This document shows, piece after piece, positions 1 to 63,381 of a stretch of DNA of 63,381 nt. A model generated the notes under the pieces. The model was not told where the DNA came from. It did not search any database and saw only the letters and a program-made list of their open reading frames with translations. This DNA is from Patescibacteria group bacterium (GTDB lineage: Bacteria > Patescibacteriota > UBA1384 > JBAYJO01). Numbering within the stretch: the first letter of the stretch is position 1; every line of letters starts with the position of its first letter. The position numbers and the translations under genes were made by a program. The stretch covers positions 1-63,381 of the forward strand of contig JBAYJO010000005.1 of NCBI GenBank assembly GCA_041665085.1. Reading direction: 5' to 3'.

Positions 1-1
1 A

Positions 2-130
2 TACCTTACTTGGTATAACACCGAAAAACCGCACCGAAGCCTTGCTAAAATGTCCCCATTGCAGTATTTTGTAAATAACTTTACTAGTCCTCAAAAGTCC
101 AATATGTTATGGACCGCGACAACGCTTTGA
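2..130 (+). CDS. C-terminal fragment of a DDE (rve/integrase-core) transposase; the 5' part lies outside the window
   Basis: Frame 2 from the window edge is open and reads YLTWYNTEKPHRSLAKMSPLQYFVNNFTSPQKSNMLWTATTL*. The W-Y-N-x-x-(K/R)-P-H-x-S-L ... S-P motif is the conserved tail of rve-domain transposases (IS3/IS481-like). It is absent from the ORF track because it is truncated. Confidence 0.6.
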   Translation, partial: YLTWYNTEKPHRSLAKMSPLQYFVNNFTSPQKSNMLWTATTL

Positions 131-495
131 CAAGTTTGCAGCGCTTGGTATAATGATTTTAGTTTCATTTGATAGTTTTGGCTCCCAAGCGGGCCCACAT
201 TGTTTCTGTGTAGTCGGGGGGCTGTTTCAACCAGCGGGGCTAGTAGAGCTTTAATGCGCTTGGGAGCCAAGTAAATATGCAATTGCAACCTAGTTGCAAT
301 TGCGCTACAAGTCTGCCTATACATTGCACGCGTCGAGCAGTGAAAGGCAGTAAAGGGGGTAGTAAACGAAAGCGGTGAAGAGCCGCGATAGAAACCTAAT
401 CGTTTCATGCCACGCTTGACAATGGTCAGTGGCGTTTCGTACATTCTACCCCCTCTCAAATCTCGCCCCACCTACTTGGTGGGGCTTGCTGTATC
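131..495 (+). other. GC-rich, stem-rich non-coding region (IS end or unclassified structured RNA) ending in a hairpin
   Basis: Long-range complementarity: ggctcccaagcg (about 180) with cgcttgggagcc (about 262), aattgcaac/gttgcaatt (about 283-303), and gggggtag (about 353) with ctaccccc (about 447). The terminal hairpin is ccccacc-tactt-ggtgggg (about 466-486). The only ORF here (91..471, minus) has a GTG start, no SD and an R/S/T/L-rich product. Confidence 0.3.
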
Positions 496-554
496 ATCTA
501 TTGCTTTAATTATTTTTTGAAGATATAATTATGTCGAAAAGTAAGGAGTAAAAA

Positions 555-1175
555 ATGAATGAGATCAAAAATCAACATTTAGTTCCTATGGTTATTGAAA
601 AGACGCCATTTGGTGAGCGAGCTTTTGATATTTTTTCCAGACTTTTGAAAGATAGAATTATTTTTGTTGGCGGTCAAATTGATGATTCTATGGCTAATCT
701 AATTATGGCTCAAATCTTATTTCTGGCTTCAGAAGATCCAAATAAAGATATTCAAATGTATATAAATTCTCCCGGCGGCTCGGTTACAGCCGGACTGGCA
801 ATATATGATACGATGCAATATGTGAAACCCGATGTTTCAACTACTTGTATTGGTATGGCAGCTTCAATGGGAGCTTTTTTGCTTGCCGGTGGTACAAAAG
901 GTAAAAGATTTGCTTTGCCGAATTCAAAAATATTGTTGCATCAGGTTATGGGAGGAGCTTCTGGACAGGCTACAGAGATTGAAATTGCAGCTCGCGAGAT
1001 TTTAAAGGTTAAAAGACAGATGAATGAAATTCTTTCACGCAATACTGGTCAAAAACTGGATAAAATTGAGAAGGATACTGATAGAGATTTCTATATGACT
1101 CCAGAAGAAGCGTTGGAATACGGAGCGATCGATGAGGTCATTATAAAAGCTGAAGATGAGAAGTTGACAAAATAA
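555..1175 (+). CDS. clpP: ATP-dependent Clp protease proteolytic subunit
   Basis: The 206-aa product has ClpP hallmarks: [26 protein letters not shown], the catalytic Ser context [11 protein letters not shown] and LLHQ. An SD (taaggag) lies upstream of the ATG. Confidence 0.95.
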
Positions 1176-1376
1176 TAGGGTTGTGATAAATTTATTTCAG
1201 AGGAATTAAAAACTGAACTGACCACATAAATAGTTATGTTAAGCATAACTATATTATATTGTCAGCTAAAATTTTGAACTTTAACAATTTAGGTAACAAC
1301 TATAGTCTTTCTATAGTTGTTCCGACTGTGCGAATCTATACAAAAAATTCAAAAAAAACGAGCTCAAAGCTCAAAC

Positions 1377-2986
<1,610 letters not shown>

Positions 2987-3102
2987 AAAGAGAATACTTT
3001 CTTTGAAAGTCAGTCCGATCCTTTAGGGGATCGAGGCAGGTCGGTCGGCATTTTTAAATGCTGATTACATAGCAGTCGGAACAACTATAGGTAGATTAGA
3101 CA

Positions 3103-3129
3103 AAATCGCCTGTTTAGGCGATTTTTTTG
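3103..3129 (+). terminator. Intrinsic terminator after the 16S transcription unit
   Basis: The hairpin aaatcgcc-tgttt-aggcgattt is followed by a T run, directly after the 3' half of the 16S processing stem. Confidence 0.6.
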
Positions 3130-3170
3130 TACTAATAATTTTTAATATTAATTATTTATATATAATTTTT

Positions 3171-3357
3171 GTAAGGGACAGAGGGCTCCTTTTCGATGGC
3201 CGCCCTCTATCCCTTACCAACCCAACTCCTGCCACGACTTTTTCATAAGCATAAAAAAATACTTATTTCCTAAAAGACACTCTGATGACCTATCCTGTTT
3301 CACAGGCAGGCACAGTTTCTTTTGGAGCATAAGTATTTTTTTACTTTCTGAAAAAGG
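3171..3357 (+). repeat. Composite hairpin element, copy 1 (module A hairpin, linker, module B roughly 130-nt hairpin)
   Basis: Module A is gtaagggacagagggc...gccctctatcccttac. Module B is ctttttcataagcataaaaaaatacttat...ataagtatttttttactttctgaaaaagg. The copy is almost identical to 31855-32020 and homologous to 51005-51192 and 17048-17247. Confidence 0.8.
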
Positions 3358-3367
3358 TTTACATTTG

Positions 3368-3395
3368 TTGACTTTGAGGGGTTTGTAACTATTAT
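3368..3395 (+). promoter_or_regulatory. Sigma70-like promoter for the GC-rich ORF 3432-3800
   Basis: TTGACT, a 16-nt spacer and TATTAT. The spacer carries GGGGTTTG, as at 32073-32099 and (minus strand) 24136-24164. Confidence 0.4.
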
Positions 3396-3431
3396 AAAAA
3401 GGTAGGATTTGATTAATAGGGGTAGCTGCAA

Positions 3432-3800
3432 ATGATCAAGGAAGGGATTGTTTGTATTCTTGTGAAGGGTCCTGACGCGAGAGAAGTTGAGCGAGCCAGA
3501 CTAGTTCCAGAGTGTCCCGAATGTAGTCTGCTCGATTTTCATGTAATCTCTCCAGAGCATGGGTTTGTGGAGAAATGGCATGTCAGGGCACATGAAGTGA
3601 GAGTTGATGCAAGCTCGCAAACGATTGTCGGATTGATGGTAAGAGATGCTCCGTATTTGCCGGAAGATCGACCTGAAGGTTGGAAACCGACTACCTACAT
3701 AGCTATCTTTACAAGATACGGAGTTGAGCTGGAATATTATCTTGATAAGAAACAGCTCAAAATAACGAAGTGTGTGAAAATACCGCTATTGAGCGAATAA
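3432..3800 (+). CDS. Hypothetical protein (GC-rich orphan islet 1)
   Basis: A 122-aa ORF, clearly more GC-rich than its neighbours. It has a promoter-like site upstream and a GC hairpin downstream (aaagcgtatgca-ttgcatgcgcttt). I recognise no family. Confidence 0.5.
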   Translation: MIKEGIVCILVKGPDAREVERARLVPECPECSLLDFHVISPEHGFVEKWHVRAHEVRVDASSQTIVGLMVRDAPYLPEDRPEGWKPTTYIAIFTRYGVELEYYLDKKQLKITKCVKIPLLSE

Positions 3801-3953
3801 GGGGGCAGATCTCTAGCAGTTTGAGAAGGGGGTGACTAAAGCGTATGCATTGCATGCGCTTTCACCTATGTAGACTACTTTATGTATTGAATTAAGAAGT
3901 TATTTTTGTTATAATCTATTTGTTATGAATATTTTTAATCGAGGCTTGATGAA

Positions 3954-4030
<77 letters not shown>

Positions 4031-4046
4031 TTAAATCTTGATAGCA

Positions 4047-4174
4047 AGAGCGCGCGCTTCTCTGATGTCGATCCGCCAAGGCGGACGACGTAAAAAAATT
4101 GATAATGGAAACTATTAGATGCAATTTTTTTAGAAGGAAGAGGTCACTGATTCTTCGTTAAGTAAGTACCACCA
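4047..4174 (+). pseudogene. Degenerate second tRNA-Ile copy with a roughly 67-nt insertion in the anticodon loop
   Basis: agagcgc(gcg)cttctctgat, then an insertion at 4067-4133, then aaggaagaggtcactgattc...gtaccacca. This repeats tRNA-Ile positions about 20-76. The 5' acceptor/D arm and a proper T loop are missing. Confidence 0.5.
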
Positions 4175-4238
4175 AAAGATTTTAAAAAGACCGATATGAC
4201 TTTATAAACTTTTAACTTTACGAACTTTATAAACTATC

Positions 4239-4745
4239 ATGACAGCAACCTCACATTTATTAATCGGTTCTGCTCTTGGAGCCGCCACTGGAAATTCATA
4301 TGCGGCTTTTTTTGTAGGTGTGGCAAGTCATTTTGTTTGTGATCTCCTGCCTCATGTTGATGCAGCAATTGTGGATGAAAAAGGAGAATCTGAAGATATT
4401 ACAACAGATTTAGATCATTCATTTAAAGCATATCTTGTTGCTTCAATTGATATCCTTGTTGGATTAATAGTCACTGCTTTTTTTGTGTTTAGTTCCGAAA
4501 GTAATCTGATGTGGCCGATAATTTGGGGGGCTGTCGGTGGATTGAGCATTGATATTATAGATAATGTACCGTTTTGGAGTGGTTTTGTCAGAAAATTGCC
4601 TTTTTTTAGGTCTCTTCATAATTTTCACGAAGGTTTGCATTCTGTTGGCAAAAAATTTAAAAAAAATCATAAATCGTATGGAATGTGGTCTCAAATAATT
4701 TTAATTGCTTTAAGCCTCTTTTATTTATTGAATAAACTGGTATAA
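4239..4745 (+). CDS. Multi-pass membrane protein, possibly YdjM/DUF457-like metal-dependent hydrolase
   Basis: 168 aa. An N-terminal TSHLLIGSALG and HFVCDLLPHVD resemble the DUF457 His/Asp pattern, and there are several hydrophobic segments. A perfect 20-bp inverted repeat brackets the gene (4198-4217 / 4752-4771). Confidence 0.35.
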   Translation: MTATSHLLIGSALGAATGNSYAAFFVGVASHFVCDLLPHVDAAIVDEKGESEDITTDLDHSFKAYLVASIDILVGLIVTAFFVFSSESNLMWPIIWGAVGGLSIDIIDNVPFWSGFVRKLPFFRSLHNFHEGLHSVGKKFKKNHKSYGMWSQIILIALSLFYLLNKLV

Positions 4746-4853
4746 TTAAATAGTTAAAAGTTTATAAAGTCCGTAAAGTTAGAAAGTTAATTGAGTTTTA
4801 CTATCGTAATTATTACCAATAACTTTTGACTTTCAACTCAAGAAGGAGGGAAA

Positions 4854-5072
4854 ATGCCAAATATCGTGCTTCGAATATTAATCTTTATTGGTTGTTTTGC
4901 GGCCGGCCTTGGGCTGATTGCTAAAACACTCCCTTGGGTTAATTTAGTTGGCTATAGTTCGTGGGCAGAGCAGCATTTGGGAGGCGGCGGCACATACACA
5001 ATGTGGAAATTAATAGGTATTTTGTTAATAATTGCCGGAGTAATGGTTTTAGTTGGGACACTTCCGGTATAA
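4854..5072 (+). CDS. Small two-TM membrane protein
   Basis: 72 aa with a strong SD (aaggaggg) 5 nt upstream and two hydrophobic helices. Confidence 0.5.
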   Translation: MPNIVLRILIFIGCFAAGLGLIAKTLPWVNLVGYSSWAEQHLGGGGTYTMWKLIGILLIIAGVMVLVGTLPV

Positions 5073-5081
5073 TTATTTTAC

Positions 5082-5131
5082 GGGCCCGTAGCTCATCTGG
5101 TAGAGCGGTCGCCTAGGCGACAGGTGGCAGG
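5082..5131 (+). pseudogene. Truncated 5' copy of tRNA-Ala
   Basis: The first 26 nt (gggcccgtagctcatctggtagagcg) and aggtggcagg are identical to the intact tRNA-Ala at 5387. The anticodon arm is replaced by the palindrome gtcgcctaggcgac, and the copy is cut off in the T stem. Confidence 0.7.
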
Positions 5132-5144
5132 ATTAATTATTATT

Positions 5145-5396
5145 ATGTATTATGTTTATATATTAAGGAGTTTAGTAAACGATCGGTTGTATACAGGATC
5201 GACAAATAATCTATCCAGGCGTTTAGAAGAACATAATTCAGGAAAGAGTAAATATACGAAATTAACAGCACCTTTTCAGTTGATATATTCAGAAGAACAC
5301 AAAACCAGATCAGAGGCTTATAAAAGAGAACTGTTTTTAAAAAGTGGGAAAGGTAGGGAGTATCTTAAAAATTTACTGGTGGATCTGGGCCCGTAG
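5145..5396 (+). CDS. GIY-YIG nuclease family protein (COG2827/UPF0213-like)
   Basis: YVYILRS...RLYTGSTNNLSRRLEEHNSGKSKYTK...LIYSEEHKTRSEAYKRELFLKS matches the GIY...YIG...R...E...N pattern of small stand-alone GIY-YIG proteins. Its stop codon lies inside the tRNA-Ala 5' end. Confidence 0.85.
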   Translation: MYYVYILRSLVNDRLYTGSTNNLSRRLEEHNSGKSKYTKLTAPFQLIYSEEHKTRSEAYKRELFLKSGKGREYLKNLLVDLGP

Positions 5397-5462
5397 CTCA
5401 TCTGGTAGAGCGCCTGCTTTGCACGCAGGAGGTGGCAGGTTCGAGTCCTGTCGGGTCCACCA
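5387..5462 (+). tRNA. tRNA-Ala (anticodon TGC), CCA encoded
   Basis: Acceptor GGGCCCG/CGGGTCC with the G3:U70 identity pair, anticodon stem CCTGC/GCAGG with loop TTTGCAC, and T arm GCAGG-TTCGAGT-CCTGT. Confidence 0.9.
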
Positions 5463-5587
5463 GTAAATTTTTAAGAAAATAAAGACTAATCTGAAGATTA
5501 GTCTTTTGCCTTTTGACCAAAGTATCAGTATGATATTATTCAAACAATAAAGAGATGTCCCGGGCTGCGCCCGGGACTAGTTTTGCC

Positions 5588-6355
5588 TTACAAGATTCCC
5601 AATACTTTCCTCTTGACAAACAAGGCTTTGAGTATTGTGGAAACGGCGCTTGTAAGCTCATCTCGGTTTTCGTCGTTTAGCACAACGACATAGTCTGCCA
5701 TATGCAGGAGTGATTCTGCCTGTGCGAGGTGGTAGTCGATTTTCTGGCTAAGTATATCCATCTCGCTTCCGCGCTTAGCATACCATTGTGCCAATACCGA
5801 TGGATCGGACGGTATCATGAAGATTGTGGTCGGCATGCCGACCACAGGGCTGCGCGAGTTTTCGAAGGACAGCCTGCATAGCAGATAAGACAGCGTGTCT
5901 AGCCCGACTCCTGTACAAATCCAATATGCATCTTCTGCATCTGCTTGTGCTATTGCCTCGTGAAAAGCGGCCTTATGAAAACCATAGTAATGGCCGTTCA
6001 CAGGCGCTTGGAAAAAGAAGATCAGATTTTTTCTCGTGAATACGGGGTCTTCGAATTGCTCTTTTGAGAGGAAAATCATATCTCCATCGTTCATCCGCGG
6101 AAGCACCAGCCCGTTCACTTCACCTTCGCGTTTCGGGCGGCTGGTAGCAATCGGCAAATGTCGGGTTAACTTTTTCGCGATCGTTGTCTTTCCGATCGAT
6201 GGAGGTCCGGCCAACACAGCCACTCTGTTCATATTCCTCAACTCGAAAGAATTGAGTGGACTGAATCGTGTATCGACAAGAGATACCCAGTCACTCGGCG
6301 TTCCTTCAAACCCAAGCGGCCTTATCTGTTCAAACGGATCTTTGTCCATCTTCAT
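5588..6355 (-). CDS. Guanylate kinase family protein (GC-rich islet 2), with an N-terminal extension
   Basis: P-loop LAGPPSIGKTT. SRPKREGEVNG...FLSKEQFE...NGHYYGF parallels Gmk TTRxPRxGExxGxxYxFVxxxxF...GNYYGT, and VVLNDE parallels IVNDD. The start is taken at the ATG preceded by aggaga (6355); the track start is 6385. Confidence 0.6.
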   Translation of the reverse strand: MKMDKDPFEQIRPLGFEGTPSDWVSLVDTRFSPLNSFELRNMNRVAVLAGPPSIGKTTIAKKLTRHLPIATSRPKREGEVNGLVLPRMNDGDMIFLSKEQFEDPVFTRKNLIFFFQAPVNGHYYGFHKAAFHEAIAQADAEDAYWICTGVGLDTLSYLLCRLSFENSRSPVVGMPTTIFMIPSDPSVLAQWYAKRGSEMDILSQKIDYHLAQAESLLHMADYVVVLNDENRDELTSAVSTILKALFVKRKVLGIL

Positions 6356-6549
6356 TCTCCTGGTGCAAAAATTGGTATTGTCCAATCAATTGTATTGACT
6401 GAACCTCACCAAGTTTCCACTAGCTTTTTAAGTTTTAAAAAAGTGGCTATATTATAGTGTAATTTGTTTAAAAATGCAATTCTTTTGATGCGTTTTTAGT
6501 TTGATGTAATATCATTGCATTTGTAAGATGTTTTAATATTTAAATAGAA

Positions 6550-7284
6550 CTATTTGATAATATCTGTTGTTTCAATTAGTTTATAATAAGTTTCAAGATC
6601 GGTTGTATAATTTGTTTCATTGGTTTCAAGACTATATTCAAGAAGATCGCCTTTTTTCTGCAATATTTGGCAGTAAAGGACTAAATTTGTTGCTTGTTTA
6701 GTCTGCCAACAGCGAGATTCTTTTGCATTATTAAAATTTTTATTAATCATGCGATCAAAATCAGGTTTTTTAGTTATTACTTCTTGAAATTTCTTTTGGT
6801 TCGCATCAGAGAAAATATTATCTTCTGTAACAATAATCGTACCATTGATATATCTGACCCCAGTAAATTGAGAATCTCCCGTAATTTTGCCGGATGCGAT
6901 ATTTGTTGCTAATTTTTTGTCATTTTCTGATGCAAATACAAATATTGGTGTGCCTGTTCCGGAAGGGAAGAATGGTTCGCTGACCCAGCCTGCAGTAAGC
7001 GAAAAGGCAATATAATCTTTATTATTTTTTTGAATAATAATGCTTTGATATTTTGTAATGTCCGCGCTTGTTTGAGCTTGATCAGTAGCAGTATTTTTTG
7101 TTTTTTTAAGATCTTGAAGTTTTAATATTGAAAAAACTATCAATCCAAGGCATAATAACGCAGTGAAAATTAGACTAATAAAAAATATTCTTCTTTTTAA
7201 TTCTTCAACATAAATCTTTTTACTAAGAGATGATTTATTTTGGATTGGTGGATTATTTTGATTATTTAAAGGATTAAAATCCAA
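6550..7284 (-). CDS. Membrane-anchored hypothetical protein
   Basis: 244 aa with a TTG start behind taaggaggg and a single N-terminal TM (FFISLIFTALLCLGLIVFSIL). The composition is AT-rich, like the native genes. Confidence 0.5.
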   Translation of the reverse strand: MDFNPLNNQNNPPIQNKSSLSKKIYVEELKRRIFFISLIFTALLCLGLIVFSILKLQDLKKTKNTATDQAQTSADITKYQSIIIQKNNKDYIAFSLTAGWVSEPFFPSGTGTPIFVFASENDKKLATNIASGKITGDSQFTGVRYINGTIIVTEDNIFSDANQKKFQEVITKKPDFDRMINKNFNNAKESRCWQTKQATNLVLYCQILQKKGDLLEYSLETNETNYTTDLETYYKLIETTDIIK

Positions 7285-7430
7285 TTTCCCTCCTTAAATA
7301 GTTAAAAGTTAATAAAGTTAATAAAGTTTATAAAGTTCGTAAAGTTAAATAGATTGCTTCGCTTTGCTCGCAATGACATGGAAAGGGTCTGCAATGACAG
7401 AGTGGTCAAAGGTCTTTTAGCTTTATAAAC

Positions 7431-7970
7431 TTACTCCAAACAACAATCAACTGTTTTTTTGACAAGCGTACCGAGTTTTTTCATTAAGCCTGTTTTTTCT
7501 TTATCGTTTTTATTTATTTGATTATCATCTATTTTTTTAATATTTTTCGTGTCAATTACATTCATGTTTAAACCCCAAAACAATGAATAGAGGTTGTATG
7601 CTTTTTCAAAATATTCTTTTGCGTCATCTTTATTTCCTCGATCATATGCTTTGGTTCCGACTTCCATCAGCCTCATTGATGCGGCAAGCAAATGTTTTGA
7701 AATGCACCAAACTTCACCTTCAGGATCTTTAACAATTTTTTTAAGCAAATCTTTTCTGATTGATCTGGTTTCATTAAGAAGTTTGAAATATTCGCTATTT
7801 TCAGTTTTTGCACCTGTAAAGAAGAAATGTTCTTCAATTGAAATTAAATTCATAATTGCAATTGAAAGATCTTCATCTGAAGAAAGATCGAGTTTGTTTT
7901 TAGTTGTGTTAGCTTTTGCTAATAATTCTTGAATTTTTTTTTCTGTGTTCATTTTATCTTTTGGTAACAT
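7431..7970 (-). CDS. Hypothetical protein
   Basis: A 179-aa helical/charged protein whose start overlaps the stop of the upstream gene (an alternative start is M7 at 7952). I recognise no family. Confidence 0.45.
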   Translation of the reverse strand: MLPKDKMNTEKKIQELLAKANTTKNKLDLSSDEDLSIAIMNLISIEEHFFFTGAKTENSEYFKLLNETRSIRKDLLKKIVKDPEGEVWCISKHLLAASMRLMEVGTKAYDRGNKDDAKEYFEKAYNLYSLFWGLNMNVIDTKNIKKIDDNQINKNDKEKTGLMKKLGTLVKKTVDCCLE

Positions 7971-8475
7971 AATAAAATATTAAGCTAGCTATAATTATGA
8001 GAGATACAGGTATAATGGTTTTTTGAAAAGGAAAATATACTTTGTTATTATTTTTTGCTCGCAGATAGTTATGAAAATAATAAGAGATAATAATAATAAT
8101 ACTGCCGATTGTTATACTTAAGGTGAGTTTATCCATGCCCCAAATTTTATTAAATCCTTTTCCGATGAAATGATAAAGGTAAAGTGGAATTAGAATCGAT
8201 AAATAATAAAATAACAATACAAATATTTTTCTAAACATGAATTTAATTGATTTTTTATCTAACCAATTCACGGTCCAGATGACCATTGACATTGTGAGAG
8301 CGCCTATCCACAGACCGCTGACTGTATCGTCAATATGGTAATATTCTGAAATTCCAAGTCCGGCAACTAAGGTGACAGAACAAACCGGACAAAAGGCTAA
8401 TGCTTTTGCTGGAATAGTTATTATTAAAAACGAAATAACTGAATAAAATATGGTTTTTTTGTCTATTTTTCTCAT
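7954..8475 (-). CDS. Multi-pass membrane protein
   Basis: 173 aa with four to five hydrophobic segments and a CPVC motif. It forms an operon with 7431-7970. Confidence 0.5.
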   Translation of the reverse strand: MRKIDKKTIFYSVISFLIITIPAKALAFCPVCSVTLVAGLGISEYYHIDDTVSGLWIGALTMSMVIWTVNWLDKKSIKFMFRKIFVLLFYYLSILIPLYLYHFIGKGFNKIWGMDKLTLSITIGSIIIIISYYFHNYLRAKNNNKVYFPFQKTIIPVSLIIIASLIFYYVTKR

Positions 8476-8630
8476 TACTTTGTGATTATTATGTGATACA
8501 AATTTATTAAACCATAAATATAGTTTTATTCAAAGTTATTGACTCTACTTTAGGGTGTAGTATATTTGAATCAGAGGATAAGCGATATGCTTGGGTCGAT
8601 ATTCTTAGAAATAGATTTATAGGAGGATTT

Positions 8631-9314
8631 ATGACAACTTCATTTAGTGATTGGGTAGATGCTTTTTCGACTTCCATGAGCAATATGATGGATCGTATAA
8701 TAAATTTTGTTCCTAATGCTTTCGGCGCTTTTTTGCTTATTCTTGTTGGTTGGATTATCGGAATTATCTTAGGAAAAATAGTTGAAAAACTATTAAAACT
8801 TATCGGTATTCAGACTCTTTCCGAAAAAGCCAAAATCGAGGATTTGATTAAAAGAGCTGAAATTAAGATGAGCTTAAGTGAACTTTTAGGTTCGTTTGTT
8901 AAGTGGGTAGTATTAATTGTTGCATTTGTTTCAGCTGCTGATATTCTTCAGCTTCCGCAAATTTCCGAGTTTCTGAACAAAATTCTTGCTTATATTCCAA
9001 ATGTTGCTGCTGCAATCGGAATTATTTTAATTGGTGCGGTTGCTGCACATTTCTTGTCCAATGTTGTTTCCGCAACAGTTAAGGCAATGAATATTGGTTT
9101 TGATAACTTTGCAGTTGCTGTAACAAAATGGTCGGTTTGGATTTTTTCGATTCTTGCAGCCATGTATCAGCTTCAAATTGCTTCAGGACTTATTCAAACC
9201 CTATTTATGGGAATTGTTGCTTTGATCGCAATTTCAGGTGGACTTGCCTTTGGTCTTGGTGGACAAGATGCGGCAAAAGATATTCTTAGTAAGATCAAAA
9301 AACAGATTCAATAG
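8631..9314 (+). CDS. Multi-pass membrane protein (possibly a 'conserved TM helix' / MscS-related family)
   Basis: 227 aa with an SD (aggagg) and repeated long hydrophobic helices separated by K/E-rich linkers. The family assignment is tentative. Confidence 0.35.
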   Translation: MTTSFSDWVDAFSTSMSNMMDRIINFVPNAFGAFLLILVGWIIGIILGKIVEKLLKLIGIQTLSEKAKIEDLIKRAEIKMSLSELLGSFVKWVVLIVAFVSAADILQLPQISEFLNKILAYIPNVAAAIGIILIGAVAAHFLSNVVSATVKAMNIGFDNFAVAVTKWSVWIFSILAAMYQLQIASGLIQTLFMGIVALIAISGGLAFGLGGQDAAKDILSKIKKQIQ

Positions 9315-9489
9315 AAATAAACATCGAGAATTTTCAATGGAAAATAGCACTTAAAGTATATTTTTAGTGCTATTTTCGGTCCGAATTTGTAGAGTTGATA
9401 TTTTGTTGATCTTTTATACTATTGACATGCTTGACAAGGTTTAGTAGTAATGATAATATTATTTATGGATTAAGGAGGTCAATAAATTA

Positions 9490-9558
9490 ATGAGAATTAT
9501 TCCAAATATTTTAGTTTTTTCTCGAGCGATCACTACAAGAGAGGGGGTTAGCGGCTAG
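9490..9558 (+). CDS. Candidate 22-aa leader/micro-ORF upstream of the 23S rRNA
   Basis: taaggaggt lies 9 nt before an ATG, and the product is MRIIPNILVFSRAITTREGVSG*. It sits downstream of TTGACA-like boxes (9422-9436) and is followed by the hairpin tccgct-acaa-gcgga plus a T run (about 9588-9612). Confidence 0.25.
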   Translation: MRIIPNILVFSRAITTREGVSG

Positions 9559-9901
9559 TTTAAATTAAGTAATTAATCTTAATTTTCGTCCGCTACAAGC
9601 GGATTTTTTTAAATAATTGGTTTACTGACATGATTGACTAATCAATTTGTTAGTAAGTCAACTAGCATTTTAATAACAGAATCGTCCTATTTATATGCAA
9701 AATTAGATAGGATTCCGCAAAAATTTTTGTGTTTTTGCGGTTGCAATGTTAAAAGTTACTCAAGAGCATATGGTGGATGCCTTGACCATTTGAGCCGATG
9801 AAGGACGTAGTAGCCTGCGAAAAGTTACGGGTAGGTGGCAAACAACCTGTGATCCGTAAATTTCCGAATGGGGTAACCCGGCGTGGCAAACCCACGTCAA
9901 C

Positions 9902-10039
9902 CGTGCTCTGCACGAAATTCTTAATTTAAAATTTAAAATTTAAATTGAATTTAAAATTTTTAAATGTTTTAAACATTTGATCATTAGAAATTTATTGAAA
10001 ATTAAAAATTGAAAATTGAAAATTCCGCGCAGCGCGCGG
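9902..10039 (+). repeat. IVS-like insertion module in 23S domain I (helix 9/10 region)
   Basis: cgtgc-tct-gcacg, then an AT-rich hairpin (aatttaaaatttaaaat...gaaaattgaaaatt), then ccgcgc-agc-gcgcgg. It has the same three-part architecture as 1445-1605. The AT-rich core resembles 16728-16835. Confidence 0.7.
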
Positions 10040-10150
10040 TAGGGCACCCGCTGAACTGAAACATCTTAGTAAGCGGAGGAAAAGAAATCAGCAGAGATTC
10101 CCTAAGTAGTGGCGAGCGAAAAGGGAAGAGCCTAAACCTCACTAATTATC

Positions 10151-10311
10151 CGAAATTCCAATATAGTTAAAAAGTTCACAAAGTTCATAAAGTCCATAAA
10201 GTTCAAAGAATTAAATATTTTTAGTTTATATTCAAATTACTTTATATACTTTTTTACTTTCGACTTTATAAACTAAAGCATCGAGCGATAGCGAGATGTG
10301 TTGGGATTTCG
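10151..10311 (+). repeat. 23S expansion hairpin 1, built from phased AAAGT/ACTTT repeat arms
   Basis: Base stem cgaaattccaa / ttgggatttcg. The arms are agttaaaaagttcacaaagttcataaagtccataaagtt and tactttatatacttttttactttcgactttataaact, followed by aagcatcgagcgatagcgagat. Confidence 0.7.
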
Positions 10312-10360
10312 TATAGTTAGATGGGGGGTTTCGGATGACGCATTCTCGTGTCTCACTAGT

Positions 10361-10537
10361 GTTCGACACTTAAGTCAAAAGTTCTTAAAGTCTATAAAGT
10401 TTAAAAGTTAATGGAATTTACTATTATATAGTTTTTTCAACCAACTTTATAAACTTTCGACTTTTAACTTTATAAACTGAAGTATCGAGCGGTAGCGAGA
10501 TACGAGACAAAGTTACAAAATCAATTGCTAGTCGAAC
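10361..10537 (+). repeat. 23S expansion hairpin 2 (a tandem relative of 10151-10311)
   Basis: Base stem gttcgac / gtcgaac. The arms are agtcaaaagttcttaaagtctataaagtttaaaagtt and caactttataaactttcgacttttaactttataaact, followed by aagtatcgagcggtagcgagat. Confidence 0.7.
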
Positions 10538-11291
10538 GCTCCTGGAAAGGACGGCCATAGACGGTGACAGCCCGGTAGACGAAAGTGATTGAACTTTGAG
10601 CGTTATTCCAGAGTACTGTCGGACACGTGAAACCCGGCAGGAATTTGGGGTGATCATGCTCCAAGGCTAAATACTCAAATGGATCGATAGCGAACTAGTA
10701 CCGTAAGGGAAAGGTGAAAAGTACCCCGCTAAGGGGAGTGAAATAGTACCTGAAACCATATGCTTACAAGGAGTCGGAGCCCGCAAGGGTGACGGCGTGC
10801 CTTTTGGAGAATGAACCAACGAGTTTGTAGATAATGCGAGCTTAAGGCCTTGACGGCTGGAGGCGAAGCGAAAGCGAGTACGAATAGTGCATTTAGTATT
10901 ATTTACTAGACCCGAAACCGAGTGATCTATCCATGGTCAGGGTGAAGTCCGCCGGTAAGGCGGATGGAGGCCCGAACCCACCTGTGATGCAAAACGGGGG
11001 GATGAACTGTGGATAGCGGAGAAATTCCAATCGAACTCGGAGATAGCTGGTTCTCCTCGAAATATATTTAGGTATAGCGTCTTGTGATGCGGTCCGGGGG
11101 TAGAGCACTGGATGGTGTTCGGCGGGGAAACCTGTTGACATCAATCAAACTCCGAATACCGGATTTGTTAGCAAGGCAGTCAGACTGTGGGGGATAAGCT
11201 CCATGGTCGAAAGGGAAACAGCCCAGACCGCCAGATAAGGTCCCAAAGTCTATGCTAAGTGGGAAAGGATGTGATAAACCACAAACAACTA

Positions 11292-11323
<32 letters not shown>

Positions 11324-11404
11324 GAAAGCGTAACAGCTCACTAGTCAAGGTTTATTGCGCCGAAGATTTAACGGGGCTCAAGCATAGCACCGAAGCTGCG
11401 GATG

Positions 11405-11566
11405 GCCGTGCACAGCACGGAAATTCCAATAATCAAGTAACAATAACCAAATAAATCACAAATTAAAAATTACAATATTCAATTTTTTTTGGATATTAAA
11501 TAATTGAAATTTGGTGATTGTTTGGGATTTGTATCTTGTAATTTGGATATTCCGTGTTGTACGCGG
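11405..11566 (+). repeat. IVS-like insertion module in 23S helix 45, near-identical to the 16S insertion
   Basis: It lies between caccgaagctgcgg and ggtagaggagcgttc, which is the helix-45 IVS site known from Salmonella, Leptospira and Coxiella. Long identical runs are shared with 1445-1605 (caagtaacaataa, caaataaatcacaaatt, aaaattacaatattcaa, atttgtatcttgtaatttgga). Confidence 0.8.
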
Positions 11567-12197
11567 TCATGGTAGAGGAGCGTTCTTGTTGCGATGAAGC
11601 CGAAGTGTAAACCGAGGTGGAGCGACAAGAAGTGAGAATGTTGGTATGAGTAACGAATTATCCTGACGAGAAATCAGGACACCGAATATCCAAGGTTTCC
11701 CCCGCAACGATAATCGACGGGGGGTTAGCCGGGCCTAACCCATTAAGTTGGGGATGGACAGCAGGTTGATATTCCTGCGCTTCTGTAGTTTTGTTTGATA
11801 AGACGCTCTGTGAAAAGCCTCGAAGAAAGTTGGTAGTTCGAGAGGTAGGACGCGGAGACTAGAAAATTTGAAAAACGTTAAGGCTACAGAACCCGTACCG
11901 CAAACCGACTCAGGTGGTTGAGGCGAGGAGCCTCAGGTGATCGAGAGAACCCTTGTTAAGGAACTCGGCAATAAAGCGTCCGTAACTTCGGGATAAGGAC
12001 TGCCCGCCTCATCGGCGGGCCGCAGCTAAAGAGTTCCAGGCGACTGTTTACCAAAAACTTAGGTCTATGCTAACCCATTTTGGGGATGTATATGGGCTGA
12101 TGCCTGCCCAGTGCTAGTAGGTTACGGGGAGGATTGATTCCGCTTTCGGGCGGATGAGGTTCGAACTTAAGCCCTAGTGAACGGCAGCAGTAACTAT

Positions 12198-12938
12198 GAA
12201 CAAGTTGTAGTTATAAAACTTGGCTATATGCTGGAACATCTCGTTTAGGTCTTTGGTAGGTTATATTTGATAAATATACCTAAAAATCCAAAGAATAGAG
12301 ACAATCAGCAGGAAAGACTCAATAAAAGGAGGTAAATGAGTAGTAATCAACTCATGATTCCAGACCACATAGGGTGGTATATTAGTGGATTTTGTGATGG
12401 CGAAGGTAGTTTTAATGTTTCGCTTCGCAGGAAAACTGATTATAAAATAGGATGGCAAGTGGTGTTAAGTTTTAATGTATCTCAAAGAGATATTACAATG
12501 CTTGCACTTATAAAACGCTATCTGAAATGTGGGATCATAAAGAAAAGACAGGATGGATTATATTCTTATGATGTAACTAATCCAAATGCAATAACAAATA
12601 CAATCATTCCGTTTTTCGAAAAGTTTCGCTTTTTTTCTGCTTCAAAGAAGTATAATTTTAGACTTTTTGAGCAGATAACTAAGCTTGTGGCTGACAAAAA
12701 ACATCTTTCGCCGGAAGGATTTCAGGAAATAATGATTTTAAGAGAGAAATTGAATCCCGGGAGAGGTAGAACAAGAAAGTATAATATTGCAGATGTCTTA
12801 ATAAATTGAGTATCCTCAGAGACTACACGCCAAGACCCGATAATTTATCGGGTATGATATAGTCCGACCTCTATGGAGACATAGAGAGCATGATAGAAAT
12901 ATTTATGCCCTTGATTGATTATCAAGGCAACAAATGTG
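12198..12938 (+). mobile_element. Group I intron A at the E. coli-equivalent site after U1917 (H69 loop)
   Basis: The 5' exon ends ..gtaactat and the 3' exon resumes aactgttctatggt. The internal guide GTAGTT (12207-12212) pairs with exon AACTAT through a G.U. Core elements are ggctatatgctggaa, acaatcagcaggaaag and gatatagtccgacc. The terminal nucleotide is G at 12938. Confidence 0.8.
12336..12809 (+). CDS. LAGLIDADG homing endonuclease (single-motif, I-CreI-size) encoded in intron A
   Basis: 157 aa with the motif YISGFCDGEGSFNV and an SD (aaaggagg) upstream. It lies entirely inside intron A. Confidence 0.85.
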   Translation: MSSNQLMIPDHIGWYISGFCDGEGSFNVSLRRKTDYKIGWQVVLSFNVSQRDITMLALIKRYLKCGIIKKRQDGLYSYDVTNPNAITNTIIPFFEKFRFFSASKKYNFRLFEQITKLVADKKHLSPEGFQEIMILREKLNPGRGRTRKYNIADVLIN

Positions 12939-12952
12939 AACTGTTCTATGGT

Positions 12953-13251
12953 AGGAAAGCTGCCTTAGTGAGGTAGTCAAACCTCTGCTCGAACTTTCTG
13001 TGCCAGGAAAGATGTAGAGTAAAAATTCGACTATATGCTGGAAACTCTCTAGAATTCCAACGGGAAACCGGTTGGGCTGTGGAGACAATCAGCAGGGAAG
13101 TCCGCCTAGGTGGATCCCTCAACGACTATACGTCGAATGCCTATAAAAAATTCTGAAAATGATAATAGGTAAAGATATAGTCTGATCTGCATGGCGATAT
13201 GCAGAGTTTATTTTGGGAACAAATAAACCATCGAAAGATGTAACAAAATTA
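12953..13251 (+). mobile_element. ORF-less group I intron B at the site after U1931 (boundaries +/-2 nt)
   Basis: The 5' exon ends ..ctatggt. The guide GCCTTAG (about 12960-12966) pairs with it. Core elements are cgactatatgctggaa, acaatcagcagggaagtcc, cctcaacgactatacg and agatatagtctg. The 3' exon resumes agcgaaattcc. Confidence 0.7.
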
Positions 13252-13271
13252 AGCGAAATTCCTTGTCGGGT

Positions 13272-13973
13272 AAATAACGGAATTTGCCCGAGTAGTGCCG
13301 TGAGGTGCTATTAGTACACTGGCTAATAACGGGGAAACCCCTTTGGGGCAATCCCGTGGGAAGTCGGTCGCCATTTGGCGACTTGACCCCGTAACGACTG
13401 ACTCGAAAGATGAGATTCGATAATATCGAATAATACGCCAGCTCTTACTGAAAAAAGTGTGCTATGAAGTTCTAGAAAGGAGAATGTGGATATACATTCT
13501 TATATGACTGGTTTAACTGAAGGTGAAGGTTGCTTCTGTATTTCCTTTACTCAACGCAAAAAGTTGAATACTGGAATTGAAGTTAGACCTAGTTTTTCAA
13601 TCAGTCAGAATGAAAAGAATCTAGAATTGTTAAAAAGAGTTCGACAATGTTTTGACTGTGGTGGAATACGCTACTCAAGTCAAGATAGGAATTACAAATT
13701 CGAAGTGAGAAGTATTGATGATTTGATAAAAATTATCATTCCTCATTTTGAAAAATATCCTTTGATTGGAGCAAAAGCAGTGGATTTTGAAAAATTTGCT
13801 CAAATTTGCTGGATGATGAGATCAAATCTTCATCGCAACAAAGAAGGATTAATCAAAATAATTGATTTGGCTTATCAAATCAATTATGGAAAAAGAAAAT
13901 ATTCTAAAGAAGAACTTCTAAGGCATATGGTAAGATGAAAAGATAGTCTAAAGCATTGGCAACAATGTAAATG
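13272..13973 (+). mobile_element. Group I intron C at the site after U1951
   Basis: The 5' exon ends ..cttgtcgggt and the guide is GCCCGA (about 13286). Core elements are tgaccccgtaacgactgactcgaaag and aagatagtc. The terminal G is at 13973 and the 3' exon resumes aagttccgaccc. Confidence 0.8.
13486..13938 (+). CDS. LAGLIDADG homing endonuclease (single-motif) encoded in intron C
   Basis: 150 aa with the motif YMTGLTEGEGCFCISF and an SD (aaaggag) upstream. It uses a GTG start. Confidence 0.85.
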   Translation: MDIHSYMTGLTEGEGCFCISFTQRKKLNTGIEVRPSFSISQNEKNLELLKRVRQCFDCGGIRYSSQDRNYKFEVRSIDDLIKIIIPHFEKYPLIGAKAVDFEKFAQICWMMRSNLHRNKEGLIKIIDLAYQINYGKRKYSKEELLRHMVR

Positions 13974-14249
13974 AAGTTCCGACCCGCACGAATGGCATAA
14001 CGGTCTGGAAACTGTCTCAACAAGGGGCTCGGTGAAATTACAATGCCGGTAAAGATGCCGGCTACCCGCAGCAAGACGAGAAGACCCCGTGGAGCTTTAC
14101 TACAATCTGATATTGGGTTTTAAAATAACATGTGTAGGCTAGGTGGGAGTTTAGACGAAAGGTGAAATACCACCCTTGTTATTTTAGGACCCTAACACTC
14201 AATGCGAGTGGACAGTGTCTGGTGGGTAGTTTGACTGGGGCGGTCGCCT

Positions 14250-15212
14250 TAATATTAGCTTTCTTCGTTAAGCTATAGGGGCGTCTTGGCTATATGCTGG
14301 AATACCCGGTGTATGGTATAATACTCATAGAACATTAGTTCTAAAGTAAAAATTTATACCTGCGGTATAACCTATTTGGTATATACCACCGGACAATCAG
14401 CAGGGAAGTCCGCAAAAGCGGACCCCTCAACGACTATACGCCAAGCTTTGTATCAAATATAAAAGCAAATTGTCCCAATTGATACAGGGAAGATATAGTC
14501 TGAACTACATGGCGACATGTAGATCTTTGATCAATTATTACAAGATCAAAGAATTCAAGAAAAATAATTCTATGTATAGTAAAAAAATTGAAACATACAA
14601 GCAAAAACTTAAATTAACTTCTCAACAACGAGAGATATTAGTTGGTTTGTTACTTGGTGATGGTCATCTTGAAACGCAAAACAACGGCTTAACCTATCGA
14701 TTGAAAATAGAACATGGTGCTATACAAAAGGATTATGTTGATTGGCTTTATGAAATCTATAAGGATTGGGTATTAACTCCTCCACAGATAAAACAAAAGA
14801 AAACTGGTGAAATCATAACAGAAAATGTTTGGTTCAATACAGTTAGTCATATTGCAATGCGCTATTATGGCAAGCAGTTTTATCAGAAAGGAAAAAAAAT
14901 ATTACCTAAGTATATTAGTAGATTATTAAAACCATTGACCCTTGCGATTTGGTTTATGGATGACGGCTCATTAAAGTCGAAAGACCATCGAGCTTTAATT
15001 CTAAACACACAAGGATTTATCATCAAAGAGATTGAAATGTTGCAGAAAGGGCTAAAAGAAAAATATTCTATTGAAGCCCAACAGAGAAATCAAAAAGATG
15101 GTATCCAGCTTTTGATGGTTGGAGAATCGGCAAAAGAGTTTGCGCGAATTATTTCGCCATATTTATTGCCACAATTCAACTACAAACTTGGAAAATTGAA
15201 TTAACAAAATTG
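14250..15212 (+). mobile_element. Group I intron D just 3' of the P-loop (about E. coli position 2262)
   Basis: The 5' exon ends ..ggggcggtcgcct and the guide is GGGCG (about 14275). Core elements are ggctatatgctggaa, acaatcagcagggaagtcc, cctcaacgactatacg and agatatagtctg. The terminal G is at 15212 and the 3' exon resumes cctaaaatgtaacggagg. Confidence 0.8.
14572..15204 (+). CDS. Double-motif LAGLIDADG homing endonuclease encoded in intron D
   Basis: Motifs LLLGDGHLE and WFMDDGSLK. The start is taken at the first ATG after the ribozyme P7/P9 segment; the track start at 14470 would run through core RNA. Confidence 0.8.
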   Translation: MYSKKIETYKQKLKLTSQQREILVGLLLGDGHLETQNNGLTYRLKIEHGAIQKDYVDWLYEIYKDWVLTPPQIKQKKTGEIITENVWFNTVSHIAMRYYGKQFYQKGKKILPKYISRLLKPLTLAIWFMDDGSLKSKDHRALILNTQGFIIKEIEMLQKGLKEKYSIEAQQRNQKDGIQLLMVGESAKEFARIISPYLLPQFNYKLGKLN

Positions 15213-15370
15213 CCTAAAATGTAACGGAGGCGTTCAAAGGTCAGCTAACTACGTATGGAAATCGTAGTGATAGTGCAAACGCATAAGCTGGCTTGACTGC
15301 AAGACCTACAAGTCGAGCAGGTGCGAAAGCAGGAGTTAGTGAACCTGTGCCACTGAATGATGGGGGCACA

Positions 15371-15407
<37 letters not shown>

Positions 15408-15450
15408 TATAGCGCCCAATAGTCCATATAGACGGCGCTGTTTGGCACCT

Positions 15451-16320
15451 TAACACATTGGGGTGCTGCAGAAGTAATTCTGCACCAACAATTTGGCTTA
15501 TAACGGTGAACTCCGACTGCTAGTTTATCCACAAGACCGTTCGTATTATGTTCGGTATAATATAAGTGATATAAATTAGTAAAGGACAATACCGTGGGAA
15601 GTCTATCGTCAACTCAACACGCAATCTTAGTTGGAAGTATGTTAGGAGATGGAACACTTCGACGACAAGATAATCGATTGAACGCATTGTTTGAAGTAAA
15701 TCATTCATATGCTTTTAAAGATTATGTCGATTGGAAGTGTGAACAGATGAAAGAATATGTAATAACCTCTCCTAAATCAAGAAAAGGTAAAGGAATGCGT
15801 GTTGCTTATCGTTTTACGACTCGAAGTTTGCCAATTTTTACAGACTATTATAAATGGTTCTATAAAAATGGGAGAAAACAAATTCCATTAAATCTTGAAC
15901 TTGATCCGCAAATTCTTGCGGTATGGTTCATGGATGATGGAAGCAAGAGTCGTAGTGCTTACTATCTTAATACCCAACAGTTTTCTCTCTGTGAACAAAA
16001 GATTCTGCAGATGAAATTAGAGAAAGACATGGGAATTAAGTCTACTCTTAATCGTGATAAAAAATATTTGCGGTTAAGAATTAGCACAGAAAGTGCAAAA
16101 TATATGACTTTAATTGTTGAAAAATATATTTTACCTTGTTTTCGATATAAGTTGACATATGACCCCGTAACGACTGACCCGAAAGGGAAGATTCTGACAT
16201 TAGGTCAGGATAACACGCCAACCCCTATTACAAAAAACTCAATGATATGGTTTTAAAAACCTAAATCAGAGAATAGGGTGAAGATATAGTCTGCACCATA
16301 CGAAATTATGGATTCATGTA
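15451..16320 (+). mobile_element. Group I intron E in the peptidyl-transferase centre (after U2500)
   Basis: The 5' exon ends ..tttggcacct and the guide is GGGTGC (about 15462). Core elements are tgaccccgtaacgactgacccgaaag and aagatatagtctgc. The 3' exon resumes cgatgtcggctcg. Confidence 0.75.
15594..16256 (+). CDS. Double-motif LAGLIDADG homing endonuclease encoded in intron E
   Basis: 220 aa with motifs GSMLGDGTL and WFMDDGSKS and a GTG start. The C-terminal roughly 30 codons overlap conserved ribozyme core sequence. Confidence 0.8.
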   Translation: MGSLSSTQHAILVGSMLGDGTLRRQDNRLNALFEVNHSYAFKDYVDWKCEQMKEYVITSPKSRKGKGMRVAYRFTTRSLPIFTDYYKWFYKNGRKQIPLNLELDPQILAVWFMDDGSKSRSAYYLNTQQFSLCEQKILQMKLEKDMGIKSTLNRDKKYLRLRISTESAKYMTLIVEKYILPCFRYKLTYDPVTTDPKGKILTLGQDNTPTPITKNSMIWF

Positions 16321-16727
16321 CGATGTCGGCTCGTCGTATCCTGGAGCGGTAGTACGTTCCAAGGGTTTGGCTGTTCGCCAATTAAAACGGCACGCGAGCT
16401 GGGTTCAGAACGTCGCGAGACAGTTCGGTCTTAATCTGCTGTGGGCGTTTCGAAGTTTGAAGAGGGTTCCCTTCTAGTACGAGAGGACCGAAGGGAGCGA
16501 ACCTATAGTGTATCGGTTGTCCTGCCAAGGGCATTGCCGAGTAGCTACGTTCGATATGATAACCGCTGAAGGCATATAAGCGGGAAGCTTGCCTCAAGAT
16601 TAAACTTCGTCATTAGACTGGTTGTAGACCACGACCTTGATAGGCTCTAGGTGTAAGCGCAGTAATGTGTTCAGCCAAGGAGTACTAATAGTCGAACAAC
16701 TTTTAACATTGCAACTACATAAAGCAT

Positions 16728-16835
16728 GAAAAAATTTAAAATTTAGAATTTAAATTCAATTTCAAAATTTAAAATGTTTAAACATTGATAATTTAATAAT
16801 TGATTGAAAATTGAAAATTATAAATTTAAAATTTG
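16728..16835 (+). repeat. AT-rich hairpin in the 23S-5S spacer
   Basis: aaatttaaaatttagaatttaaattcaatttcaaaatttaaaatgtttaaacatt...gaaaattgaaaatt is the same family as the core of 9915-10024. Confidence 0.6.
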
Positions 16836-16840
16836 CTTGT

Positions 16841-16973
16841 CCCTTTAGTGTTGGTTCCTTCGCGAGATGGATACACCTCTTCCCATTCCGAACAGAGTCG
16901 TTAAGCATCTCAGCACCGATGATACTTGGACCGCAAGGTCCTGGGAAAGTAGGTCGGGACCAGCACTAAGGGG
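16841..16973 (+). rRNA. rrf: 5S rRNA (with an extended terminal helix)
   Basis: cccattccgaacagag..gttaagc...ccgatgatacttgg..cctgggaaagtaggtcgg matches the 5S loop/helix signature. The terminal pairing is ccctttagtgttggt / accagcactaagggg. Confidence 0.85.
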
Positions 16974-16981
16974 ATAAAAGA

Positions 16982-17007
16982 AACAGGCCCAAAAGGTCTG
17001 TTTTTTG
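16982..17007 (+). terminator. Intrinsic terminator after the 5S gene
   Basis: A hairpin acaggcc-caaaa-ggtctgt followed by tttttt. Confidence 0.6.
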
Positions 17008-17047
17008 ATAATAATTTTTATTATTAATATTTTTATAATCAATTTAT

Positions 17048-17247
17048 GTAAGGGGCTAGGGGCTTCAAGTCTTGAAGCGCGCTCCCTTTGCCCTTTACAA
17101 ACCCCCACCCCCGCACGCTTTTTCTGGGGCACTCAAAAATAGATTCCTTTCTACAAAAAGATGAATTCGTCCGTCAGCTGGCGGACTTCACCCTTCGGGA
17201 AGCACTTTTTGTATAAGCAGAATATATTTTTGAGTTTCCCGAAAAAA
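17048..17247 (+). repeat. Composite hairpin element, copy 4 (divergent)
   Basis: It has the same two-hairpin layout: gtaaggggctagggg...ctccctttgccctttac, a C-rich linker, and then ctttttctggggcactcaaaaatagattc paired with gaatatatttttgagtttcccgaaaaaa. TTGACT-16-TATAAT follows at 17259-17286. Confidence 0.55.
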
Positions 17248-17301
17248 TTATTAAAAAATTGACTTTCTATTGATTATTTATATAATTAATTCAGGAGTAA
17301 T

Positions 17302-17880
17302 ATGGATCAACTTAGTCCAGAAGTCAAAAATTATATAGATATTTTAGAAAAAACAAATCAACAGCTTGGTTTTTGGCAGAGCCAAAATGGAATTATAGTT
17401 GCTACTTTATCGGTCTTGTTTACTATAATCACGATTGTGGCTGTGTTTATTATTTATCGACAAAGTCAGGAGCACAAGAATCGATTAGAGGAAGATAGAA
17501 AGTTGTACAAAAAGAAACTTGATGATTTTTTGACTACGCAAATGAAGGTGATAAAGCAAAGAGATGAAGAAGCTGAAAAGATATCAAAAAAAATTAATAA
17601 AATTATAAGTGGTTATCAAAAAAAATTAGAAGATAGCTCAAAAGAACAAAAAGAAGAGATTCAGAAAGTAATTGATAAATTAGAGATAGAAAAATTATCT
17701 TTATCAAAAGAATCAGGTCCAATCACAGTAATGCCAGATTTTAATTTGGGTAATTCTATTTTTAAAAAACAATGTACATGTTCACATTGTGGGTATGGGT
17801 TCTATGTTAATACCGGTATTGGTTCGTTGACAATGCAAACAGCATCTTGTCCAAAATGTGGAAGTATAAAATTTTTATAA
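17302..17880 (+). CDS. Membrane-anchored coiled-coil protein with a C-terminal zinc ribbon
   Basis: 192 aa with one TM (IIVATLSVLFTIITIVAVFIIY), a K/E-rich helical region, and CTCSHCG...CPKCG at the C terminus. Confidence 0.5.
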   Translation: MDQLSPEVKNYIDILEKTNQQLGFWQSQNGIIVATLSVLFTIITIVAVFIIYRQSQEHKNRLEEDRKLYKKKLDDFLTTQMKVIKQRDEEAEKISKKINKIISGYQKKLEDSSKEQKEEIQKVIDKLEIEKLSLSKESGPITVMPDFNLGNSIFKKQCTCSHCGYGFYVNTGIGSLTMQTASCPKCGSIKFL

Positions 17881-17902
17881 TATCTTTAATTATTTATAAG
17901 TT

Positions 17903-18436
17903 TTATTTCAATTCATACTCCCAGCCGGGTTGCCAGGACCACGGGGCGGGGATTACTTCTTCAAGTGGTTTATTTAAAATCAAATTTTCTAATCCGTATT
18001 GAGTAGCGCGATGACCGATGATCATTACTTTCTTCTCGTCGTAATTTTTAGCTAAATCATCTAGAAAACTTTTCATTTTTGCGGTTGTTTGATTATAGCT
18101 CTCACCATTTAAAAAAGGTTCATGAATTCTTTTTGGTTTTTGCTCATCTACTTCAGAGCTTGGATGGCAAGTTAAATCTCCATAGTCACACTCGCGGAGT
18201 CTTTTATCTTTAATAATTGGGAAGTCTCGATCTTTGAATGCTATTTCGGCAGTTTTATAACATCTTAATAAATCAGAGCAAAAAATTGTATCAAACTTTT
18301 CGTTCTTATATCGTTCGCCGAGTTCTTCGGATTGTTTTATCCCAAGAGGTGATAGATCTACATCATTCCAACCAGAAGATTGATGTGCTTCATTATCAAA
18401 TGTTGTACTATGCGATTCAAAAATAATTTTTACCAT
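17903..18436 (-). CDS. Histidine phosphatase (phosphoglycerate mutase-like) family protein
   Basis: IIFESHSTTFDNE...SGWNDVDLSPLGIKQSEELG and IIGHRAT align with the RHGxT..N....GW.D.PL...G..QA and xxSHG blocks. The canonical RHG reads SHS here. Confidence 0.55.
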   Translation of the reverse strand: MVKIIFESHSTTFDNEAHQSSGWNDVDLSPLGIKQSEELGERYKNEKFDTIFCSDLLRCYKTAEIAFKDRDFPIIKDKRLRECDYGDLTCHPSSEVDEQKPKRIHEPFLNGESYNQTTAKMKSFLDDLAKNYDEKKVMIIGHRATQYGLENLILNKPLEEVIPAPWSWQPGWEYELK

Positions 18437-19068
18437 GTTATACTTTCTCCATTTTTTAATATTTTCGCAATTGGACAGGTTTTGGCGAAATCGTTTACAT
18501 CAACTGGGAACATTGGACTATCATAATGAATCGGAATTGCGACTTTAGCGCCAACTGCTTCGGTGAATTTTGTTGCTTCTTCTGGATTCATTACGACTAC
18601 ACCACAAATAGGAACAAACAATATTTCTGCTTGAGGTTTTTCGTCTAGATAAAGAGTATCTCCAGGATGATAAATTCGATTATTGATAAGAAAACCAATG
18701 ACTTCTGGAATCGCACTGCCATTTGGCGGTTGGCCATGAGTTGATTTAACTCCTTTGATATTAAAATCTAGAACATTGATTTCTTGTTCAGATTCTAATA
18801 TTTCAGAATTTATATTTTCATGATCTAAAAGAGTTTTAACTGATCTATTTGTAAAAATTCTTAAGTTAGGATTGTTTTCTTTAATTATTTTGATTGCTTC
18901 TGGCTGAAAATGATCTCCATGTTCATGAGTGATTAATAAAATATCGATTTTACCCCAATTATTTGCTGAAAAATTATCGTTATAACAATAAGATCCTGGG
19001 TCAATCAGAATTTTTTTATCATTTTCTTCAATTAATATTGCAGATTGAGGGTATTTAGTGATTTTCAT
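18430..19068 (-). CDS. MBL-fold metallo-hydrolase
   Basis: The LLITHEHGDHF (HxHxDH) motif plus later H and D residues. It overlaps the downstream gene by 7 nt, suggesting an operon. Confidence 0.75.
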   Translation of the reverse strand: MKITKYPQSAILIEENDKKILIDPGSYCYNDNFSANNWGKIDILLITHEHGDHFQPEAIKIIKENNPNLRIFTNRSVKTLLDHENINSEILESEQEINVLDFNIKGVKSTHGQPPNGSAIPEVIGFLINNRIYHPGDTLYLDEKPQAEILFVPICGVVVMNPEEATKFTEAVGAKVAIPIHYDSPMFPVDVNDFAKTCPIAKILKNGESITW

Positions 19069-19152
19069 AGTTTTCCTTGATTAATTAGTTATAATTTAAC
19101 ATTTATGGGTATATTTTTCAATTATGACTCTAAACGAGAAAGGCCGTCAACA

Positions 19153-19737
19153 TTATTGTTGACGGCCTTCGGTATCGGTGCCTGTGTCAAGAGCGAGGAG
19201 ACTACTATCTCGAAGCCACTGAATCTTCGGCAGGCGGTCGGTTAGGACGGTTTTGATGATTGCCAGTCTTTCAAGATGTGGCAATGCATATGGGAAGACA
19301 TTAAGATATTCCAGCATTTCAGCTGCTGTATTCAAGACGAAGTCTTCACAACTGCGTCCTGCAGGAATTAGATCGCCTTCTACATCGCCTTCTCCGCTGA
19401 AGTAGCTCCAGCCTTCGCTCTCGGCAACAGCTTTTTGATCCTCAAAAATGCTGTGGATTTGGCGGAGTATTCTCGGAGTTTCCAAAAGGTCAGTGAATAT
19501 GACAGCGAGCGAAGGATTCGCTTGCAGTTCATCCATGATTCGTTCGCATATTGTCTTGATCTTTGCGATTGGTCTTTCGAGTTGCTCTTCAAGCTGGTGG
19601 GGATCTGTTTGCTTGGCGAAGCACTCATCGTACACCATTCGCACATATTGTCTTTGTTGGTGCCTCTTCCAGAAGTACCAAACGGCGGCCATGATGACTT
19701 CCTGGTCGCGCAGAGGGATCTGATCTATTCGGTTCAT
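19153..19737 (-). CDS. Hypothetical protein (GC-rich islet 3)
   Basis: 194 aa with an SD (gaggagg), a canonical promoter upstream and the hairpin aaggccgtcaaca-ttat-tgttgacggcctt downstream. I recognise no family. Confidence 0.55.
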   Translation of the reverse strand: MNRIDQIPLRDQEVIMAAVWYFWKRHQQRQYVRMVYDECFAKQTDPHQLEEQLERPIAKIKTICERIMDELQANPSLAVIFTDLLETPRILRQIHSIFEDQKAVAESEGWSYFSGEGDVEGDLIPAGRSCEDFVLNTAAEMLEYLNVFPYALPHLERLAIIKTVLTDRLPKIQWLRDSSLLALDTGTDTEGRQQ

Positions 19738-19767
19738 TCTGGTCGCCTCCTCAAGAAAAGATAGTTC

Positions 19768-19796
19768 ATTATAGTATAAAATCGCTGTTTTGTCAA
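19768..19796 (-). promoter_or_regulatory. Canonical sigma70-type promoter for 19153-19737
   Basis: On the minus strand: TTGACA (19796-19791), a 17-nt spacer, TATAAT (19773-19768). Confidence 0.55.
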
Positions 19797-19982
19797 TAAT
19801 TTATAAGATTAATATTTGTTAAGCGACTATTATTGTTTATGTTTTTTAATTATAAATTTGTTTTTTAGGTTAGCTCTTGGTATGATGGGGTCAAGCTGGA
19901 GGCATATGGTTTGCCGATGGTTAGAGGGCTAATGGTGGCTCTCGAAAACTCTGCCGTATAGTTCGGCAAAGGAGATGATTCA

Positions 19983-20807
19983 GTGATGAGTGAAAAGAAA
20001 AAGAGGAATCTCTCGGAGAGGGCAAAGTCTAGCCTTGAAACATATCTGTCGATAGGCTCGGAAGAGGAGAGAAATAAGGTCTTGATTTCTCCTCGATTTC
20101 TCGAGTCTACCAAAGGGTGGTTGGAGAGTGAGTACTTTGACTTTTGCGATGAGGCGATCAATCGATATCCTCACAACTCACAAGGTCAGAATCTGGTGAT
20201 GTTTTGCCAGTCTATTATGAAGGCTGACTATCTCCATCTCGAGCGGAATATACCCGTTCGCTTCGCAGAGTATTTGATAGATCGTCTGACGAGACTCGTG
20301 AAGTGGGAAGACGAAGAAGAACCCGAACCTGATACCTGCGATCTGTTGCCGGTAGCGAAATGGCTTTACGGCTTGCTTGTCCAGCATCCACCAAGTGTGG
20401 GCAAAGTCAGTACTTTCATCAGGCTTTGCGGTGAGACGCTTGATATCTTCTGGGTTGATAACTACTGCCGCCGACAGATCTCTACAAGTGTTGGGTGGGA
20501 GCGTAGTTTCCGTAACTTACTAAGCAACGGCATGATTGATCGTAGCCCTGGGGATGAGGGTTTCTGGGATGTGTGGAATCTTGCATGTGGCTGTTATCTT
20601 GACCAGTCAAATCCCGAGCACTATTCTCGAGAGCGGCTGTTAATGGATAAACTTACTATCATGAAGTGGAGAGATATGATCGTTTATCCTGACGGATTGC
20701 AGTTGGCAAAGAGCTGTATTGAGGAGCTTGACGGGATAATCGGCAGGAATAAGACGATTGATTTACTGCATCTAAACGGTTGGCCGTCTAAGTTTGATCC
20801 GAAGTAA
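19983..20807 (+). CDS. Hypothetical protein (GC-rich islet 4)
   Basis: 274 aa, W/C/E-rich and soluble-looking. It has a GC-rich leader of about 120 nt (19860-19982) with aaaggag, and the hairpin atccccgggtg...cactcggggat downstream. Confidence 0.55.
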   Translation: MMSEKKKRNLSERAKSSLETYLSIGSEEERNKVLISPRFLESTKGWLESEYFDFCDEAINRYPHNSQGQNLVMFCQSIMKADYLHLERNIPVRFAEYLIDRLTRLVKWEDEEEPEPDTCDLLPVAKWLYGLLVQHPPSVGKVSTFIRLCGETLDIFWVDNYCRRQISTSVGWERSFRNLLSNGMIDRSPGDEGFWDVWNLACGCYLDQSNPEHYSRERLLMDKLTIMKWRDMIVYPDGLQLAKSCIEELDGIIGRNKTIDLLHLNGWPSKFDPK

Positions 20808-21064
20808 GGAGGGATGACTTGATCCCCGGGTGTGTATGCACTCGGGGATTTCGCTTTTTATATCTAGCAGATTTTTCACCATTTTTGTTTTTTCAATTTT
20901 ATTGTTTATTTTTTTTATTTATTGCTTCTAATTTAGTATTTTTAGGTATTTTTTAATTTATCAGTTGATTATTTATATATTTTTATGTATTAATACAGTT
21001 AGTACCTGCAATACGGCTGCTGGCTCCGTTATGACCAGCTACTTTTGCCTTGGAGGCTACTGTA

Positions 21065-21970
21065 ATGGAAAAAGCAAGTTTCGATGAGTTGCAACAGATG
21101 TATCCACCGATCATTGAGCTTAGGCCTGAACGATTCGGACCGGAAGGACAGGTAGCGATCGGCACACTGATTGGATGCGAGGATGATGGCAATCTTGTCA
21201 TTTGGTCCAAGCAGCAAATGCCGACTTATGTTGGTTGTAGTGAAGAGAGCTGTCTTCAGCGAGCAGCTCTAATCGATTTCGGCAGGTTTCTGGGAGATAA
21301 GGTACGAGGTTGGTCACAGTCCAAAATGTTCAGTACTCTTCTCACTAAACAAGGAGAAGCGGATTTAGGGCCACTCATGGTCTGCAACATCATCCGTGAC
21401 TGCATTCGAAGGCGATATGGCAGTGTACTGAATCAGTCGGATGAAACTACTTCGATTCTCCTGCCTGTTCCAGGTCAACTTCGAGAATACTGCGAAGTAG
21501 TTGGATATCGGTTTGAATGTGGTAACCGAGAAAAACATCTTGAACACCGTGCTTACTTCACTCTCTCGCCGGATGCCGATTTGGAATGCTTGCCGGCTTA
21601 CTCTGATCTTCGTGATTATGCGCAGGAAGTGCGTGTTCGCGGTTTGGTCGGTCGCTCTTTCAATCGGTCCGGCAGAGACAACGAGGGTTTCTGCGTCACA
21701 CCTCTTTCGTCTAGTCAAGCACGGATGGTTCAGCTTCGCGTGGCTGCCGAAAGAACGTATCCACGTACTCTCAAGATGCTGCAAGCCATTCAGAAAGCAG
21801 AAGAAACTGACGAAGGAATAGTACAGACTATTCGTGACCAGGGTGTTATTCGCTTTTGGGGGATGAATGAAGTGGAAGACCGTGAGCCAAACATGGAGGA
21901 ATTCTGGGCCATGTGCCGGTATCTTGGTATGTGCTTCACATCCAACGAGCGGTCCGTAATAATGACTTGA
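21065..21970 (+). CDS. Hypothetical protein (GC-rich islet 5)
   Basis: The ATG follows GGAGG (21052-21056). The product is 301 aa and the hairpin tgtggcgtgtcc-ttcg-ggatgcgccaca lies downstream. A roughly 200-nt, extremely T-rich spacer separates it from islet 4. Confidence 0.55.
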   Translation: MEKASFDELQQMYPPIIELRPERFGPEGQVAIGTLIGCEDDGNLVIWSKQQMPTYVGCSEESCLQRAALIDFGRFLGDKVRGWSQSKMFSTLLTKQGEADLGPLMVCNIIRDCIRRRYGSVLNQSDETTSILLPVPGQLREYCEVVGYRFECGNREKHLEHRAYFTLSPDADLECLPAYSDLRDYAQEVRVRGLVGRSFNRSGRDNEGFCVTPLSSSQARMVQLRVAAERTYPRTLKMLQAIQKAEETDEGIVQTIRDQGVIRFWGMNEVEDREPNMEEFWAMCRYLGMCFTSNERSVIMT

Positions 21971-22110
21971 GTCAGGTCCTCAATCAGTATGACTATGTGG
22001 CGTGTCCTTCGGGATGCGCCACAGTTTGTTTGTTATAAAATTGTATTATTTCCCAAATATATTTTTAGAATTTGTGATATAATGACAGTGTAAATAAAGA
22101 AAGGAGAACT

Positions 22111-22578
22111 ATGGCTAGTAGCAGGAAGTTATATCGTTCCAAGACAGATCGAGTATTGTTTGGAGTTTGTGGCGGCATTGGAGAATATTTAGATATTGAT
22201 CCAGTTATAATTCGTTTGATATTTGTGATTTTAACTATTTGGGGCGGAGTTGGCATCTTACTATATATAATTGCGATTTTTGTAATTCCTGAAGAATTGG
22301 GTAGCGGAGTAGAAAAAGACGGAAAAGATACAAAAGAAGAAATTCGCGAAAAAGTTGAAGAATTTGCCAGTGGAATAAAATCCGCTGTTCAAGATCATAA
22401 GTCTTATCGTCGAGGTAGCAGGCCAGATGTTATTTTCGGGATTGTTATAATTGTGCTTGGTTTGATGTTTTTGGCTGGTAATTTATTTTCATGGCTTGGG
22501 ATCTGGAAACTTTGGCCAATTATATTAATAATTATTGGACTTGGTATTTTGTCAGGTTCAGGTAAGGACAAGAAATAA
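22111..22578 (+). CDS. PspC domain-containing membrane protein
   Basis: LYRSKTDRVLFGVCGGIGEYLDIDPVIIRLIFVILTIWGGVGILLYIIAIFVIPEE is a textbook PspC domain. It has an SD (aaaggag). Confidence 0.85.
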   Translation: MASSRKLYRSKTDRVLFGVCGGIGEYLDIDPVIIRLIFVILTIWGGVGILLYIIAIFVIPEELGSGVEKDGKDTKEEIREKVEEFASGIKSAVQDHKSYRRGSRPDVIFGIVIIVLGLMFLAGNLFSWLGIWKLWPIILIIIGLGILSGSGKDKK

Positions 22579-22579
22579 T

Positions 22580-23470
22580 ATGAAATGGTTTTGGGGCCTT
22601 TTAATTTTAATTATTGGAGTTTTGATTCTTGGAAACAATCTTTCGATTTGGACAGCTTCGGATATTGAAAGGTTGTTTGTATTGTGGCCATTGCTTTTGA
22701 TTTTGTTTGGAATTTCTCTTATGGCGAGAAACTGGAAGATGGGTTGGCTTGTGATTTTAGCGGCATTTTGGGGAGCAGCCATATTTGTTTATTTTGCTTT
22801 AATTACTCCTGAAAAACTCGGGATCGAAGATGTTGCGTTAAAAACAACCAGCGAAGATAATTTTTCTGTTGACGCTAGAAGCGGAACAAGTAAAGCAAAA
22901 GTTACTATTAAAACAGGAGCAATAAAACTCGATTTGCACGGCGGGTCAGATAAATTGATTGAAGGACAGATGGTTTCAAATTACGCCAGTCCCGAGGTTA
23001 GCGTGAGTTCGTCAAATGGAGTGACGGAAGCTGAAATTGTGACGAAAAATAAATCGGTTGCAATTGGCAGAGGCAAAAATAATTTAGAATTAAGCTTAAA
23101 TGAAAAAATCCCATTTGATGTAAATATTGATTCAGGCGCTTCGGTTTTGGATCTTGATTTTAGCGATATTGTGTTGCAATCGCTTGATTTAAATTCGGGT
23201 GCTTCAACGCTTGATATTAAAGTGGGCGATAAGGTAAAAGATGGAGCAAACATGACAATTGCTTCAGGAGTCTCAAAAATTACTATTATAGTTCCGTCAG
23301 GACTTGGTGTTGAAATGAAAGCAACCACGCCGCTTTCAACAAAGGATTTTTCCGGTTTTTCGAGTAAAGGAGAAGGAATTTATCAAAGTGATGGATATGA
23401 TGCATCAAGTAAAAAAATTAAAATTAATATAACTGCCGGAGTTTCAACTATTAAGCTAATTACGAAATAA
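22580..23470 (+). CDS. LiaF-like / toast-rack (DUF4097-type) membrane protein
   Basis: N-terminal TM helices (MKWFWGLLILIIGVLILGNNL) are followed by a repetitive beta-rich domain (ldl..gas.l.i.). It starts 2 nt after the pspC-domain gene stop. Confidence 0.45.
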   Translation: MKWFWGLLILIIGVLILGNNLSIWTASDIERLFVLWPLLLILFGISLMARNWKMGWLVILAAFWGAAIFVYFALITPEKLGIEDVALKTTSEDNFSVDARSGTSKAKVTIKTGAIKLDLHGGSDKLIEGQMVSNYASPEVSVSSSNGVTEAEIVTKNKSVAIGRGKNNLELSLNEKIPFDVNIDSGASVLDLDFSDIVLQSLDLNSGASTLDIKVGDKVKDGANMTIASGVSKITIIVPSGLGVEMKATTPLSTKDFSGFSSKGEGIYQSDGYDASSKKIKINITAGVSTIKLITK

Positions 23471-23545
23471 TATTATCTAAGTTCTAAAAAACAGGAGCCG
23501 TCGAGATTACTCAACGGCAAGATTAGATCGTCCTTTTCCTAGTCG

Positions 23546-23995
23546 TTAGTTGGGACGATTTCGACTTTGGAAGAGGATATCGGGGAATGTTGCTGGTTCA
23601 GACGGTGAAGCTGCTTCTTGGCGATTGCCAAAGTGTATGGCTGCAGCGATGATGTTGAATACTATTGCTGCAACATCACTTTGGACATTGATGGCAGTTG
23701 GTACATCGAATTCCGTTGCGTGTACCACTTCATCACCAACTTTGAATAGATCTGTCAAATTGGTTCCGCAGCTTATTCCCGATTTCAGACTGAAGTAAGG
23801 AAGTCCTTTTCCATTTTCAGCCTGTTCACGAGTTGCCCAAAGATCGAGTAGCGAGTATTGGTCATTTTCTCGTATTGATAACCAGTAATTGCCAGCGATC
23901 GTTTTGGCTATCGACAAACCGGGGCGGATTTCTTCTGGATCTTTGCCCAGTTCATAGAAGATAGCTAGTGGGAGCAGTCCTTCTTGACTATCCAT
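23546..23995 (-). CDS. Hypothetical protein (GC-rich islet 6)
   Basis: 149 aa with a structured leader of about 140 nt. The promoter-like site is TTGACA-17-TACTAT (24164-24136, minus strand), with GGGGTTG in the spacer. A hairpin lies downstream (gccgtcgag...ctcaacggc). Confidence 0.5.
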   Translation of the reverse strand: MDSQEGLLPLAIFYELGKDPEEIRPGLSIAKTIAGNYWLSIRENDQYSLLDLWATREQAENGKGLPYFSLKSGISCGTNLTDLFKVGDEVVHATEFDVPTAINVQSDVAAIVFNIIAAAIHFGNRQEAASPSEPATFPDILFQSRNRPN

Positions 23996-24199
23996 TTTGT
24001 GACACCTCTTGTGTATATGGAGGGGGTCTCCCCAGCGGAGGGAGACCCGGAGACCATGAAGTTATTCGCGAGCATTTTTTAGCACGACATTTCTGCAGCT
24101 CGCTTCGTGCTACTTGTGAGCATCCCAGTAACTAAATAGTAGTAAACAACCCCTTTTCTGTCAATAGCTTGTTTACTTTTTTTTTGCTAAGATCAAATT

Positions 24200-25417
24200 A
24201 TGAGAATAATAGCTGATTTACATATTCATTCAAGATTTGCTCGGGCAACGAGCAAATATTTATCTATTCCTGAAATTGCTAAATGGGCAAATATTAAAGG
24301 TATTAATCTAATTGGAACTGGAGATTTTACTCATCCAAAATGGTTTGCCGAAATTGAAGAATATTTAACGATAAATGCAAATGGGTTTTATAGCTTAAAA
24401 TCAGGTGAATATCCTGAAGTATTTTTTGTGCCTCAAGCAGAAATTGCCTCGATTTATACTCAAGGCGGGAAGTGTAGGAGAATTCATACGATTGTAATAA
24501 TGCCGACTCTTAAATCAGTTAAAAAATTTAATGAAATGTTAGGTACTAGGGCAAATTTGTATTCTGATGGTCGACCTATAACCGGAGTTCCGGCAAAATA
24601 TATTGCAAAAATGGCGATTGAAGCAGATCCAAAAAGTCTAATTGTGCCAGCGCATATTTGGACGCCGTGGTTTGCGGTTCTTGGATCAAAATCGGGTTTT
24701 GATTCGATTGAGGAATGTTTTGAAGAAGAAGCAAAAAATATTTATGCGGTTGAGACCGGGATTTCATCAGATTTAATGATGAATTGGCAACTTTCAATGC
24801 TTGATAAATTTACTTTGCTTTCCAATTCGGATGCACATTCTGTTGCTAATTTGGGACGTGAGGCCAATGTTTTTGAAATTTCAGAGAATGATTTTTCATG
24901 TGATGAGATATTTAGAATTATAAAAGAAAAAGACGCTAGTAAATTTAAATATACGATTGAATATTTTCCAGATGAGGGAATGTATCACTATGACGGGCAT
25001 CGTGCGTGTGGCGAGGGGATCAGGATGGCGCCGGAAGAATCTAAAAAAATAAATAAGATCTGTCCTGTTTGTGGAAAAGAAATGACAATCGGTGTGATGC
25101 ATCGAGTGATGGATTTGGCGGATCGGAAATATGGTTTTGTGCCTAATGGTGCAACCGGGCAAAAAAAGTTTATGCCGCTTGATGAGATAATTTCAAAATC
25201 GATCGGTAAGGGAGAGAAGACGAAGACTGTTCAGGAAATTTATAATAAATTTATTGATAAATTTGGGGCGGAATATCCATTGCTTTTAGATACTGATATT
25301 ATAGAATTGAAGAAAGTTGACGAGCGAGTTGGCGAGGCGATTTTGAAAGTGAGAAAAGGAGAGCTTAAAATCGAGCCCGGATATGATGGGACATATGGAG
25401 TGGTGGAGATAAGATAA
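24200..25417 (+). CDS. Endonuclease Q-like PHP-domain nuclease
   Basis: DLHIHSRFARATSK, NLIGTGDFTHP, LSNSDAHS..LGRE, the zinc finger CPVCGKEMTIGVMHRV and the C-terminal PGYDGTYG all parallel archaeal/Bacillus EndoQ (the TIGR00375 family). Confidence 0.75.
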   Translation: MRIIADLHIHSRFARATSKYLSIPEIAKWANIKGINLIGTGDFTHPKWFAEIEEYLTINANGFYSLKSGEYPEVFFVPQAEIASIYTQGGKCRRIHTIVIMPTLKSVKKFNEMLGTRANLYSDGRPITGVPAKYIAKMAIEADPKSLIVPAHIWTPWFAVLGSKSGFDSIEECFEEEAKNIYAVETGISSDLMMNWQLSMLDKFTLLSNSDAHSVANLGREANVFEISENDFSCDEIFRIIKEKDASKFKYTIEYFPDEGMYHYDGHRACGEGIRMAPEESKKINKICPVCGKEMTIGVMHRVMDLADRKYGFVPNGATGQKKFMPLDEIISKSIGKGEKTKTVQEIYNKFIDKFGAEYPLLLDTDIIELKKVDERVGEAILKVRKGELKIEPGYDGTYGVVEIR

Positions 25418-25423
25418 ATAAAT

Positions 25424-25527
25424 AACCAAGATACAAGTTACAACCCGTCTCGACAAGGCGTAGCCGAGGCGGATAATCAGTAAATATTCAATATCAAATA
25501 TCCAATGTTTGTATCTTGTTTCTTGGT
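25424..25527 (+). repeat. Intergenic hairpin related to the 16S/23S insertion modules
   Basis: The arms are aaccaagatacaagttacaac and gtttgtatcttgtttcttggt, with atattcaatatcaaatatccaa inside. It shares strings with 1461-1590 and 11421-11550 (atattcaa, tttgtatcttgt, ccaag.a.caa). Confidence 0.5.
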
Positions 25528-25554
25528 AATTGATTATTGCGACGAAAGGACCTA

Positions 25555-26676
25555 ATGCCGGAATTACCTGAAGTTGAGACAATAAAAAGAGGTTTACGAA
25601 AAGTTATCATTGGTAAAAAAATAACTTGTTTTGAGAATCTGGATCCAAAGATTATTAAGTTTGAGCCGAAAGATGTTGAAGGAATATATATTTTCGATAT
25701 TGAGCGAAAGGCGAAGATGCTTGCGTTTTATTTATCTCGCGATGTCATTCCAGCCCATTCGGCAGGCTCAGGGCAGGCTCCGGCTGGAATCCAGGAGAAT
25801 AAAAATGGATCCCCGATGTCGGAGCGCTTTTCTTTTGACTCGAGGATGACAGCCACAGGGAATGATAAAATTATTCTTTGCCATCTTAAAATGACGGGGC
25901 AGTTAATTTGGGAGGCTTATGCGGGTGAAACTGAATTTTGCCTTAAAAAAAGGAGAGGCCTTTCGACAGAGCTTTCGTTCGAGTCTGAGCCTGATGGCTC
26001 ATCCTTCAGAGTTGAAGACAGGGCGACTACCCAGAGAGTAGTCGGCGGATATCCAAGTGCTGATTGTCTGCCCGCAGAAGCTAAAGCGCAGGCGGGGGTA
26101 AATAAATTACCAAGCGCTTACACCCGAGCGATTATTCATTTTGATGATGATTCGGTATTATTTTTTAATGATTTGCGGCGATTTGGGTATATGAAACTTT
26201 ATGACAGCAAAGATTTAAGCGAGATAGCGGAACTAAAAAAACTTGGGCCAGAACCTTTTTCGGATAAATTTACAGTTGATTATTTAATGAGGCGAGCTAC
26301 TAAAATTCCAAATAGAAAAATTAAACAATTTATTACAGATCAAGAGATAATTTCCGGAGTGGGGAATATTTATGTTGATGAAGCACTTTTTTATGCTGGT
26401 ATTTTACCTACAAGACTGGTTAAAGAAATTAAACTGTCGGAGTGGCAGAAAATTCGAGAGTCTATTTTGAAAGCACTGGAGCTTGGAATAAAATATGGCG
26501 GTTCGTCTGAAGATACTTATGTTGATGCTTTTGGAAATCAGGGCACAATGAGCGAGCATACTAAGGTTTATCGCAGGACTGGTCAAGCTTGTCAACGAGA
26601 AGGTTGTGAGGGAATAGTAAAAAGGATAACTCTTGGTGGTCGTGGGACACACTTTTGCCCCGAGTGTCAGAAATAA
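25555..26676 (+). CDS. mutM: Formamidopyrimidine-DNA glycosylase with two in-frame insertions
   Basis: MPELPEVE is the N terminus (a catalytic Pro2). Other landmarks are ERKAKML, HLKMTG, NDLRRFG, LGPEP, ISGVGNIY and the C-terminal CxxC...CxxC zinc finger. The product is 373 aa against about 270 aa for canonical Fpg. Confidence 0.9.
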   Translation: MPELPEVETIKRGLRKVIIGKKITCFENLDPKIIKFEPKDVEGIYIFDIERKAKMLAFYLSRDVIPAHSAGSGQAPAGIQENKNGSPMSERFSFDSRMTATGNDKIILCHLKMTGQLIWEAYAGETEFCLKKRRGLSTELSFESEPDGSSFRVEDRATTQRVVGGYPSADCLPAEAKAQAGVNKLPSAYTRAIIHFDDDSVLFFNDLRRFGYMKLYDSKDLSEIAELKKLGPEPFSDKFTVDYLMRRATKIPNRKIKQFITDQEIISGVGNIYVDEALFYAGILPTRLVKEIKLSEWQKIRESILKALELGIKYGGSSEDTYVDAFGNQGTMSEHTKVYRRTGQACQREGCEGIVKRITLGGRGTHFCPECQK

Positions 26677-26744
26677 TAATAATGTTTTTAAAACGTGAAG
26701 ACCGCCCGTACAATTGTACGGGCGGTCTAGTTGTTCGAGATCTT

Positions 26745-27437
26745 CTACTTGGGTATGAAGTCGGGGAATTTGCAGTAGTATACTGCAAAGTTCTCCACTT
26801 CGAATACAACCATGTCTCCCGGTTTGGCGAAGAAGGCCTCATCGCTGTAGCGCGAGTAAGCTTTCCCGTTGATGATCATAGATCCTTCGATGACGAGAAT
26901 GGTCTCTGATCTTTTCAAGGGGCCAAAGGTGTGCTTCCCGGCAAGTGCTATGCCGGCGCTCATGGATGTCTTTTCTTGTCCATTGAGCTGCAGTCCGATG
27001 CTCATGACGCGGCCATCAGAGAAGCTGTTGTGTCGAAGCTCTGCGATCTGACCAAAACTCATGATCTTGTCGCGAAGATCGATCAGTCTGTCCAAATGCG
27101 TCTTCAGAGCGTCGAGACTGACACATTCGTCTTCTCTTCCCGCTTGGGCATTGCCGATCCGCGTGTTCAATGAACGGCTTGCTTCAGAGAGCTGATTCAG
27201 TGTCTTATTCCTGCTCTCAAGGATCTCTCCCCATGGTGTGGTTGGTGTCATGAATCCTGCCATCCCGGGCAAATCCTTGATTGTGGTGCACAAGTTCCTG
27301 ATTTCCTCCAACTTCCGGAGCTCTTCGGCTGTGAACCCTGTGGTTAAAGTGTAGAATTGGCCGGCGATCAGCACCTTCGCCACGACATAGCCGGTAATAA
27401 CGTCTGTTGAGACAATGCTTTGTATCCAATCGATCAT
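26745..27437 (-). CDS. Hypothetical protein with a C-terminal PpnP/DUF1255-like cupin domain (GC-rich islet 7)
   Basis: The C-terminal roughly 95 aa (FSDGRVMSIG...GKHTFGPLKRSETILVIEGSMII....GDMVVFEVENFAVYYCKF) follow the PpnP pattern F.G.V.SIG...G.YTF.T...E.M.V..G....G..F.VP....F...Y.C.Y. The N-terminal roughly 130 aa are unassigned. Confidence 0.45.
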   Translation of the reverse strand: MIDWIQSIVSTDVITGYVVAKVLIAGQFYTLTTGFTAEELRKLEEIRNLCTTIKDLPGMAGFMTPTTPWGEILESRNKTLNQLSEASRSLNTRIGNAQAGREDECVSLDALKTHLDRLIDLRDKIMSFGQIAELRHNSFSDGRVMSIGLQLNGQEKTSMSAGIALAGKHTFGPLKRSETILVIEGSMIINGKAYSRYSDEAFFAKPGDMVVFEVENFAVYYCKFPDFIPK

Positions 27438-27467
27438 TGTCTTCCTCCTTGTAGTCTCGCTCTGCGC

Positions 27468-27496
27468 ATTATACTATAAATAAGAGTTATCGTCAA
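27468..27496 (-). promoter_or_regulatory. Sigma70-type promoter for 26745-27437
   Basis: On the minus strand: TTGACG (27496-27491), a 17-nt spacer, TATAAT (27473-27468). The SD aaggagg lies before the ATG. Confidence 0.5.
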
Positions 27497-27535
27497 TTAG
27501 CATATGAAAAGTTATAAGGTAAATGGAATTATAAA

Positions 27536-28183
27536 ATGGTTTACGCAATTATTTTAGCGGCCGGAAAGAGTAAAAGATTTGGTTCAAATAAGCTTTTAGT
27601 TTTGTATAACAATCGTCCAGTTATTTATATTACTTTAGAAAAATTTCAAAATAATCCAAATATTGATGAAATTATTATTGTTGCAAATGAAGAAATGAAG
27701 AGTAGCCTAAAAAATATTAAAAAAATATTTCCTAAAATTAAAAAAGTTGTTTTAGGTGGAAATTTAAGGCAGGAATCGGTTTATAATGGTCTCATTTCAA
27801 TTAAAAATGCTGATGATTCTGATGTTCTGATAATTCATAATGGCGCTAATCCTTTTATAGATAAAAAAACAATTGACAAGTGCATTGCTCAAACAAAAAA
27901 AATCGGCGCTGTTGTAACTGGTTTTCCGGTGATTGATACGATTAAATCTATTGATTCAAAAAAATATACTTCAAATATTACAGATAGAAAAAATTTGTGG
28001 CATATTCAAACTCCACAAGTTTTTAAGTATCAAATTATTAAAAAAGCTTATGAAAATGCGAAAACTAATAATATAATTGCTACTGATGATTCAACTTTAG
28101 TTGAAGAGATCGGTTATAAGGTAAAAATAGTTAAATGTTCTCGAAATAACATTAAAATTACTTATAAATATGACTTGTCATGA
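27536..28183 (+). CDS. ispD: 2-C-methyl-D-erythritol 4-phosphate cytidylyltransferase
   Basis: AIILAAGKSKRFG..NKL at the N terminus, with VIDTIK and TPQVF blocks typical of IspD. Confidence 0.85.
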   Translation: MVYAIILAAGKSKRFGSNKLLVLYNNRPVIYITLEKFQNNPNIDEIIIVANEEMKSSLKNIKKIFPKIKKVVLGGNLRQESVYNGLISIKNADDSDVLIIHNGANPFIDKKTIDKCIAQTKKIGAVVTGFPVIDTIKSIDSKKYTSNITDRKNLWHIQTPQVFKYQIIKKAYENAKTNNIIATDDSTLVEEIGYKVKIVKCSRNNIKITYKYDLS

Positions 28184-28216
28184 TAAAAATTTAAAAACAA
28201 AAAGAAAAGGAATTTT

Positions 28217-28993
28217 ATGTTGGTACTTCAAGCTAACGCAAAAATAAATTTAAGTTTAGAAATAGTTGGTAAAGAAAATGACGGCTATCATGCAATAAAA
28301 AGTATTTTTCAATCGATTAATCTATCAGATTTTCTTGAAATTAAAAAAAACATCTCTACTCAATTGACTGGGTCGATTTTAACTTCCAAAAATAATCAGG
28401 TAATTTTTAAATCAGTTGTACTTCTTCAAGATTTTGTTAGAAAAACCCTGCCTTGTTCAATCCATCTTCAAAAAAATATTCCAATTGCGGCCGGATTGGG
28501 AGGTGAGAGCGTCGATGCCGCTGCAGTTATAATTGGTATAAATAAACTTTATAATTTATCTTTATCCAAAACTGAACTAAGAGAAATTGCTATAAAGGTT
28601 GGTTCAGACGTGCCTTTTTTTCTAGAAGGCGGTACTAGATTGGTTGAAGGCAGAGGAGAAATTGTTAAAATTTCAAGTAAAATTAAGCCGACTAATTATT
28701 ATGTTTTGGCAAGACCTCATACTAGGGTTTTGACTGCTGAAATTTTTAAAATTTATGACAAACAAAAAAATTTATTTGAAAGTTGTGCTACAGTTTGTCC
28801 CGATATAAAATGTTTAAAGAAATATTTTAGTGGATTTTGTTCAAAACAATATGGGCTTTCTGGTAGCGGTCCGACTATGTTTTGCGGAGTTGATGATTTT
28901 ACTCAAGCTGAAGAGATCGCTTATGGATTAGAAAAATTTAACGGAGATATATTTATTGTTAGACCCGAGAGTGCGGGAGTAAAGATAATATAA
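28217..28993 (+). CDS. ispE: 4-diphosphocytidyl-2-C-methyl-D-erythritol kinase
   Basis: AKINLSLEIVGKENDGYH plus the GHMP kinase motif PIAAGLGGESVDAAA. It is adjacent to ispD. Confidence 0.85.
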   Translation: MLVLQANAKINLSLEIVGKENDGYHAIKSIFQSINLSDFLEIKKNISTQLTGSILTSKNNQVIFKSVVLLQDFVRKTLPCSIHLQKNIPIAAGLGGESVDAAAVIIGINKLYNLSLSKTELREIAIKVGSDVPFFLEGGTRLVEGRGEIVKISSKIKPTNYYVLARPHTRVLTAEIFKIYDKQKNLFESCATVCPDIKCLKKYFSGFCSKQYGLSGSGPTMFCGVDDFTQAEEIAYGLEKFNGDIFIVRPESAGVKII

Positions 28994-29002
28994 TTTTTAA
29001 AG

Positions 29003-29728
29003 ATGAAAAGTTATAAGATCAATTGCATTATTTTAAAAAGAAAAAATTTTATGGAAGCAGATCGTCTGGTTACAGTTTTTACGCGTGATTTGGGAAAGCT
29101 TAAATTGCTTGCAAAAGGGAGTCGGAAGCCATTATCAAAAATGGGAGGAATACTTCAAACATTCAATTTAGTTCATTTATTGGTTCATCGAGGCAGGACA
29201 TTTGATATTATTACTGGTGGTAACTTGATTGAGGCATTTAAGCCAAAAAATCTTGAAGATGTAAGTGAAATTTTCACTATTGCCGAACTGATTGATAAAT
29301 TTATTGCTGAAGAAGATCCACATCCGGAGGTTTATGATCTAGTTAAAGAACTTTACGATTTTGAGCCAAATGAAGTACTTTTAAATTATTTTAAGTTTAA
29401 ACTTTTGGATTTGGTTGGTCTTGGTCCGGAACTTGGGAATTGTGTAAATTGTTCAAATAAATTAGAGCAAGATGGCAATGGGTTTAGTCCGATGCAGGGT
29501 GTTCTTTGCCCAAAATGTTTGCATTTAGGATTTCCAGTTAAAAACGAGACGATTAAATTTTTACGGTTAACTTTAAATAAAGATGCTGATTTTATTTTTA
29601 GATTGAAAATGGATGATGAAGCTATTGAGGAAATAGGAAAAATAATAAATATCATTCTTGCCGAAAAGACTCATGTTAAGCTTAATTCGAATAAATTTGT
29701 TCAAGAAGTGAAGAGTTTGCATAGTTAG
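29003..29728 (+). CDS. recO: DNA repair protein RecO
   Basis: An N-terminal OB-fold signature (IILKRKNFMEADRLVTVFTRDLGKLKLLAKGSRK) and the zinc motif CVNCSN...CPKC. Confidence 0.85.
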   Translation: MKSYKINCIILKRKNFMEADRLVTVFTRDLGKLKLLAKGSRKPLSKMGGILQTFNLVHLLVHRGRTFDIITGGNLIEAFKPKNLEDVSEIFTIAELIDKFIAEEDPHPEVYDLVKELYDFEPNEVLLNYFKFKLLDLVGLGPELGNCVNCSNKLEQDGNGFSPMQGVLCPKCLHLGFPVKNETIKFLRLTLNKDADFIFRLKMDDEAIEEIGKIINIILAEKTHVKLNSNKFVQEVKSLHS

Positions 29729-29803
29729 AAAATGCGAGGCATTGCCAAATTGCTTAGCATCGGCGGACCTACATGCGCAATTTTAGCAATGACTCGCATT
29801 TTC
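29728..29803 (+). repeat. Hairpin element with a conserved loop (TGCTTAGC...CATGCGC family), copy 1
   Basis: The arms are gaaaatgcgaggcattgccaaat and attttagcaatgactcgcattttc. The loop is tgcttagcatcggcggacctacatgcgca. Confidence 0.65.
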
Positions 29804-29883
29804 TAGATTCTTAGAGCTTGTTTAATTTGGTGGAAAAGTTATGTAGGAGTATAATATAATTAGTAAAAAGCTAGGGGGGTTAG

Positions 29884-30408
29884 ATGTTTAGACATATTCC
29901 AAGTAAGCAAAACCCATTTGTGAGAATCGCAAATTTATTGATGCCGGATACTAAAGAATACAACGAGTTTGTGAAAAGAGAATTTGTAAGTGAAAAAGCA
30001 AGAATGAAATGGGCTTATATTTTTTTGATTTTTGGGCTAGGATTTCTTTTCACTTTAACAATTAATCCAATGACGATTTGGGACAAAGATTTTTTTTGGA
30101 ACAGATGGCTGTTTTTATTTTTATCTGCGCTTATGGTTTGTTTGTCCCGAGCATTTTTCAAATTAGGTAAAAAAGAGATAGAAAAAATTGAAATGAAAGT
30201 TACTTTTATTGTTATCGCAGTAGCTGTAATTGTGTGGGCTTATTCAATTATGACTAGCGGACTTTCAATTATTTGGCCTAAGCTGATAGTTGATGTTTTG
30301 GCAATTCTTGGTGTTGGTTTTATGTTTTCAAGGAAAAATTTAATGATTATTGGCTTGATAATGTTTATGGTTTCATTTATAATTTCTTCAGTGTATCTTA
30401 TAAATTGA
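29884..30408 (+). CDS. Multi-pass membrane protein
   Basis: 174 aa with four to five hydrophobic helices. I recognise no family. Confidence 0.5.
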   Translation: MFRHIPSKQNPFVRIANLLMPDTKEYNEFVKREFVSEKARMKWAYIFLIFGLGFLFTLTINPMTIWDKDFFWNRWLFLFLSALMVCLSRAFFKLGKKEIEKIEMKVTFIVIAVAVIVWAYSIMTSGLSIIWPKLIVDVLAILGVGFMFSRKNLMIIGLIMFMVSFIISSVYLIN

Positions 30409-30444
30409 TTTATAATTTAGAATTAAAAATTAATAATTAATTTT

Positions 30445-31824
30445 ATGTCTGCAAAAAATATGGAAAATGTTGTTAACTTAGCTAAAAGACGAGGTTTTGT
30501 TTATCCATCAAGCGAAATTTATGGAGGGCTTGGAAGTGTATATGATTATGGACCATTAGGTGTTCAGATGCTAAGAAATATTCGTGATCTTTGGTGGCAA
30601 CATTTTATTATTGAGAAAGAAGATGTTATTGGGATAGAGAGTCAGATTTTTATGCATCCACAAACTTGGGTATCGAGTGGACATGTGGGAGGTTTTTCTG
30701 ATCCATTAATAGAATGTAAAAAATGTCATAATCGTTTTAGGGCTGATCATTTAATTAATGATTTGGATAAAAATATCGAGACAGATGGTATGGATAAAAA
30801 AGAAATGAAAGCGGTTTTGGATAAACTAAGTGCTAAATGCCCGGTTTGCAAAAGCTTAAGTTGGGATGAAATAAAAGATTTTAATACAATGTTTAAGACT
30901 AGCCTTGGTGCTACGGAAGATAATTCAAGCGTGCTTTATTTAAGGCCTGAAACTGCACAAGGTATGTTTGTACTTTTTAAAAATATTTTAAGTTCCACAA
31001 GATTAAAGGTTCCGTTTGGGGTTGCGCAGCAAGGTAAAGCTTTTAGAAATGAAATAACAACTGGTAAATTTATTTTTCGCACATTAGAATTTGAACAAAT
31101 GGAATTACAATATTTTATTAAAGAATCAGATTGGCAGAATCAATTTGAGAGATGGAGAAAAGAGATTGAGGTTTGGTATACAGAAATTTTAGGTCTTGAT
31201 AAGAAAAAATTTCTTTGGAAGCCTCATAAAAAGTTAGCTCATTATGCAAAAGCAGCTGAAGATTATACTTATGAATTTAGCTGGGGTTTTGATGAGGTGA
31301 GCGGTTTACATTACAGAACTGATTTCGATTTAAAAACTCATCAAAAAAATTCAGGAAGCGATATGGCATATCTTGATCCTCTGACAGGTGAGAAATTTAT
31401 CCCACATGATATTGAATCAACTTGGGGATTAAATAGGAATTTATTAATGCTTTTGGAAGATGCATATGATGAATCTGACGGGCAAGATGGGCGAGCGGTA
31501 GGAGAAATTACTTTGCATCTAAATCCGAAAGTCGCGCCAGTAAAAGTAGGAGTTTTTCCATTGGTGAAAAAAGAAAGATTACCTGAAATTGCTCAACAAA
31601 TTGTTTCTGGATTAACTAAAGAAGGAATCGCGTCTTTTTATGATGAATCGGGTTCGATTGGGCGCAGATATAGAAGGCAAGACGAAATTGGCACTCCATA
31701 TTGTATTACAGTTGATTTTGATTCGCTTGAAGATAAGGCAATTACAATTAGAGATAGAGATACTTTAAAACAAGAGAGAATTAAGATTGATGAAATCGGT
31801 GAGTGGTTGAAGAATAAGATCTAA
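30445..31824 (+). CDS. glyQS: Glycine--tRNA ligase (dimeric class II type)
   Basis: AKRRGFVYPSSEIYGGLGSVYDYGPLG, LRPETAQG, FRNE and RTLEFEQMELQYF are the class II motifs of GlyQS. Confidence 0.9.
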   Translation: MSAKNMENVVNLAKRRGFVYPSSEIYGGLGSVYDYGPLGVQMLRNIRDLWWQHFIIEKEDVIGIESQIFMHPQTWVSSGHVGGFSDPLIECKKCHNRFRADHLINDLDKNIETDGMDKKEMKAVLDKLSAKCPVCKSLSWDEIKDFNTMFKTSLGATEDNSSVLYLRPETAQGMFVLFKNILSSTRLKVPFGVAQQGKAFRNEITTGKFIFRTLEFEQMELQYFIKESDWQNQFERWRKEIEVWYTEILGLDKKKFLWKPHKKLAHYAKAAEDYTYEFSWGFDEVSGLHYRTDFDLKTHQKNSGSDMAYLDPLTGEKFIPHDIESTWGLNRNLLMLLEDAYDESDGQDGRAVGEITLHLNPKVAPVKVGVFPLVKKERLPEIAQQIVSGLTKEGIASFYDESGSIGRRYRRQDEIGTPYCITVDFDSLEDKAITIRDRDTLKQERIKIDEIGEWLKNKI

Positions 31825-31854
31825 ATTATTAATAAAATGGACAGAATAATTTTT

Positions 31855-32020
31855 GTAAGGGACAGAGGGCTCCTTTTCGACCTGCCTCGCCGGCAGGCAG
31901 GCTTTTTCATAAGCATAAAAAAATACTTATTTCCTAAAAGACACTCTGATGACCTATCCTGTTTCACAGGCAGGCACAGTTTCTTTTGGAGCATAAGTAT
32001 TTTTTTACTTTCTGAAAAAG
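31855..32020 (+). repeat. Composite hairpin element, copy 2
   Basis: Module B is identical or nearly so to 3240-3357. The right arm of module A is replaced by the small palindrome cctgcctcgccggcaggcagg (31881-31902). Confidence 0.8.
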
Positions 32021-32154
32021 ATTTTGAGGTGAGAAATTCCATACTTTATGAACTTTTAACTTTATGAACTTTTTGACTTGAAAGGGGTTGATTTATAACC
32101 CTTTTTTTGGTATGTTCTATGTGCTTGAGGATTTTACGCTTGGAGGTAGGGCGA

Positions 32155-32586
32155 GTGAACATAACTAGGTCAAGTATTCCGCTGTGTCGAGACAGGAGAT
32201 TTCTGACTGTCAAAGACATGGCTCGGAATATCGGGAAGCGCTACTCGTGGGTGGTGGCGGAATTGGCTCTTATGCAGATTAGAATAGAGCAGGTTTTTCA
32301 TTACGATGGAGGCCCTCTTGTATTCTATGCGCCGTGTATACAGATGTATCTGCGTTTGAAAGCAGCCGAGGTTCCACTGTCTGGCGTTTGGGTGACTCGT
32401 AATGAGATTATCAGGATTCTCGACTGCGGGCTGACATGGAGAACTGCAGAGAAACTGCTCAAACCTTTCAAGCATTATGCTAAGAAACGGAGAGGGTTTC
32501 ACAACAGGATTCATTGGTGTTATCCGCCTTGTATTCTTGTTGCGCTGCGCGGAGTTCTTTATGCGAAATTGATGTTTGATCGTTGA
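32155..32586 (+). CDS. Hypothetical protein (GC-rich islet 8)
   Basis: An in-frame GTG lies 8 nt after GGAGG (32142-32146). The product is 143 aa. A promoter-like TTGACT..GGGGTTG..TATAAC sits at 32073-32099, and the hairpin ggtcgtggtg...caccacgacc lies downstream. I recognise no family. Confidence 0.45.
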   Translation: MNITRSSIPLCRDRRFLTVKDMARNIGKRYSWVVAELALMQIRIEQVFHYDGGPLVFYAPCIQMYLRLKAAEVPLSGVWVTRNEIIRILDCGLTWRTAEKLLKPFKHYAKKRRGFHNRIHWCYPPCILVALRGVLYAKLMFDR

Positions 32587-32687
32587 GACTAGGGTCGTGG
32601 TGGATCTATTCACCACGACCTTTCGCGTTGCCTTGAGTATTGACAGGATTGACACATCTGTTGCAAAAAGAGATAATAGAAATATCT

Positions 32688-32723
32688 GTGGAAAAAAGTG
32701 GGGAAAATTGTCAAATATAGTGG
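32688..32723 (+). promoter_or_regulatory. Candidate MraZ operator: phased GTGG repeats upstream of mraZ
   Basis: GTGGaaaaaa GTGGggaaaatt GTcaaatata GTGGaaaac, with GTGG at 32688, 32698 and 32720 and a degenerate unit at about 32709 (a 10-11-nt phase). MraZ is known to bind GTGG(G) direct repeats at about 10-bp spacing. Confidence 0.45.
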
Positions 32724-32831
32724 AAAACTGGCAATTAGTTCACTATAAGTAGTAAGAATATAAAAATTAATAAGTTTTAAGTTTTAAATTATGATTTTGA
32801 ACTTTAAACTTTAAATTATAAGTTGAATATT

Positions 32832-33266
32832 ATGTTTATAGGTGAGTATCAACATTCAATAGATAAAAAAGGCCGAATTGCAGTTCCTTTTCGTTTTCGT
32901 AAAAATCTTTCTGACGGTGCAGTTGTGGCCAAAGGTCTTGTTGATAATTGTTTAAGCATTTATCCAAAGAAGGAGTGGGAAATTCTTTCTGCAAAACTTG
33001 CCGCATTACCAATTTCAGATAAAAAAGCTCGTGCATTTACCAGGTTGATGTTTTCCGGTGCAGTTGAGGTTGATTTTGATCAACAGGGAAGAATTTTATT
33101 GCCAGCTTATTTAAGAGAATATGCCGGTATTAATAGTCAGGCAATAATTGCTGGTGTATATAACAGAGTAGAAATTTGGGATGAAAAGAACTGGGAAGAT
33201 TACAAGAAATTGAGTGAAAATGAAAGCGATGATATTTCTACCCATATGCAGGAACTCGGAGTTTAA
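32832..33266 (+). CDS. mraZ: Transcriptional regulator MraZ
   Basis: The MFIGEYQHSIDKKGRIAVPFRFR N terminus and a second DQQGRILLP repeat give the two SpoVT/AbrB-like halves. Confidence 0.9.
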   Translation: MFIGEYQHSIDKKGRIAVPFRFRKNLSDGAVVAKGLVDNCLSIYPKKEWEILSAKLAALPISDKKARAFTRLMFSGAVEVDFDQQGRILLPAYLREYAGINSQAIIAGVYNRVEIWDEKNWEDYKKLSENESDDISTHMQELGV

Positions 33267-33477
33267 AAATAGTTAAAAGTTTATAAAGTTAAAAGAAAAA
33301 ATATGAAAAATGAAAATATAATAGACAAAGAATTTCAGACAAAAGCCGTATTATCCAATTATTTTAATTTGCTAAAATCAGAGGCAGGGAAAAACACTTT
33401 TTGTGAAATGGTAAGGAGGGGCAAACCTACCCAATTTACTAAATTGGGTCTCCCTGCCTGCTGGTTTATGAAATAAT

Positions 33478-34341
33478 ATGGAACATATTCCTGTACTTTT
33501 AAATGAAGTAATAAAATTTTTGCAGCCAAAGAAAGATGGAAAATATATCGATTGTACGCTAGGTTTTGGCGGTCATGGGAAAGCGATTCTTTCTGCTTCA
33601 GATCCAAATGGAAAATTGCTTGGGATTGAAGGAGACGAGGAGACATTTAAGCTGACTAAAGAGGCTTTAAGAGAATACAAAGATCGAGCAAAAGTAGCTT
33701 TAGCTAATTTCCGAGATATTAAAGAGGTTGCTCATAAAAACGATTTTGATCAGGTTGACGCGATTCTTTACGACCTAGGCATTTCCTCATATCAGCTAGA
33801 TCAAGGAAAATCCGGACTTTCATTCCAAATTGATGCGCCTCTTGATATGCGAATGAGACCATGGGAACAAAATTTGATGGCAGCAGAAATTGTAAATACT
33901 TGGCAAGAAGATAGATTGGCAAATTTGATTTATGAATATGGCGGTGAGAGAGCTTCTAGAAAAATAGCTAAAGCTATTAAGGAAGCAAGACGAAATAAAA
34001 GAATTATTTCAACGTTCGAATTAGCTGAATTAATTGAAAAATCGATTGGCAGATATTCAAGAATTCATCCGGCAACAAAAACTTTTCAAGCATTAAGGAT
34101 TAAAGTCAATGAAGAGTATGAAAATTTAGAAATATCTCTTGAAAATGCATCTTGTTTGCTGAAAGACGGTGGAAGAATTGCAGTAATAAGTTTTCATGAG
34201 GGCGAAGATAGAATAGTTAAAAATTTTTTCAAGAATAGTGATTTAAAAATAATTACAAAAAAACCAATTATTCCCTCAAGGGAAGAAGTAATAAAAAATC
34301 CAAGATCGCGAAGTGCAAAACTTCGAATAGCGGAAAAATAA
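33478..34341 (+). CDS. rsmH: 16S rRNA (cytosine1402-N4)-methyltransferase
   Basis: HIPVLLNEV, DCTLGFGGH, DLGISSYQLD, SFHEGEDR and NPRSRSAKLR are the RsmH/MraW blocks. Confidence 0.9.
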   Translation: MEHIPVLLNEVIKFLQPKKDGKYIDCTLGFGGHGKAILSASDPNGKLLGIEGDEETFKLTKEALREYKDRAKVALANFRDIKEVAHKNDFDQVDAILYDLGISSYQLDQGKSGLSFQIDAPLDMRMRPWEQNLMAAEIVNTWQEDRLANLIYEYGGERASRKIAKAIKEARRNKRIISTFELAELIEKSIGRYSRIHPATKTFQALRIKVNEEYENLEISLENASCLLKDGGRIAVISFHEGEDRIVKNFFKNSDLKIITKKPIIPSREEVIKNPRSRSAKLRIAEK

Positions 34342-34353
34342 GGAGGAGAAGTA

Positions 34354-34677
34354 ATGTTAACCAATACATTTGAACATACAGCATATAAACAAAGAACAGT
34401 TGAAAGAGGAATTACTCTTGGTCCAACTGCAACTAAATTTATTACAGTTATTTTAATTGCTGTGGCAGCATTATTTTATTTGGTTCAACAGACTCAATCT
34501 GCAACAAAAAATTATCAGTTGCAAGAAAAGAAAATTGAAAAAGAAGCACTTTTAAAGGAATCGGAACGACTTAAAGTCGAAGCAATCAGGTTGCAGTCAC
34601 TTGATAATACAACAAAGGGAGCAGAAAATCTTGGATTAGAGCAGACAAATTCTGTTAACTATTTTGATGCCAATTAA
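34354..34677 (+). CDS. ftsL: FtsL-like cell division protein
   Basis: 107 aa with a single TM and then a coiled coil. It sits between rsmH and ftsI, and the assignment is positional and structural only. Confidence 0.5.
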   Translation: MLTNTFEHTAYKQRTVERGITLGPTATKFITVILIAVAALFYLVQQTQSATKNYQLQEKKIEKEALLKESERLKVEAIRLQSLDNTTKGAENLGLEQTNSVNYFDAN

Positions 34678-34688
34678 TATTAATACTT

Positions 34689-36419
34689 ATGAATGGCGAT
34701 AATTCTGATTCCAGAATAAAAATAGTTTTCTTTTTTGTAATTTTAATTACATGTGTTTTGTCTTTTAAACTTTTTCAAATTTCGGTTCTGTCGCATGGCC
34801 GATATGTGGCTATGGCAGAAAACCAATATATATTTACAAAAGAAATGCCTGCGGAGCGAGGTAGAATTTATTTGAGTGAAAAAGATGTCAGTGCCAGTGA
34901 TTTTAATAAAAATTATCCAGTTGCGTTAAATATTGAAATCTATGATGTAAATGTGACACCTCGCAATATTAGAAAACCTAAAGAAGCTGCTGCGGAACTT
35001 GCAAAAATTCTTGATTTAAATGAAGGAGAATTATTTAATTCTATAAATAATGATAAGCCATATTTACCGGCGATTAAAAAAGGGATAGAAAAAGAATTGG
35101 CTGACAAAGTAACCGATCTGAAATTGTCAGGTGTTTTTTTAACAACAAGTGAGAGTCGCATTTACCCTGAAGCAAGTCTTGCCAGTCAAATAATCGGTTT
35201 TGTTAATTCAGAGAATGCCGGGCAATATGGAATCGAAAAATCATTTAATGATACCTTATCCGGTAAAAGTGGAACAACAACTGGAGAAAAAGATACAAAA
35301 GGGCGAATTATTAAGCAGGGGGATACAGTTGAAGGTCAAAATGGAAATGATGTATTGCTTACCCTTGATCGAAATATTCAGTTTATGGCTGAAAAGAAAC
35401 TTAAAGAAGGTGTTGAAAAATATGAATGCGAGTCAGGTTCGATTATTGTAATGGATCCCAAAACCGGTGCTATTTGGGCAATGGCCAATAGTCCGGATTA
35501 TAATATTAATGATTTCAGTAAATTAGCTTCGGAAAAGAAAGAATATTTATTTAACAATCCTTCTGTTACAGGACTTTATGAACCGGGTTCAACATTTAAG
35601 GCTTTGATTATGGCTGCGGCGATTGATAAGGGAATAGTTGAGCCAGATACTCAAGAAACTTTTGGCAAATCTGTAATGGTGATGGGTTATGAAATTAGCA
35701 CTGCTGAAGATAAAGCATTTGGACTTGAAACCATGACTGATGTATTGGTGCATTCAGATAATGTTGGCATGGTGTGGCTTGGTGATAAGATGGGCAATGA
35801 TGTGATATATGATTATATTAAAAATTTTGGTTTTGGAGAAAAAACAAATATTGAATTGCCGCTTGAACAAGGAGGGGTGATTAGGGATAAAGCAAAATGG
35901 CGAGATATTAATAGAGCTACAACAACTTTTGGTCAGGGTGTTTCAATCACTCCATTGCAACTGATTTCAGCTTATCAAACTATTGCCAATGGTGGTAAAT
36001 TGATGCAGCCATATATTGTAAAAGCAACCAAATCCCCTGATGGAAAAATTTCTGAAACAATTCCAAAAGAAGTGCGGCAAGTAATATCCACTGAAACTGC
36101 GACAAAACTATCGGCTATGATGGTGGAGGTAGTTGAGCGAGGTACTGGTAAACATGCTAAAGTTGAAGGATATAAAACTGCAGCAAAAACTGGTACAGCT
36201 CAAGTGCCAAATCCTGAAGGAGGATATTTTGATGATACTGTTAAGATTGGTACTCTTGCCGGTTATGTGCCTGCTGAAGATCCAAAATTTGTAATGCTTG
36301 TTAAACTTGATAAGCCAAAAAAAGCAGAATGGGGAGAAACTTCAGCCGGACCGGTATTTGGAGATATGTCGAAATGGCTGATAAATTATTTGGAAATGCG
36401 GCCAAGTGCGGCAAATTGA
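34689..36419 (+). CDS. ftsI: Class B penicillin-binding protein (FtsI-type transpeptidase)
   Basis: An N-terminal TM, a PBP dimer domain, then STFK, SDN and KTGTA motifs. Confidence 0.85.
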   Translation: MNGDNSDSRIKIVFFFVILITCVLSFKLFQISVLSHGRYVAMAENQYIFTKEMPAERGRIYLSEKDVSASDFNKNYPVALNIEIYDVNVTPRNIRKPKEAAAELAKILDLNEGELFNSINNDKPYLPAIKKGIEKELADKVTDLKLSGVFLTTSESRIYPEASLASQIIGFVNSENAGQYGIEKSFNDTLSGKSGTTTGEKDTKGRIIKQGDTVEGQNGNDVLLTLDRNIQFMAEKKLKEGVEKYECESGSIIVMDPKTGAIWAMANSPDYNINDFSKLASEKKEYLFNNPSVTGLYEPGSTFKALIMAAAIDKGIVEPDTQETFGKSVMVMGYEISTAEDKAFGLETMTDVLVHSDNVGMVWLGDKMGNDVIYDYIKNFGFGEKTNIELPLEQGGVIRDKAKWRDINRATTTFGQGVSITPLQLISAYQTIANGGKLMQPYIVKATKSPDGKISETIPKEVRQVISTETATKLSAMMVEVVERGTGKHAKVEGYKTAAKTGTAQVPNPEGGYFDDTVKIGTLAGYVPAEDPKFVMLVKLDKPKKAEWGETSAGPVFGDMSKWLINYLEMRPSAAN

Positions 36420-36468
36420 ATTTGCTTAAATAGTAAAAGTAAGATATTTTTAAAACTAAAGGAGAAAT

Positions 36469-37512
36469 ATGCGAGCCTATATATTCGAATCAACAGATCT
36501 AACAAAAATATTTTGGATGGGAGCATTATCGTTTGTAATTGCCATGGCTTGGACTCCAATATTAACAGCTATTTTATATAAATATAAGATCGGAAAAAGA
36601 ATTAGAACAGAAGGGATAGGATCAAAAACTCCGATTTTTTCTGCTCTTCATGCTAAAAAAGAAAATACGCCAACCATGGGCGGTCTTTTGGTTTGGGTTA
36701 CTGTATTTGTACTAACTATGATTTTTAACCTTGATCGCGGGGGTACTTGGTTGCCTCTTTTTGCACTGGTTTCTGCTGGTGTGATTGGCGGAATTGATGA
36801 TTTATTTAATGTATTTGGAATTGGTCCAAATCGTGGAGGGCTTCGTTTTAGACATAAACTGATTTATTATCTTATCATTTCGCTTGTTGGAGCTTGGTGG
36901 TTTTATTCAAAACTTGGTTATAACGGTATCACGATTCCGGGAATTGGATTTACGGAAATTGGCTGGTGGTATATTCCTTTATTTGTGGTTGTTCTAATTG
37001 GAACAAGCTTTGCTGTAAATGAAACTGATGGTTTGGATGGTCTGGCAGGTGGTTTGCTTGCAATTGCTTTTGGCGCTTATGCTTTAATTGCTTTTGCAAA
37101 AGGAATTATGATTTATGATATTTCAAATGAAATGTTTCATCTGTCAGCATTCTGCGCGACTATATGTGGAGCACTTCTGGCTTTCTTGTGGTTTAATATT
37201 TATCCAGCTCGTTTTATTATGGGTGATACTGGTTCAATGTCTCTTGGAATTGCTTTGGCAATTGTAGCGATGCTTACAGATACAGTATATGTTTTACCGA
37301 TCATAGGCATAGTCTTTCTTATTGAGACATTGTCTGTTATAATTCAAATATCCAGTAAAAAATTAAGGGGCGGTAAAAAAGTATTCTTGTCAGCTCCGAT
37401 TCATCATCATTTTGAAGCACTGGGTTGGCCTGAAGCAAAAGTTACAATGAGATTCTGGGTTATTGGAGCAGTTGCTTCACTTATTGGACTTGTATTAGTG
37501 ATGGTATCATAA
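36469..37512 (+). CDS. mraY: Phospho-N-acetylmuramoyl-pentapeptide transferase
   Basis: Ten-TM topology with TPTMGG, NETDGLDGLA, MGDTGS and HHHFE blocks. Confidence 0.9.
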   Translation: MRAYIFESTDLTKIFWMGALSFVIAMAWTPILTAILYKYKIGKRIRTEGIGSKTPIFSALHAKKENTPTMGGLLVWVTVFVLTMIFNLDRGGTWLPLFALVSAGVIGGIDDLFNVFGIGPNRGGLRFRHKLIYYLIISLVGAWWFYSKLGYNGITIPGIGFTEIGWWYIPLFVVVLIGTSFAVNETDGLDGLAGGLLAIAFGAYALIAFAKGIMIYDISNEMFHLSAFCATICGALLAFLWFNIYPARFIMGDTGSMSLGIALAIVAMLTDTVYVLPIIGIVFLIETLSVIIQISSKKLRGGKKVFLSAPIHHHFEALGWPEAKVTMRFWVIGAVASLIGLVLVMVS

Positions 37513-38220
37513 ATGGAAAACAGTATTGCAGTACCAAAACATATCGGGGTGATCCTAGATGGTAATCGTAGATGGGCAAAAGAACATCACCTGCCAAGTA
37601 TTCTAGGTCACAATAAAGGTAAAGATAATGTTATCAATTTTTTGCGTTGGTCAAGGGCGCATAATGTAAAAGAAGTTACATTTTATAGTTTTTCAATGCA
37701 GAATTTTTCCCGACCGATTGAAGAAGTTAAATATTTAATGAAACTATTTGAAAGAGCGTTTAAAGAATATTCAAAACATCCGGAAGTTCATAAATATAAA
37801 GTCGGTTTGAATATCATTGGTAGAACATATTTATTTCCAGAAAAAGTGCAGCAAGCCTTAAATGCTGCTTTGCAGGCAACTCGCGAATATGAAGATTTTC
37901 GGGTTAATTTTGCGATTGGGTATGGTGGAAGGGAAGAGATTGTTGATGCCGTAAAATCTATTGTTAAAAAATGCGCAAATAAACTTTTGAGTATTGAAAA
38001 GATTGATGAAAAAGAAGTTAGAAAGCACTTGTATTTGGATTCAGATCCCGATTTAATTATTAGAACTGGTGGAGAACATCGAACTTCGAATTTTTTGCCG
38101 TGGCAGTCAACTTATAGTGAGTGGTTTTTTGTTAATAAATCATGGCCTGATTTTAATAAAGAAGATTTAGACTCTATTATCGAAGATTTTACAAAACGAG
38201 AGAGACGCTTCGGGGCGTAA
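37513..38220 (+). CDS. uppS: Undecaprenyl diphosphate synthase
   Basis: HIGVILDGNRRWA, FSMQNF.R, IRTGGEHRTSNFLPWQ and ERRFG. Its ATG directly abuts the mraY stop codon. Confidence 0.9.
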   Translation: MENSIAVPKHIGVILDGNRRWAKEHHLPSILGHNKGKDNVINFLRWSRAHNVKEVTFYSFSMQNFSRPIEEVKYLMKLFERAFKEYSKHPEVHKYKVGLNIIGRTYLFPEKVQQALNAALQATREYEDFRVNFAIGYGGREEIVDAVKSIVKKCANKLLSIEKIDEKEVRKHLYLDSDPDLIIRTGGEHRTSNFLPWQSTYSEWFFVNKSWPDFNKEDLDSIIEDFTKRERRFGA

Positions 38221-38343
38221 TCTAATAATGTAATTAATTTTTCTAAAATCAATGTTTTTTCTTTTTGAAAAAATAGATCAAATTATTTAATTAAGTGCTT
38301 CTTAAATCTTGTGAAATTTGCTACTATATATATAGGAGGAGCA

Positions 38344-39708
38344 ATGGATTTTGTAAACAAAAAAATTGCCATTTTAGGTTTTGGAGTAGAGGGCAAAGAA
38401 GCCTATCAATATTTGAAAAATACAAGCGCAATTATTACTATTTGCGATAAATTAGAACGCGAGCAGATTGATTTGGCTGGTGTTTCAGATGATGTTCAGT
38501 TTATTGGCGGTGAGAATTATTTAAATGATTTAAAGAGATTTGATATTATTTTTCGTTCTCCCGGTATTCCTTATCTTGATCCAAAAATAATTGAGGCAAA
38601 GAAGAACGGATCGATTATTACTTCTGCTACAAAATTATTTTTTGATTTATGCCCGGCCAAAATTATTGGGGTTACCGGTACTAAAGGAAAAGGGACAACT
38701 TCTACACTGATTGCTGCAATTTTAAATAAAGCCAATATTAAAACATATTTAGGGGGAAATATTGGAGAACCTCTTTTAACTAAACTGGATCAGATTACAA
38801 AAGATGATTTTGTTGTTTATGAATTGAGTAGTTTTCAGCTTCAAGATCTAGAAAAGAGTCCTGATATTGCAGTTGTTTTAAATATTACGGCAGATCATTT
38901 AAATGTTCATAAAGACTTGGATGAATATATTTCTTCAAAAGAAAATATTGTTTCAAATCAAAATAAAGATAATTTTGTTGTGATTAATGCTGACTATTTG
39001 ACTTCATTTGAATTTGCCTCTGCTACAAGAGCGAATTGTTATTATTTTAGCCGCAAAAAATGGGTTGATCAGGGGGCTTATGTTAAAGACAAAAAACAAA
39101 TAATTTTAAATACAGGGGATGAAGAAATTGTTATAGCAAATACGACTGAACTGCAGCTTAGAGGTGAGCATAATTGGGAAAATATTTCTGCTGCATCTGT
39201 AGCTGCGTATTTGGCTGGTGTTGAACCAAAAATAATTTCTGCTATTGTCAAAGAATTTAAAGGACTTGAGCATAGACTGGAATTAGTTGGTGAAATAAGA
39301 GGTGCAAAATATTATAATGATTCATTTGCAACCGGTCCTGATCCTACTATTGCAGCAATTAGATCATTTAAAGAACCGATTAATTTGATACTTGGTGGTC
39401 GGGATAAAAACCTTGATTTTACAGAACTTGGTAAAGAAATAGTTTCAAATAATGTTAAAAAAATTATTCTGATTGGTGAATTGGCTGACAAATTAAGAGA
39501 AATAGTTGTTAAAAATGATAGTCAAAAGAAAATCGAATTTTTTGAAGGTGCAAAAAATATGGAAGAAATTGTAAAAATGGCTGCTTCAAATGCTTCTTCT
39601 GGAGAAGTTGTTTTGTTGTCGCCTGCAGCAGCTAGCTTCGACATGTTTCAAAGTTACAAAGATAGAGGTTGTCAGTTTAAAAATCAAGTGAATAAATTGA
39701 AAAACTAG
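38344..39708 (+). CDS. murD: UDP-N-acetylmuramoylalanine--D-glutamate ligase
   Basis: An N-terminal Rossmann motif (ILGFGVEGK), the Mur ligase P-loop GVTGTKGKGTT, and DHLN. The start is taken at the ATG after aggagg. Confidence 0.85.
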   Translation: MDFVNKKIAILGFGVEGKEAYQYLKNTSAIITICDKLEREQIDLAGVSDDVQFIGGENYLNDLKRFDIIFRSPGIPYLDPKIIEAKKNGSIITSATKLFFDLCPAKIIGVTGTKGKGTTSTLIAAILNKANIKTYLGGNIGEPLLTKLDQITKDDFVVYELSSFQLQDLEKSPDIAVVLNITADHLNVHKDLDEYISSKENIVSNQNKDNFVVINADYLTSFEFASATRANCYYFSRKKWVDQGAYVKDKKQIILNTGDEEIVIANTTELQLRGEHNWENISAASVAAYLAGVEPKIISAIVKEFKGLEHRLELVGEIRGAKYYNDSFATGPDPTIAAIRSFKEPINLILGGRDKNLDFTELGKEIVSNNVKKIILIGELADKLREIVVKNDSQKKIEFFEGAKNMEEIVKMAASNASSGEVVLLSPAAASFDMFQSYKDRGCQFKNQVNKLKN

Positions 39709-39774
39709 AAAAGAATAAATGCTCGCCATTTATTATGTTAATTAGAAATTAGTAATTAGTAATTAATATATCCT

Positions 39775-40890
39775 ATGCCTTCTTATAGAAAAAGAAACAA
39801 AAGAATCGATATTATACTTGCTTTAGTAATTCTAGCGCTCGTTGGTTTTGGACTGGTGATGATTTCTTCAACATCGGTTGTGCTTTCTTATGAAAAATTT
39901 GGACAAAATTATTATTATCTTACAAAACAGTTTCAGTGGTTACTTATTGGAATTATCGCAATGATTGTTTTAACAATTGTTGACTATATGTCTTTAAGAA
40001 AATATGCGCTTTGGTGTTTGATTATTACACTTTTAATGTTGTCGCTTCTTCTTCTGCCCGGTGTGAGTAATGAAATAAAGGGTGCGACTCGTTGGGTGCA
40101 TATTGGGCCGATATTTTTTCAGCCATCTGAATTTGCAAAACTTGGTTTTTTAATATATTTGGCGGCTTGGCTTGATCGAAAAGGAATTTTGATAAAATCT
40201 TTTACGGCTGGTTTTTTACCGTTCTTCGTACTTGTTGCAGTTTTTGCTTTTTTGATTATGAAACAACCAGATATGGGCACAACTCTTGTTTTTGTAATTA
40301 CAGCAGTTTCAATGTTTTTTGTGGCCGGGGCTGATTTTGTTCAATTTTTACTTGGAGGATTAGGTGCGGCAGCCGCTTTTTTAATATTAATATTTTCTTC
40401 ATCTTATAGATTATCTAGACTTAAAGTTTTTTGGGATCATTCAAGTCAAAATGCACTCGGAGCTGGTTATCACATGTATCAGGCCTTAATTGCAATTGGT
40501 TCCGGAGGTTTACTTGGACTTGGATTTGGTCAAAGTCAACAAAAATATTTATATTTACCAGAGCCATTTTCTGATTCGATTTTTGCAATTACTGTTGAAG
40601 AGCTGGGTTTTTTGCGATCAATGTTTGTAATTTTAGCTTTTTTGTTTATTGCTTACAGGGGTTACAATATTGCAAAATCGGCCCCTGATAATTTTGGTAA
40701 GTTTTTGGCAATTGGTATTACTACTTGGATTGTTTTTCAAGCATTTCTGAACATTGGCGCTATGGTTGGCGCAATTCCATTAACCGGAGTCCCCCTTCCT
40801 TTTATTAGTGCCGGTGGATCGTCTTTGGTTGTTAACTTGGCAGCGATTGGTATATTATTAAATATATCTAAACATTCATCTGGAGCATAA
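39775..40890 (+). CDS. ftsW: SEDS-family cell division protein FtsW
   Basis: Ten-TM SEDS layout with QPSEFAKL, PDMGT, D.IFA...EELG and PLPFISAGGSS blocks. Confidence 0.85.
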   Translation: MPSYRKRNKRIDIILALVILALVGFGLVMISSTSVVLSYEKFGQNYYYLTKQFQWLLIGIIAMIVLTIVDYMSLRKYALWCLIITLLMLSLLLLPGVSNEIKGATRWVHIGPIFFQPSEFAKLGFLIYLAAWLDRKGILIKSFTAGFLPFFVLVAVFAFLIMKQPDMGTTLVFVITAVSMFFVAGADFVQFLLGGLGAAAAFLILIFSSSYRLSRLKVFWDHSSQNALGAGYHMYQALIAIGSGGLLGLGFGQSQQKYLYLPEPFSDSIFAITVEELGFLRSMFVILAFLFIAYRGYNIAKSAPDNFGKFLAIGITTWIVFQAFLNIGAMVGAIPLTGVPLPFISAGGSSLVVNLAAIGILLNISKHSSGA

Positions 40891-40891
40891 T

Positions 40892-41980
40892 ATGAAAAAA
40901 AAGAAAATTATTTTGACTGGCGGAGGAACAGGTGGACACATTACGCCGCTTTTGGTGATTGCTGAAAATGTAAAAAATGAAGCTGATATTATTTTTGTTG
41001 GAACAGGTGGTATGGAATCGCGCATGGTTCCAAGTGATATAAAATTTAAAAAAATATTGGCTGGCAAGATTAGAAGATATTTGACGCTTGGATCATGTGT
41101 CTTAAATATTATTGATATTTTAAAAACTATAATTGGAATGGTTCAGTCGTTTTTTTTCGTATTATTTTATAATCCGGATATAGTTTTTGCAAAAGGCGGT
41201 TATGTTTCAATTCCAGTTGTTTTAACTGCTGCAATTTTGAGAAAGAAGATTTATATTCATGAGTCTGATATAATTGCCGGAGTTTCTAATAAAATTTGCG
41301 GGAGATTTGCAAGAAAAATATTTGTAGGTTTCCCCGAGAAATTTTATTTTTTTCCAAAAAATAAAATGATTTATTCAGGCGTGCCAGTACGCGCTGAATT
41401 TCAGATGAAGAAAACAGATGAAGATTATAATTTTTTCAATTTTTCAAGTAAAGAAAAAGTATTGCTTGTAACTGGTGGATCACAAGGATCGCGATTATTT
41501 AATCAATTTATTGAAAAGAATATTGAGATAATTTTAGAAAAAACGCAGCTTATTGTTTTGTCTGGTAATGAATTTTATGAAAAATTTGTATCTATAAAAG
41601 AAAGGCTTGGCGACAAGAAAGATAAATTTCAAGTTTATAATTTCTTAAATGAAATGGACAAGGCAATTCGAATTTCCGATTTAATTATTTCAAGAGCTAG
41701 TGCAACTACAATGTTTGAAATTGCTGCTGCTTTAAAGCCATCGATTTTAATTCCTTTATCGACCTCTGCATCAGGGCATCAAGAAGTAAATGCAAATTAT
41801 GGGGAAGAAATGGGGTTTGCAAAAAAAGTTAGTGAAAAACAATTTTCAAATGATGATTATATTAAATTTATTTTAGATTTATTGGATAATGAAAGTGAGT
41901 TAAAAAAAATGTCTGAAGCATGCAGGGAGTTTTCTAAAATTGATAGTATTGAAATTATTAAAAAAGAGATATTTGCATAA
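40892..41980 (+). CDS. murG: UDP-N-acetylglucosamine--LPS/lipid I N-acetylglucosamine transferase MurG
   Basis: LTGGGTGGHITP at the N terminus, with GGSQGS and a GT28 C-terminal domain. Confidence 0.85.
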   Translation: MKKKKIILTGGGTGGHITPLLVIAENVKNEADIIFVGTGGMESRMVPSDIKFKKILAGKIRRYLTLGSCVLNIIDILKTIIGMVQSFFFVLFYNPDIVFAKGGYVSIPVVLTAAILRKKIYIHESDIIAGVSNKICGRFARKIFVGFPEKFYFFPKNKMIYSGVPVRAEFQMKKTDEDYNFFNFSSKEKVLLVTGGSQGSRLFNQFIEKNIEIILEKTQLIVLSGNEFYEKFVSIKERLGDKKDKFQVYNFLNEMDKAIRISDLIISRASATTMFEIAAALKPSILIPLSTSASGHQEVNANYGEEMGFAKKVSEKQFSNDDYIKFILDLLDNESELKKMSEACREFSKIDSIEIIKKEIFA

Positions 41981-41984
41981 CGCT

Positions 41985-42950
41985 ATGACTAAAGAAGAAC
42001 AGCTTGAAAAACATATCAATAATTTTCATAGTAATTATGTAATGCGTGATTTGACCAGAATAAAAACAGGTGGAGTGGCTGAATATTTTTGCGAGGCCGA
42101 TACAATCGAAGAATTGATAAATGGTGTGTCTGGAGCGATTACTATTAAGGAAGATTATATGGTTTTGGGAGAAGGAAGCAATGTGCTTTTTTCTGATTAT
42201 GGATATAAAGGCTTGGTAATTAAAAATAAGACAAATAATCTTGCATTTTTAGATGAAATGAGTCAAATAATTGTTGATTCCGGAGTTAGTTTAAAGAGAA
42301 TTGTGATGGAGTCGTGTTCAAGAGAACTTTCCGGAATGGAACCATATGCAACAATTCCGGGAACTATTGGAGGAGCTGTTTGGAGTAATATTAATGTTTT
42401 TAATGTGCCAATAACTAATTTTATCAAAAGTGCGACTATTCTTTTTCCAAAAGCAGATGGTGATTATAAAGTGCTTAAAAAAAATCGAGATTGGTTTGAG
42501 TTTGAAACAGGAATTAATAAATTAAAAAAAATACAACCAAAACCAATTATTTTGTCGCTTAAATTACAATTGGCACAAAATAAAAGAGAAGATATATGGA
42601 AAAAACTTTCATACTATAAAAAACTTGGCGAAAAAAATTTTCCTTTGAATCAGTTAAATTTAAAGGTTTTTTCTAGCAGATATCTTGATGGTAAAAATGA
42701 CACGGAAACTATTAAAAATTTACGAGAACAAAAAACTAAAACAAAAGCATTTTGTCTGGACAGGGAAAATCCAAAATTTATAAATAATTATAGAAAAGCT
42801 AAATCACAAGAAATAAAAGATTATATTGAATCTATTAAATCATATATTAGAGAAAAACAAGGTATAATGTTGGAAGAATCTTTTGAATATTTTGGTAATT
42901 GGGATAGTATGAATTTAGAAAAACTGGAGATTTCGGATGAAGAAGAATAA
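41985..42950 (+). CDS. murB: UDP-N-acetylenolpyruvoylglucosamine reductase (divergent C-terminal domain)
   Basis: An FAD-binding N-terminal domain (RIKTGGVAEYF, VLGEGSNVLFSD.GYKGLVI, IPGTIGGAV). The C-terminal domain is Lys-rich and poorly conserved. Confidence 0.65.
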   Translation: MTKEEQLEKHINNFHSNYVMRDLTRIKTGGVAEYFCEADTIEELINGVSGAITIKEDYMVLGEGSNVLFSDYGYKGLVIKNKTNNLAFLDEMSQIIVDSGVSLKRIVMESCSRELSGMEPYATIPGTIGGAVWSNINVFNVPITNFIKSATILFPKADGDYKVLKKNRDWFEFETGINKLKKIQPKPIILSLKLQLAQNKREDIWKKLSYYKKLGEKNFPLNQLNLKVFSSRYLDGKNDTETIKNLREQKTKTKAFCLDRENPKFINNYRKAKSQEIKDYIESIKSYIREKQGIMLEESFEYFGNWDSMNLEKLEISDEEE

Positions 42951-43707
42951 ATATAGTTATTCAACAATATATTATCCAACTCCAAAAGCTAAAGATGGAG
43001 GTTTTTATATTTCACCTAAATCAATAAAATGGTTTGTTTTGCTGTTAGTTGTCGGGTGTTTAGTATATTTTTTCTATTTTTCCAGTTTTTTTAATTTAAA
43101 TAATATTATTTTTGAAGGTGAAAAAAATGATCAGTTAATTGCTGAAGCCAGTAAATTAAAAGGTCGTAATTTATTATTTATTTCATCGGATTATGAGGAA
43201 AAAGAATTGCTCAAAAAAATGCCGAATTTTAAATCTTTAACTTTTTATAAAGGACTTCCTGATTCTGTTAAAATTACCGGTGAATTAAGAAAAAAATCAT
43301 TAGTATGGTTATCTGAAGGAAAATATTATTCGGTAGATGATAAAGGTATGCTTTATGAAGAAATAAATAATTTTACAAATGATGGAACTTTTTTGATTAT
43401 TGAAGATAAGAAAAATGTGCCAGCTCAAATAGGTAGAAGGATTATATCTAATGATTTTATTGATTTTGTAAAAACAATTCGCGATAATTTTTCATTAGTA
43501 ACCGGTCAAAAAATTACCGGTATGTCTATTGAAGAATCTACTTATCATATTTATGTTTCAACAGATGCTAATTGGAAAGCAATATTTACGCTTGATCGTT
43601 CGGCATCTGACCAGCTTGAAGATCTGAAGCTTATTTTAACTAAAGCGAGAGATAGTGTAAAAGAATATGTTGATTTAAGGATTGAAGGTAGGGCGTACTA
43701 CAAATAG
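42937..43707 (+). CDS. ftsQ: FtsQ/DivIB-like cell division protein
   Basis: A single TM and then a POTRA-like domain. Its position at the end of the dcw cluster supports the call. Confidence 0.5.
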   Translation: MKKNKYSYSTIYYPTPKAKDGGFYISPKSIKWFVLLLVVGCLVYFFYFSSFFNLNNIIFEGEKNDQLIAEASKLKGRNLLFISSDYEEKELLKKMPNFKSLTFYKGLPDSVKITGELRKKSLVWLSEGKYYSVDDKGMLYEEINNFTNDGTFLIIEDKKNVPAQIGRRIISNDFIDFVKTIRDNFSLVTGQKITGMSIEESTYHIYVSTDANWKAIFTLDRSASDQLEDLKLILTKARDSVKEYVDLRIEGRAYYK

Positions 43708-43797
43708 TCGCTCAGTATTACCAAATTGCTTAGCACCGGCGGACCTTTATGCCTGCCTCGCCGGCAGGCGGGCGCAATTTCAGTAATACCTCGCTCT
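43708..43797 (+). repeat. Conserved-loop hairpin element, copy 2, carrying a nested small palindrome
   Basis: agtattaccaaat tgcttagcaccggcggacctttatgc [cctgcctcgccggcaggcgg] gcgcaatttcagtaatac. The nested palindrome at 43752-43771 also occurs at 31881-31902. Confidence 0.65.
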
Positions 43798-43826
43798 TTT
43801 TTAAAGGAAATGTCTAGTGTTAGTAT

Positions 43827-43899
43827 CTAAAGTGAATTATTGTACTCGCTGCTTAGCGTGGATTACCACATGCGCGACTCGCACAATAATTCACTTTAG
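43827..43899 (+). repeat. Conserved-loop hairpin element, copy 3
   Basis: The arms are ctaaagtgaattattgtactcgc and gcgactcgcacaataattcactttag. The loop is tgcttagcgtggattaccacatgcgc. Confidence 0.6.
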
Positions 43900-43929
43900 A
43901 AATTATTAATTGTATTAATTGGTAAAATA

Positions 43930-45621
43930 ATGAAAAAATGGATTATTGCAGAAAAAAAATCAGATGATGTTATTGAGCAAATTTTAATAAATAGAAAAAT
44001 TACTGCTGGTGAAAAACAGCTTTTTTTAAATCCAAGTTATAATATTGATCTTCACAATCCAAGACTTTTAAGTGATGCACCGGAAGCTGCAAAAAGAATA
44101 ATTGATGCGATAGAAAAGAAAGAGAAAATTGGAATTTTTGCTGATTATGATGCTGATGGAATTCCGGGGGGCGTTTTACTGTATGAGTTTCTAAATAAAA
44201 TAGGAGCAACTGATGTGTTTTGGCATGTTCCAGAGAGAAGCGATGGATATGGGCTTTCAAATGATACAATTGATTTATTTATCCAAGAAAATGTGAATTT
44301 AATAATTACAGTTGATGCGGGAATTACTGCAAAAGTTGAAGTAGCGTATGCAAAGAAAAATAATATTGAAGTGATAATTACTGATCATCACGAAATCCAA
44401 AAAGACAAATTACCAAAAGATTGTTTAATTATTAACCCAAAATTAAGTTCAAAATATCCTTTTAAAGATTTATGCGGAACAGGAGTTGTATTTAAGCTTT
44501 GCCAGCTTATATCTGAAATGGTTCCAGATAAAATAAATCCGGATCAAATGAAATGGTTTTTGGATTTAGTGGCTATTTCCACGATTTGCGATATAGTGCC
44601 GCTTTTAGGAGAAAACAGAGTTTTGACAAAATTTGGGTTAATTGTTCTTAGAAAAACAAAAAGAATCGGTCTTAAATCTTTGTATAAGATAAGCGCAATT
44701 GATCCAGAAAAAATAGATCCTTATGTTGTTGGTTTCCAGATCGGTCCAAGAATTAATGCAGGAGGAAGACTTAAAAATAGCAAGGCCGCATTTAAGCTAT
44801 TAATTGAAAAAGATGAAATAATTGCTGATAACTTAGCCCAAGAGTTAAATAAAATAAATATTGAACGGCAGGAAGTATTGAGTGAGGCAATTCTTAAGGC
44901 TATTTCTAAAATAGAAAAACAAGATTTAAGTAAAAATAAAATTTTGATGATTAGTGATGAAACATGGCCAGCCGGAATAGTAGGATTAATTGCGGGAAAA
45001 ATTGTTGAAAAATATGGTCGTCCTGCAATTGTGCTTGGAAAAGATGAAGAAAATCTGGTTGGATCAGCCAGATCAATTGATGGGTTCCATTTAATTGAAG
45101 ATTTATCTGAAGTAGCTGATATGATGATAAGGTTTGGAGGACATAGTAAAGCTGCCGGATTAACATTTAAAGAATCAGATTTTGATAATATCTACGCAAA
45201 AATATTAAAAATTGCTGAAGAGAAATTATCAAATGAAGATTTGGTACCAAGTATACATATTGATTTAGTCTTAAAACCAATTGATGTAAATATTGAACTT
45301 ACAGATCAGCTAAAATTTTTAGAGCCTTACGGACTTGGTAATTATAAACCGATTTTTGCAATGGAAAATGTTGTAATATCTGACGCAAAAACAATTAGTG
45401 AAAATAAACATTTAGTTTTAAAATTAGCATCAAAAGAAGGTGGGATTTTAGAAACATTTAACAGTATTGGTTTTAATATGGGAGAATTAAATTTTAAAAG
45501 TGGAGAAATTATTGATGTTGCATTTTATCTGGAACAAGATGAGTGGGCTAAAAAAAACGGCCGTATGAGTGTACAATTAAAATTAGTTGATATTAAAAAA
45601 TCAGGTGAAGAAATAAAATGA
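43930..45621 (+). CDS. recJ: Single-stranded-DNA-specific exonuclease RecJ
   Basis: DHH motifs (IFADYDADGI, ITVDAGI, ITDHH) and a DHHA1 motif (GGH..AAG). Confidence 0.9.
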   Translation: MKKWIIAEKKSDDVIEQILINRKITAGEKQLFLNPSYNIDLHNPRLLSDAPEAAKRIIDAIEKKEKIGIFADYDADGIPGGVLLYEFLNKIGATDVFWHVPERSDGYGLSNDTIDLFIQENVNLIITVDAGITAKVEVAYAKKNNIEVIITDHHEIQKDKLPKDCLIINPKLSSKYPFKDLCGTGVVFKLCQLISEMVPDKINPDQMKWFLDLVAISTICDIVPLLGENRVLTKFGLIVLRKTKRIGLKSLYKISAIDPEKIDPYVVGFQIGPRINAGGRLKNSKAAFKLLIEKDEIIADNLAQELNKINIERQEVLSEAILKAISKIEKQDLSKNKILMISDETWPAGIVGLIAGKIVEKYGRPAIVLGKDEENLVGSARSIDGFHLIEDLSEVADMMIRFGGHSKAAGLTFKESDFDNIYAKILKIAEEKLSNEDLVPSIHIDLVLKPIDVNIELTDQLKFLEPYGLGNYKPIFAMENVVISDAKTISENKHLVLKLASKEGGILETFNSIGFNMGELNFKSGEIIDVAFYLEQDEWAKKNGRMSVQLKLVDIKKSGEEIK

Positions 45622-46910
45622 AAAAAGATATTATTTATATTTGTGAAGAATGTGGAAATGAATTTTTGAAATGGAACGGGAAATGTGATGTTTGCGGAGC
45701 TTGGAATAGTTTGAAAGAATTGAAATCAGATTTAGGTCATGGCATTCAAAAAGTTGAACCAGCTGAAAGCTATATTTTTTCAGACATAAAAACAGAAACA
45801 ATAAAAAGAATCGATACAAAAATTGATGAGCTAAATAGAGTTTTGGGAGATGGTATTGTGCCTGGATCGGTTATTTTATTAGGAGGAGATCCTGGAATTG
45901 GAAAATCAACACTAGCACTTCAGTTGGCGCTTAAAATTCCCAATGTATGTTACGTGACAGGGGAAGAATCATTGAATCAGATTGGAATTAGATTTGAAAG
46001 AGTTTCCAAGAATAAAAATAAACTTGATAAGAATTATTTAATTGCTGAAACGAATTTAGATTCAATTGAAAAAACTATTTTAAAATTACGGCCAAGTCTT
46101 GTTGTAATTGACTCAATTCAGACGATGTATTTAGAAAATTTTCCATCAGCTTCAGGTAGTTTAGTTCAAGTTCGAGAAAGTGCTTTAAGAATAATTAAAA
46201 TGGCAAAAAGAGAAAATATTGCGACAATTATTATTGGACATGTTACAAAAGACGGTGATATAGCCGGTCCTAAAATTCTTGAGCATATGGTTGATGTCGT
46301 ATTGTATTTAGAAGGCGAAAGATATCATGATTTAAGAATTTTAAGAGGACTTAAAAATAGATTTGGCGATGCAACTGAAATTGGAATTTTCAAGATGGAT
46401 GGAACTGGACTTGTTGAAATGCCTAATCCGTCTTCTGAATTGCTTGCCGAAAGGTTGGGAGGACCGGGATCAATTGTTACAGCAACTATCGAAGGAACGC
46501 GTCCATTTTTAGTTGAAATTCAGGCTCTTGTTAATCAATCCATTTTTGGTTATCCAAAAAGATCTGCTTCCGGACTTGATGTACAAAGACTTGATCTGCT
46601 TCTTGCTGTTATGAAAAAATTTAAAGTCAATCTAAATTCTTTTGATGTGTATTTAAATGCAGTGGGCGGAATGAAAATTAAAGAACCTGCAGTAGATTTA
46701 GCTATTATTGTTTCACTTGCTTCTGTGCTTTTTGACAAGTCTGTTAATAAAAATTTATGCATTTTTGGCGAAGTAGGATTATCCGGAGAAATTAGAAAAG
46801 TAAGACATCAAGAAAAAAGAGAAAATGAAGCCTTGAGATTGGGCTATGAAATATTGCCGAAATTTAAATCTCTTGATAAATGTTTGAGTTTTTTATTTGA
46901 TAAATTATAA
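45618..46910 (+). CDS. radA: DNA repair protein RadA/Sms
   Basis: An N-terminal zinc finger (YICEECGNEFLKWNGKCDVCGAW), Walker A GDPGIGKST, KNRFG, and a Lon-like C-terminal domain. Confidence 0.9.
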   Translation: MKKDIIYICEECGNEFLKWNGKCDVCGAWNSLKELKSDLGHGIQKVEPAESYIFSDIKTETIKRIDTKIDELNRVLGDGIVPGSVILLGGDPGIGKSTLALQLALKIPNVCYVTGEESLNQIGIRFERVSKNKNKLDKNYLIAETNLDSIEKTILKLRPSLVVIDSIQTMYLENFPSASGSLVQVRESALRIIKMAKRENIATIIIGHVTKDGDIAGPKILEHMVDVVLYLEGERYHDLRILRGLKNRFGDATEIGIFKMDGTGLVEMPNPSSELLAERLGGPGSIVTATIEGTRPFLVEIQALVNQSIFGYPKRSASGLDVQRLDLLLAVMKKFKVNLNSFDVYLNAVGGMKIKEPAVDLAIIVSLASVLFDKSVNKNLCIFGEVGLSGEIRKVRHQEKRENEALRLGYEILPKFKSLDKCLSFLFDKL

Positions 46911-49667
46911 AATATTTATGTTGTATTGAGTGGACGATTTATTTTCATTGCCATTAATATCAATAGGTCTAAGAGTAAAATAGTAAGTTCCAAGAGAAAG
47001 TCCTGTTATGGTATAATTTCCTACTGATGAAACTGTTGAGCTTACTTTGGCGATTTGAGATCCAACTGACCCAGATATTTTAGATTGATAAATTGCAACT
47101 GATTCTAGATCGGAATCAATTGGATTTGTCCATTGAATTGTGGCAGAACCAGACCCAGCGGTCGAAGTAATCTTAACATTTGTTGCATTTCCAGGAGCAG
47201 TTGAGTCGCTTGCTACTTTAAAGTTTATACTGGATTGTCCAGTTAGACTTAATTTATTGGTTGCTGAAACTTTAAGCGTGTGTGAGCCACTGGCGAGTTT
47301 TGAAAAATCATAAGATAAAGAATAAGGAGCAGCTGATTTTTCTCCGATTGAAACATTATCAATATAAAATTGAACCAATTCAATGTCGTAACCCGAAGTT
47401 ACATCAACATTAATCATTGTTGTTGAGGAAAGAGTTGAATCAGCTGGAGGAGAGGAGATACTTACTTTTGGTTCATTGTCAGGGGTATATTCATCACATT
47501 TTTCTGTTGGAGGCACTGAACCCATTCCATGCTCTTCTGCCCAAATTCTGACAACGCCTTCCCAATTGGAAAGCGAAGGCATCTCCGAGTGAACATTGGT
47601 AAATGTTTTTATTTCGGTTTGATCATCAGGAGTTAAATCTGTGGCAATTTTACCAGATGATTTACAAACGCGTAAGGTTACATTTACATCATCATGATCT
47701 TTGGGAATTTGCCATTTCGTGAAAATATCTTTAACAAATTCTTTTGACGCATCAGTTGGTAATTTGTTTGAATATTTTTCTACTGTTATTTCTTCGATTC
47801 CGGCTGGCCGCGCGAATTCTTCATTTTCTTTATCTTTTAATGCTAGGTCCATATATTGATGAAATATTGGCGCTGCAATAACTACACCATCAGCCATATT
47901 GTTCATTGGTTTGTTATCGTTTCGGCCAACCCATACGCCAGCTGCAATTGAAGGAGTATATCCTACTGTCCATGCATCCATAAAATTTTGTGTTGTTCCT
48001 GTTTTTGCGGCAACTGTTCTTTCAGGAAAATGAAGTGGTGAATTAGTTCCAAAAACCATGCCGCGAGCGTTGTTGTCGGAAAGAACATCGCTTATTTCGT
48101 ATGCGACTTGAGGATCAAGGACTTCTTTTTGTTTATCTGATTTATTTTCTTTAATAATTTTTCCATCTTTATCTTCAATTTTTAATATTGATGATAAAGG
48201 AGAATTCTTGCCTTGGTTGCCAAAAGTTGCATAAGCATTGGTTAGATCGACGAGTTTTACTTCTCCGCCGCCAAGAACTAAAGATAATCCATATCTTGCT
48301 CTATCATTTAAGGAAGTAATACCTATATCATGCGCAGTGTCGATGGTTTTATCGATTCCAGCTAAATACAATGTTTTAACAGCAGGAATATTTAATGAAT
48401 TCTGAAGCGCTGTTCGCATGCTAACCGGTCCATTAAAACTGCCGTTAAAATTTTGTGGAGAATAATTACCGAAATCAGTTGGCAAGTCAAACAATGTATA
48501 AGCTGGGTTGTATTTTCCTTTGAAAGCTGTTGCGTATGCAATTGGTTTAAACGATGATCCAGGTTGCCTTAGAGCAATTGTTGCGTTGTAGTTACCGTTA
48601 TTTTCTCTGTTAAAATAATCAATTGATCCGACCATGGCTAGAATTTCGCCGGTTTTTGTATCGATTGAAACAAGAGAAGCATTATCGCCATTATATTTTT
48701 GAATTTTTGCAGTATTATCTTGAATTGCTTGTTCGGCATATTTTTGCTTTTCAATATCTAAAGTGGTGTAAACTCGAAGTCCTCCGTTTTCAACAATATC
48801 TTGTCCATATTCAGTTTCGAGTTGCTCTTTTACATACATTACAAAATGCGGTGCAAGTATTGCCTCGTGTTTTGGTTGGATTTGAGCTAAAGTATCATCT
48901 TTTGTTGCACTGTCATATTCTTCTTGAGTGATATAGCCTTGATCCAGCATTTTTTTAAGAGTAGAATTGCGACGATTTATTAATTGATCTGTATGCGTGC
49001 CATATGGTGAATAATAAGTTGGTCTTTGAGGTATGGAAGCGAGAATAGCTGCTTGAGGTAAGGTTAGATCTTTTGCTCTTTTATTAAAATAATAGTTTGA
49101 AGCTGCTTCAATGCCATAATTGTTATTACCATAAGGAATTTCGTTGAGATAAAAGGCCAATATTTCTTCTTTTGAATATATTTGTTCAAGTTCAATTGAA
49201 AGAATTAGTTCTTTTATTTTTCTTGATATGTTTTGCTTTGGACTAAGAAGAGCATTTTTTACAAATTGTTGAGTAATCGTTGATCCGCCGCCGGCAGAAG
49301 GTTTTCCTAATATCCTGTATATCACTGCTCTGCTGAATCCGCGATAATCAAATCCAAAATGGTGATAAAAATTTTTATCTTCAAGTGCGACTGTAGCATC
49401 TTTTATGTCTTGAGGTATTTCAGCAAAATCAATAGATGTTCTTCGTTCATTGCCGAAAACATTATATAAAGAATTTCCATTTCGATCCATTATAACTGTT
49501 GATTCTGAAGATTTTCTATTGATGATTTTGCCTTTTCGAGGTAGATCTTTACTAAACCAAATAAAAAGTATGGCAATTAATATTAACCCGGCGATTAAAA
49601 CTTTAAAGCTGAAGCGCAATAAATTCTTTGGTGTAAAGAATTTTTTTATAGAACGTTTAGTCGGCAT
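46905..49667 (-). CDS. Class A penicillin-binding protein (PBP1A-type) with C-terminal Ig-like/FN3-like extension
   Basis: Glycosyltransferase motifs EDKNFYHH, GGSTITQQ and RKIKE, and transpeptidase motifs SSFKP, SLN and KTGTT. The last roughly 250 aa are beta-rich repeat domains. The start is ambiguous (ATG at 49667, 49697 or 49742). Confidence 0.85.
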   Translation of the reverse strand: MPTKRSIKKFFTPKNLLRFSFKVLIAGLILIAILFIWFSKDLPRKGKIINRKSSESTVIMDRNGNSLYNVFGNERRTSIDFAEIPQDIKDATVALEDKNFYHHFGFDYRGFSRAVIYRILGKPSAGGGSTITQQFVKNALLSPKQNISRKIKELILSIELEQIYSKEEILAFYLNEIPYGNNNYGIEAASNYYFNKRAKDLTLPQAAILASIPQRPTYYSPYGTHTDQLINRRNSTLKKMLDQGYITQEEYDSATKDDTLAQIQPKHEAILAPHFVMYVKEQLETEYGQDIVENGGLRVYTTLDIEKQKYAEQAIQDNTAKIQKYNGDNASLVSIDTKTGEILAMVGSIDYFNRENNGNYNATIALRQPGSSFKPIAYATAFKGKYNPAYTLFDLPTDFGNYSPQNFNGSFNGPVSMRTALQNSLNIPAVKTLYLAGIDKTIDTAHDIGITSLNDRARYGLSLVLGGGEVKLVDLTNAYATFGNQGKNSPLSSILKIEDKDGKIIKENKSDKQKEVLDPQVAYEISDVLSDNNARGMVFGTNSPLHFPERTVAAKTGTTQNFMDAWTVGYTPSIAAGVWVGRNDNKPMNNMADGVVIAAPIFHQYMDLALKDKENEEFARPAGIEEITVEKYSNKLPTDASKEFVKDIFTKWQIPKDHDDVNVTLRVCKSSGKIATDLTPDDQTEIKTFTNVHSEMPSLSNWEGVVRIWAEEHGMGSVPPTEKCDEYTPDNEPKVSISSPPADSTLSSTTMINVDVTSGYDIELVQFYIDNVSIGEKSAAPYSLSYDFSKLASGSHTLKVSATNKLSLTGQSSINFKVASDSTAPGNATNVKITSTAGSGSATIQWTNPIDSDLESVAIYQSKISGSVGSQIAKVSSTVSSVGNYTITGLSLGTYYFTLRPIDINGNENKSSTQYNINIL

Positions 49668-49787
49668 CTTAAAATGAAATTTTTTGTAAAATACCATATA
49701 TTTTTTAGTTAGCTTTTCCTTTACATTATAGCAAATTGTCAATATAATTTAAATAGTTTTGATAACCAATTCATTAGCGGGAAAAAA

Positions 49788-50984
49788 ATGAAATACAATG
49801 AACTATTAACCAGATCAATTGATAAGATTTACCCAACAAAAGAAGAATTTGAAAAAGTTCTGCTGACAGGGAAAAAATTAAGAATTTACATGGGAATTGA
49901 TCCGACGGCAGACTATGCTCATCTTGGTCATTCTACAAATTATATTATTTTAAAAAGGTTTCATGATCTTGGACATAAAATAATTGTTTTAATTGGTGAT
50001 TTTACGGCTATGATTGGTGATCCTAGTGATAAAGGCGGTTCCGCAAGAGTTAGATTGTCTAAAGAACAGGTTAAAAAAAATGTAAAGACGTTCAAAGATC
50101 AAATTGGTAAAATTCTTGATTTTAAAGACAAGAAAAATCCAATTGAATTTCGTTTTAATTCAGATTGGTTATCTAAATTAAATTTTGAAAATTTGATTGA
50201 GCTGGCTTCTAATTTTACTGTTCAGCAAATGATTGAAAGAGATATTTTCGAAAAGAGAATCAAGTCTAATAAACCGCTTTATGTTCATGAGTTTTTTTAT
50301 CCTTTGATGCAAGGTTATGATTCAGTGGAGCTAAAAGCGGATGTTGAAATAGGTGGAAGTGATCAAACCTTTAATATGTTGGCCGGCAGGACATTAGTTA
50401 AAAATTACTTAAAAGGTGAAAAATTTGTGATTACGACCACTCTTTTAACGAATCCGGTTACAGGTGAAAAATTGATGAGTAAATCCCTTGGCACGGGGAT
50501 AGGGTTGAATGAGTCTTCGAAAAATATGTTCGGGAAAATTATGGCTTTGCCAGATGAGGCAATTGTCCAATGTTTTGTTGATTGTACTTATTTGTCTATG
50601 GGAGAGATAAATAAAATCGAAAAAGGTTTAAGAAAAGGGGATAATCCAAGAGATGCAAAAATACTATTGGCTTATGAAATTGTTAAAATTTATCATGGTG
50701 AAAAAATAGCTAAGCTTGAACGAGATAATTTTGATAAAGTGTTTTCAAAAAAAGAATTGCCGGATAAAATTACTGAAATTATTGCTGAACTTAGAGAATG
50801 GAAATTAGTTGATCTATTGTTATTTTTAAATTTCGTCTCTTCAAAAGCAGCTGCTAAAAGATTGATTGTTCAAGGAGGAGTAAAGATTGATTCCTTAAAA
50901 ATAACAGATGCAGATGCGGTTATAACTACTTATAGTGGAATGATAGTTCAAGCGGGCAAATTAAAATTGGTTAAGATTAAATAG
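49788..50984 (+). CDS. tyrS: Tyrosine--tRNA ligase
   Basis: GIDPTADYAHLGH (HIGH-type), GGSDQ, KLMSKSLG (KMSKS) and a C-terminal S4-like domain (AAKRLIVQGGVKID). Confidence 0.85.
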   Translation: MKYNELLTRSIDKIYPTKEEFEKVLLTGKKLRIYMGIDPTADYAHLGHSTNYIILKRFHDLGHKIIVLIGDFTAMIGDPSDKGGSARVRLSKEQVKKNVKTFKDQIGKILDFKDKKNPIEFRFNSDWLSKLNFENLIELASNFTVQQMIERDIFEKRIKSNKPLYVHEFFYPLMQGYDSVELKADVEIGGSDQTFNMLAGRTLVKNYLKGEKFVITTTLLTNPVTGEKLMSKSLGTGIGLNESSKNMFGKIMALPDEAIVQCFVDCTYLSMGEINKIEKGLRKGDNPRDAKILLAYEIVKIYHGEKIAKLERDNFDKVFSKKELPDKITEIIAELREWKLVDLLLFLNFVSSKAAAKRLIVQGGVKIDSLKITDADAVITTYSGMIVQAGKLKLVKIK

Positions 50985-51004
50985 TTATTTTAAATTATAT
51001 TTTG

Positions 51005-51192
51005 CCAAAGGGCAGGGGGCTCTTTTCGATGTCGCCCCCTAGCCCTCTGATGACTCCTTACCCCTACACGACTTTTTCAGAAGCATAAAAAATCACTTTC
51101 TTCCTGATAGACACTCCTTGTTCTGATCCTGTTATCACAGGCAGACAAGGTTTCTATTGGAGCGAAAGTGATTTTTTATTTTCTGAAAAAGG
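51005..51192 (+). repeat. Composite hairpin element, copy 3 (covarying relative)
   Basis: Module A is aagggcagggggc...gccccctagccct. The stem of module B, ataaaaaatcactttc / gaaagtgatttttta, replaces ataaaaaaatacttat / ataagtattttttta of copy 1, and pairing is preserved. Confidence 0.75.
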
Positions 51193-51205
51193 TAGGATTT
51201 ATTCA

Positions 51206-51235
51206 TTTTAAATTTAGTTTAAACTAAATTTAAAA
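51206..51235. terminator. Perfect 30-nt AT palindrome between convergent genes (a candidate bidirectional terminator)
   Basis: ttttaaatttagttt|aaactaaatttaaaa lies between tyrS (+) and 51250-53406 (-). Confidence 0.4.
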
Positions 51236-51249
51236 TTGAAAATTGAATA

Positions 51250-53406
51250 CTATTCTAATGTTGTTTCTAGGACTTGAGTGTCGTTTAAAACCCAAACTTT
51301 TTTGCTGGATGATTGAATAAAAATATCTTTAATATTAGTGGTATTTGATGGGAAAAGATATTGGGAAACAAATTTGCCATTTTTATCAAATTTGATAATT
51401 CTTGGTCCAATTGTATCTTTTTCTCCCCCATCTACAATATATAGGTCGCTAGAATTTTCAGTAGCAAATATTTTGAGTCCGGAATATATGTGATCATAAG
51501 GAGCAGGAATGCCAGTTATTGTAAAGTTAGTTTTTTTACCTTTTGCATACTGAATAACATCTCCAGATTTTTCCAGAATAAATATTTGTCCGTCAACATC
51601 CCATGAGATTGGATCAGATAAAGTTGTTTTATCTGTTATATATTGAAAAGCATCTCCGTATTTTGTACTACTTGTTGCAGCATATTTTACAATTGTGTTA
51701 TTTAGCGCATCAATTAAATATAGATTTTTTCCATATTGTAGAATATTGGCAGCTTGAACCCAACCGGTTGTAGATTCGATTTTTATAGAAGATGATGTTT
51801 TAAGATTGTATGAATATATTTCATTTTGTCCAGTTTCTATAAATAAAGTATCTGTGCCATCAAAATAAATAGCTCTTGCCGGGGTTGTGCTTCCGGTTAA
51901 AATTATTTTTGAAGTGGGTTCGTTTTTAAGATCCGGTTCGATGGTTGAATTTGTTTTATTGTTAAAACCAATGACTTTATTATTGTATATAAATATACTG
52001 TCAGAACCGGTGTAATTAGAATTTTTTGAAAAAGTTAAAATTTTAGCATTTATGCTTTTTGCAATCAATTCATCGGTTTTTGCAGATAGTTCATCTTTTT
52101 TATTGGAATCAGAAATATTTGATTCGCTGATTAATGTTTTTGCTTGAACCAATAAATCCACTGCTTTTTGAGTTTCATTAAAAACTAACATTTTGTCGGC
52201 ATCTGTTAATAGTTGTTCGATTTGGGTGATTGATTCATTTTTATTAGCTTGATCGTCGCCTTTTGATGATTTGTTGTTAAAAATTAAGCAAATTACAATA
52301 ATAATTGAAATTGTTGCAACTATGCCATATAAATATTTTGGATGATTAATAAGCCACCGATAAATTTTAGAAATTATTTTTTTCCATTTAGGATCAGCAT
52401 AATGTGAAACAACATATTTTTTTTCATTTGGTATTATCTGATCTCGTCCCTTGGGTTTGATTTTGTCTAGTATAGGTGAGAATTTTTCTCCAGTTTTTGA
52501 AGATGTTTCACCAATCTTTTTGCCGGTAATTTTAGAAATTTTCATAACTAACGGTAGAGCCTTGGTTTTTAAAAAGTGGGTAATTTTTTTTGAACCAGAT
52601 GCAGTCATTTTCCCGAGCTTTATAGCATTTGGTTTAATGTGGGTATTGTAAATTTTTTTAGATGTAACTAAATACGATTCTAATGGCTGATCAAGATATA
52701 TTGTGTCAGGGAAATCTTCAAGAATAGCATTTTCTGAAGAATTTTTATCCAGAGTTTCTAAAATGATAGCATTTATATTTTTTATTTTTTGTTTTTTTAA
52801 AATCTTGGCAATTTCAAAAATACCTTCTTTTGGGGTAAGTGTTTTAACTATGTGTTCTAATTTTTCTCGTGGAATAAAACGTATTATTTCAGAATTGGAA
52901 ATAAAAATTTTGTCATTTGATTCAATGTTTCCGCTGGCAATGTTAGAAAAAGTTTTTAAAGGATGCGTTTCTCTATTTTCAGTGCTAAAAGATAAGTCAT
53001 TGATTGAATTGTTTCTGATTAGGAAAGCATTAGTTGAACCGGTTTGGGCGATGTGGAGATCATTGTCGCAATTTAAAACTAAAATTGCGTTTAAGTTACC
53101 GATCCAATCAGTTTCGCCGTTTTGAGTCATTTGAGCTAATGCTTCATTAACTTTTTTAAGAGAATATTCAAAATTTGTTAAATTTGAGGAGTCCTCACTT
53201 TTATAATAGTAACGAAGTAAAGTATTTATTATGACCTGCCCGATTTGTGCTGCATTTACCCAAGGATTTTTGATTTCAACTAATAAATATAAATTTCCCT
53301 TATTGATTAAATCAGGAGTTGTTGGTTGATTAATTTGGCTACTTAAAAATCTGTCTTGTAGTTTTCCTAGATTTGTAATTCTTGCAAATCTCGTCTGGTA
53401 ATCCAT
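51250..53406 (-). CDS. Large membrane protein: cytoplasmic PP2C-like domain, one TM, extracytoplasmic beta-rich domain
   Basis: 718 aa. The N-terminal part (LNAILVLNCDNDLHIAQTGSTNAFLIRNN ... NDKIFISNSE) resembles degenerate PPM/SpoIIE phosphatase blocks. The TM is LYGIVATISIIIVICLIF. The C-terminal roughly 300 aa are repetitive beta strands. Confidence 0.35.
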   Translation of the reverse strand: MDYQTRFARITNLGKLQDRFLSSQINQPTTPDLINKGNLYLLVEIKNPWVNAAQIGQVIINTLLRYYYKSEDSSNLTNFEYSLKKVNEALAQMTQNGETDWIGNLNAILVLNCDNDLHIAQTGSTNAFLIRNNSINDLSFSTENRETHPLKTFSNIASGNIESNDKIFISNSEIIRFIPREKLEHIVKTLTPKEGIFEIAKILKKQKIKNINAIILETLDKNSSENAILEDFPDTIYLDQPLESYLVTSKKIYNTHIKPNAIKLGKMTASGSKKITHFLKTKALPLVMKISKITGKKIGETSSKTGEKFSPILDKIKPKGRDQIIPNEKKYVVSHYADPKWKKIISKIYRWLINHPKYLYGIVATISIIIVICLIFNNKSSKGDDQANKNESITQIEQLLTDADKMLVFNETQKAVDLLVQAKTLISESNISDSNKKDELSAKTDELIAKSINAKILTFSKNSNYTGSDSIFIYNNKVIGFNNKTNSTIEPDLKNEPTSKIILTGSTTPARAIYFDGTDTLFIETGQNEIYSYNLKTSSSIKIESTTGWVQAANILQYGKNLYLIDALNNTIVKYAATSSTKYGDAFQYITDKTTLSDPISWDVDGQIFILEKSGDVIQYAKGKKTNFTITGIPAPYDHIYSGLKIFATENSSDLYIVDGGEKDTIGPRIIKFDKNGKFVSQYLFPSNTTNIKDIFIQSSSKKVWVLNDTQVLETTLE

Positions 53407-53471
53407 TTTGGTCCACTTATTTTTTTTACAATTTTGGTTAATAATCTAATCGAATATTGTTAATATTTTGT

Positions 53472-53547
53472 TGGTCGGAGTGGCCGGACTTGAACCGGCG
53501 ACCACATGACCCCCAGTCATGTGCGCTACCAACTGCGCCACACTCCG
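53472..53547 (-). tRNA. tRNA-Pro (anticodon GGG), CCA encoded
   Basis: The reverse complement is CGGAGTG TG GCGC AGTTGGTA GCGC A CATGA CTGGGGG TCATG TGGTC GCCGG TTCAAGT CCGGC CACTCCG A CCA. Confidence 0.9.
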
Positions 53548-53616
53548 GTTTGGCTGTACTAAAAGTGTAGTTTATATACTATATAAACTCAAGAAAATTA
53601 TAGCTTACCTGTGAAG

Positions 53617-54234
53617 CTAAAACAAGATAGGCGTTGTGTTGGTTAGGAAAATAAAAATATTTCCAGCAACATATTTGATAATAATAGAGATGAGAGGCGT
53701 AAAAAATAAAATTGCAATAAGAATATATATACCCATTTGTTCAAATGCAGCATAGCCCGATTCACCTAAAAATATTCTTAAAATACTTGAGCCATCAAGC
53801 GGAGGGATGGGAAGGAGATTAAATGTCATTAAAATTAAATTTATCGAGACAATTACTTGGAATAATAAATTTGTATTGGCTGGCAGGTCTAAAAATCTAA
53901 TTGGAATAGCAAAAATTACGGCAAGCAGCAGATTGCTTAACGGACCTGACACGGAGACTTTTAGCGTATCAATTGCCGGATTTTTGAAATTTCTGTCATT
54001 TACCGGTACAGGTTTGCCCCAGCCAAAGCCGGCTAAAAGTAAAAAAATACTACCGATTGGATCAAGGTGAGCCAATGGGTTTAATGTTAATCTGCCCATA
54101 TGTTTAGCTGTTGAGTCGCCTAATTTATCGGCGGCCCAAGCATGAGCAAATTCATGAACAGTTAAAGCAAGAATAAGAGCAGCTATAAAACAGAAAAAGA
54201 AAAATGGATTTGAAAACAAATTTAAAACTAACAA
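53617..54234 (-). CDS. M50-family (site-2 protease-like) membrane metalloprotease
   Basis: HEFAHAW (HExxH) in TM1 and NLLPIPPLDG later. It is a multi-pass membrane protein. Confidence 0.8.
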   Translation of the reverse strand: MLVLNLFSNPFFFFCFIAALILALTVHEFAHAWAADKLGDSTAKHMGRLTLNPLAHLDPIGSIFLLLAGFGWGKPVPVNDRNFKNPAIDTLKVSVSGPLSNLLLAVIFAIPIRFLDLPANTNLLFQVIVSINLILMTFNLLPIPPLDGSSILRIFLGESGYAAFEQMGIYILIAILFFTPLISIIIKYVAGNIFIFLTNTTPILF

Positions 54235-54324
54235 TTGACCTTTTTCTTTAATTATGTTATTATTGGATAGATTTATATTTATATTAGCTAATTTTTATTA
54301 TTATTGCAATAAAGGAGCAGATAA

Positions 54325-54549
54325 ATGAACGATTGCATGCTTTGCGGGAAACATCCTGTTGTAGGACAAAATATTAGACATATTCACTCTGGTAAGTGGA
54401 AATTTAGAGCACCACGAACCAAGAGAAGTTTTAAACCAAATTTACAAAAAATGACAATTGAAGGTGTCAAGATTTTAGTTTGTACTGGTTGTATGAAAAC
54501 TCTTGCAAAACCAGTTGTAGTAAAAACTCCAAAAGAAGTAGCTGCTTAA
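54325..54549 (+). CDS. rpmB: 50S ribosomal protein L28
   Basis: C.LCGK.PVVGQNI.H......R...PNLQK parallels the bL28 N terminus (C..TGK....GNN.SH.....R.F.PNL). An SD (aaaggag) lies upstream. Confidence 0.8.
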   Translation: MNDCMLCGKHPVVGQNIRHIHSGKWKFRAPRTKRSFKPNLQKMTIEGVKILVCTGCMKTLAKPVVVKTPKEVAA

Positions 54550-54565
54550 TTAACTAAAATATTAG

Positions 54566-54937
54566 TTAGATTTCGTTGATCTCTTTTTTATCGCTAGTTG
54601 TTTGATTGGTTTCTTCAGGTGCAGGTTTGGCATTTTTTGCTAGCTGGTACTCTTTTTGGCGTTTTGCAAAACAATTTTCGCATAAAATTAAATCATTTTT
54701 ATTTTTAGGTAGGTAAGAAATTTCTCCTTCAACTCCGCATTCTTTACATTTTATCGGGGATGAAACTTTGAATTTATGTTTTTCTTTGTATAAAATTCGG
54801 CATTTTTCGCAACGAGTCGGAACATTTTTTAAGCCTTTTTCACTAAAAAAATTTTGTTCATTGGCTGTCCAGATGAAATTTTTTCCGCATTCTCGACAAA
54901 TTAATTTTTTTTCGGTGAATTGTTGTTTTTTGCTCAT
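54566..54937 (-). CDS. Zinc-ribbon protein (repeated CxxC...CxxC modules)
   Basis: CRECGKNF.WTANEQNFF..KGL...PTRCEKCR, then CKECG...CENC. This pattern fits the 'probable zinc-ribbon' small-protein family. Confidence 0.55.
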   Translation of the reverse strand: MSKKQQFTEKKLICRECGKNFIWTANEQNFFSEKGLKNVPTRCEKCRILYKEKHKFKVSSPIKCKECGVEGEISYLPKNKNDLILCENCFAKRQKEYQLAKNAKPAPEETNQTTSDKKEINEI

Positions 54938-54994
54938 GATTCAATTTTACTCTTGACCAGTTGCCTTGTCAAAGAGATATGGTACATTAAATCT

Positions 54995-55633
54995 ATGCTA
55001 GAATTATTTTTTAAACAAATTAAACAAGGAACTTACGCTCATGCTTATTTATTTATTGGAGCCAGCGCGGAGATTCAGCAACAAATTATCGAGTCTTTTG
55101 AAGCTGGCATTTCCGAGATAGAAATTGTGGATGATGGGAAAATAGAATCTGTTAGAAATATTAAGAATTTTTTGTCTTCAAGACCAATTCGAGGTGATAT
55201 TAAATTGGTTGCAGTGAAAAATGCAGAAGTCTTGTCCATACCGGCCCAAAATAGTTTGCTAAAAATATTGGAAGAACCTCCAAAATATGGAGTTTTATTA
55301 TTATTTTCTAAAAATTCAGATTTAATGCTTGATACTATTAAATCAAGATGCCAAACTGTGAACTTGAAAAAAATGGTTAAAAAATATGATTTTTCTGAAA
55401 TTATTAATCTAAGAACAATGACACTGGCTGAAAAATTTAAAAAAGCAGAAAAATGGGCAAAAAATGATGATTTAACCGATTTGCTAAATTCGTGGTTAAG
55501 CTATTTTCATTCTTTAATAACTGAAGAGAAAGATGTTATTAGAATTATTAGAAATATTCAAGAAGCAAAAGCTGACCTTGCAACTAATGTTAATAAAAGA
55601 TTGCTTCTTGAGAAAATTTTACTAGACTTTTAG
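54995..55633 (+). CDS. holB: DNA polymerase III delta' subunit (short form)
   Basis: HAYLFIG, then N.EVLSIPAQNSLLKILEEPP...LLLF and TIKSRCQ, which are the clamp-loader delta' blocks. Confidence 0.75.
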   Translation: MLELFFKQIKQGTYAHAYLFIGASAEIQQQIIESFEAGISEIEIVDDGKIESVRNIKNFLSSRPIRGDIKLVAVKNAEVLSIPAQNSLLKILEEPPKYGVLLLFSKNSDLMLDTIKSRCQTVNLKKMVKKYDFSEIINLRTMTLAEKFKKAEKWAKNDDLTDLLNSWLSYFHSLITEEKDVIRIIRNIQEAKADLATNVNKRLLLEKILLDF

Positions 55634-55685
55634 GTTAGAATAGATTAATATAGTAGCGAATCCGAGAGTATAAAATGGAGGTAAC

Positions 55686-56573
55686 TTGTTTGTAGAAATA
55701 TTAATTTTTGTTGCACTGGCTGGAATAATAATTATTATTGGACGAAAAATCCCTGCGTTTAAAAATAGAACGGATAATTTTAAGGATATTATTCCTAAGA
55801 GTACTAATTTTTTTAATAAAAAAGAGAAACCAATGATTTCTGATGATGATTTTTCTAGGCATCAAAAAATGAATAAATCATCAGAAAAAAATGATGACAA
55901 AGAAATTGATGAGCTGCTGAAAAATATTGATTTTAATGAGGATGGTAATAGTGATTTTTGGGAGCCGTCATTTTTTGATGAAGCCGGCTCGAATAAAATC
56001 AGCACAGAAGAAAAAGTAGATGTTAAAGAATCAAAAAAATTTAAGGCATTGATAAAAGATATTCCTGATCAGGATTTGGAAAAGAAAAAAATTGAATCAA
56101 TTGATGAAAAAAAATCTTTAGTTGAACCTGCAAAAGATGAGAAAAAATATGAACCAAAAGAAGAAGCTTTTTCTCCAAAGAGAAATTTGCCTAAAGTCCC
56201 TTTAAGTATTGGTTTGACAACCGATTTAACTTTGCGCGATCTATTGCTTCAAGCAAATAATTCGTTTGCAGCCAAAAATTATCATACAGCTGAAGAATTT
56301 TATATTAAAGCAGCTTCGCTTGATCCGAACAATCCAAGTATTTATTCAAGACTTGGAGTAATTTATTTAACTCAAGGAAAATATGCAGATGCAAAAGAGT
56401 CTCTGAAATTCGCTATAAATTTAGATGGATCGAATGCTACATTGTATTATAATTTGTCAGTTACTTGTATTAAACTTGGCGAGCGAGATGAGGCAGTTGG
56501 ATATTTGAAGAAATGTGTGGCTCTTGAGCCGGATAATCAAAAATATCACGATGTACTAAAGCAGATCGTTTGA
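55686..56573 (+). CDS. Membrane-anchored TPR-repeat protein
   Basis: A TTG start after ggaggt, an N-terminal TM, an acidic/Lys-rich linker, and three to four C-terminal TPR units (AEEFYIKAASLDPNN..., YADAKESLKFAINLD..., DEAVGYLKKCVALEPDN). Confidence 0.65.
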   Translation: MFVEILIFVALAGIIIIIGRKIPAFKNRTDNFKDIIPKSTNFFNKKEKPMISDDDFSRHQKMNKSSEKNDDKEIDELLKNIDFNEDGNSDFWEPSFFDEAGSNKISTEEKVDVKESKKFKALIKDIPDQDLEKKKIESIDEKKSLVEPAKDEKKYEPKEEAFSPKRNLPKVPLSIGLTTDLTLRDLLLQANNSFAAKNYHTAEEFYIKAASLDPNNPSIYSRLGVIYLTQGKYADAKESLKFAINLDGSNATLYYNLSVTCIKLGERDEAVGYLKKCVALEPDNQKYHDVLKQIV

Positions 56574-56748
56574 TTGTTGCTTAAAGATATTTATTATATA
56601 CTATATATAGTAAGCTATTTTGTATGGAGGGATTGTGGAAAAAAAAGCTGGTTTTTGTTTTAAATTAGGATATATTTTATGTTTTTATAAGACTACAATT
56701 ATGTAAGTCTTTTTTTGTAAATAACCGATTGAATTAAATGGATTGATA

Positions 56749-59700
56749 ATGTTTAAATCAAAAAAAACTAATATTAAAATATCTCTGATTCTATTTTTTG
56801 CTGTTGCATTTACTGGTTTTTATATTAAAGCATTAAATTTTTCAGCTGAAGAAGAACCGCCTTCAGGACAAACGCAGGTGGCAAATATAACAAATAATGG
56901 TGATTCATATGAAGGAAGTACTACTGCTTCTCCGAATATCCCAAAATATGAAAAGTTTGAACTTACTTTCGATATTAATCGTTTAAATGCTCCCGACGGG
57001 GATGTATTGCATAATCTTAATAATGAGATTGTTAGCGGTTTTATTAATCCTTATTGGCCATACGACCCAGACCCTGTATCAAATCAGTATAGCATATGGA
57101 ATTCTACTTCTGAATATAATATGTATGCTCGGGTCAAAAAAGATGAGGTGATTTATGAAGCAATAAAAAAAGTTTTAATTACGGATCATATCACACCGGG
57201 TGAAGGCTCTACTTGGACCGATTTTTGGAAGCCAAATCCAGGCGATCCAATTTCCGCTGGTAAGGGGATTACTGTTGAGGGTAGATTTTCAAATGATAAC
57301 TGGGCAACCACACTGGTTCAACCCGCCTTTTATTATGTTGACTATTCAATTATTAAACCTCTAAATCCTGCGAATGCTAGTGAACGAGATAAGATCTATC
57401 CTTCCGGTACTCCTGTGTGGAAAATTCGCTTTGCCACCGAAACGGCCGGTAACTGGCAATATCAGATTTATATTCGCGATATTACCGGAGCTACAGTTTA
57501 TTCAAATGAAAGTTTAGCCTTTGCTGTAAATAATAATGCAATTAGTCGGGGATTTGTTAAGGTTAGTGATGATAAAAGATATTTCGAGACTTCAGATGGT
57601 CAGTATTTAAATTTGGTCGGTGGAACCAACACAATGAACTATTCTAAAGAGCCGACAAATATGGATACTTATTTTGCATTAGCAAAAGAGAGGGGCGTAA
57701 ATTTTATTCGTCCATGGTGGCAGAGTTCTCAAGGGCCTGCTCTTTTTGGTATGACAAACACATCCGGCCAATTTTATGAATCGCATTGGAGTGCCACAGA
57801 CGGTGGCAGAACAGGAGGAACTACCGGTGATTTTTATAAACCAAATTTGGCTTCTGGTACTGATAATGTCAGACCTGGTGATTTATTCTCATTTCAGATA
57901 AATAGTAAAGGCAGCATTGGTACTACAATCGACATTAAACCAAGCACAAGTTATTATTACAAAATTGTATACAAAACAAAAGATCTTGTTGGCGGTGGAG
58001 TTAATATGATCGCATGTGATAACAGTTGTGCTGTTTTGACAGGTTCGACTACTGGTACTGATTGGCTAACCCAAGAAGGGGATTTTGCAAGTTTAGCAGA
58101 TCAATATGGCGTTACTCTTAAAGTAGAAAATGCTTCAACTGTTACTGCGGGACAGACCAATATTGCAGAAATTTCAGTAAAGGAAATTTTGGGAGAAAAT
58201 ACTTATGGTCCGGAATTGGTAAATCGGCCCAATCCCAATGCCCAAAATTATATTTCTCAATATGAGGCATGGAAAGCCGATTATATGCTAAATGCGGCAA
58301 AGGAAAATGATATTTATTTAAAAATTGTTCTTGAGGCAAAAGAAGATGGTATTTTTTGTCGCATTAAAGCGGATGGAACTGTCGGTCCGTATGACAACAG
58401 TTCAAATTATCTTTATGGCGAAGTTGCTGATAGTGCTAGTGCCAATCGTGTTTACCAGACATATTATTGGCGCTATATCGCTGCCCGCTATGGTTACTCA
58501 TCTAATGTTCATTCTTTTGAGCTTTTTAATGAAACAGATCCTACTAACGGCAATGTTAGCGCAACTATGTATGCTTTTGCCAGTTATTTTAATTATCAAG
58601 GTTTCCCTGTTAAAAATCTTACTTCAAGCTCATTCTCTCAATATCTTTACAATTTAAGGTTTCAAGATCCACTTAGCTATATTGATTGGCATAACTATGT
58701 TTCAGATTCAAATCCGTATGGAGGTAGTTGGGAACCTATTTATCTTCTTGGTTGGAGAAATTGGGCTCCATATCAAAATGTAAATTACTCCGGATTAGCT
58801 TTTAATAAAGGTCAATATATGCTGAAAAATGACGAGGGGCTTTATGGATCTCCGTATTATAAAAGTACATTTGGTACAAGTGTTCAGGCGGGTTCTTGGC
58901 CAATTCCTATTGCCCCAAATAACAATTACACTTTAAGTTGGCAGGTTAAAGGCAATATTCGAAATCCAGAACCTTCCGATCCTGCTTATCCCGTAGAAGC
59001 AGGCGGAATTGGCGGAGGTGTTTATAAATCAAACAATAGCGGTGAAACATGGAATTATGTTACAGGAAATACAGAGCCAGCTCGTTTTGTATCTAAAATA
59101 GCATTTGATGATTCTGGAAATTTATATGCAACAACAAGAGATATTACCGGATTGGAAGTTGGAATATATAAGCTTCCAAACGGCACAAATAGTTGGGTTC
59201 CATTACGAGCAGATAGTGGTTTTGCTTATTTCACCTCCATAGCAATAGATGGTGATAATATTTTCTTGGGCGGGGCTTTGGGCGAACCTGGATATTTATA
59301 TCGTTCAACCGATCAGGGGGATACTTTTGAAGTAATTGATGTTGTTGCTCTTAGTCTTCCGAGAATTACTACAATGGTAATTGATACTGTATCCAAAGAT
59401 GTCTATATGGGAACAAATGGCAAAGGAGTCTATAAATCTACTGACAATGGAAGCACGTGGACGCAATTAAACACAACAACACTCGGTCTTGGATTAACTA
59501 TAAACAAATTACATTTTTATGGTGGTGTTCTTTATGCCGCTACTAATATTGGTATTTTTACTTTTAACGGCACTGTTTGGACAAAGCTTTCCACGGGCGG
59601 ACTTGTTAAGGCGTGGGCAAATGATTTTGTGGTCAATGGAGATGGAGACATTATTGCAAACTTTGATTTTGCCGAAGGATTTTTCCGGTTAAATAATGGA

Positions 59701-61536
59701 GAAACAACATGGACAGAGATAAACAATGGTGTAGAAAGTCGCTATGCAACAAGTATGGCTTACGATAATAATGGAGTTCTCTATGCTACAACTACAAGTC
59801 ATCTTTTGAAAACAACTGATGATGGAAATAATTGGACTGTAATATCTAGTACTCCTTCAAGAATGCTTACTTCGATTGCTTTTGATTCCAGTAATAACTT
59901 ATATGTTTCTGCTAACAGACCTCAACAGGATACCGGTACCTCCGGTTTCGCAGATGTTGATTTATTACTGCAAAACTCATGGGCTGAACATATTACCCTT
60001 GGAACTTATGGAAATTCAAAAACAATCCCAGATAATCTATCTTCTCACTATTTGCCATCAGAAAGTAGTTCTTCATATATTGATAAAAGTATTACTTTTG
60101 ATACCCATGATTCACCTCTTAACCCAAGTACTTGGCAATACAATTATGATCGGCCATGGTATCTGGTTTTGAATCCGACAATAAATTCTGCTGTTGGAGA
60201 GGTATACTTTAGGGATTTTAAGCTCCATAACAATACCACCGATGAAGATGTCATTGTTCCTAATGGTAGTTTTGATGACGGTCGGGTTGACTATGATTCC
60301 GCGCTTTTGTCATATTTTTATGGTTCAGCTTTAGGCGTCCCCCCTTATAGAGTTGTAAATAAACCCATTATTGTGGGTGAATCTGGATTGCAGGTTCCTA
60401 AAGACAGTAATATTGAATATGACACTGACTATACTTGGTACAAGAAATTTATTTGGGGGCACATTAATCCTTATGGCGTTACTAGTATTTATTGGGATCA
60501 AGGCTTTGCTGCTCTAGAAAACGACAAGGGGAATGGCTATATAAATTCGCTTAAGTATGCCTCTGCTTATCAAAGTTTTTTGAGCGGTATAAATTTATCA
60601 AATGGAAAATATAAAGATATTTCCGCAACAGTTTCCGATTCTAGTTCTCTCCGCGCTTGGGGACAAAAGGAAATAACTGACGGTAAAGCCGACAAAGCGC
60701 ACCTTTGGATTGACAATAAAGCCTATACATGGAAAGCTGTTGCCGATCATAATTTCGACCCTGCGCCACATGCTAGTGGACTAACGAGCTGGACCAGAAC
60801 ATACTTTATTGGAGAGATTTGTGCTAATGCCGATAAAACCAAAGTTTATAAATCATTAAAGGATAATAATCTTCACCACGCAGTAACCGAAACGGATTGG
60901 TGGCAATTTGTACGCGATTGGCAGCCTTCCGATAATCCAGCTTTGCCTGCCCCAGTCTCCGGTATGATTACTATCCCAAACATGAAAGACGGTACTTATC
61001 ACTTGAAGTGGTACAATACTTCTACTGGGGATATTGACCACGAAGAAGAACTTTCCACTTCGAATTCTAATTTAAATATTTCTGTGACGGATTTAGTTTC
61101 AGATGTTGCTCTTAAGGTGGAATTCAAAGAAATTACTCCGGTAGAATCTACCCTTTCAAAATTATATACTTATAAATCGAAATACAAGATAAATGGAACA
61201 AAATCATCTGAAGTTACAAAAGTATTGGTAAATGGGCAAGAAGCAATTATTGATGGTAATAATTGGAATATTGAACTTGAACTTGCAATTGGATTAACGC
61301 AGATTAGTGCTGTTGGCCAGGATCAATTTGGAAATAGTTCAAAACCGGCAATTTATAATTTAATGAGACGAAAAGCAGGTGATGCGAATGATGATACTTT
61401 TGTTGATATTTTAGATTTTGGTTCATTATTGAATGATTGGAATAAAGTTGATGTAGTTAGTGACTCTGATTACAATGAAGATAATAAAGTAAATATTAAT
61501 GATTTTGCAATTTTGATGTTTAATTGGAATAAATAA
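56749..61536 (+). CDS. Giant secreted protein: DUF5060-like Ig domain, clan GH-A-like TIM barrel split by a BNR/Asp-box beta-propeller, Ig-like domain, C-terminal dockerin
   Basis: A signal/TM sequence and PKYEKFELTFDI (DUF5060-like). GH5-like acid/base and nucleophile contexts appear as FELFNETDP and IIVGESG. There are at least five Asp-box repeats (SNNSGETW, STDQGDTF, STDNGSTW, NNGETTW, TTDDGNNW). Two dockerin Ca-loops close the protein (GDANDDTFVDILD, DYNEDNKVNIND). Confidence 0.6.
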   Translation: MFKSKKTNIKISLILFFAVAFTGFYIKALNFSAEEEPPSGQTQVANITNNGDSYEGSTTASPNIPKYEKFELTFDINRLNAPDGDVLHNLNNEIVSGFINPYWPYDPDPVSNQYSIWNSTSEYNMYARVKKDEVIYEAIKKVLITDHITPGEGSTWTDFWKPNPGDPISAGKGITVEGRFSNDNWATTLVQPAFYYVDYSIIKPLNPANASERDKIYPSGTPVWKIRFATETAGNWQYQIYIRDITGATVYSNESLAFAVNNNAISRGFVKVSDDKRYFETSDGQYLNLVGGTNTMNYSKEPTNMDTYFALAKERGVNFIRPWWQSSQGPALFGMTNTSGQFYESHWSATDGGRTGGTTGDFYKPNLASGTDNVRPGDLFSFQINSKGSIGTTIDIKPSTSYYYKIVYKTKDLVGGGVNMIACDNSCAVLTGSTTGTDWLTQEGDFASLADQYGVTLKVENASTVTAGQTNIAEISVKEILGENTYGPELVNRPNPNAQNYISQYEAWKADYMLNAAKENDIYLKIVLEAKEDGIFCRIKADGTVGPYDNSSNYLYGEVADSASANRVYQTYYWRYIAARYGYSSNVHSFELFNETDPTNGNVSATMYAFASYFNYQGFPVKNLTSSSFSQYLYNLRFQDPLSYIDWHNYVSDSNPYGGSWEPIYLLGWRNWAPYQNVNYSGLAFNKGQYMLKNDEGLYGSPYYKSTFGTSVQAGSWPIPIAPNNNYTLSWQVKGNIRNPEPSDPAYPVEAGGIGGGVYKSNNSGETWNYVTGNTEPARFVSKIAFDDSGNLYATTRDITGLEVGIYKLPNGTNSWVPLRADSGFAYFTSIAIDGDNIFLGGALGEPGYLYRSTDQGDTFEVIDVVALSLPRITTMVIDTVSKDVYMGTNGKGVYKSTDNGSTWTQLNTTTLGLGLTINKLHFYGGVLYAATNIGIFTFNGTVWTKLSTGGLVKAWANDFVVNGDGDIIANFDFAEGFFRLNNGETTWTEINNGVESRYATSMAYDNNGVLYATTTSHLLKTTDDGNNWTVISSTPSRMLTSIAFDSSNNLYVSANRPQQDTGTSGFADVDLLLQNSWAEHITLGTYGNSKTIPDNLSSHYLPSESSSSYIDKSITFDTHDSPLNPSTWQYNYDRPWYLVLNPTINSAVGEVYFRDFKLHNNTTDEDVIVPNGSFDDGRVDYDSALLSYFYGSALGVPPYRVVNKPIIVGESGLQVPKDSNIEYDTDYTWYKKFIWGHINPYGVTSIYWDQGFAALENDKGNGYINSLKYASAYQSFLSGINLSNGKYKDISATVSDSSSLRAWGQKEITDGKADKAHLWIDNKAYTWKAVADHNFDPAPHASGLTSWTRTYFIGEICANADKTKVYKSLKDNNLHHAVTETDWWQFVRDWQPSDNPALPAPVSGMITIPNMKDGTYHLKWYNTSTGDIDHEEELSTSNSNLNISVTDLVSDVALKVEFKEITPVESTLSKLYTYKSKYKINGTKSSEVTKVLVNGQEAIIDGNNWNIELELAIGLTQISAVGQDQFGNSSKPAIYNLMRRKAGDANDDTFVDILDFGSLLNDWNKVDVVSDSDYNEDNKVNINDFAILMFNWNK

Positions 61537-61573
61537 ATATTTTAAATATAATTCGATTTTTTTAAGGAGGAAG

Positions 61574-62560
61574 ATGGAAAAAAGAAAGTTGTTTAAGTAT
61601 TATGGGTTCGGTTTTTTTATACTTGCAGGAGGGATTTTATTAATTAGTCAATATAAAAATTTAGAAATGAGTGCTTACGAAGAAAATTCTAGTGGAGAAA
61701 TCATAAACACGGCCACGCTTACCTACAACGACAGCTTGGGCCAGCCAAGAACCATTCAAAGCTATCCGATCAAGTTGACTAAAACCACAAGTGAGGTGGC
61801 TCCGGTTTTCCCAACAGGATCTACTCTGGTTATTCATATGCCTCATGGCAATGAAGCAGTTTATGTGGTTACATGGCCGGCAGCTATCGGAACAGTTACT
61901 CGATATCATGTGAATGCTACATATGAAGGATGGGAGAATCCCGATGAAGACTTTCCCTCAACTGCCCGATATGCAGAATTTTGTGATAATGGCCAATGTA
62001 TAATTGGGAATCCTTACACTGTTACCGTCACTGCTTACAACGGATCAATGGCATCTTTGCCACTAACATTGTTCGGTACAGCCCCAACATACCCAGATGA
62101 TTGGACTCCTTCATCTTTCCCAGACGAATCTGCTTCTTCTTCAACTGCCACCGAAACCATTACTGCAGTTAATTCAAACACTAGCTCTTCAAATTCTGAT
62201 AATACCAACACAAATACTTCAGCCTCTACTGAAACCGCAGCAACCGGAAATACTGTTTTTGGCATTTTAAAAGAATCTGCCACGCCAAATTCTCCAATTA
62301 CTGATTCAAAGATTGTTGTAAAAGATTTTAGTGGAAAAAAAATCGCTGAGACAACAACGGATCAAAATGGAGCCTATACTATAAAAACTGATTTATCAAC
62401 CGGACAATATAAAATGGAAATCAGTAAGCCTGGTTATGCTACAGTCAAAAAGGATGTTTCGTTGAATCAAAACGTATCGGCAGATCTTCAGCTTAAAAAA
62501 CAATCAAAGATCGTGACTTGGTTCAAAAACCTTTGGCAAAAAATAACCGGCGTGAAATAG
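61574..62560 (+). CDS. Secreted protein with an FN3-like domain, S/T/N-rich linker and a CarboxypepD_reg-like domain
   Basis: An SD (aaggagg) and an N-terminal TM. The C-terminal region is ITDSKIVVKDFSGKKIAETTTDQNGAYTIK..LSTGQYKMEISKPGYATV, typical of the carboxypeptidase regulatory-like fold. Confidence 0.55.
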   Translation: MEKRKLFKYYGFGFFILAGGILLISQYKNLEMSAYEENSSGEIINTATLTYNDSLGQPRTIQSYPIKLTKTTSEVAPVFPTGSTLVIHMPHGNEAVYVVTWPAAIGTVTRYHVNATYEGWENPDEDFPSTARYAEFCDNGQCIIGNPYTVTVTAYNGSMASLPLTLFGTAPTYPDDWTPSSFPDESASSSTATETITAVNSNTSSSNSDNTNTNTSASTETAATGNTVFGILKESATPNSPITDSKIVVKDFSGKKIAETTTDQNGAYTIKTDLSTGQYKMEISKPGYATVKKDVSLNQNVSADLQLKKQSKIVTWFKNLWQKITGVK

Positions 62561-62569
62561 GAGGACAAA

Positions 62570-63381
62570 ATGAAAAAACGATTTTCCAAAATTGCAATTG
62601 GTTTTTTAGCCCTGCTAATGGTAGCTTCTCTCGGTTGGTTTGGGTATAACTCTTTTAATACTAATAATGTACCCTTGGCCAAAGCTATGCTAAGTCCAAT
62701 ACCAAATCCCTCGATACTTGGTTTTTTGCCCGATGTAGGAACAGTAAATGATGTCGTTCTCTCGAGTGATGGCAATACCGCTTATCTTGCCTCCGATCCA
62801 TTTGGTGTAGTTGCAGTAGATGTTTCAAACCCTGCAGCAATGAAAGTACTTGCTTCGCAAAAACCATTTGGAGCTTCGAATCAAGTTAATATTTCGCCTG
62901 ATGGGAAATTGGCTGTAGCGGTTCAGACTCCTCGAGGTACGGACATTGTAGACATATCAAATCCAACGGAATTTAAAGTATTATCTTCTATTGCCGGAAC
63001 TTCATCAGATGCTGTCATCTCTGGATCAACTCTTTATCTTGCAATTGGCGGGGAAGTAAAAATTTATAATATTTCCAACCCTGCTTCCCCAAATCTTCTT
63101 TCGACTATAACTACTCCAGGAAGCACTCAAGGTCTTGCCATCTCTGGTACCAATCTCTTGATTGCTGATGGCTCCTCCGGTTTTGAAATAGCTAATGTTT
63201 CTATTCCAGCCAATCCAAGTATTATTGGTTCATTAAGCCTTGGTGGCGGATCGGCTAGAAAAATTACCTGCGAAGGAAACAATGCGTATATTGCCAACTC
63301 AACTTTAATGAAATTACAGATCATAAATTTTTCTACACCTTCTGCGCCTATTTTAGCTTCAGAGCTAAATACAAGCTCTGC
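62570..63381 (+). CDS. LVIVD-repeat-like beta-propeller surface protein (3' end outside the window)
   Basis: The ATG follows aggagg, and the frame stays open to the window end, so it is not in the ORF track. It has a signal peptide, then repeats of the type NTAYLA..FGVVAVDVSNPA..KVL, GTDIVDISNPTEFKVL, VKIYNISNPASPNLL and GFEIANVSIPANPSII. Confidence 0.6.
   Translation, partial: MKKRFSKIAIGFLALLMVASLGWFGYNSFNTNNVPLAKAMLSPIPNPSILGFLPDVGTVNDVVLSSDGNTAYLASDPFGVVAVDVSNPAAMKVLASQKPFGASNQVNISPDGKLAVAVQTPRGTDIVDISNPTEFKVLSSIAGTSSDAVISGSTLYLAIGGEVKIYNISNPASPNLLSTITTPGSTQGLAISGTNLLIADGSSGFEIANVSIPANPSIIGSLSLGGGSARKITCEGNNAYIANSTLMKLQIINFSTPSAPILASELNTSS

Follow-up and report, generated by a model that had tools for sequence, protein, structure and literature searches.

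A ~190-nt interspersed palindromic repeat family in a groundwater Patescibacteria genome, probably of the non-autonomous mobile kind

Does a composite hairpin that recurs between the genes of an uncultivated bacterium represent a structured RNA or a piece of mobile DNA? The question is raised by a stretch of 63,381 nucleotides (hereafter the window), in which an initial annotation had listed four copies of a two-hairpin element and described them as a candidate structured RNA or MITE family. The host is an AT-rich, uncultivated groundwater bacterium of the Patescibacteria (window GC, 36%): the runs that contain the window sequence are groundwater metagenomes, and for both TyrRS and GlyRS, the best-matching relatives that carry a name are Patescibacteria, named after the Magasanikbacteria type (~65% identity). 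Reports of expanding non-coding repeats are rare for the small, streamlined genomes of Patescibacteria (CPR); our full-text literature search returned no description of an expanding non-coding repeat in Patescibacteria.

The window carries a 16S gene, a 23S gene with group I introns and LAGLIDADG ORFs, a 5S gene, and genes for tRNA-Ile and tRNA-Ala, which lie 1.4 kb apart with protein genes in between. The 16S–23S spacer measures 6.8 kb (2985–9763) and bears protein genes on both strands, and a terminator is found directly 3' of 16S (3102–3125). The 23S gene is 6.9 kb long (9764–16695) and includes two group I introns recognized by Rfam (12936–13204 and 14222–14522) together with four LAGLIDADG endonuclease ORFs (12336–12809, 13486–13938, 14470–15204, and 15594–16256), suggesting that the insertions in 23S outnumber the two recognized introns. 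An insertion of ~160 nt occurs within both 16S (1445–1606) and 23S (11405–11567) with a mutual identity of 84–86%, and a third, partial copy lies in 23S (9959–10040). It consists of an AT-rich hairpin flanked by GC clamps (GCCGTGCGTAGCACGG ... CCGCGCTATGCGCGG) and looks like a shared or mobile intervening sequence.

All four copies of the composite element are present where they had been located (Table 1). Three of them (c1–c3) are clear homologues and the fourth (c4) is a diverged member. In c1, a GC-rich hairpin of 47 nt (GTAAGGGACAGAGGGC...GCCCTCTATCCCTTAC) is followed by an unpaired, C-rich linker of 20 nt and by an AT-rich long hairpin of 119 nt closed by CTTTTTCA/TGAAAAAG. The layout of GC hairpin, C-rich linker, and long hairpin that had been ascribed to every copy holds for c1 and c3, but c2 has neither the linker nor the GC hairpin's 3' arm, these 41 nt having been swapped for a 21-nt GC mini-hairpin (CCTGCCTCGCCGGCAGGCAGG). 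Likewise, the ctttttca/tgaaaaag closure given for the long hairpin does not extend to c4, which is closed by cttttt.../...gaaaaa and differs in its apical part; what connects c4 with the family is its 5' hairpin and linker and, in the long hairpin, the basal part. By BLAST, c1 and c2 are 100% identical over the 119 nt of the long hairpin and over the first 26 nt, c3 shares 78–81% identity with c1/c2 on the same plan, and c4 is not recovered. The covariance-model search that had been proposed for the family was run with filters off, using a model trained on c1, c3, and two metagenome copies; it recovered c4 (67 bits, E ~1e-14) and detected no fifth copy in the window. Element size ranges from 166 to 200 nt across copies, a 17-nt motif of the 5' part occurs six times (both arms counted) against 0.6 expected, and the short ORFs inside the element are, by eye, not conserved between c1, c3, and c4.

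Table 1. Positions of the element copies, their parts, and associated intergenic modules (window coordinates unless a locus is named; bits are covariance-model scores).
Feature	Position	Strand	Context
c1	3171–3357	+	Between the post-16S terminator and a promoter-like site of ORF 3432; 226 bits
c1, GC hairpin	3171–3217	+	
c1, C-rich linker	3218–3237	+	
c1, long hairpin	3238–3356	+	
c1, AT-rich leader	3122–3170	+	BLAST matches from L057 and L059 reach 3122
c2	31855–32020	+	30 nt past the glyS stop codon; deletion/replacement variant; 144 bits
c2, first 26 nt of 5' hairpin	31855–31880	+	
c2, GC mini-hairpin	31881–31901	+	
c2, long hairpin	31902–32020	+	
c3	51005–51192	+	20 nt past the tyrS stop codon, convergent genes either side; 176 bits
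c3, GC hairpin	51006–51049	+	
c3, linker	51050–51071	+	
c3, long hairpin	51072–51191	+	
c4	17048–17247	+	Behind the 5S terminator; diverged member; 67 bits, outside the training set
c4, GC hairpin	17048–17098	+	
c4, C-rich linker	17099–17118	+	
c4, long hairpin	17119–17246	+	
L059 copy	5467–5653 (L059)	antisense to trpS	15 nt beyond the trpS stop codon, upstream of nrdR
L057 copy	302–488 (L057)	antisense to trxA-like gene	~20 nt beyond the stop codon of that gene
GC mini-hairpin CCTGCCTCGCCGGCAGGCGGG, second occurrence	43750–43773	+	Tip of a different long intergenic hairpin
Flanking module TTGACTT.GA..GGGGTT	3368–3383; 32073–32089	+	Downstream of c1 and c2 only (window); 2 matches against 0 expected
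AAAAAGGTAGGATTT	3396–3410	+	Same as the c3 3' junction (51186–51200); at c1, 40 nt past the junction

A pattern that c1 and c4 have in common located three more loci (L057, L058, and L059), all in one JGI metagenome, whose copies are 89–96% identical to c1. Because the flanks of L057 and L059 have window-like depth and show zero differences in two groundwater runs (X1, which matches Logan run SRR6484324, and X2), these two loci are assigned to the window's genome; an L058-type sequence is present in X2, and the L058 copy likely resides in the same genome as well. The known copies are intergenic: each follows closely on a terminator or lies 15–35 nt from a stop codon, and either orientation to the neighboring gene occurs. 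The rule that every copy faces the same way, 3' of a plus-strand unit, is therefore valid inside the window but not for the family, given the antisense copies beside trpS and trxA. The G-rich strand carries four copies and the C-rich strand at least two, those of L057 and L059, a comparison in which GC skew is confounded by the coding strand; with these two copies antisense, neither the orientation to the neighboring gene nor that to GC skew is fixed. The AT-rich leader of c1 resembles that of c4 (17008–17047, by eye), and depth is slightly raised from position 3142 onward; this leader may be a preferred target, or else the element may have a longer form that includes it. Downstream of c2 there is a terminator-like hairpin (~32082–32108). 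With this hairpin on one side of c2 and the stop codon of glyS on the other, c2 probably forms part of the glyS transcript.

We estimated copy number from the depth of Logan contigs of X1 and X2 on the loci. Unique flanks are covered 26–31x in X1 and ~4x in X2, and at c1 the X1 depth rises from 31x to 250–550x between ~3164 and 3355. Within the element, X1 depth is 420–680x at the 5' end, ~245x at the c1-type linker, 145–176x at the c2-specific junction (~5–6x the flank), and 190–545x over the long hairpin, with similar ratios in X2. From these depths in the two metagenomes, each genome equivalent carries roughly 20–26 copies, which fall into several sub-types. Of the c2-type deletion variant there are ~5–6 copies, and c4 in X1 combines a 5' module at 4–10x flank depth with a long hairpin that is single copy. 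The depth steps place the ends of the element near 3164–3170 and 3355–3358. Assemblies break inside the element, two of them at c2, a fragmentation that we attribute to the ~20-copy, 190-nt repeat family itself; contigs matching the window-edge proteins, which were used as probes for extending the genome, stop at the same places. The spread of the element is recent, because some copies are identical (c1 and c2, over 119 nt). Next to the selection on structure argued for at first ("not just recent duplication"), recent duplication is plainly evident too. In neither metagenome did we see insertion or excision polymorphism: every examined locus was occupied, and no joints appeared.

Orthologous loci in relatives lack the element. 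Downstream of tyrS, the window has a 265-nt spacer with c3, whereas L060 (TyrRS 80% identical, syntenic over 13 kb) has 10 nt followed by a convergent gene, and in L061 and L062 (77% and 70%) argS comes next. Downstream of glyS, a simple terminator follows in L074 (GlyRS 83%) and the next gene begins after 18 nt in L073 (80%). The covariance model found no copy in ~100 kb of relatives' DNA. A pattern for the apical hairpin gave 55 matches in GTDB representative genomes, all attributable to chance, and a first metagenome scan with a c1/c3 hairpin pattern gave 0 matches; viral contigs yielded 0 matches with one pattern and chance matches only with the other. Across the pattern scans, the element occurs in one JGI metagenome only. 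Given the empty orthologous sites and the absence of copies from the relatives' ~100 kb, these sequence comparisons indicate that the family is confined to a narrow lineage and that its insertions are younger than the splits from the compared relatives, the nearest of which share only 77–83% aaRS protein identity, so that the empty sites date the gain loosely. The organism of L060 (contig P0234) has a GlyRS just 55% identical to the product of window positions 30445–31824, and shorter (437 aa), despite a TyrRS identity of 80%, which hints at a replacement of glyS in one lineage or the other.

The copies are also mosaic. Other contigs combine the c4-type 5' module with a long hairpin of the standard form, and in at least three loci a partial (G)TAAGGGGCTAG plus 8–10 A/T-rich nt lies just 5' of a full copy. 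Stem variants are mixed as well, L059 combining the stems of c1 with the tip of L057, and L058 the 5' end of c1 with a c3-like tip. As read from these arrangements, copies exchange or lose modules. The position of AAAAAGGTAGGATTT at c1 (Table 1) suggests a further rearrangement, in that a 38-nt piece appears to have been inserted there between two AAAAAGG repeats; the TTGACTT.GA..GGGGTT module at c1 overlaps a sigma-70-like promoter match.

Several other features of the intergenic regions came to light. The ftsQ–recJ spacer (43708–43929) holds two further long hairpins and measures 222 nt here versus 10 nt in L060, which suggests that other hairpin insertions have enlarged intergenic regions of this genome. 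A 9-nt periodic motif (AAAGTTNAT), matched 27 times where 3.7 matches are expected, forms arrays at 32042–32079, 4198–4237, 4757–4797, 7305–7346, 10171–10480, and 33276–33290. Contigs matching the array beside c2 reach depths of ~7800 in X1 and ~3550 in X2, compared with 27 and ~4 for the flanks; the 9-nt motif is thus hugely abundant in these communities. Between c2 and mraZ, the stretch 32100–32650 has a GC content of 45–50%, as against 36% for the genome. A possible 122-aa ORF there (32218–32586) has no Pfam or Rfam match and an unremarkable fold (z = −1.55), Rfam at a permissive threshold returned nothing for the GC-rich interval 32020–32830, and L073 has a pilin-like gene in place of this stretch.

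Copy number, empty orthologous sites, and mosaicism together favor mobile DNA. Hence, of the original alternative between structured RNA and MITE, what stands is a genuine repeat family, best read as mobile; the plain MITE is not borne out, and the RNA is without specific support. We consider it reasonably probable that the element is a ~190-nt, lineage-specific, non-coding interspersed palindromic repeat that behaves as a non-autonomous mobile element of the MITE/REPIN/BIME/bcr1 kind. On that reading it is a new repeat family within a well-known type of small mobile DNA, rather than an RNA with a demonstrated function.

The folding evidence bears directly on the RNA alternative. The predicted RNA folds of all four copies match the described layout, with z-scores of −5.6 to −10.4 relative to shuffles, and in c1, c3, and c4 these folds leave the linker unpaired. 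The compensatory stem changes quoted initially are real, and further ones exist: 9 of 61 pairs are altered on both sides in a four-sequence alignment. In a seq­uence set enlarged to seven, 94.9% of cells are paired and 19 pairs show two-sided changes, compared with 7.3±1.9 in column shuffles and 1–5 in slid structures; this alignment is model-fitted and the sample small, which biases the numbers towards structure, although the sign of the effect is beyond question. Depending on the copy, one pair appears as C-G, G-C, or T-A (TCA[C/G/T]TTTC with GAAA[G/C/A]TGA), and internal loops and bulges are conserved while the pairs around them vary. From two-sided changes so far above the controls we infer that the hairpins are under constraint as folded single strands, in agreement with the proposal that covariation here points to selection on structure. 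An RNA function is not thereby singled out, because both strands and single-stranded DNA fold equally and REPIN and bcr1 repeats show the same changes. The minus strand folds as well as the plus-strand RNA, or slightly better, and single-stranded DNA folds too (z = −10). G:U pairs number 1–3 on the plus strand and 1–6 on the minus strand, and the difference in a G:U versus A:C strand test comes mostly from one shared position and the linker, making strand asymmetry unusable. Compensatory changes are common in REPIN hairpins (PMC3116915), and the two-hairpin fold of bcr1 is maintained through them (PMC3184786).

If the element were instead a functional structured RNA family, it would be either a multi-copy sRNA or a cis-acting 3'-end module that stabilizes or terminates housekeeping transcripts. 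An sRNA might pair with G-rich or Shine-Dalgarno sequences through its unpaired C-rich linker, which contains ACUCCU in both c1 and c3 and C-runs in c4. The strong covariation and conserved loops would fit such a role, as would the retention of the architecture by c4 despite heavy divergence, the unpaired state predicted for the linker, the short distance to stop codons, and the probable inclusion of c2 in the glyS transcript. What keeps the idea alive is that five of the seven copies with known neighbors follow rRNA or aaRS genes. We nevertheless regard an RNA function as unlikely. No copy matches Rfam at gathering thresholds, and at E ≤ 10 c1 and c4 give far-below-threshold noise only. The sequencing runs listed as containing the element include no RNA run. 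Neither hairpin is followed by a U-tract (CAACCC or GGTTTAC is found instead), a terminator scan picks up the 16S-trailer terminator at 3102–3125 and nothing within the element, and there is no convincing promoter upstream of the element; c1 and c4, moreover, lie behind intrinsic terminators. The varying orientation to the neighboring gene means that the transcribed sequence would differ between copies, the c2-type variant has multiplied without a linker, both strands fold equally, and the relatives' glyS and tyrS manage without the element. Known structured classes were rejected as well: an intrinsic terminator would require the U-tract, a T-box would lie 5' rather than 3' of aaRS genes, a retron msr/msd is incompatible with a multi-copy element and the lack of a reverse transcriptase, and an integron attC with the lack of an integrase and of a cassette array.

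The ends of the element bear on how it might move. In all seven copies, TTT(T/A)T stands directly 5' of the G of GTAAGGG or GCCAAAGG, possibly as part of the element itself. Taken whole, the unit lacks a terminal inverted repeat, its ends (...TTTTTGTAAGGG and CTGAAAAAG(R)T) sharing only a T-run/A-run, and the long inverted repeat is internal (3238–3356) rather than at the unit termini. Inspection by eye of the flanks of the seven copies revealed no consistent target-site duplication, one of 2–3 bp being possible given the AT-rich flanks. Target duplications combined with terminal inverted repeats had been named at the outset as the mark of a plain MITE; the copies show no such terminal repeat and no consistent duplication. 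Pfam searches detected no transposase or recombinase in the window, and none was found in ~20 kb more of the genome; reading the same 63 kb and ~20 kb likewise uncovered no master copy. Y1 (RAYT-like) proteins have 1053 homologues at E ≤ 1e-20, many of them labelled Patescibacteria, so REP/RAYT systems appear to be common in this phylum. Y1 genes in L061 (2230–3600), L075, L076, and L077 have short REPs on their flanks, of NNCACCCC(C)GGGGTGNN type; the REPs flanking these four genes of relatives are CACCCCGGGGGTG-type and unrelated to the element.

These ends invite a more specific form of the mobile explanation, in which the element is a derivative of IS200/IS605-type DNA (a PATE) or a REPIN: a Y1 HUH transposase would recognize its left-end and right-end hairpins on a single strand of the DNA and insert it 3' of a short T-rich target without duplication. 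Such an origin would explain why hairpins lie at both ends, why terminal inverted repeats and target duplications are missing, why a T-rich motif precedes seven of seven copies, and why the first 26 nt together with the 3' hairpin seem to be enough for spread; Y1 transposases accompanied by REPs are, in addition, widespread among Patescibacteria. We rate it as distinctly unlikely, since the window contains no Y1 gene, the four Y1 genes of relatives have different REPs, the T-run may be the element's own, the orientation to GC skew is inconsistent, and no IS605-related Rfam motif is matched.

Comparison with described families places the element among them without identifying it with any. Like the REPINs and REP-BIMEs of Pseudomonas and E. 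coli, which are mobilized by RAYTs, it is extragenic, over-represented, multi-copy, and non-coding, has GC-rich palindrome heads and long imperfect hairpins with compensatory changes (PMC3116915), shows a mosaic higher-order arrangement, and is often found at the 3' ends of genes. Unlike a REPIN, it is not a pair of inverted REPs in one hairpin: its GC hairpin, C-rich linker, and separate 120-nt AT-rich hairpin are composed of different sequences, no RAYT gene accompanied by these hairpins was found in the window, and the RAYT genes of relatives have unrelated REPs. The bcr1/group A repeats of the Bacillus cereus group are similar in length (~155–190 nt), in being interspersed at positions that are not conserved between relatives, in their compensated two-hairpin fold (PMC3184786), and in blending mobile-element with RNA-like features; bcr1 itself has 5-bp terminal direct repeats and is known to be transcribed, and there is no sequence similarity between it and the element. 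Its size (166–200 nt), lack of coding capacity, ~20–26 copies, and absence from orthologous sites of relatives agree with classical MITEs (Correia/NEMIS, RUP, ERIC, RPE), which are likewise small, non-coding, hairpin-forming, multi-copy, intergenic, and lineage-restricted, but its inverted repeat is internal, and neither a consistent target duplication nor a known parent insertion sequence accompanies it. IS200/IS605 PATEs, finally, share the hairpin at each end, the lack of terminal inverted repeats and target duplication, and a conserved short sequence directly 5' of the left end, although here that sequence may be the element's own; against this comparison, no TnpA or TnpB was found in the window, no IS605-associated RNA motif is matched, and orientation to GC skew is mixed.

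One feature of the distribution of copies among genes stands out. Five of the seven known copies are at the 3' ends of translation-apparatus genes (16S, 5S, glyS, tyrS, and trpS), which is unexpected under simple random insertion; within the window, copies sit at the only two aaRS genes and at each of the two ends of rRNA units, and at none of ~50 other genes. The genes 3' of the copies show no paralogy that would support a shared leader. The element may accordingly be a structured module at the 3' ends of translation-apparatus genes in this lineage rather than merely selfish DNA, an idea to which we give a slim chance. Such a module, an RNA or DNA hairpin working in either orientation, may serve, for example, as a terminator, a 3'-end protector, or a recognition site for a dedicated protein.

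Very improbable, in our view, is that the copies are non-mobile intergenic cassettes of terminator, promoter, and hairpin modules, spread and homogenized by ectopic recombination or gene conversion and with stems kept perfect by quasi-palindrome template switching: the mosaic architecture, the modules shared between flanks, the recombined stems of L058 and L059, and the many two-sided changes that are transversion flips, attainable in one step by a templated mechanism, are in its favor, but identical 119-nt copies at unrelated loci with unrelated flanks, in a family of ~20, require insertion at new sites, and conserved asymmetric loops and bulges oppose simple copying from arm to arm.

Under the non-autonomous mobile repeat that we prefer, the unit that is copied or selected would act as a folded single strand, as suggested by the two-sided substitutions in both hairpins and by the conserved internal loops and bulges. 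This strand would be a single-stranded DNA intermediate recognized by a trans-acting enzyme encoded elsewhere, of the HUH/Y1 type or another, and templated repair within the quasi-palindrome could contribute to the pattern of changes. The first 26 nt and the long hairpin seem to be enough for spread, since the c2-type variant, which has half of the 5' hairpin and no linker, has itself multiplied. Co-transcription with neighboring genes and effects on their 3' ends would then possibly be side effects of the element.

These results have implications beyond the locus. Strong compensatory covariation within a repeat does not argue for an RNA gene unless strand asymmetry or transcripts accompany it. 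Should the association with rRNA and aaRS 3' ends hold throughout the genome, either a targeting rule or a function would be indicated, and a true 3'-end module would constitute a new class of cis-element or a regulon marker in reduced genomes. For the organism itself, ~20 copies and spacers enlarged by hairpins from ~10 nt to >200 nt amount to active genome turnover in a Patescibacteria host.

Follow-up and report, generated by a model that had tools for sequence, protein, structure and literature searches.

Eight GC-rich single-gene units in variable slots around the rRNA operon of an AT-rich Patescibacteria genome

Introduction

Morons, described by Hendrix and colleagues in lambdoid and other tailed phages, are single genes that lie between resident genes and carry their own promoter and intrinsic terminator. 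The eight GC-rich units described here (islands A to H) share with morons a deviant base composition, the lack of any relationship to adjacent genes and a function that is often obscure. They differ in that they are found between the housekeeping genes of a cellular chromosome and in the spacer of an rRNA operon, in that no phage genes lie nearby, and in that only island E gave matches in phage databases. Integron cassettes are likewise small single-ORF modules of diverse function and foreign composition with a hairpin-forming end, but the islands have neither attC core sites nor an integrase, form no array, carry their own promoters and occur on both strands. Classical genomic islands are marked by a tRNA, an integrase and direct repeats, none of which is a hallmark of A to H.

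In Patescibacteria, single genes and islands acquired by horizontal transfer have been described as making up as much as 13% of genome length, most of them passed from Patescibacteria to Patescibacteria (PMC12455944); a 'novel gene pool' of genomic islands is referred to there (Hsiao et al., 2005, as cited in PMC12455944). With these Patescibacteria islets A to H have in common that they are deviant accessory genes in a streamlined CPR genome. They differ in their high density, in that each corresponds to exactly one predicted transcription unit, and in that they carry a host-like strand skew despite an unreduced GC3. The window analyzed here is the whole 63,381-nucleotide stretch of contig JBAYJO010000005.1 (assembly GCA_041665085.1), in which an earlier sequence-only reading had picked out a cluster of three such genes and five further units.

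Results

The ORFs of all eight units were found where the sequence-only reading had placed them. They amount to eight single-gene units, whose coding sequences add up to about 5.4 kb and all lie within the first 33 kb of the window, scattered over both strands without forming an array. The GC content of the islands (0.44-0.505) and their GC3 (0.37-0.63) compare with 0.330 ± 0.033 (maximum 0.409) and 0.235 ± 0.040 (maximum 0.332) in 41 native genes, corresponding to z scores of 3.4-5.4 for GC and 3.5-9.9 for GC3. The composition had been called strikingly unlike that of the neighbors, and GC and codon usage counted per gene bear this out, placing the islands outside the native range. Their FYMINK fraction (0.22-0.29) does not exceed the lowest native value (native range 0.29-0.47), and arginine is encoded mostly by CGN codons. 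All eight ORFs show codon periodicity (z 3.4-13, against -0.4 and 1.3 in rRNA controls), with G-rich first and A/T-rich second codon positions. A further GC-rich unit in the window, at 163-497, looks like a non-coding RNA.

At both ends of the islands GC content changes in a step within about 25-50 nt. The spacers beside them have 17-28% GC, compared with 28% in pooled native intergenic DNA, in agreement with the T-rich, native-looking spacers described earlier. In 50-nt windows the leaders of B, C and F reach about 45-60% GC; since these leaders are untranslated, codon or amino-acid choice is ruled out as the cause, and GC richness is a property of the whole segment. The eight proteins are not paralogous and are mutually unrelated, and they are best read as cytoplasmic. 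The A to H arrangement recurs at 99.98-100% identity in three other contigs of the population, from ENA and JGI assemblies, which argues against a one-off assembly chimera, the read sets being possibly not independent. Judged from sequence, the eight are real, mostly family-less genes in what are predicted to be separately transcribed units.

Unit A (19140-19796, minus strand) consists of a promoter, a GGAGG site, a coding sequence and a terminator hairpin. The promoter (19768-19796) is a perfect TTGACA-17-TATAAT, the coding sequence (19153-19737; GC 0.484, GC3 0.50, periodicity z 6.9) specifies an orphan protein of 194 aa, and the hairpin (19140-19169, fold z -8.0) overlaps the stop codon. 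A homologue search returned only A's own sequence, and A is without a match in Pfam, PHROG, NCBIfam, PADLOC or PDB.

Unit B (19833-20850, plus strand) begins with a weak promoter-like site (19833-19857), picked by eye only, followed by a GC-rich leader (19862-19985), an AGGAG site, a coding sequence of GC3 0.53 and a terminator (20821-20850, fold z -5.2). The coding sequence runs from 19986, or from a GTG at 19983, to 20807 (273 or 274 aa), ATG 19986 being the likely start; the starts of B and C are each preceded, at a distance of 7-11 nt, by GGAGG or AGGAG. Only four relatives of B were found among 1.84 billion representatives, at 33-39% identity, and the family conserves the motifs R..G...D....D..CRR and HYSR. 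The contigs of these four homologues have 40-49% GC and the composition of the gene is native there, as would be expected if genes were acquired repeatedly from a pool of moderately higher GC. No conservation of B's neighbors was seen across the four contigs; on one of them (L002) the homologue has a family-less ORF on each side. The AF2 model of B is all-alpha (pLDDT 77), and a fold search with it gave no match in PDB or BFVD. From this model and the conserved motifs, B is best read as an all-alpha protein that may carry an enzyme-like set of invariant residues.

The spacer between B and C (20851-20989) is extremely AT-rich (17% GC) and has at its 3' end a candidate promoter for C, TTGATT...TATTAAT (20965-20994), found by eye only. 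Unit C (20990-22023, plus strand) comprises a GC-rich leader of 75 nt, a GGAGG site, the coding sequence (21065-21970; GC3 0.45, periodicity z 5.2) and a terminator with a UUCG loop (21996-22023, fold z -5.1). With ATG 21065 as the likely start, it encodes an orphan protein of 301 aa with 13 cysteines, for which a model from the single sequence was uninformative (AF2, pLDDT 35). No homologues of C were found, INPHARED included; the searches with C and G missed identical shorter fragments in the collection, which makes their negatives weaker than that for A.

Of the remaining units, D (3368-3862, plus strand) occupies the 16S-23S spacer, with one copy of a 190-nt repeat immediately upstream. 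Its promoter, TTGACT-ttga-GGGGTTTG...TATTAT (3368-3395), precedes a coding sequence for an orphan protein of 122 aa (3432-3800) and a terminator (3838-3862). Unit E (5557-6479, minus strand) has a TTGCAT-17-TATAAT promoter (6451-6479), a coding sequence at 5588-6349 or 5588-6355 (253 or 255 aa; ATG 6349 is better spaced from the AGGAG site than ATG 6355) and a terminator (5557-5577). The protein sequence contains a Walker A motif, GPPSIGKT, and a TSRPKREGEVNG motif, a stretch that we take to resemble a GMP-binding motif. Against Pfam Guanylate_kin (PF00625) it scores 28.9 bits (cut-off 25.2, E-value 1.1e-6), and phrog_1815 is the better match (1.4e-14); with NCBIfam models the scores were far under the equivalog cut-offs, 42.6 bits against 263 and 38.7 against 160, and the best INPHARED match has only 28.6% identity. 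The P-loop is common to E and guanylate kinase, while E differs in an N-terminal extension of about 45 aa. E is likely a divergent, guanylate-kinase-like P-loop kinase and appears unlikely to be the housekeeping Gmk.

Unit F (23497-24164, minus strand) has the promoter box TTGACA-gaaaa-GGGGTTG (24136-24164), a GC-rich leader of 130 nt with a 10-bp hairpin (24025-24047), a coding sequence for an orphan protein of 149 aa (23546-23995) and a terminator (23497-23518). Unit G (26700-27496, minus strand) combines a TTGACG...TATAAT promoter (27468-27496), a GGAGG site, a coding sequence for 230 aa (26745-27437) and a terminator hairpin (26700-26727), and has the highest GC3 of the eight (0.63) with a periodicity z of 13. 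The C-terminal 90 aa of G match Pfam Ppnp/DUF1255 over profile positions 2-92 of 92 (25.8 bits, cut-off 25), the NCBIfam Ppnp model gave 21.3 bits against 143, and the family match is confined to the C-terminus, past the N-terminal 130 aa. G thus likely has a cupin-type C-terminus; the search that missed the shorter fragments found no homologues of it. Unit H (32073-32619, plus strand) lies between GlyRS and mraZ, downstream of another copy of the 190-nt repeat, with the promoter box TTGACT-tgaaa-GGGGTTG (32073-32090), a GGAGG site, a coding sequence with a GTG start for an orphan protein of 143 aa (32155-32586) and a terminator (32594-32619). An antisense ORF (32170-32655) was rejected as the H gene because it lacks matching signals. 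The view that all eight proteins lack a known family holds for A, B, C, D, F and H, but not for E (guanylate-kinase-like) or G (Ppnp/cupin-like C-terminus).

Each of the eight has a Shine-Dalgarno site, and a hairpin lies 3' of the stop codon in 8/8 units, with z scores of -5 to -8 in the three that were folded (A, B and C). Consensus or near-consensus -35/-10 pairs precede A, D, E, F and G; weaker candidates precede B, C and H. The sequence-only reading had given every unit its own Shine-Dalgarno site, its promoter or long structured leader, and its terminator. The signals are there, but for the leaders of B, C and F, which are 75-130 nt long, folding shows no significant structure (z -0.5, -1.0 and -1.8, respectively). 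Each unit qualifies as a predicted autonomous transcription unit, and the eight are probably expressed. The pattern TTGAC-N(2-7)-GGGGTT has three matches in the window, exactly upstream of D, F and H and in the correct orientation, where 0.12 are expected by chance; at least three matches occurred in 0 of 100 shuffles. The shared TTGAC-N4-5-GGGGTTG proposed earlier for these units is right as to the box in all three, but D has GGGGTTTG instead of GGGGTTG.

The order 23S-5S-Fpg-RecO-GlyRS-MraZ is kept in 13 related genomes, with PBP following MraZ. The islands occupy variable slots on this backbone (23S-5S-[slot]-Fpg-[slot]-RecO-[slot]-GlyRS-[slot]-MraZ/dcw) and the 16S-23S spacer, and their neighbors are rRNA, tRNA, MBL-fold, PspC/LiaF, Fpg, IspD/E, RecO, GlyRS and dcw genes. 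From 5S to Fpg the distance is 8.6 kb here and 0.9-6.9 kb in the relatives. A tblastn search (E < 1e-4) with A to H in 80 loci, including those of the 13 syntenic Patescibacteria relatives, found no homologue. These relatives are distant, with Fpg identities of 40-60%, the nearest at about 55-60% (83% in a partial match, L016), and a search of GTDB representatives and JGI metagenomes found no close relative. Had the islands been syntenic core genes of related CPR genomes, the sequence-only reading would have fallen; the 13 syntenic loci hold no homologue. Searches of large protein databases covered A, B, C and G, and within the searches made no close homologue was found for seven of the eight, B having its four relatives, and no donor was found. 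GC-rich mini-genes with promoter and terminator also occur in the Fpg-RecO slot of two relatives (L014 and L012), and 9/34 unique coding-like ORFs in relatives exceed the GC3 of their own genome's shared genes by more than 0.12.

No flanking direct repeats or target duplications beyond chance were found at the islands. The scanned ORFs included neither an integrase nor a recombinase, and no capsid gene, terminase gene or att-like repeat was found nearby; D and E have tRNA-Ile and tRNA-Ala in their vicinity, without repeats. The 190-nt repeat has three copies, each after the 3' end of a plus-strand gene, the third without an adjacent island. By inspection, the 3' hairpins were rejected as attC sites: they are unrelated perfect GC stems with tetraloops and T-rich tails and have no conserved core sites. 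PHROG gave no match for A, B, C, D, F or H, IMG/VR held no relatives of A, B, C or G, and no plasmid match was found for the islands. No PADLOC match had an E-value below 0.0027, and those of island E were of the generic P-loop kind. Nothing in Rfam passed the gathering threshold, and over 19000-24300 even E ≤ 1 gave no match; with this and periodicity z scores of 3.4-13, an identity as structured non-coding RNAs was rejected. A dedicated cassette-like mobility mechanism, which had been suggested for these units, found no backing, the islands having no common flanking repeats, ordinary unrelated terminators and no recombinase in the scanned ORFs. Nor did the content prove 'system-like', given the absence of paralogy, the unconserved neighbors of B in four contigs and the lack of a PADLOC match.

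With the plus strand as reference, GC3 skew is positive in 7/8 islands whatever their orientation (mean 0.235), compared with means by strand of 0.31-0.35 in native genes (positive in 43/45); AT3 skew is negative in 8/8 islands (Mann-Whitney test on strand skew, p = 0.014). Because the islands carry the host's replication-strand skew regardless of orientation, they are not fresh arrivals in random orientation. Had the skew been gained in place by mutation, GC3 should be far lower, so either the donors were co-oriented relatives or the high GC is maintained.

Discussion

With a probability of roughly 0.6, we take the eight islands to be independent, moron-like horizontal acquisitions of single genes from a higher-GC pool, placed in variable gaps around the rRNA operon. 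Each gene would enter as a complete transcription unit of 5' leader, coding sequence and intrinsic terminator, and would insert between genes of the conserved Patescibacteria backbone, at a slot whose content differs from one relative to another. Transcription would start from a sigma-70-type promoter in host-like AT-rich DNA at the 5' edge, and its own terminator would insulate each unit, as in phage morons or chromosomal genomic islets. The DNA may have been taken up and then joined to the chromosome by recombination, either illegitimate or homology-facilitated, and selection may have kept the genes. Repeated single-gene acquisition from a higher-GC donor, as proposed earlier, agrees with the composition, the absence from 13 relatives and the B family's place on contigs of 40-49% GC. 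The suggested actinobacterial donor does not: the GC of the islands (44-50%) and of the contigs carrying B relatives lies far below actinobacterial values. Instead, the genes would come from a pool with some 40-50% GC that has been sampled poorly; Patescibacteria of higher GC, or mobile elements of theirs, are possible donors. Two points remain unexplained by acquisition, the host-like strand skew and the promoter box of D, F and H.

The feature is of an ordinary kind and unusual in its density, and it reveals no new mobility mechanism or functional system. It illustrates cleanly, and with many instances close together, how a streamlined CPR genome of low GC may take on accessory genes: the permissive gaps would be few and would interrupt a conserved backbone, the split rRNA operon among them, and each arrival would be an insulated single transcription unit. 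It also yields eight candidate accessory proteins, among them the small new family B with its confident all-alpha model lacking a PDB or BFVD fold match, and a candidate promoter/operator box common to D, F and H.

Several known categories do not fit. A strict phage moron was rejected because the islands lie outside any phage or prophage, among housekeeping neighbors; a classical genomic island, because no integrase was found in the scanned ORFs and no flanking repeats beyond chance; and integron cassettes, because inspection showed no attC sites, no integrase was found in those ORFs, and the units have promoters of their own and occur in either orientation. The islands might still be phage or mobile-element remnants or cargo of Patescibacteria, that is, morons left after prophage decay or leftovers of transduction. 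Their moron-like anatomy (own promoter, own terminator, deviant composition), an orphan status typical of the phage gene pool, the higher score of E with phrog_1815 than with Pfam Guanylate_kin and the two family-less ORFs around the B homologue on L002 would agree with this. The lack of PHROG matches for six islands, of IMG/VR relatives of A, B, C and G and of any close INPHARED match (none for C, a distant one for E), as well as of an integrase, capsid, terminase or att-like repeat among neighbors that are all housekeeping, makes this origin rather improbable. A dedicated integron-like or site-specific mechanism that places promoterless ORF-plus-hairpin modules behind host promoters might account for GC-rich blocks that start at about the transcription start and stop just past the 3' hairpin, for the upstream 190-nt repeat copy adjoining both D and H, and for the box that D, F and H share. 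We consider it very improbable, as the hairpins are by inspection classical intrinsic terminators lacking attC-type core sites, no flanking repeats beyond chance and no recombinase in the scanned ORFs were found, one repeat copy has no island, and the units are scattered on both strands. An artefact, whether a chimera produced in metagenome assembly or ORFs that are spurious because the GC-rich segments are genes for structured RNAs, is effectively refuted for the eight units. GC-rich segments in AT-rich genomes are frequently RNA genes, as the unit at 163-497 seems to be, and several island regions have long ORFs in more than one frame. Against this stand the codon periodicity (below 1.4 in the rRNA controls), codon-position biases, correctly spaced Shine-Dalgarno sites, protein-level homologues of B with invariant motifs, the lack of Rfam matches and junctions identical in three other assemblies; sixteen junctions falling exactly at promoters or terminators make misassembly implausible.

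The islands could be old, lineage-restricted resident genes in which an active process keeps GC high, with the rest of the genome at an AT-rich mutational equilibrium. Such a process might, for instance, be selection acting on mRNA or translation, or GC-biased gene conversion where accessory loci are prone to recombination. Besides the orientation-independent host skews in GC3 and AT3, host-type promoters and ribosome-binding sites speak for this, as does the box common to three islands, which suggests integration into host regulation. Moreover, inter-island spacers have 17-19% GC while synonymous sites have 45-53%, which argues against neutral decay of one imported block, in which both should drop. 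Orthologues are nevertheless absent from 13/13 syntenic related loci, the amino-acid composition is also non-native, and the leaders are GC-rich though untranslated and without significant structure. We know of no AT-rich bacterium in which a GC3 excess of 0.2-0.4 is maintained gene by gene, and regard long residence as unlikely. It is quite unlikely, too, that the islands form a maintained, partly co-regulated accessory gene set, GC-rich over long periods, with D, F and H as one regulon under the TTGAC-N4-5-GGGGTT box. Long-term maintenance of GC would account for the host strand skew and the host-like spacers, and would imply a gene-specific force against AT mutation pressure or a continual, orientation-preserving exchange of slots among higher-GC related Patescibacteria. 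The mismatch between strand skew and GC decay is measurable and could help to date or explain gene gain in Patescibacteria.

Composition and coding status of the units

The eight ORFs picked out by the sequence-only reading were confirmed at their coordinates: a cluster of three, A (19153-19737, minus strand), B (19986-20807, plus) and C (21065-21970, plus), and five further units, D (3432-3800, plus), E (5588-6355, minus), F (23546-23995, minus), G (26745-27437, minus) and H (32155-32586, plus). Their claimed departure from the neighbouring genes held gene by gene, as all eight fall outside the GC and GC3 ranges of a native reference set of 41 genes (maxima 0.409 and 0.332, respectively). GC is 0.44-0.505 in the units against 0.330 ± 0.033 in native genes (z 3.4-5.4) in a window of 35.9% GC overall, GC3 is 0.37-0.63 against 0.235 ± 0.040 (z 3.5-9.9), and the FYMINK fraction is 0.22-0.29 against 0.29-0.47. 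The units encode Arg mostly by CGN and Leu mostly by CTN, the reverse of host usage. At either end of a unit GC changes between 12-26% and 45-60% within about 25-50 nt, and the adjoining AT-rich spacers have 17-28% GC, compared with 28% in pooled native intergenic DNA. Because the GC-rich blocks extend over the untranslated leaders of B, C and F (124, 75 and 130 nt, respectively), the high GC belongs to the DNA segment as such and cannot be put down to codon choice.

Codon periodicity is significant in all eight units (z 3.4-13; 16S and 23S controls, -0.4 and 1.3); in all of them, as is usual for coding sequence, first codon positions are G-rich and second positions A/T-rich. Every unit has a properly spaced GGAGG or AGGAG site and a hairpin directly 3' of the stop codon, the terminators of A, B and C folding more stably than shuffled sequence (z -8.0, -5.2 and -5.1). 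The predicted promoter of A is a perfect TTGACA-17-TATAAT, and near-consensus pairs precede D, E, F and G. The leaders of B, C and F are long but, contrary to the earlier description, not significantly structured (z -0.5, -1.0 and -1.8), and an Rfam search of the leaders for riboswitches or other families gave no match. The leader of F contains a perfect 10-bp GC hairpin (GGUCUCCCUC...GGGGAGACC; 24025-24047, minus strand) about 30 nt 5' of the start codon, which may be an attenuator or translational control element.

ENA and JGI assemblies yielded three further contigs with the same arrangement at 99.98-100% identity. The fetched contigs L001, L086 and L087 represent the same population as the window, differing from it by 1-2 SNPs that lie beyond the islands; what looked like an indel in L001, considered as a strain polymorphism, proved to be a run of N. 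Taken together, the periodicity, the expression signals and the three matching contigs make spurious ORFs or a one-off assembly chimera very unlikely as the source of the units.

The encoded proteins

No paralogy was found among the eight proteins, and in clusters at 90% identity each is a singleton or grouped only with its own fragments. The statement that none belongs to a recognisable family stood for A, B, C, D, F and H, which had no match in Pfam, PHROG, NCBIfam or PADLOC, but not for the other two. Judged by its profile matches (Pfam, 28.9 bits; phrog_1815, 1.4e-14; NCBIfam, far under the cut-offs), E is a divergent guanylate-kinase-like P-loop protein, and the C-terminus of G has a borderline resemblance to Ppnp/cupin. 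PADLOC defence models matched none of the eight proteins.

A homologue search with A returned only A itself. Those with C and G found no relatives; since they also missed the identical fragment representatives P0003 and P0009 in the same database, their sensitivity is doubtful and these negatives are the weaker ones. For B, an exhaustive HMMER search of 1.84 billion representatives yielded four relatives with 33-39% identity, the family having invariant R, G, D, D, CRR and HYSR positions; its profile retrieved nothing from IMG/VR, JGI metagenome contigs or PDB sequences. An AlphaFold model of B from the five-sequence alignment is all-alpha (pLDDT 77, pTM 0.66); comparison with PDB and BFVD gave no significant structural match (best E 0.2-0.5, TM at most about 0.3). 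For C, prediction from the single sequence was uninformative (pLDDT 35).

We found no evidence that A-B-C is the system-like content it had been taken for. A is transcribed divergently from B, and between B and C lie a strong terminator and 139 nt of spacer DNA with 17% GC. The four B homologues lie on contigs of 40-49% GC, at native composition there; none of their neighbours is related to A or C, nor are these neighbours related to one another. One of these loci (L002) shares the -/+/+ orientation of A-B-C, but the proteins on either side of its B homologue have no relation to A or C.

Variable slots in a conserved backbone

The window carries a split rRNA operon, in which the 16S gene (1376-2984) is separated from the 23S gene (9764-16695, itself broken up by group I introns that carry LAGLIDADG ORFs) by a 6.8-kb spacer (2985-9763) holding tRNA-Ile, tRNA-Ala, protein genes and units D and E. 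The 5S gene (16850-16965) is followed by housekeeping genes, among them those for an MBL-fold hydrolase, PspC/LiaF, Fpg, IspD/IspE, RecO, GlyRS and the dcw cluster (MraZ, RsmH, PBP, MraY, MurD, FtsW), with RecJ and another PBP beyond. The nearest relatives of Fpg are from Patescibacteria MAGs (labelled Berkelbacteria, 'Saccharibacteria' or Patescibacteria group), identity being 54-60% for full-length matches and 83% for a partial one in locus L016; the earlier assumption of a CPR genome was therefore right.

The gene order Fpg, RecO, GlyRS, MraZ, FtsL-like, PBP is kept in 13 related loci, and 23S-5S lies 0.9-6.9 kb before Fpg in all those reaching far enough upstream (8.6 kb in the window). 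Against this backbone, A-B-C and F occupy the slot between 5S and Fpg, G that between Fpg and RecO, and H that between GlyRS and MraZ, in addition to D and E in the 16S-23S spacer. None of the eight has a homologue in the 80 fetched loci, which include the 13 related ones, and a JGI metagenome search with the MBL-fold neighbour found no closer relatives. The Fpg-RecO slot of relatives also contains GC-rich mini-genes with promoter and terminator (L014, about 6200-6480; L012, about 5008-5370). After masking of rRNA and with codon periodicity required, 34 genome-specific ORFs remained in the relatives, nine of which exceed the shared-gene GC3 of their own genome by more than 0.12. The mean GC3 excess of these ORFs is not significant (p = 0.12); a larger excess seen before masking had been inflated by spurious ORFs inside rRNA genes.

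IspD and IspE of the MEP pathway (27536-28993) are AT-rich and host-like and are missing from the syntenic Fpg-RecO slot in relatives, so the variable slots hold genes of native composition too. Two relatives carry a GC-rich Cu-oxidase_4/YfiH-like gene between RecO and GlyRS (L006, 15678-16511, and L016, 3960-4811, both minus strand; GC3 0.52-0.56; 50% identical to each other), which shows that one position can retain a GC-rich gene in several genomes of this clade.

Strand skew and GC content

Referred to the plus strand, third-position GC skew is positive in 43 of 45 native genes, with means of +0.35 for plus-strand and +0.31 for minus-strand genes, which fits a leading-strand signature over the whole window. 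Unexpectedly, the islands share this signature: with the same reference, their GC3 skew is positive in seven of eight irrespective of gene orientation (mean +0.235) and their AT3 skew is negative in all eight; on the coding strand, the GC3 skews of plus- and minus-strand islands do not overlap (Mann-Whitney p = 0.014). The A-B-C spacers are fully host-like, yet synonymous sites have 45-53% GC. Neutral decay of one imported block should lower both. The units may have entered native AT-rich DNA one by one, they may derive from higher-GC relatives with the same orientation (41-44% GC is found in several related MAG loci), or some factor may keep their GC high.

Origin of the units

We consider it probable (about 0.62) that complete single-gene transcription units were acquired horizontally, repeatedly and independently, into permissive slots of the conserved backbone, as chromosomal, moron-like islets from a poorly sampled pool of about 40-50% GC. 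This agrees with the frequent transfer of islands and single genes, mostly within the group, described for Patescibacteria (PMC12455944). An actinobacterial donor gains no support from composition. Long residence of the units with maintained GC is unlikely; the orientation-independent skew has to be set beside the lack of homologues in related loci. That they are cargo of phages or other mobile elements is quite unlikely: a moron is itself a phage-type single gene of deviant composition with its own promoter and terminator, but the searches made of phage, IMG/VR and plasmid collections lent no support to a phage or plasmid origin and were negative except for a 28.6%-identity match for E.

Given the coding signals and the matching contigs, an artefact is very unlikely. 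A product of the dedicated cassette-like mobility proposed from the sequence is highly improbable. Flanking direct repeats or target duplications are not above chance at the units, no recombinase occurs among the ORFs scanned in the window, and inspection revealed no likeness among the 3' hairpins. The proposed common promoter motif did prove real: TTGAC-N(2-7)-GGGGTT has three occurrences in the window where 0.12 would be expected, and these lie in the promoters of D, F and H, all in correct orientation. Similarity among these promoters ends beyond about 18 nt, and relatives show no enrichment of the box. Beyond this box nothing hints at common regulation or common origin. Compositional islets of orphan genes and morons are a known kind of feature. 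Unusual here are the eight units in 33 kb, each block coinciding exactly with one transcription unit, the box common to D, F and H, and the mismatch between strand skew and GC.

Repeats and other elements in the window

A 190-nt repeat is present in three plus-strand copies (3162-3365, 31846-32024 and 51008-51193; 78-85% identity), two of them directly 5' of D and H and the third without an adjacent island. All adjoin the 3' end of a plus-strand gene (16S, GlyRS and a class I aminoacyl-tRNA synthetase), and the repeat was absent from all fetched related loci. It comprises a GC-rich hairpin and then a long AU-rich hairpin with arms of about 33 nt, and one copy contains a mechanical ORF (31837-32067); it may serve as a 3' element or terminator module, or be a MITE-like repeat. 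An AT-rich motif family, AGTTTATAAAGT(T/C)CGTAAAGTT, has direct and inverted copies at 4205-4235, 4746-4789, 7294-7349, 10169-10203, 10432-10478 and 33265-33323, the last just downstream of mraZ; an inverted pair flanks the family-less ORF 4239-4745. A 36-nt repeat (29741-29776 and 43717-43752, 89% identity) lies downstream of RecO and upstream of RecJ in two native intergenic regions that are unusually GC-rich (38% and 41%), and may be a small RNA or regulatory element.

Further genes of the 16S-23S spacer encode a stand-alone GIY-YIG protein of 90 aa (5124-5396) and an MscS-like channel, and there are several AT-rich ORFs without a family. Within 23S, Rfam places two group I introns (12936-13204 and 14222-14522), and the insertions contain four LAGLIDADG-type ORFs (12336-12809, 13486-13938, 14470-15204 and 15594-16256), whose AT-rich, host-like composition contrasts with the GC-rich units. 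An AT-rich insertion of about 160 nt with a small GC hairpin at its end occurs in 16S (1445-1606) and 23S (11405-11567 and 9959-10040), the 16S and 23S copies being 86% identical, and also in the 23S of two related MAGs (L018, 322-474, and L015, 3390-3541; 78% and 68%), which suggests a mobile or duplicated rRNA intervening sequence.

A ninth GC-rich unit (127-497, plus strand), just upstream of clpP, is not protein-coding and has no long sense ORF. It has a consensus promoter, TTGACA-16-TATAAT (127-154), a predicted transcript of about 330 nt and a terminator hairpin (465-485), and had no Rfam match even at E <= 1 and no tmRNA by ARAGORN. With a folding energy of -139 kcal/mol (MFE; z -6.7 against shuffles), it is a candidate for a structured RNA of a new kind, or for an RNase P, 6S or SRP-type RNA that has diverged strongly.
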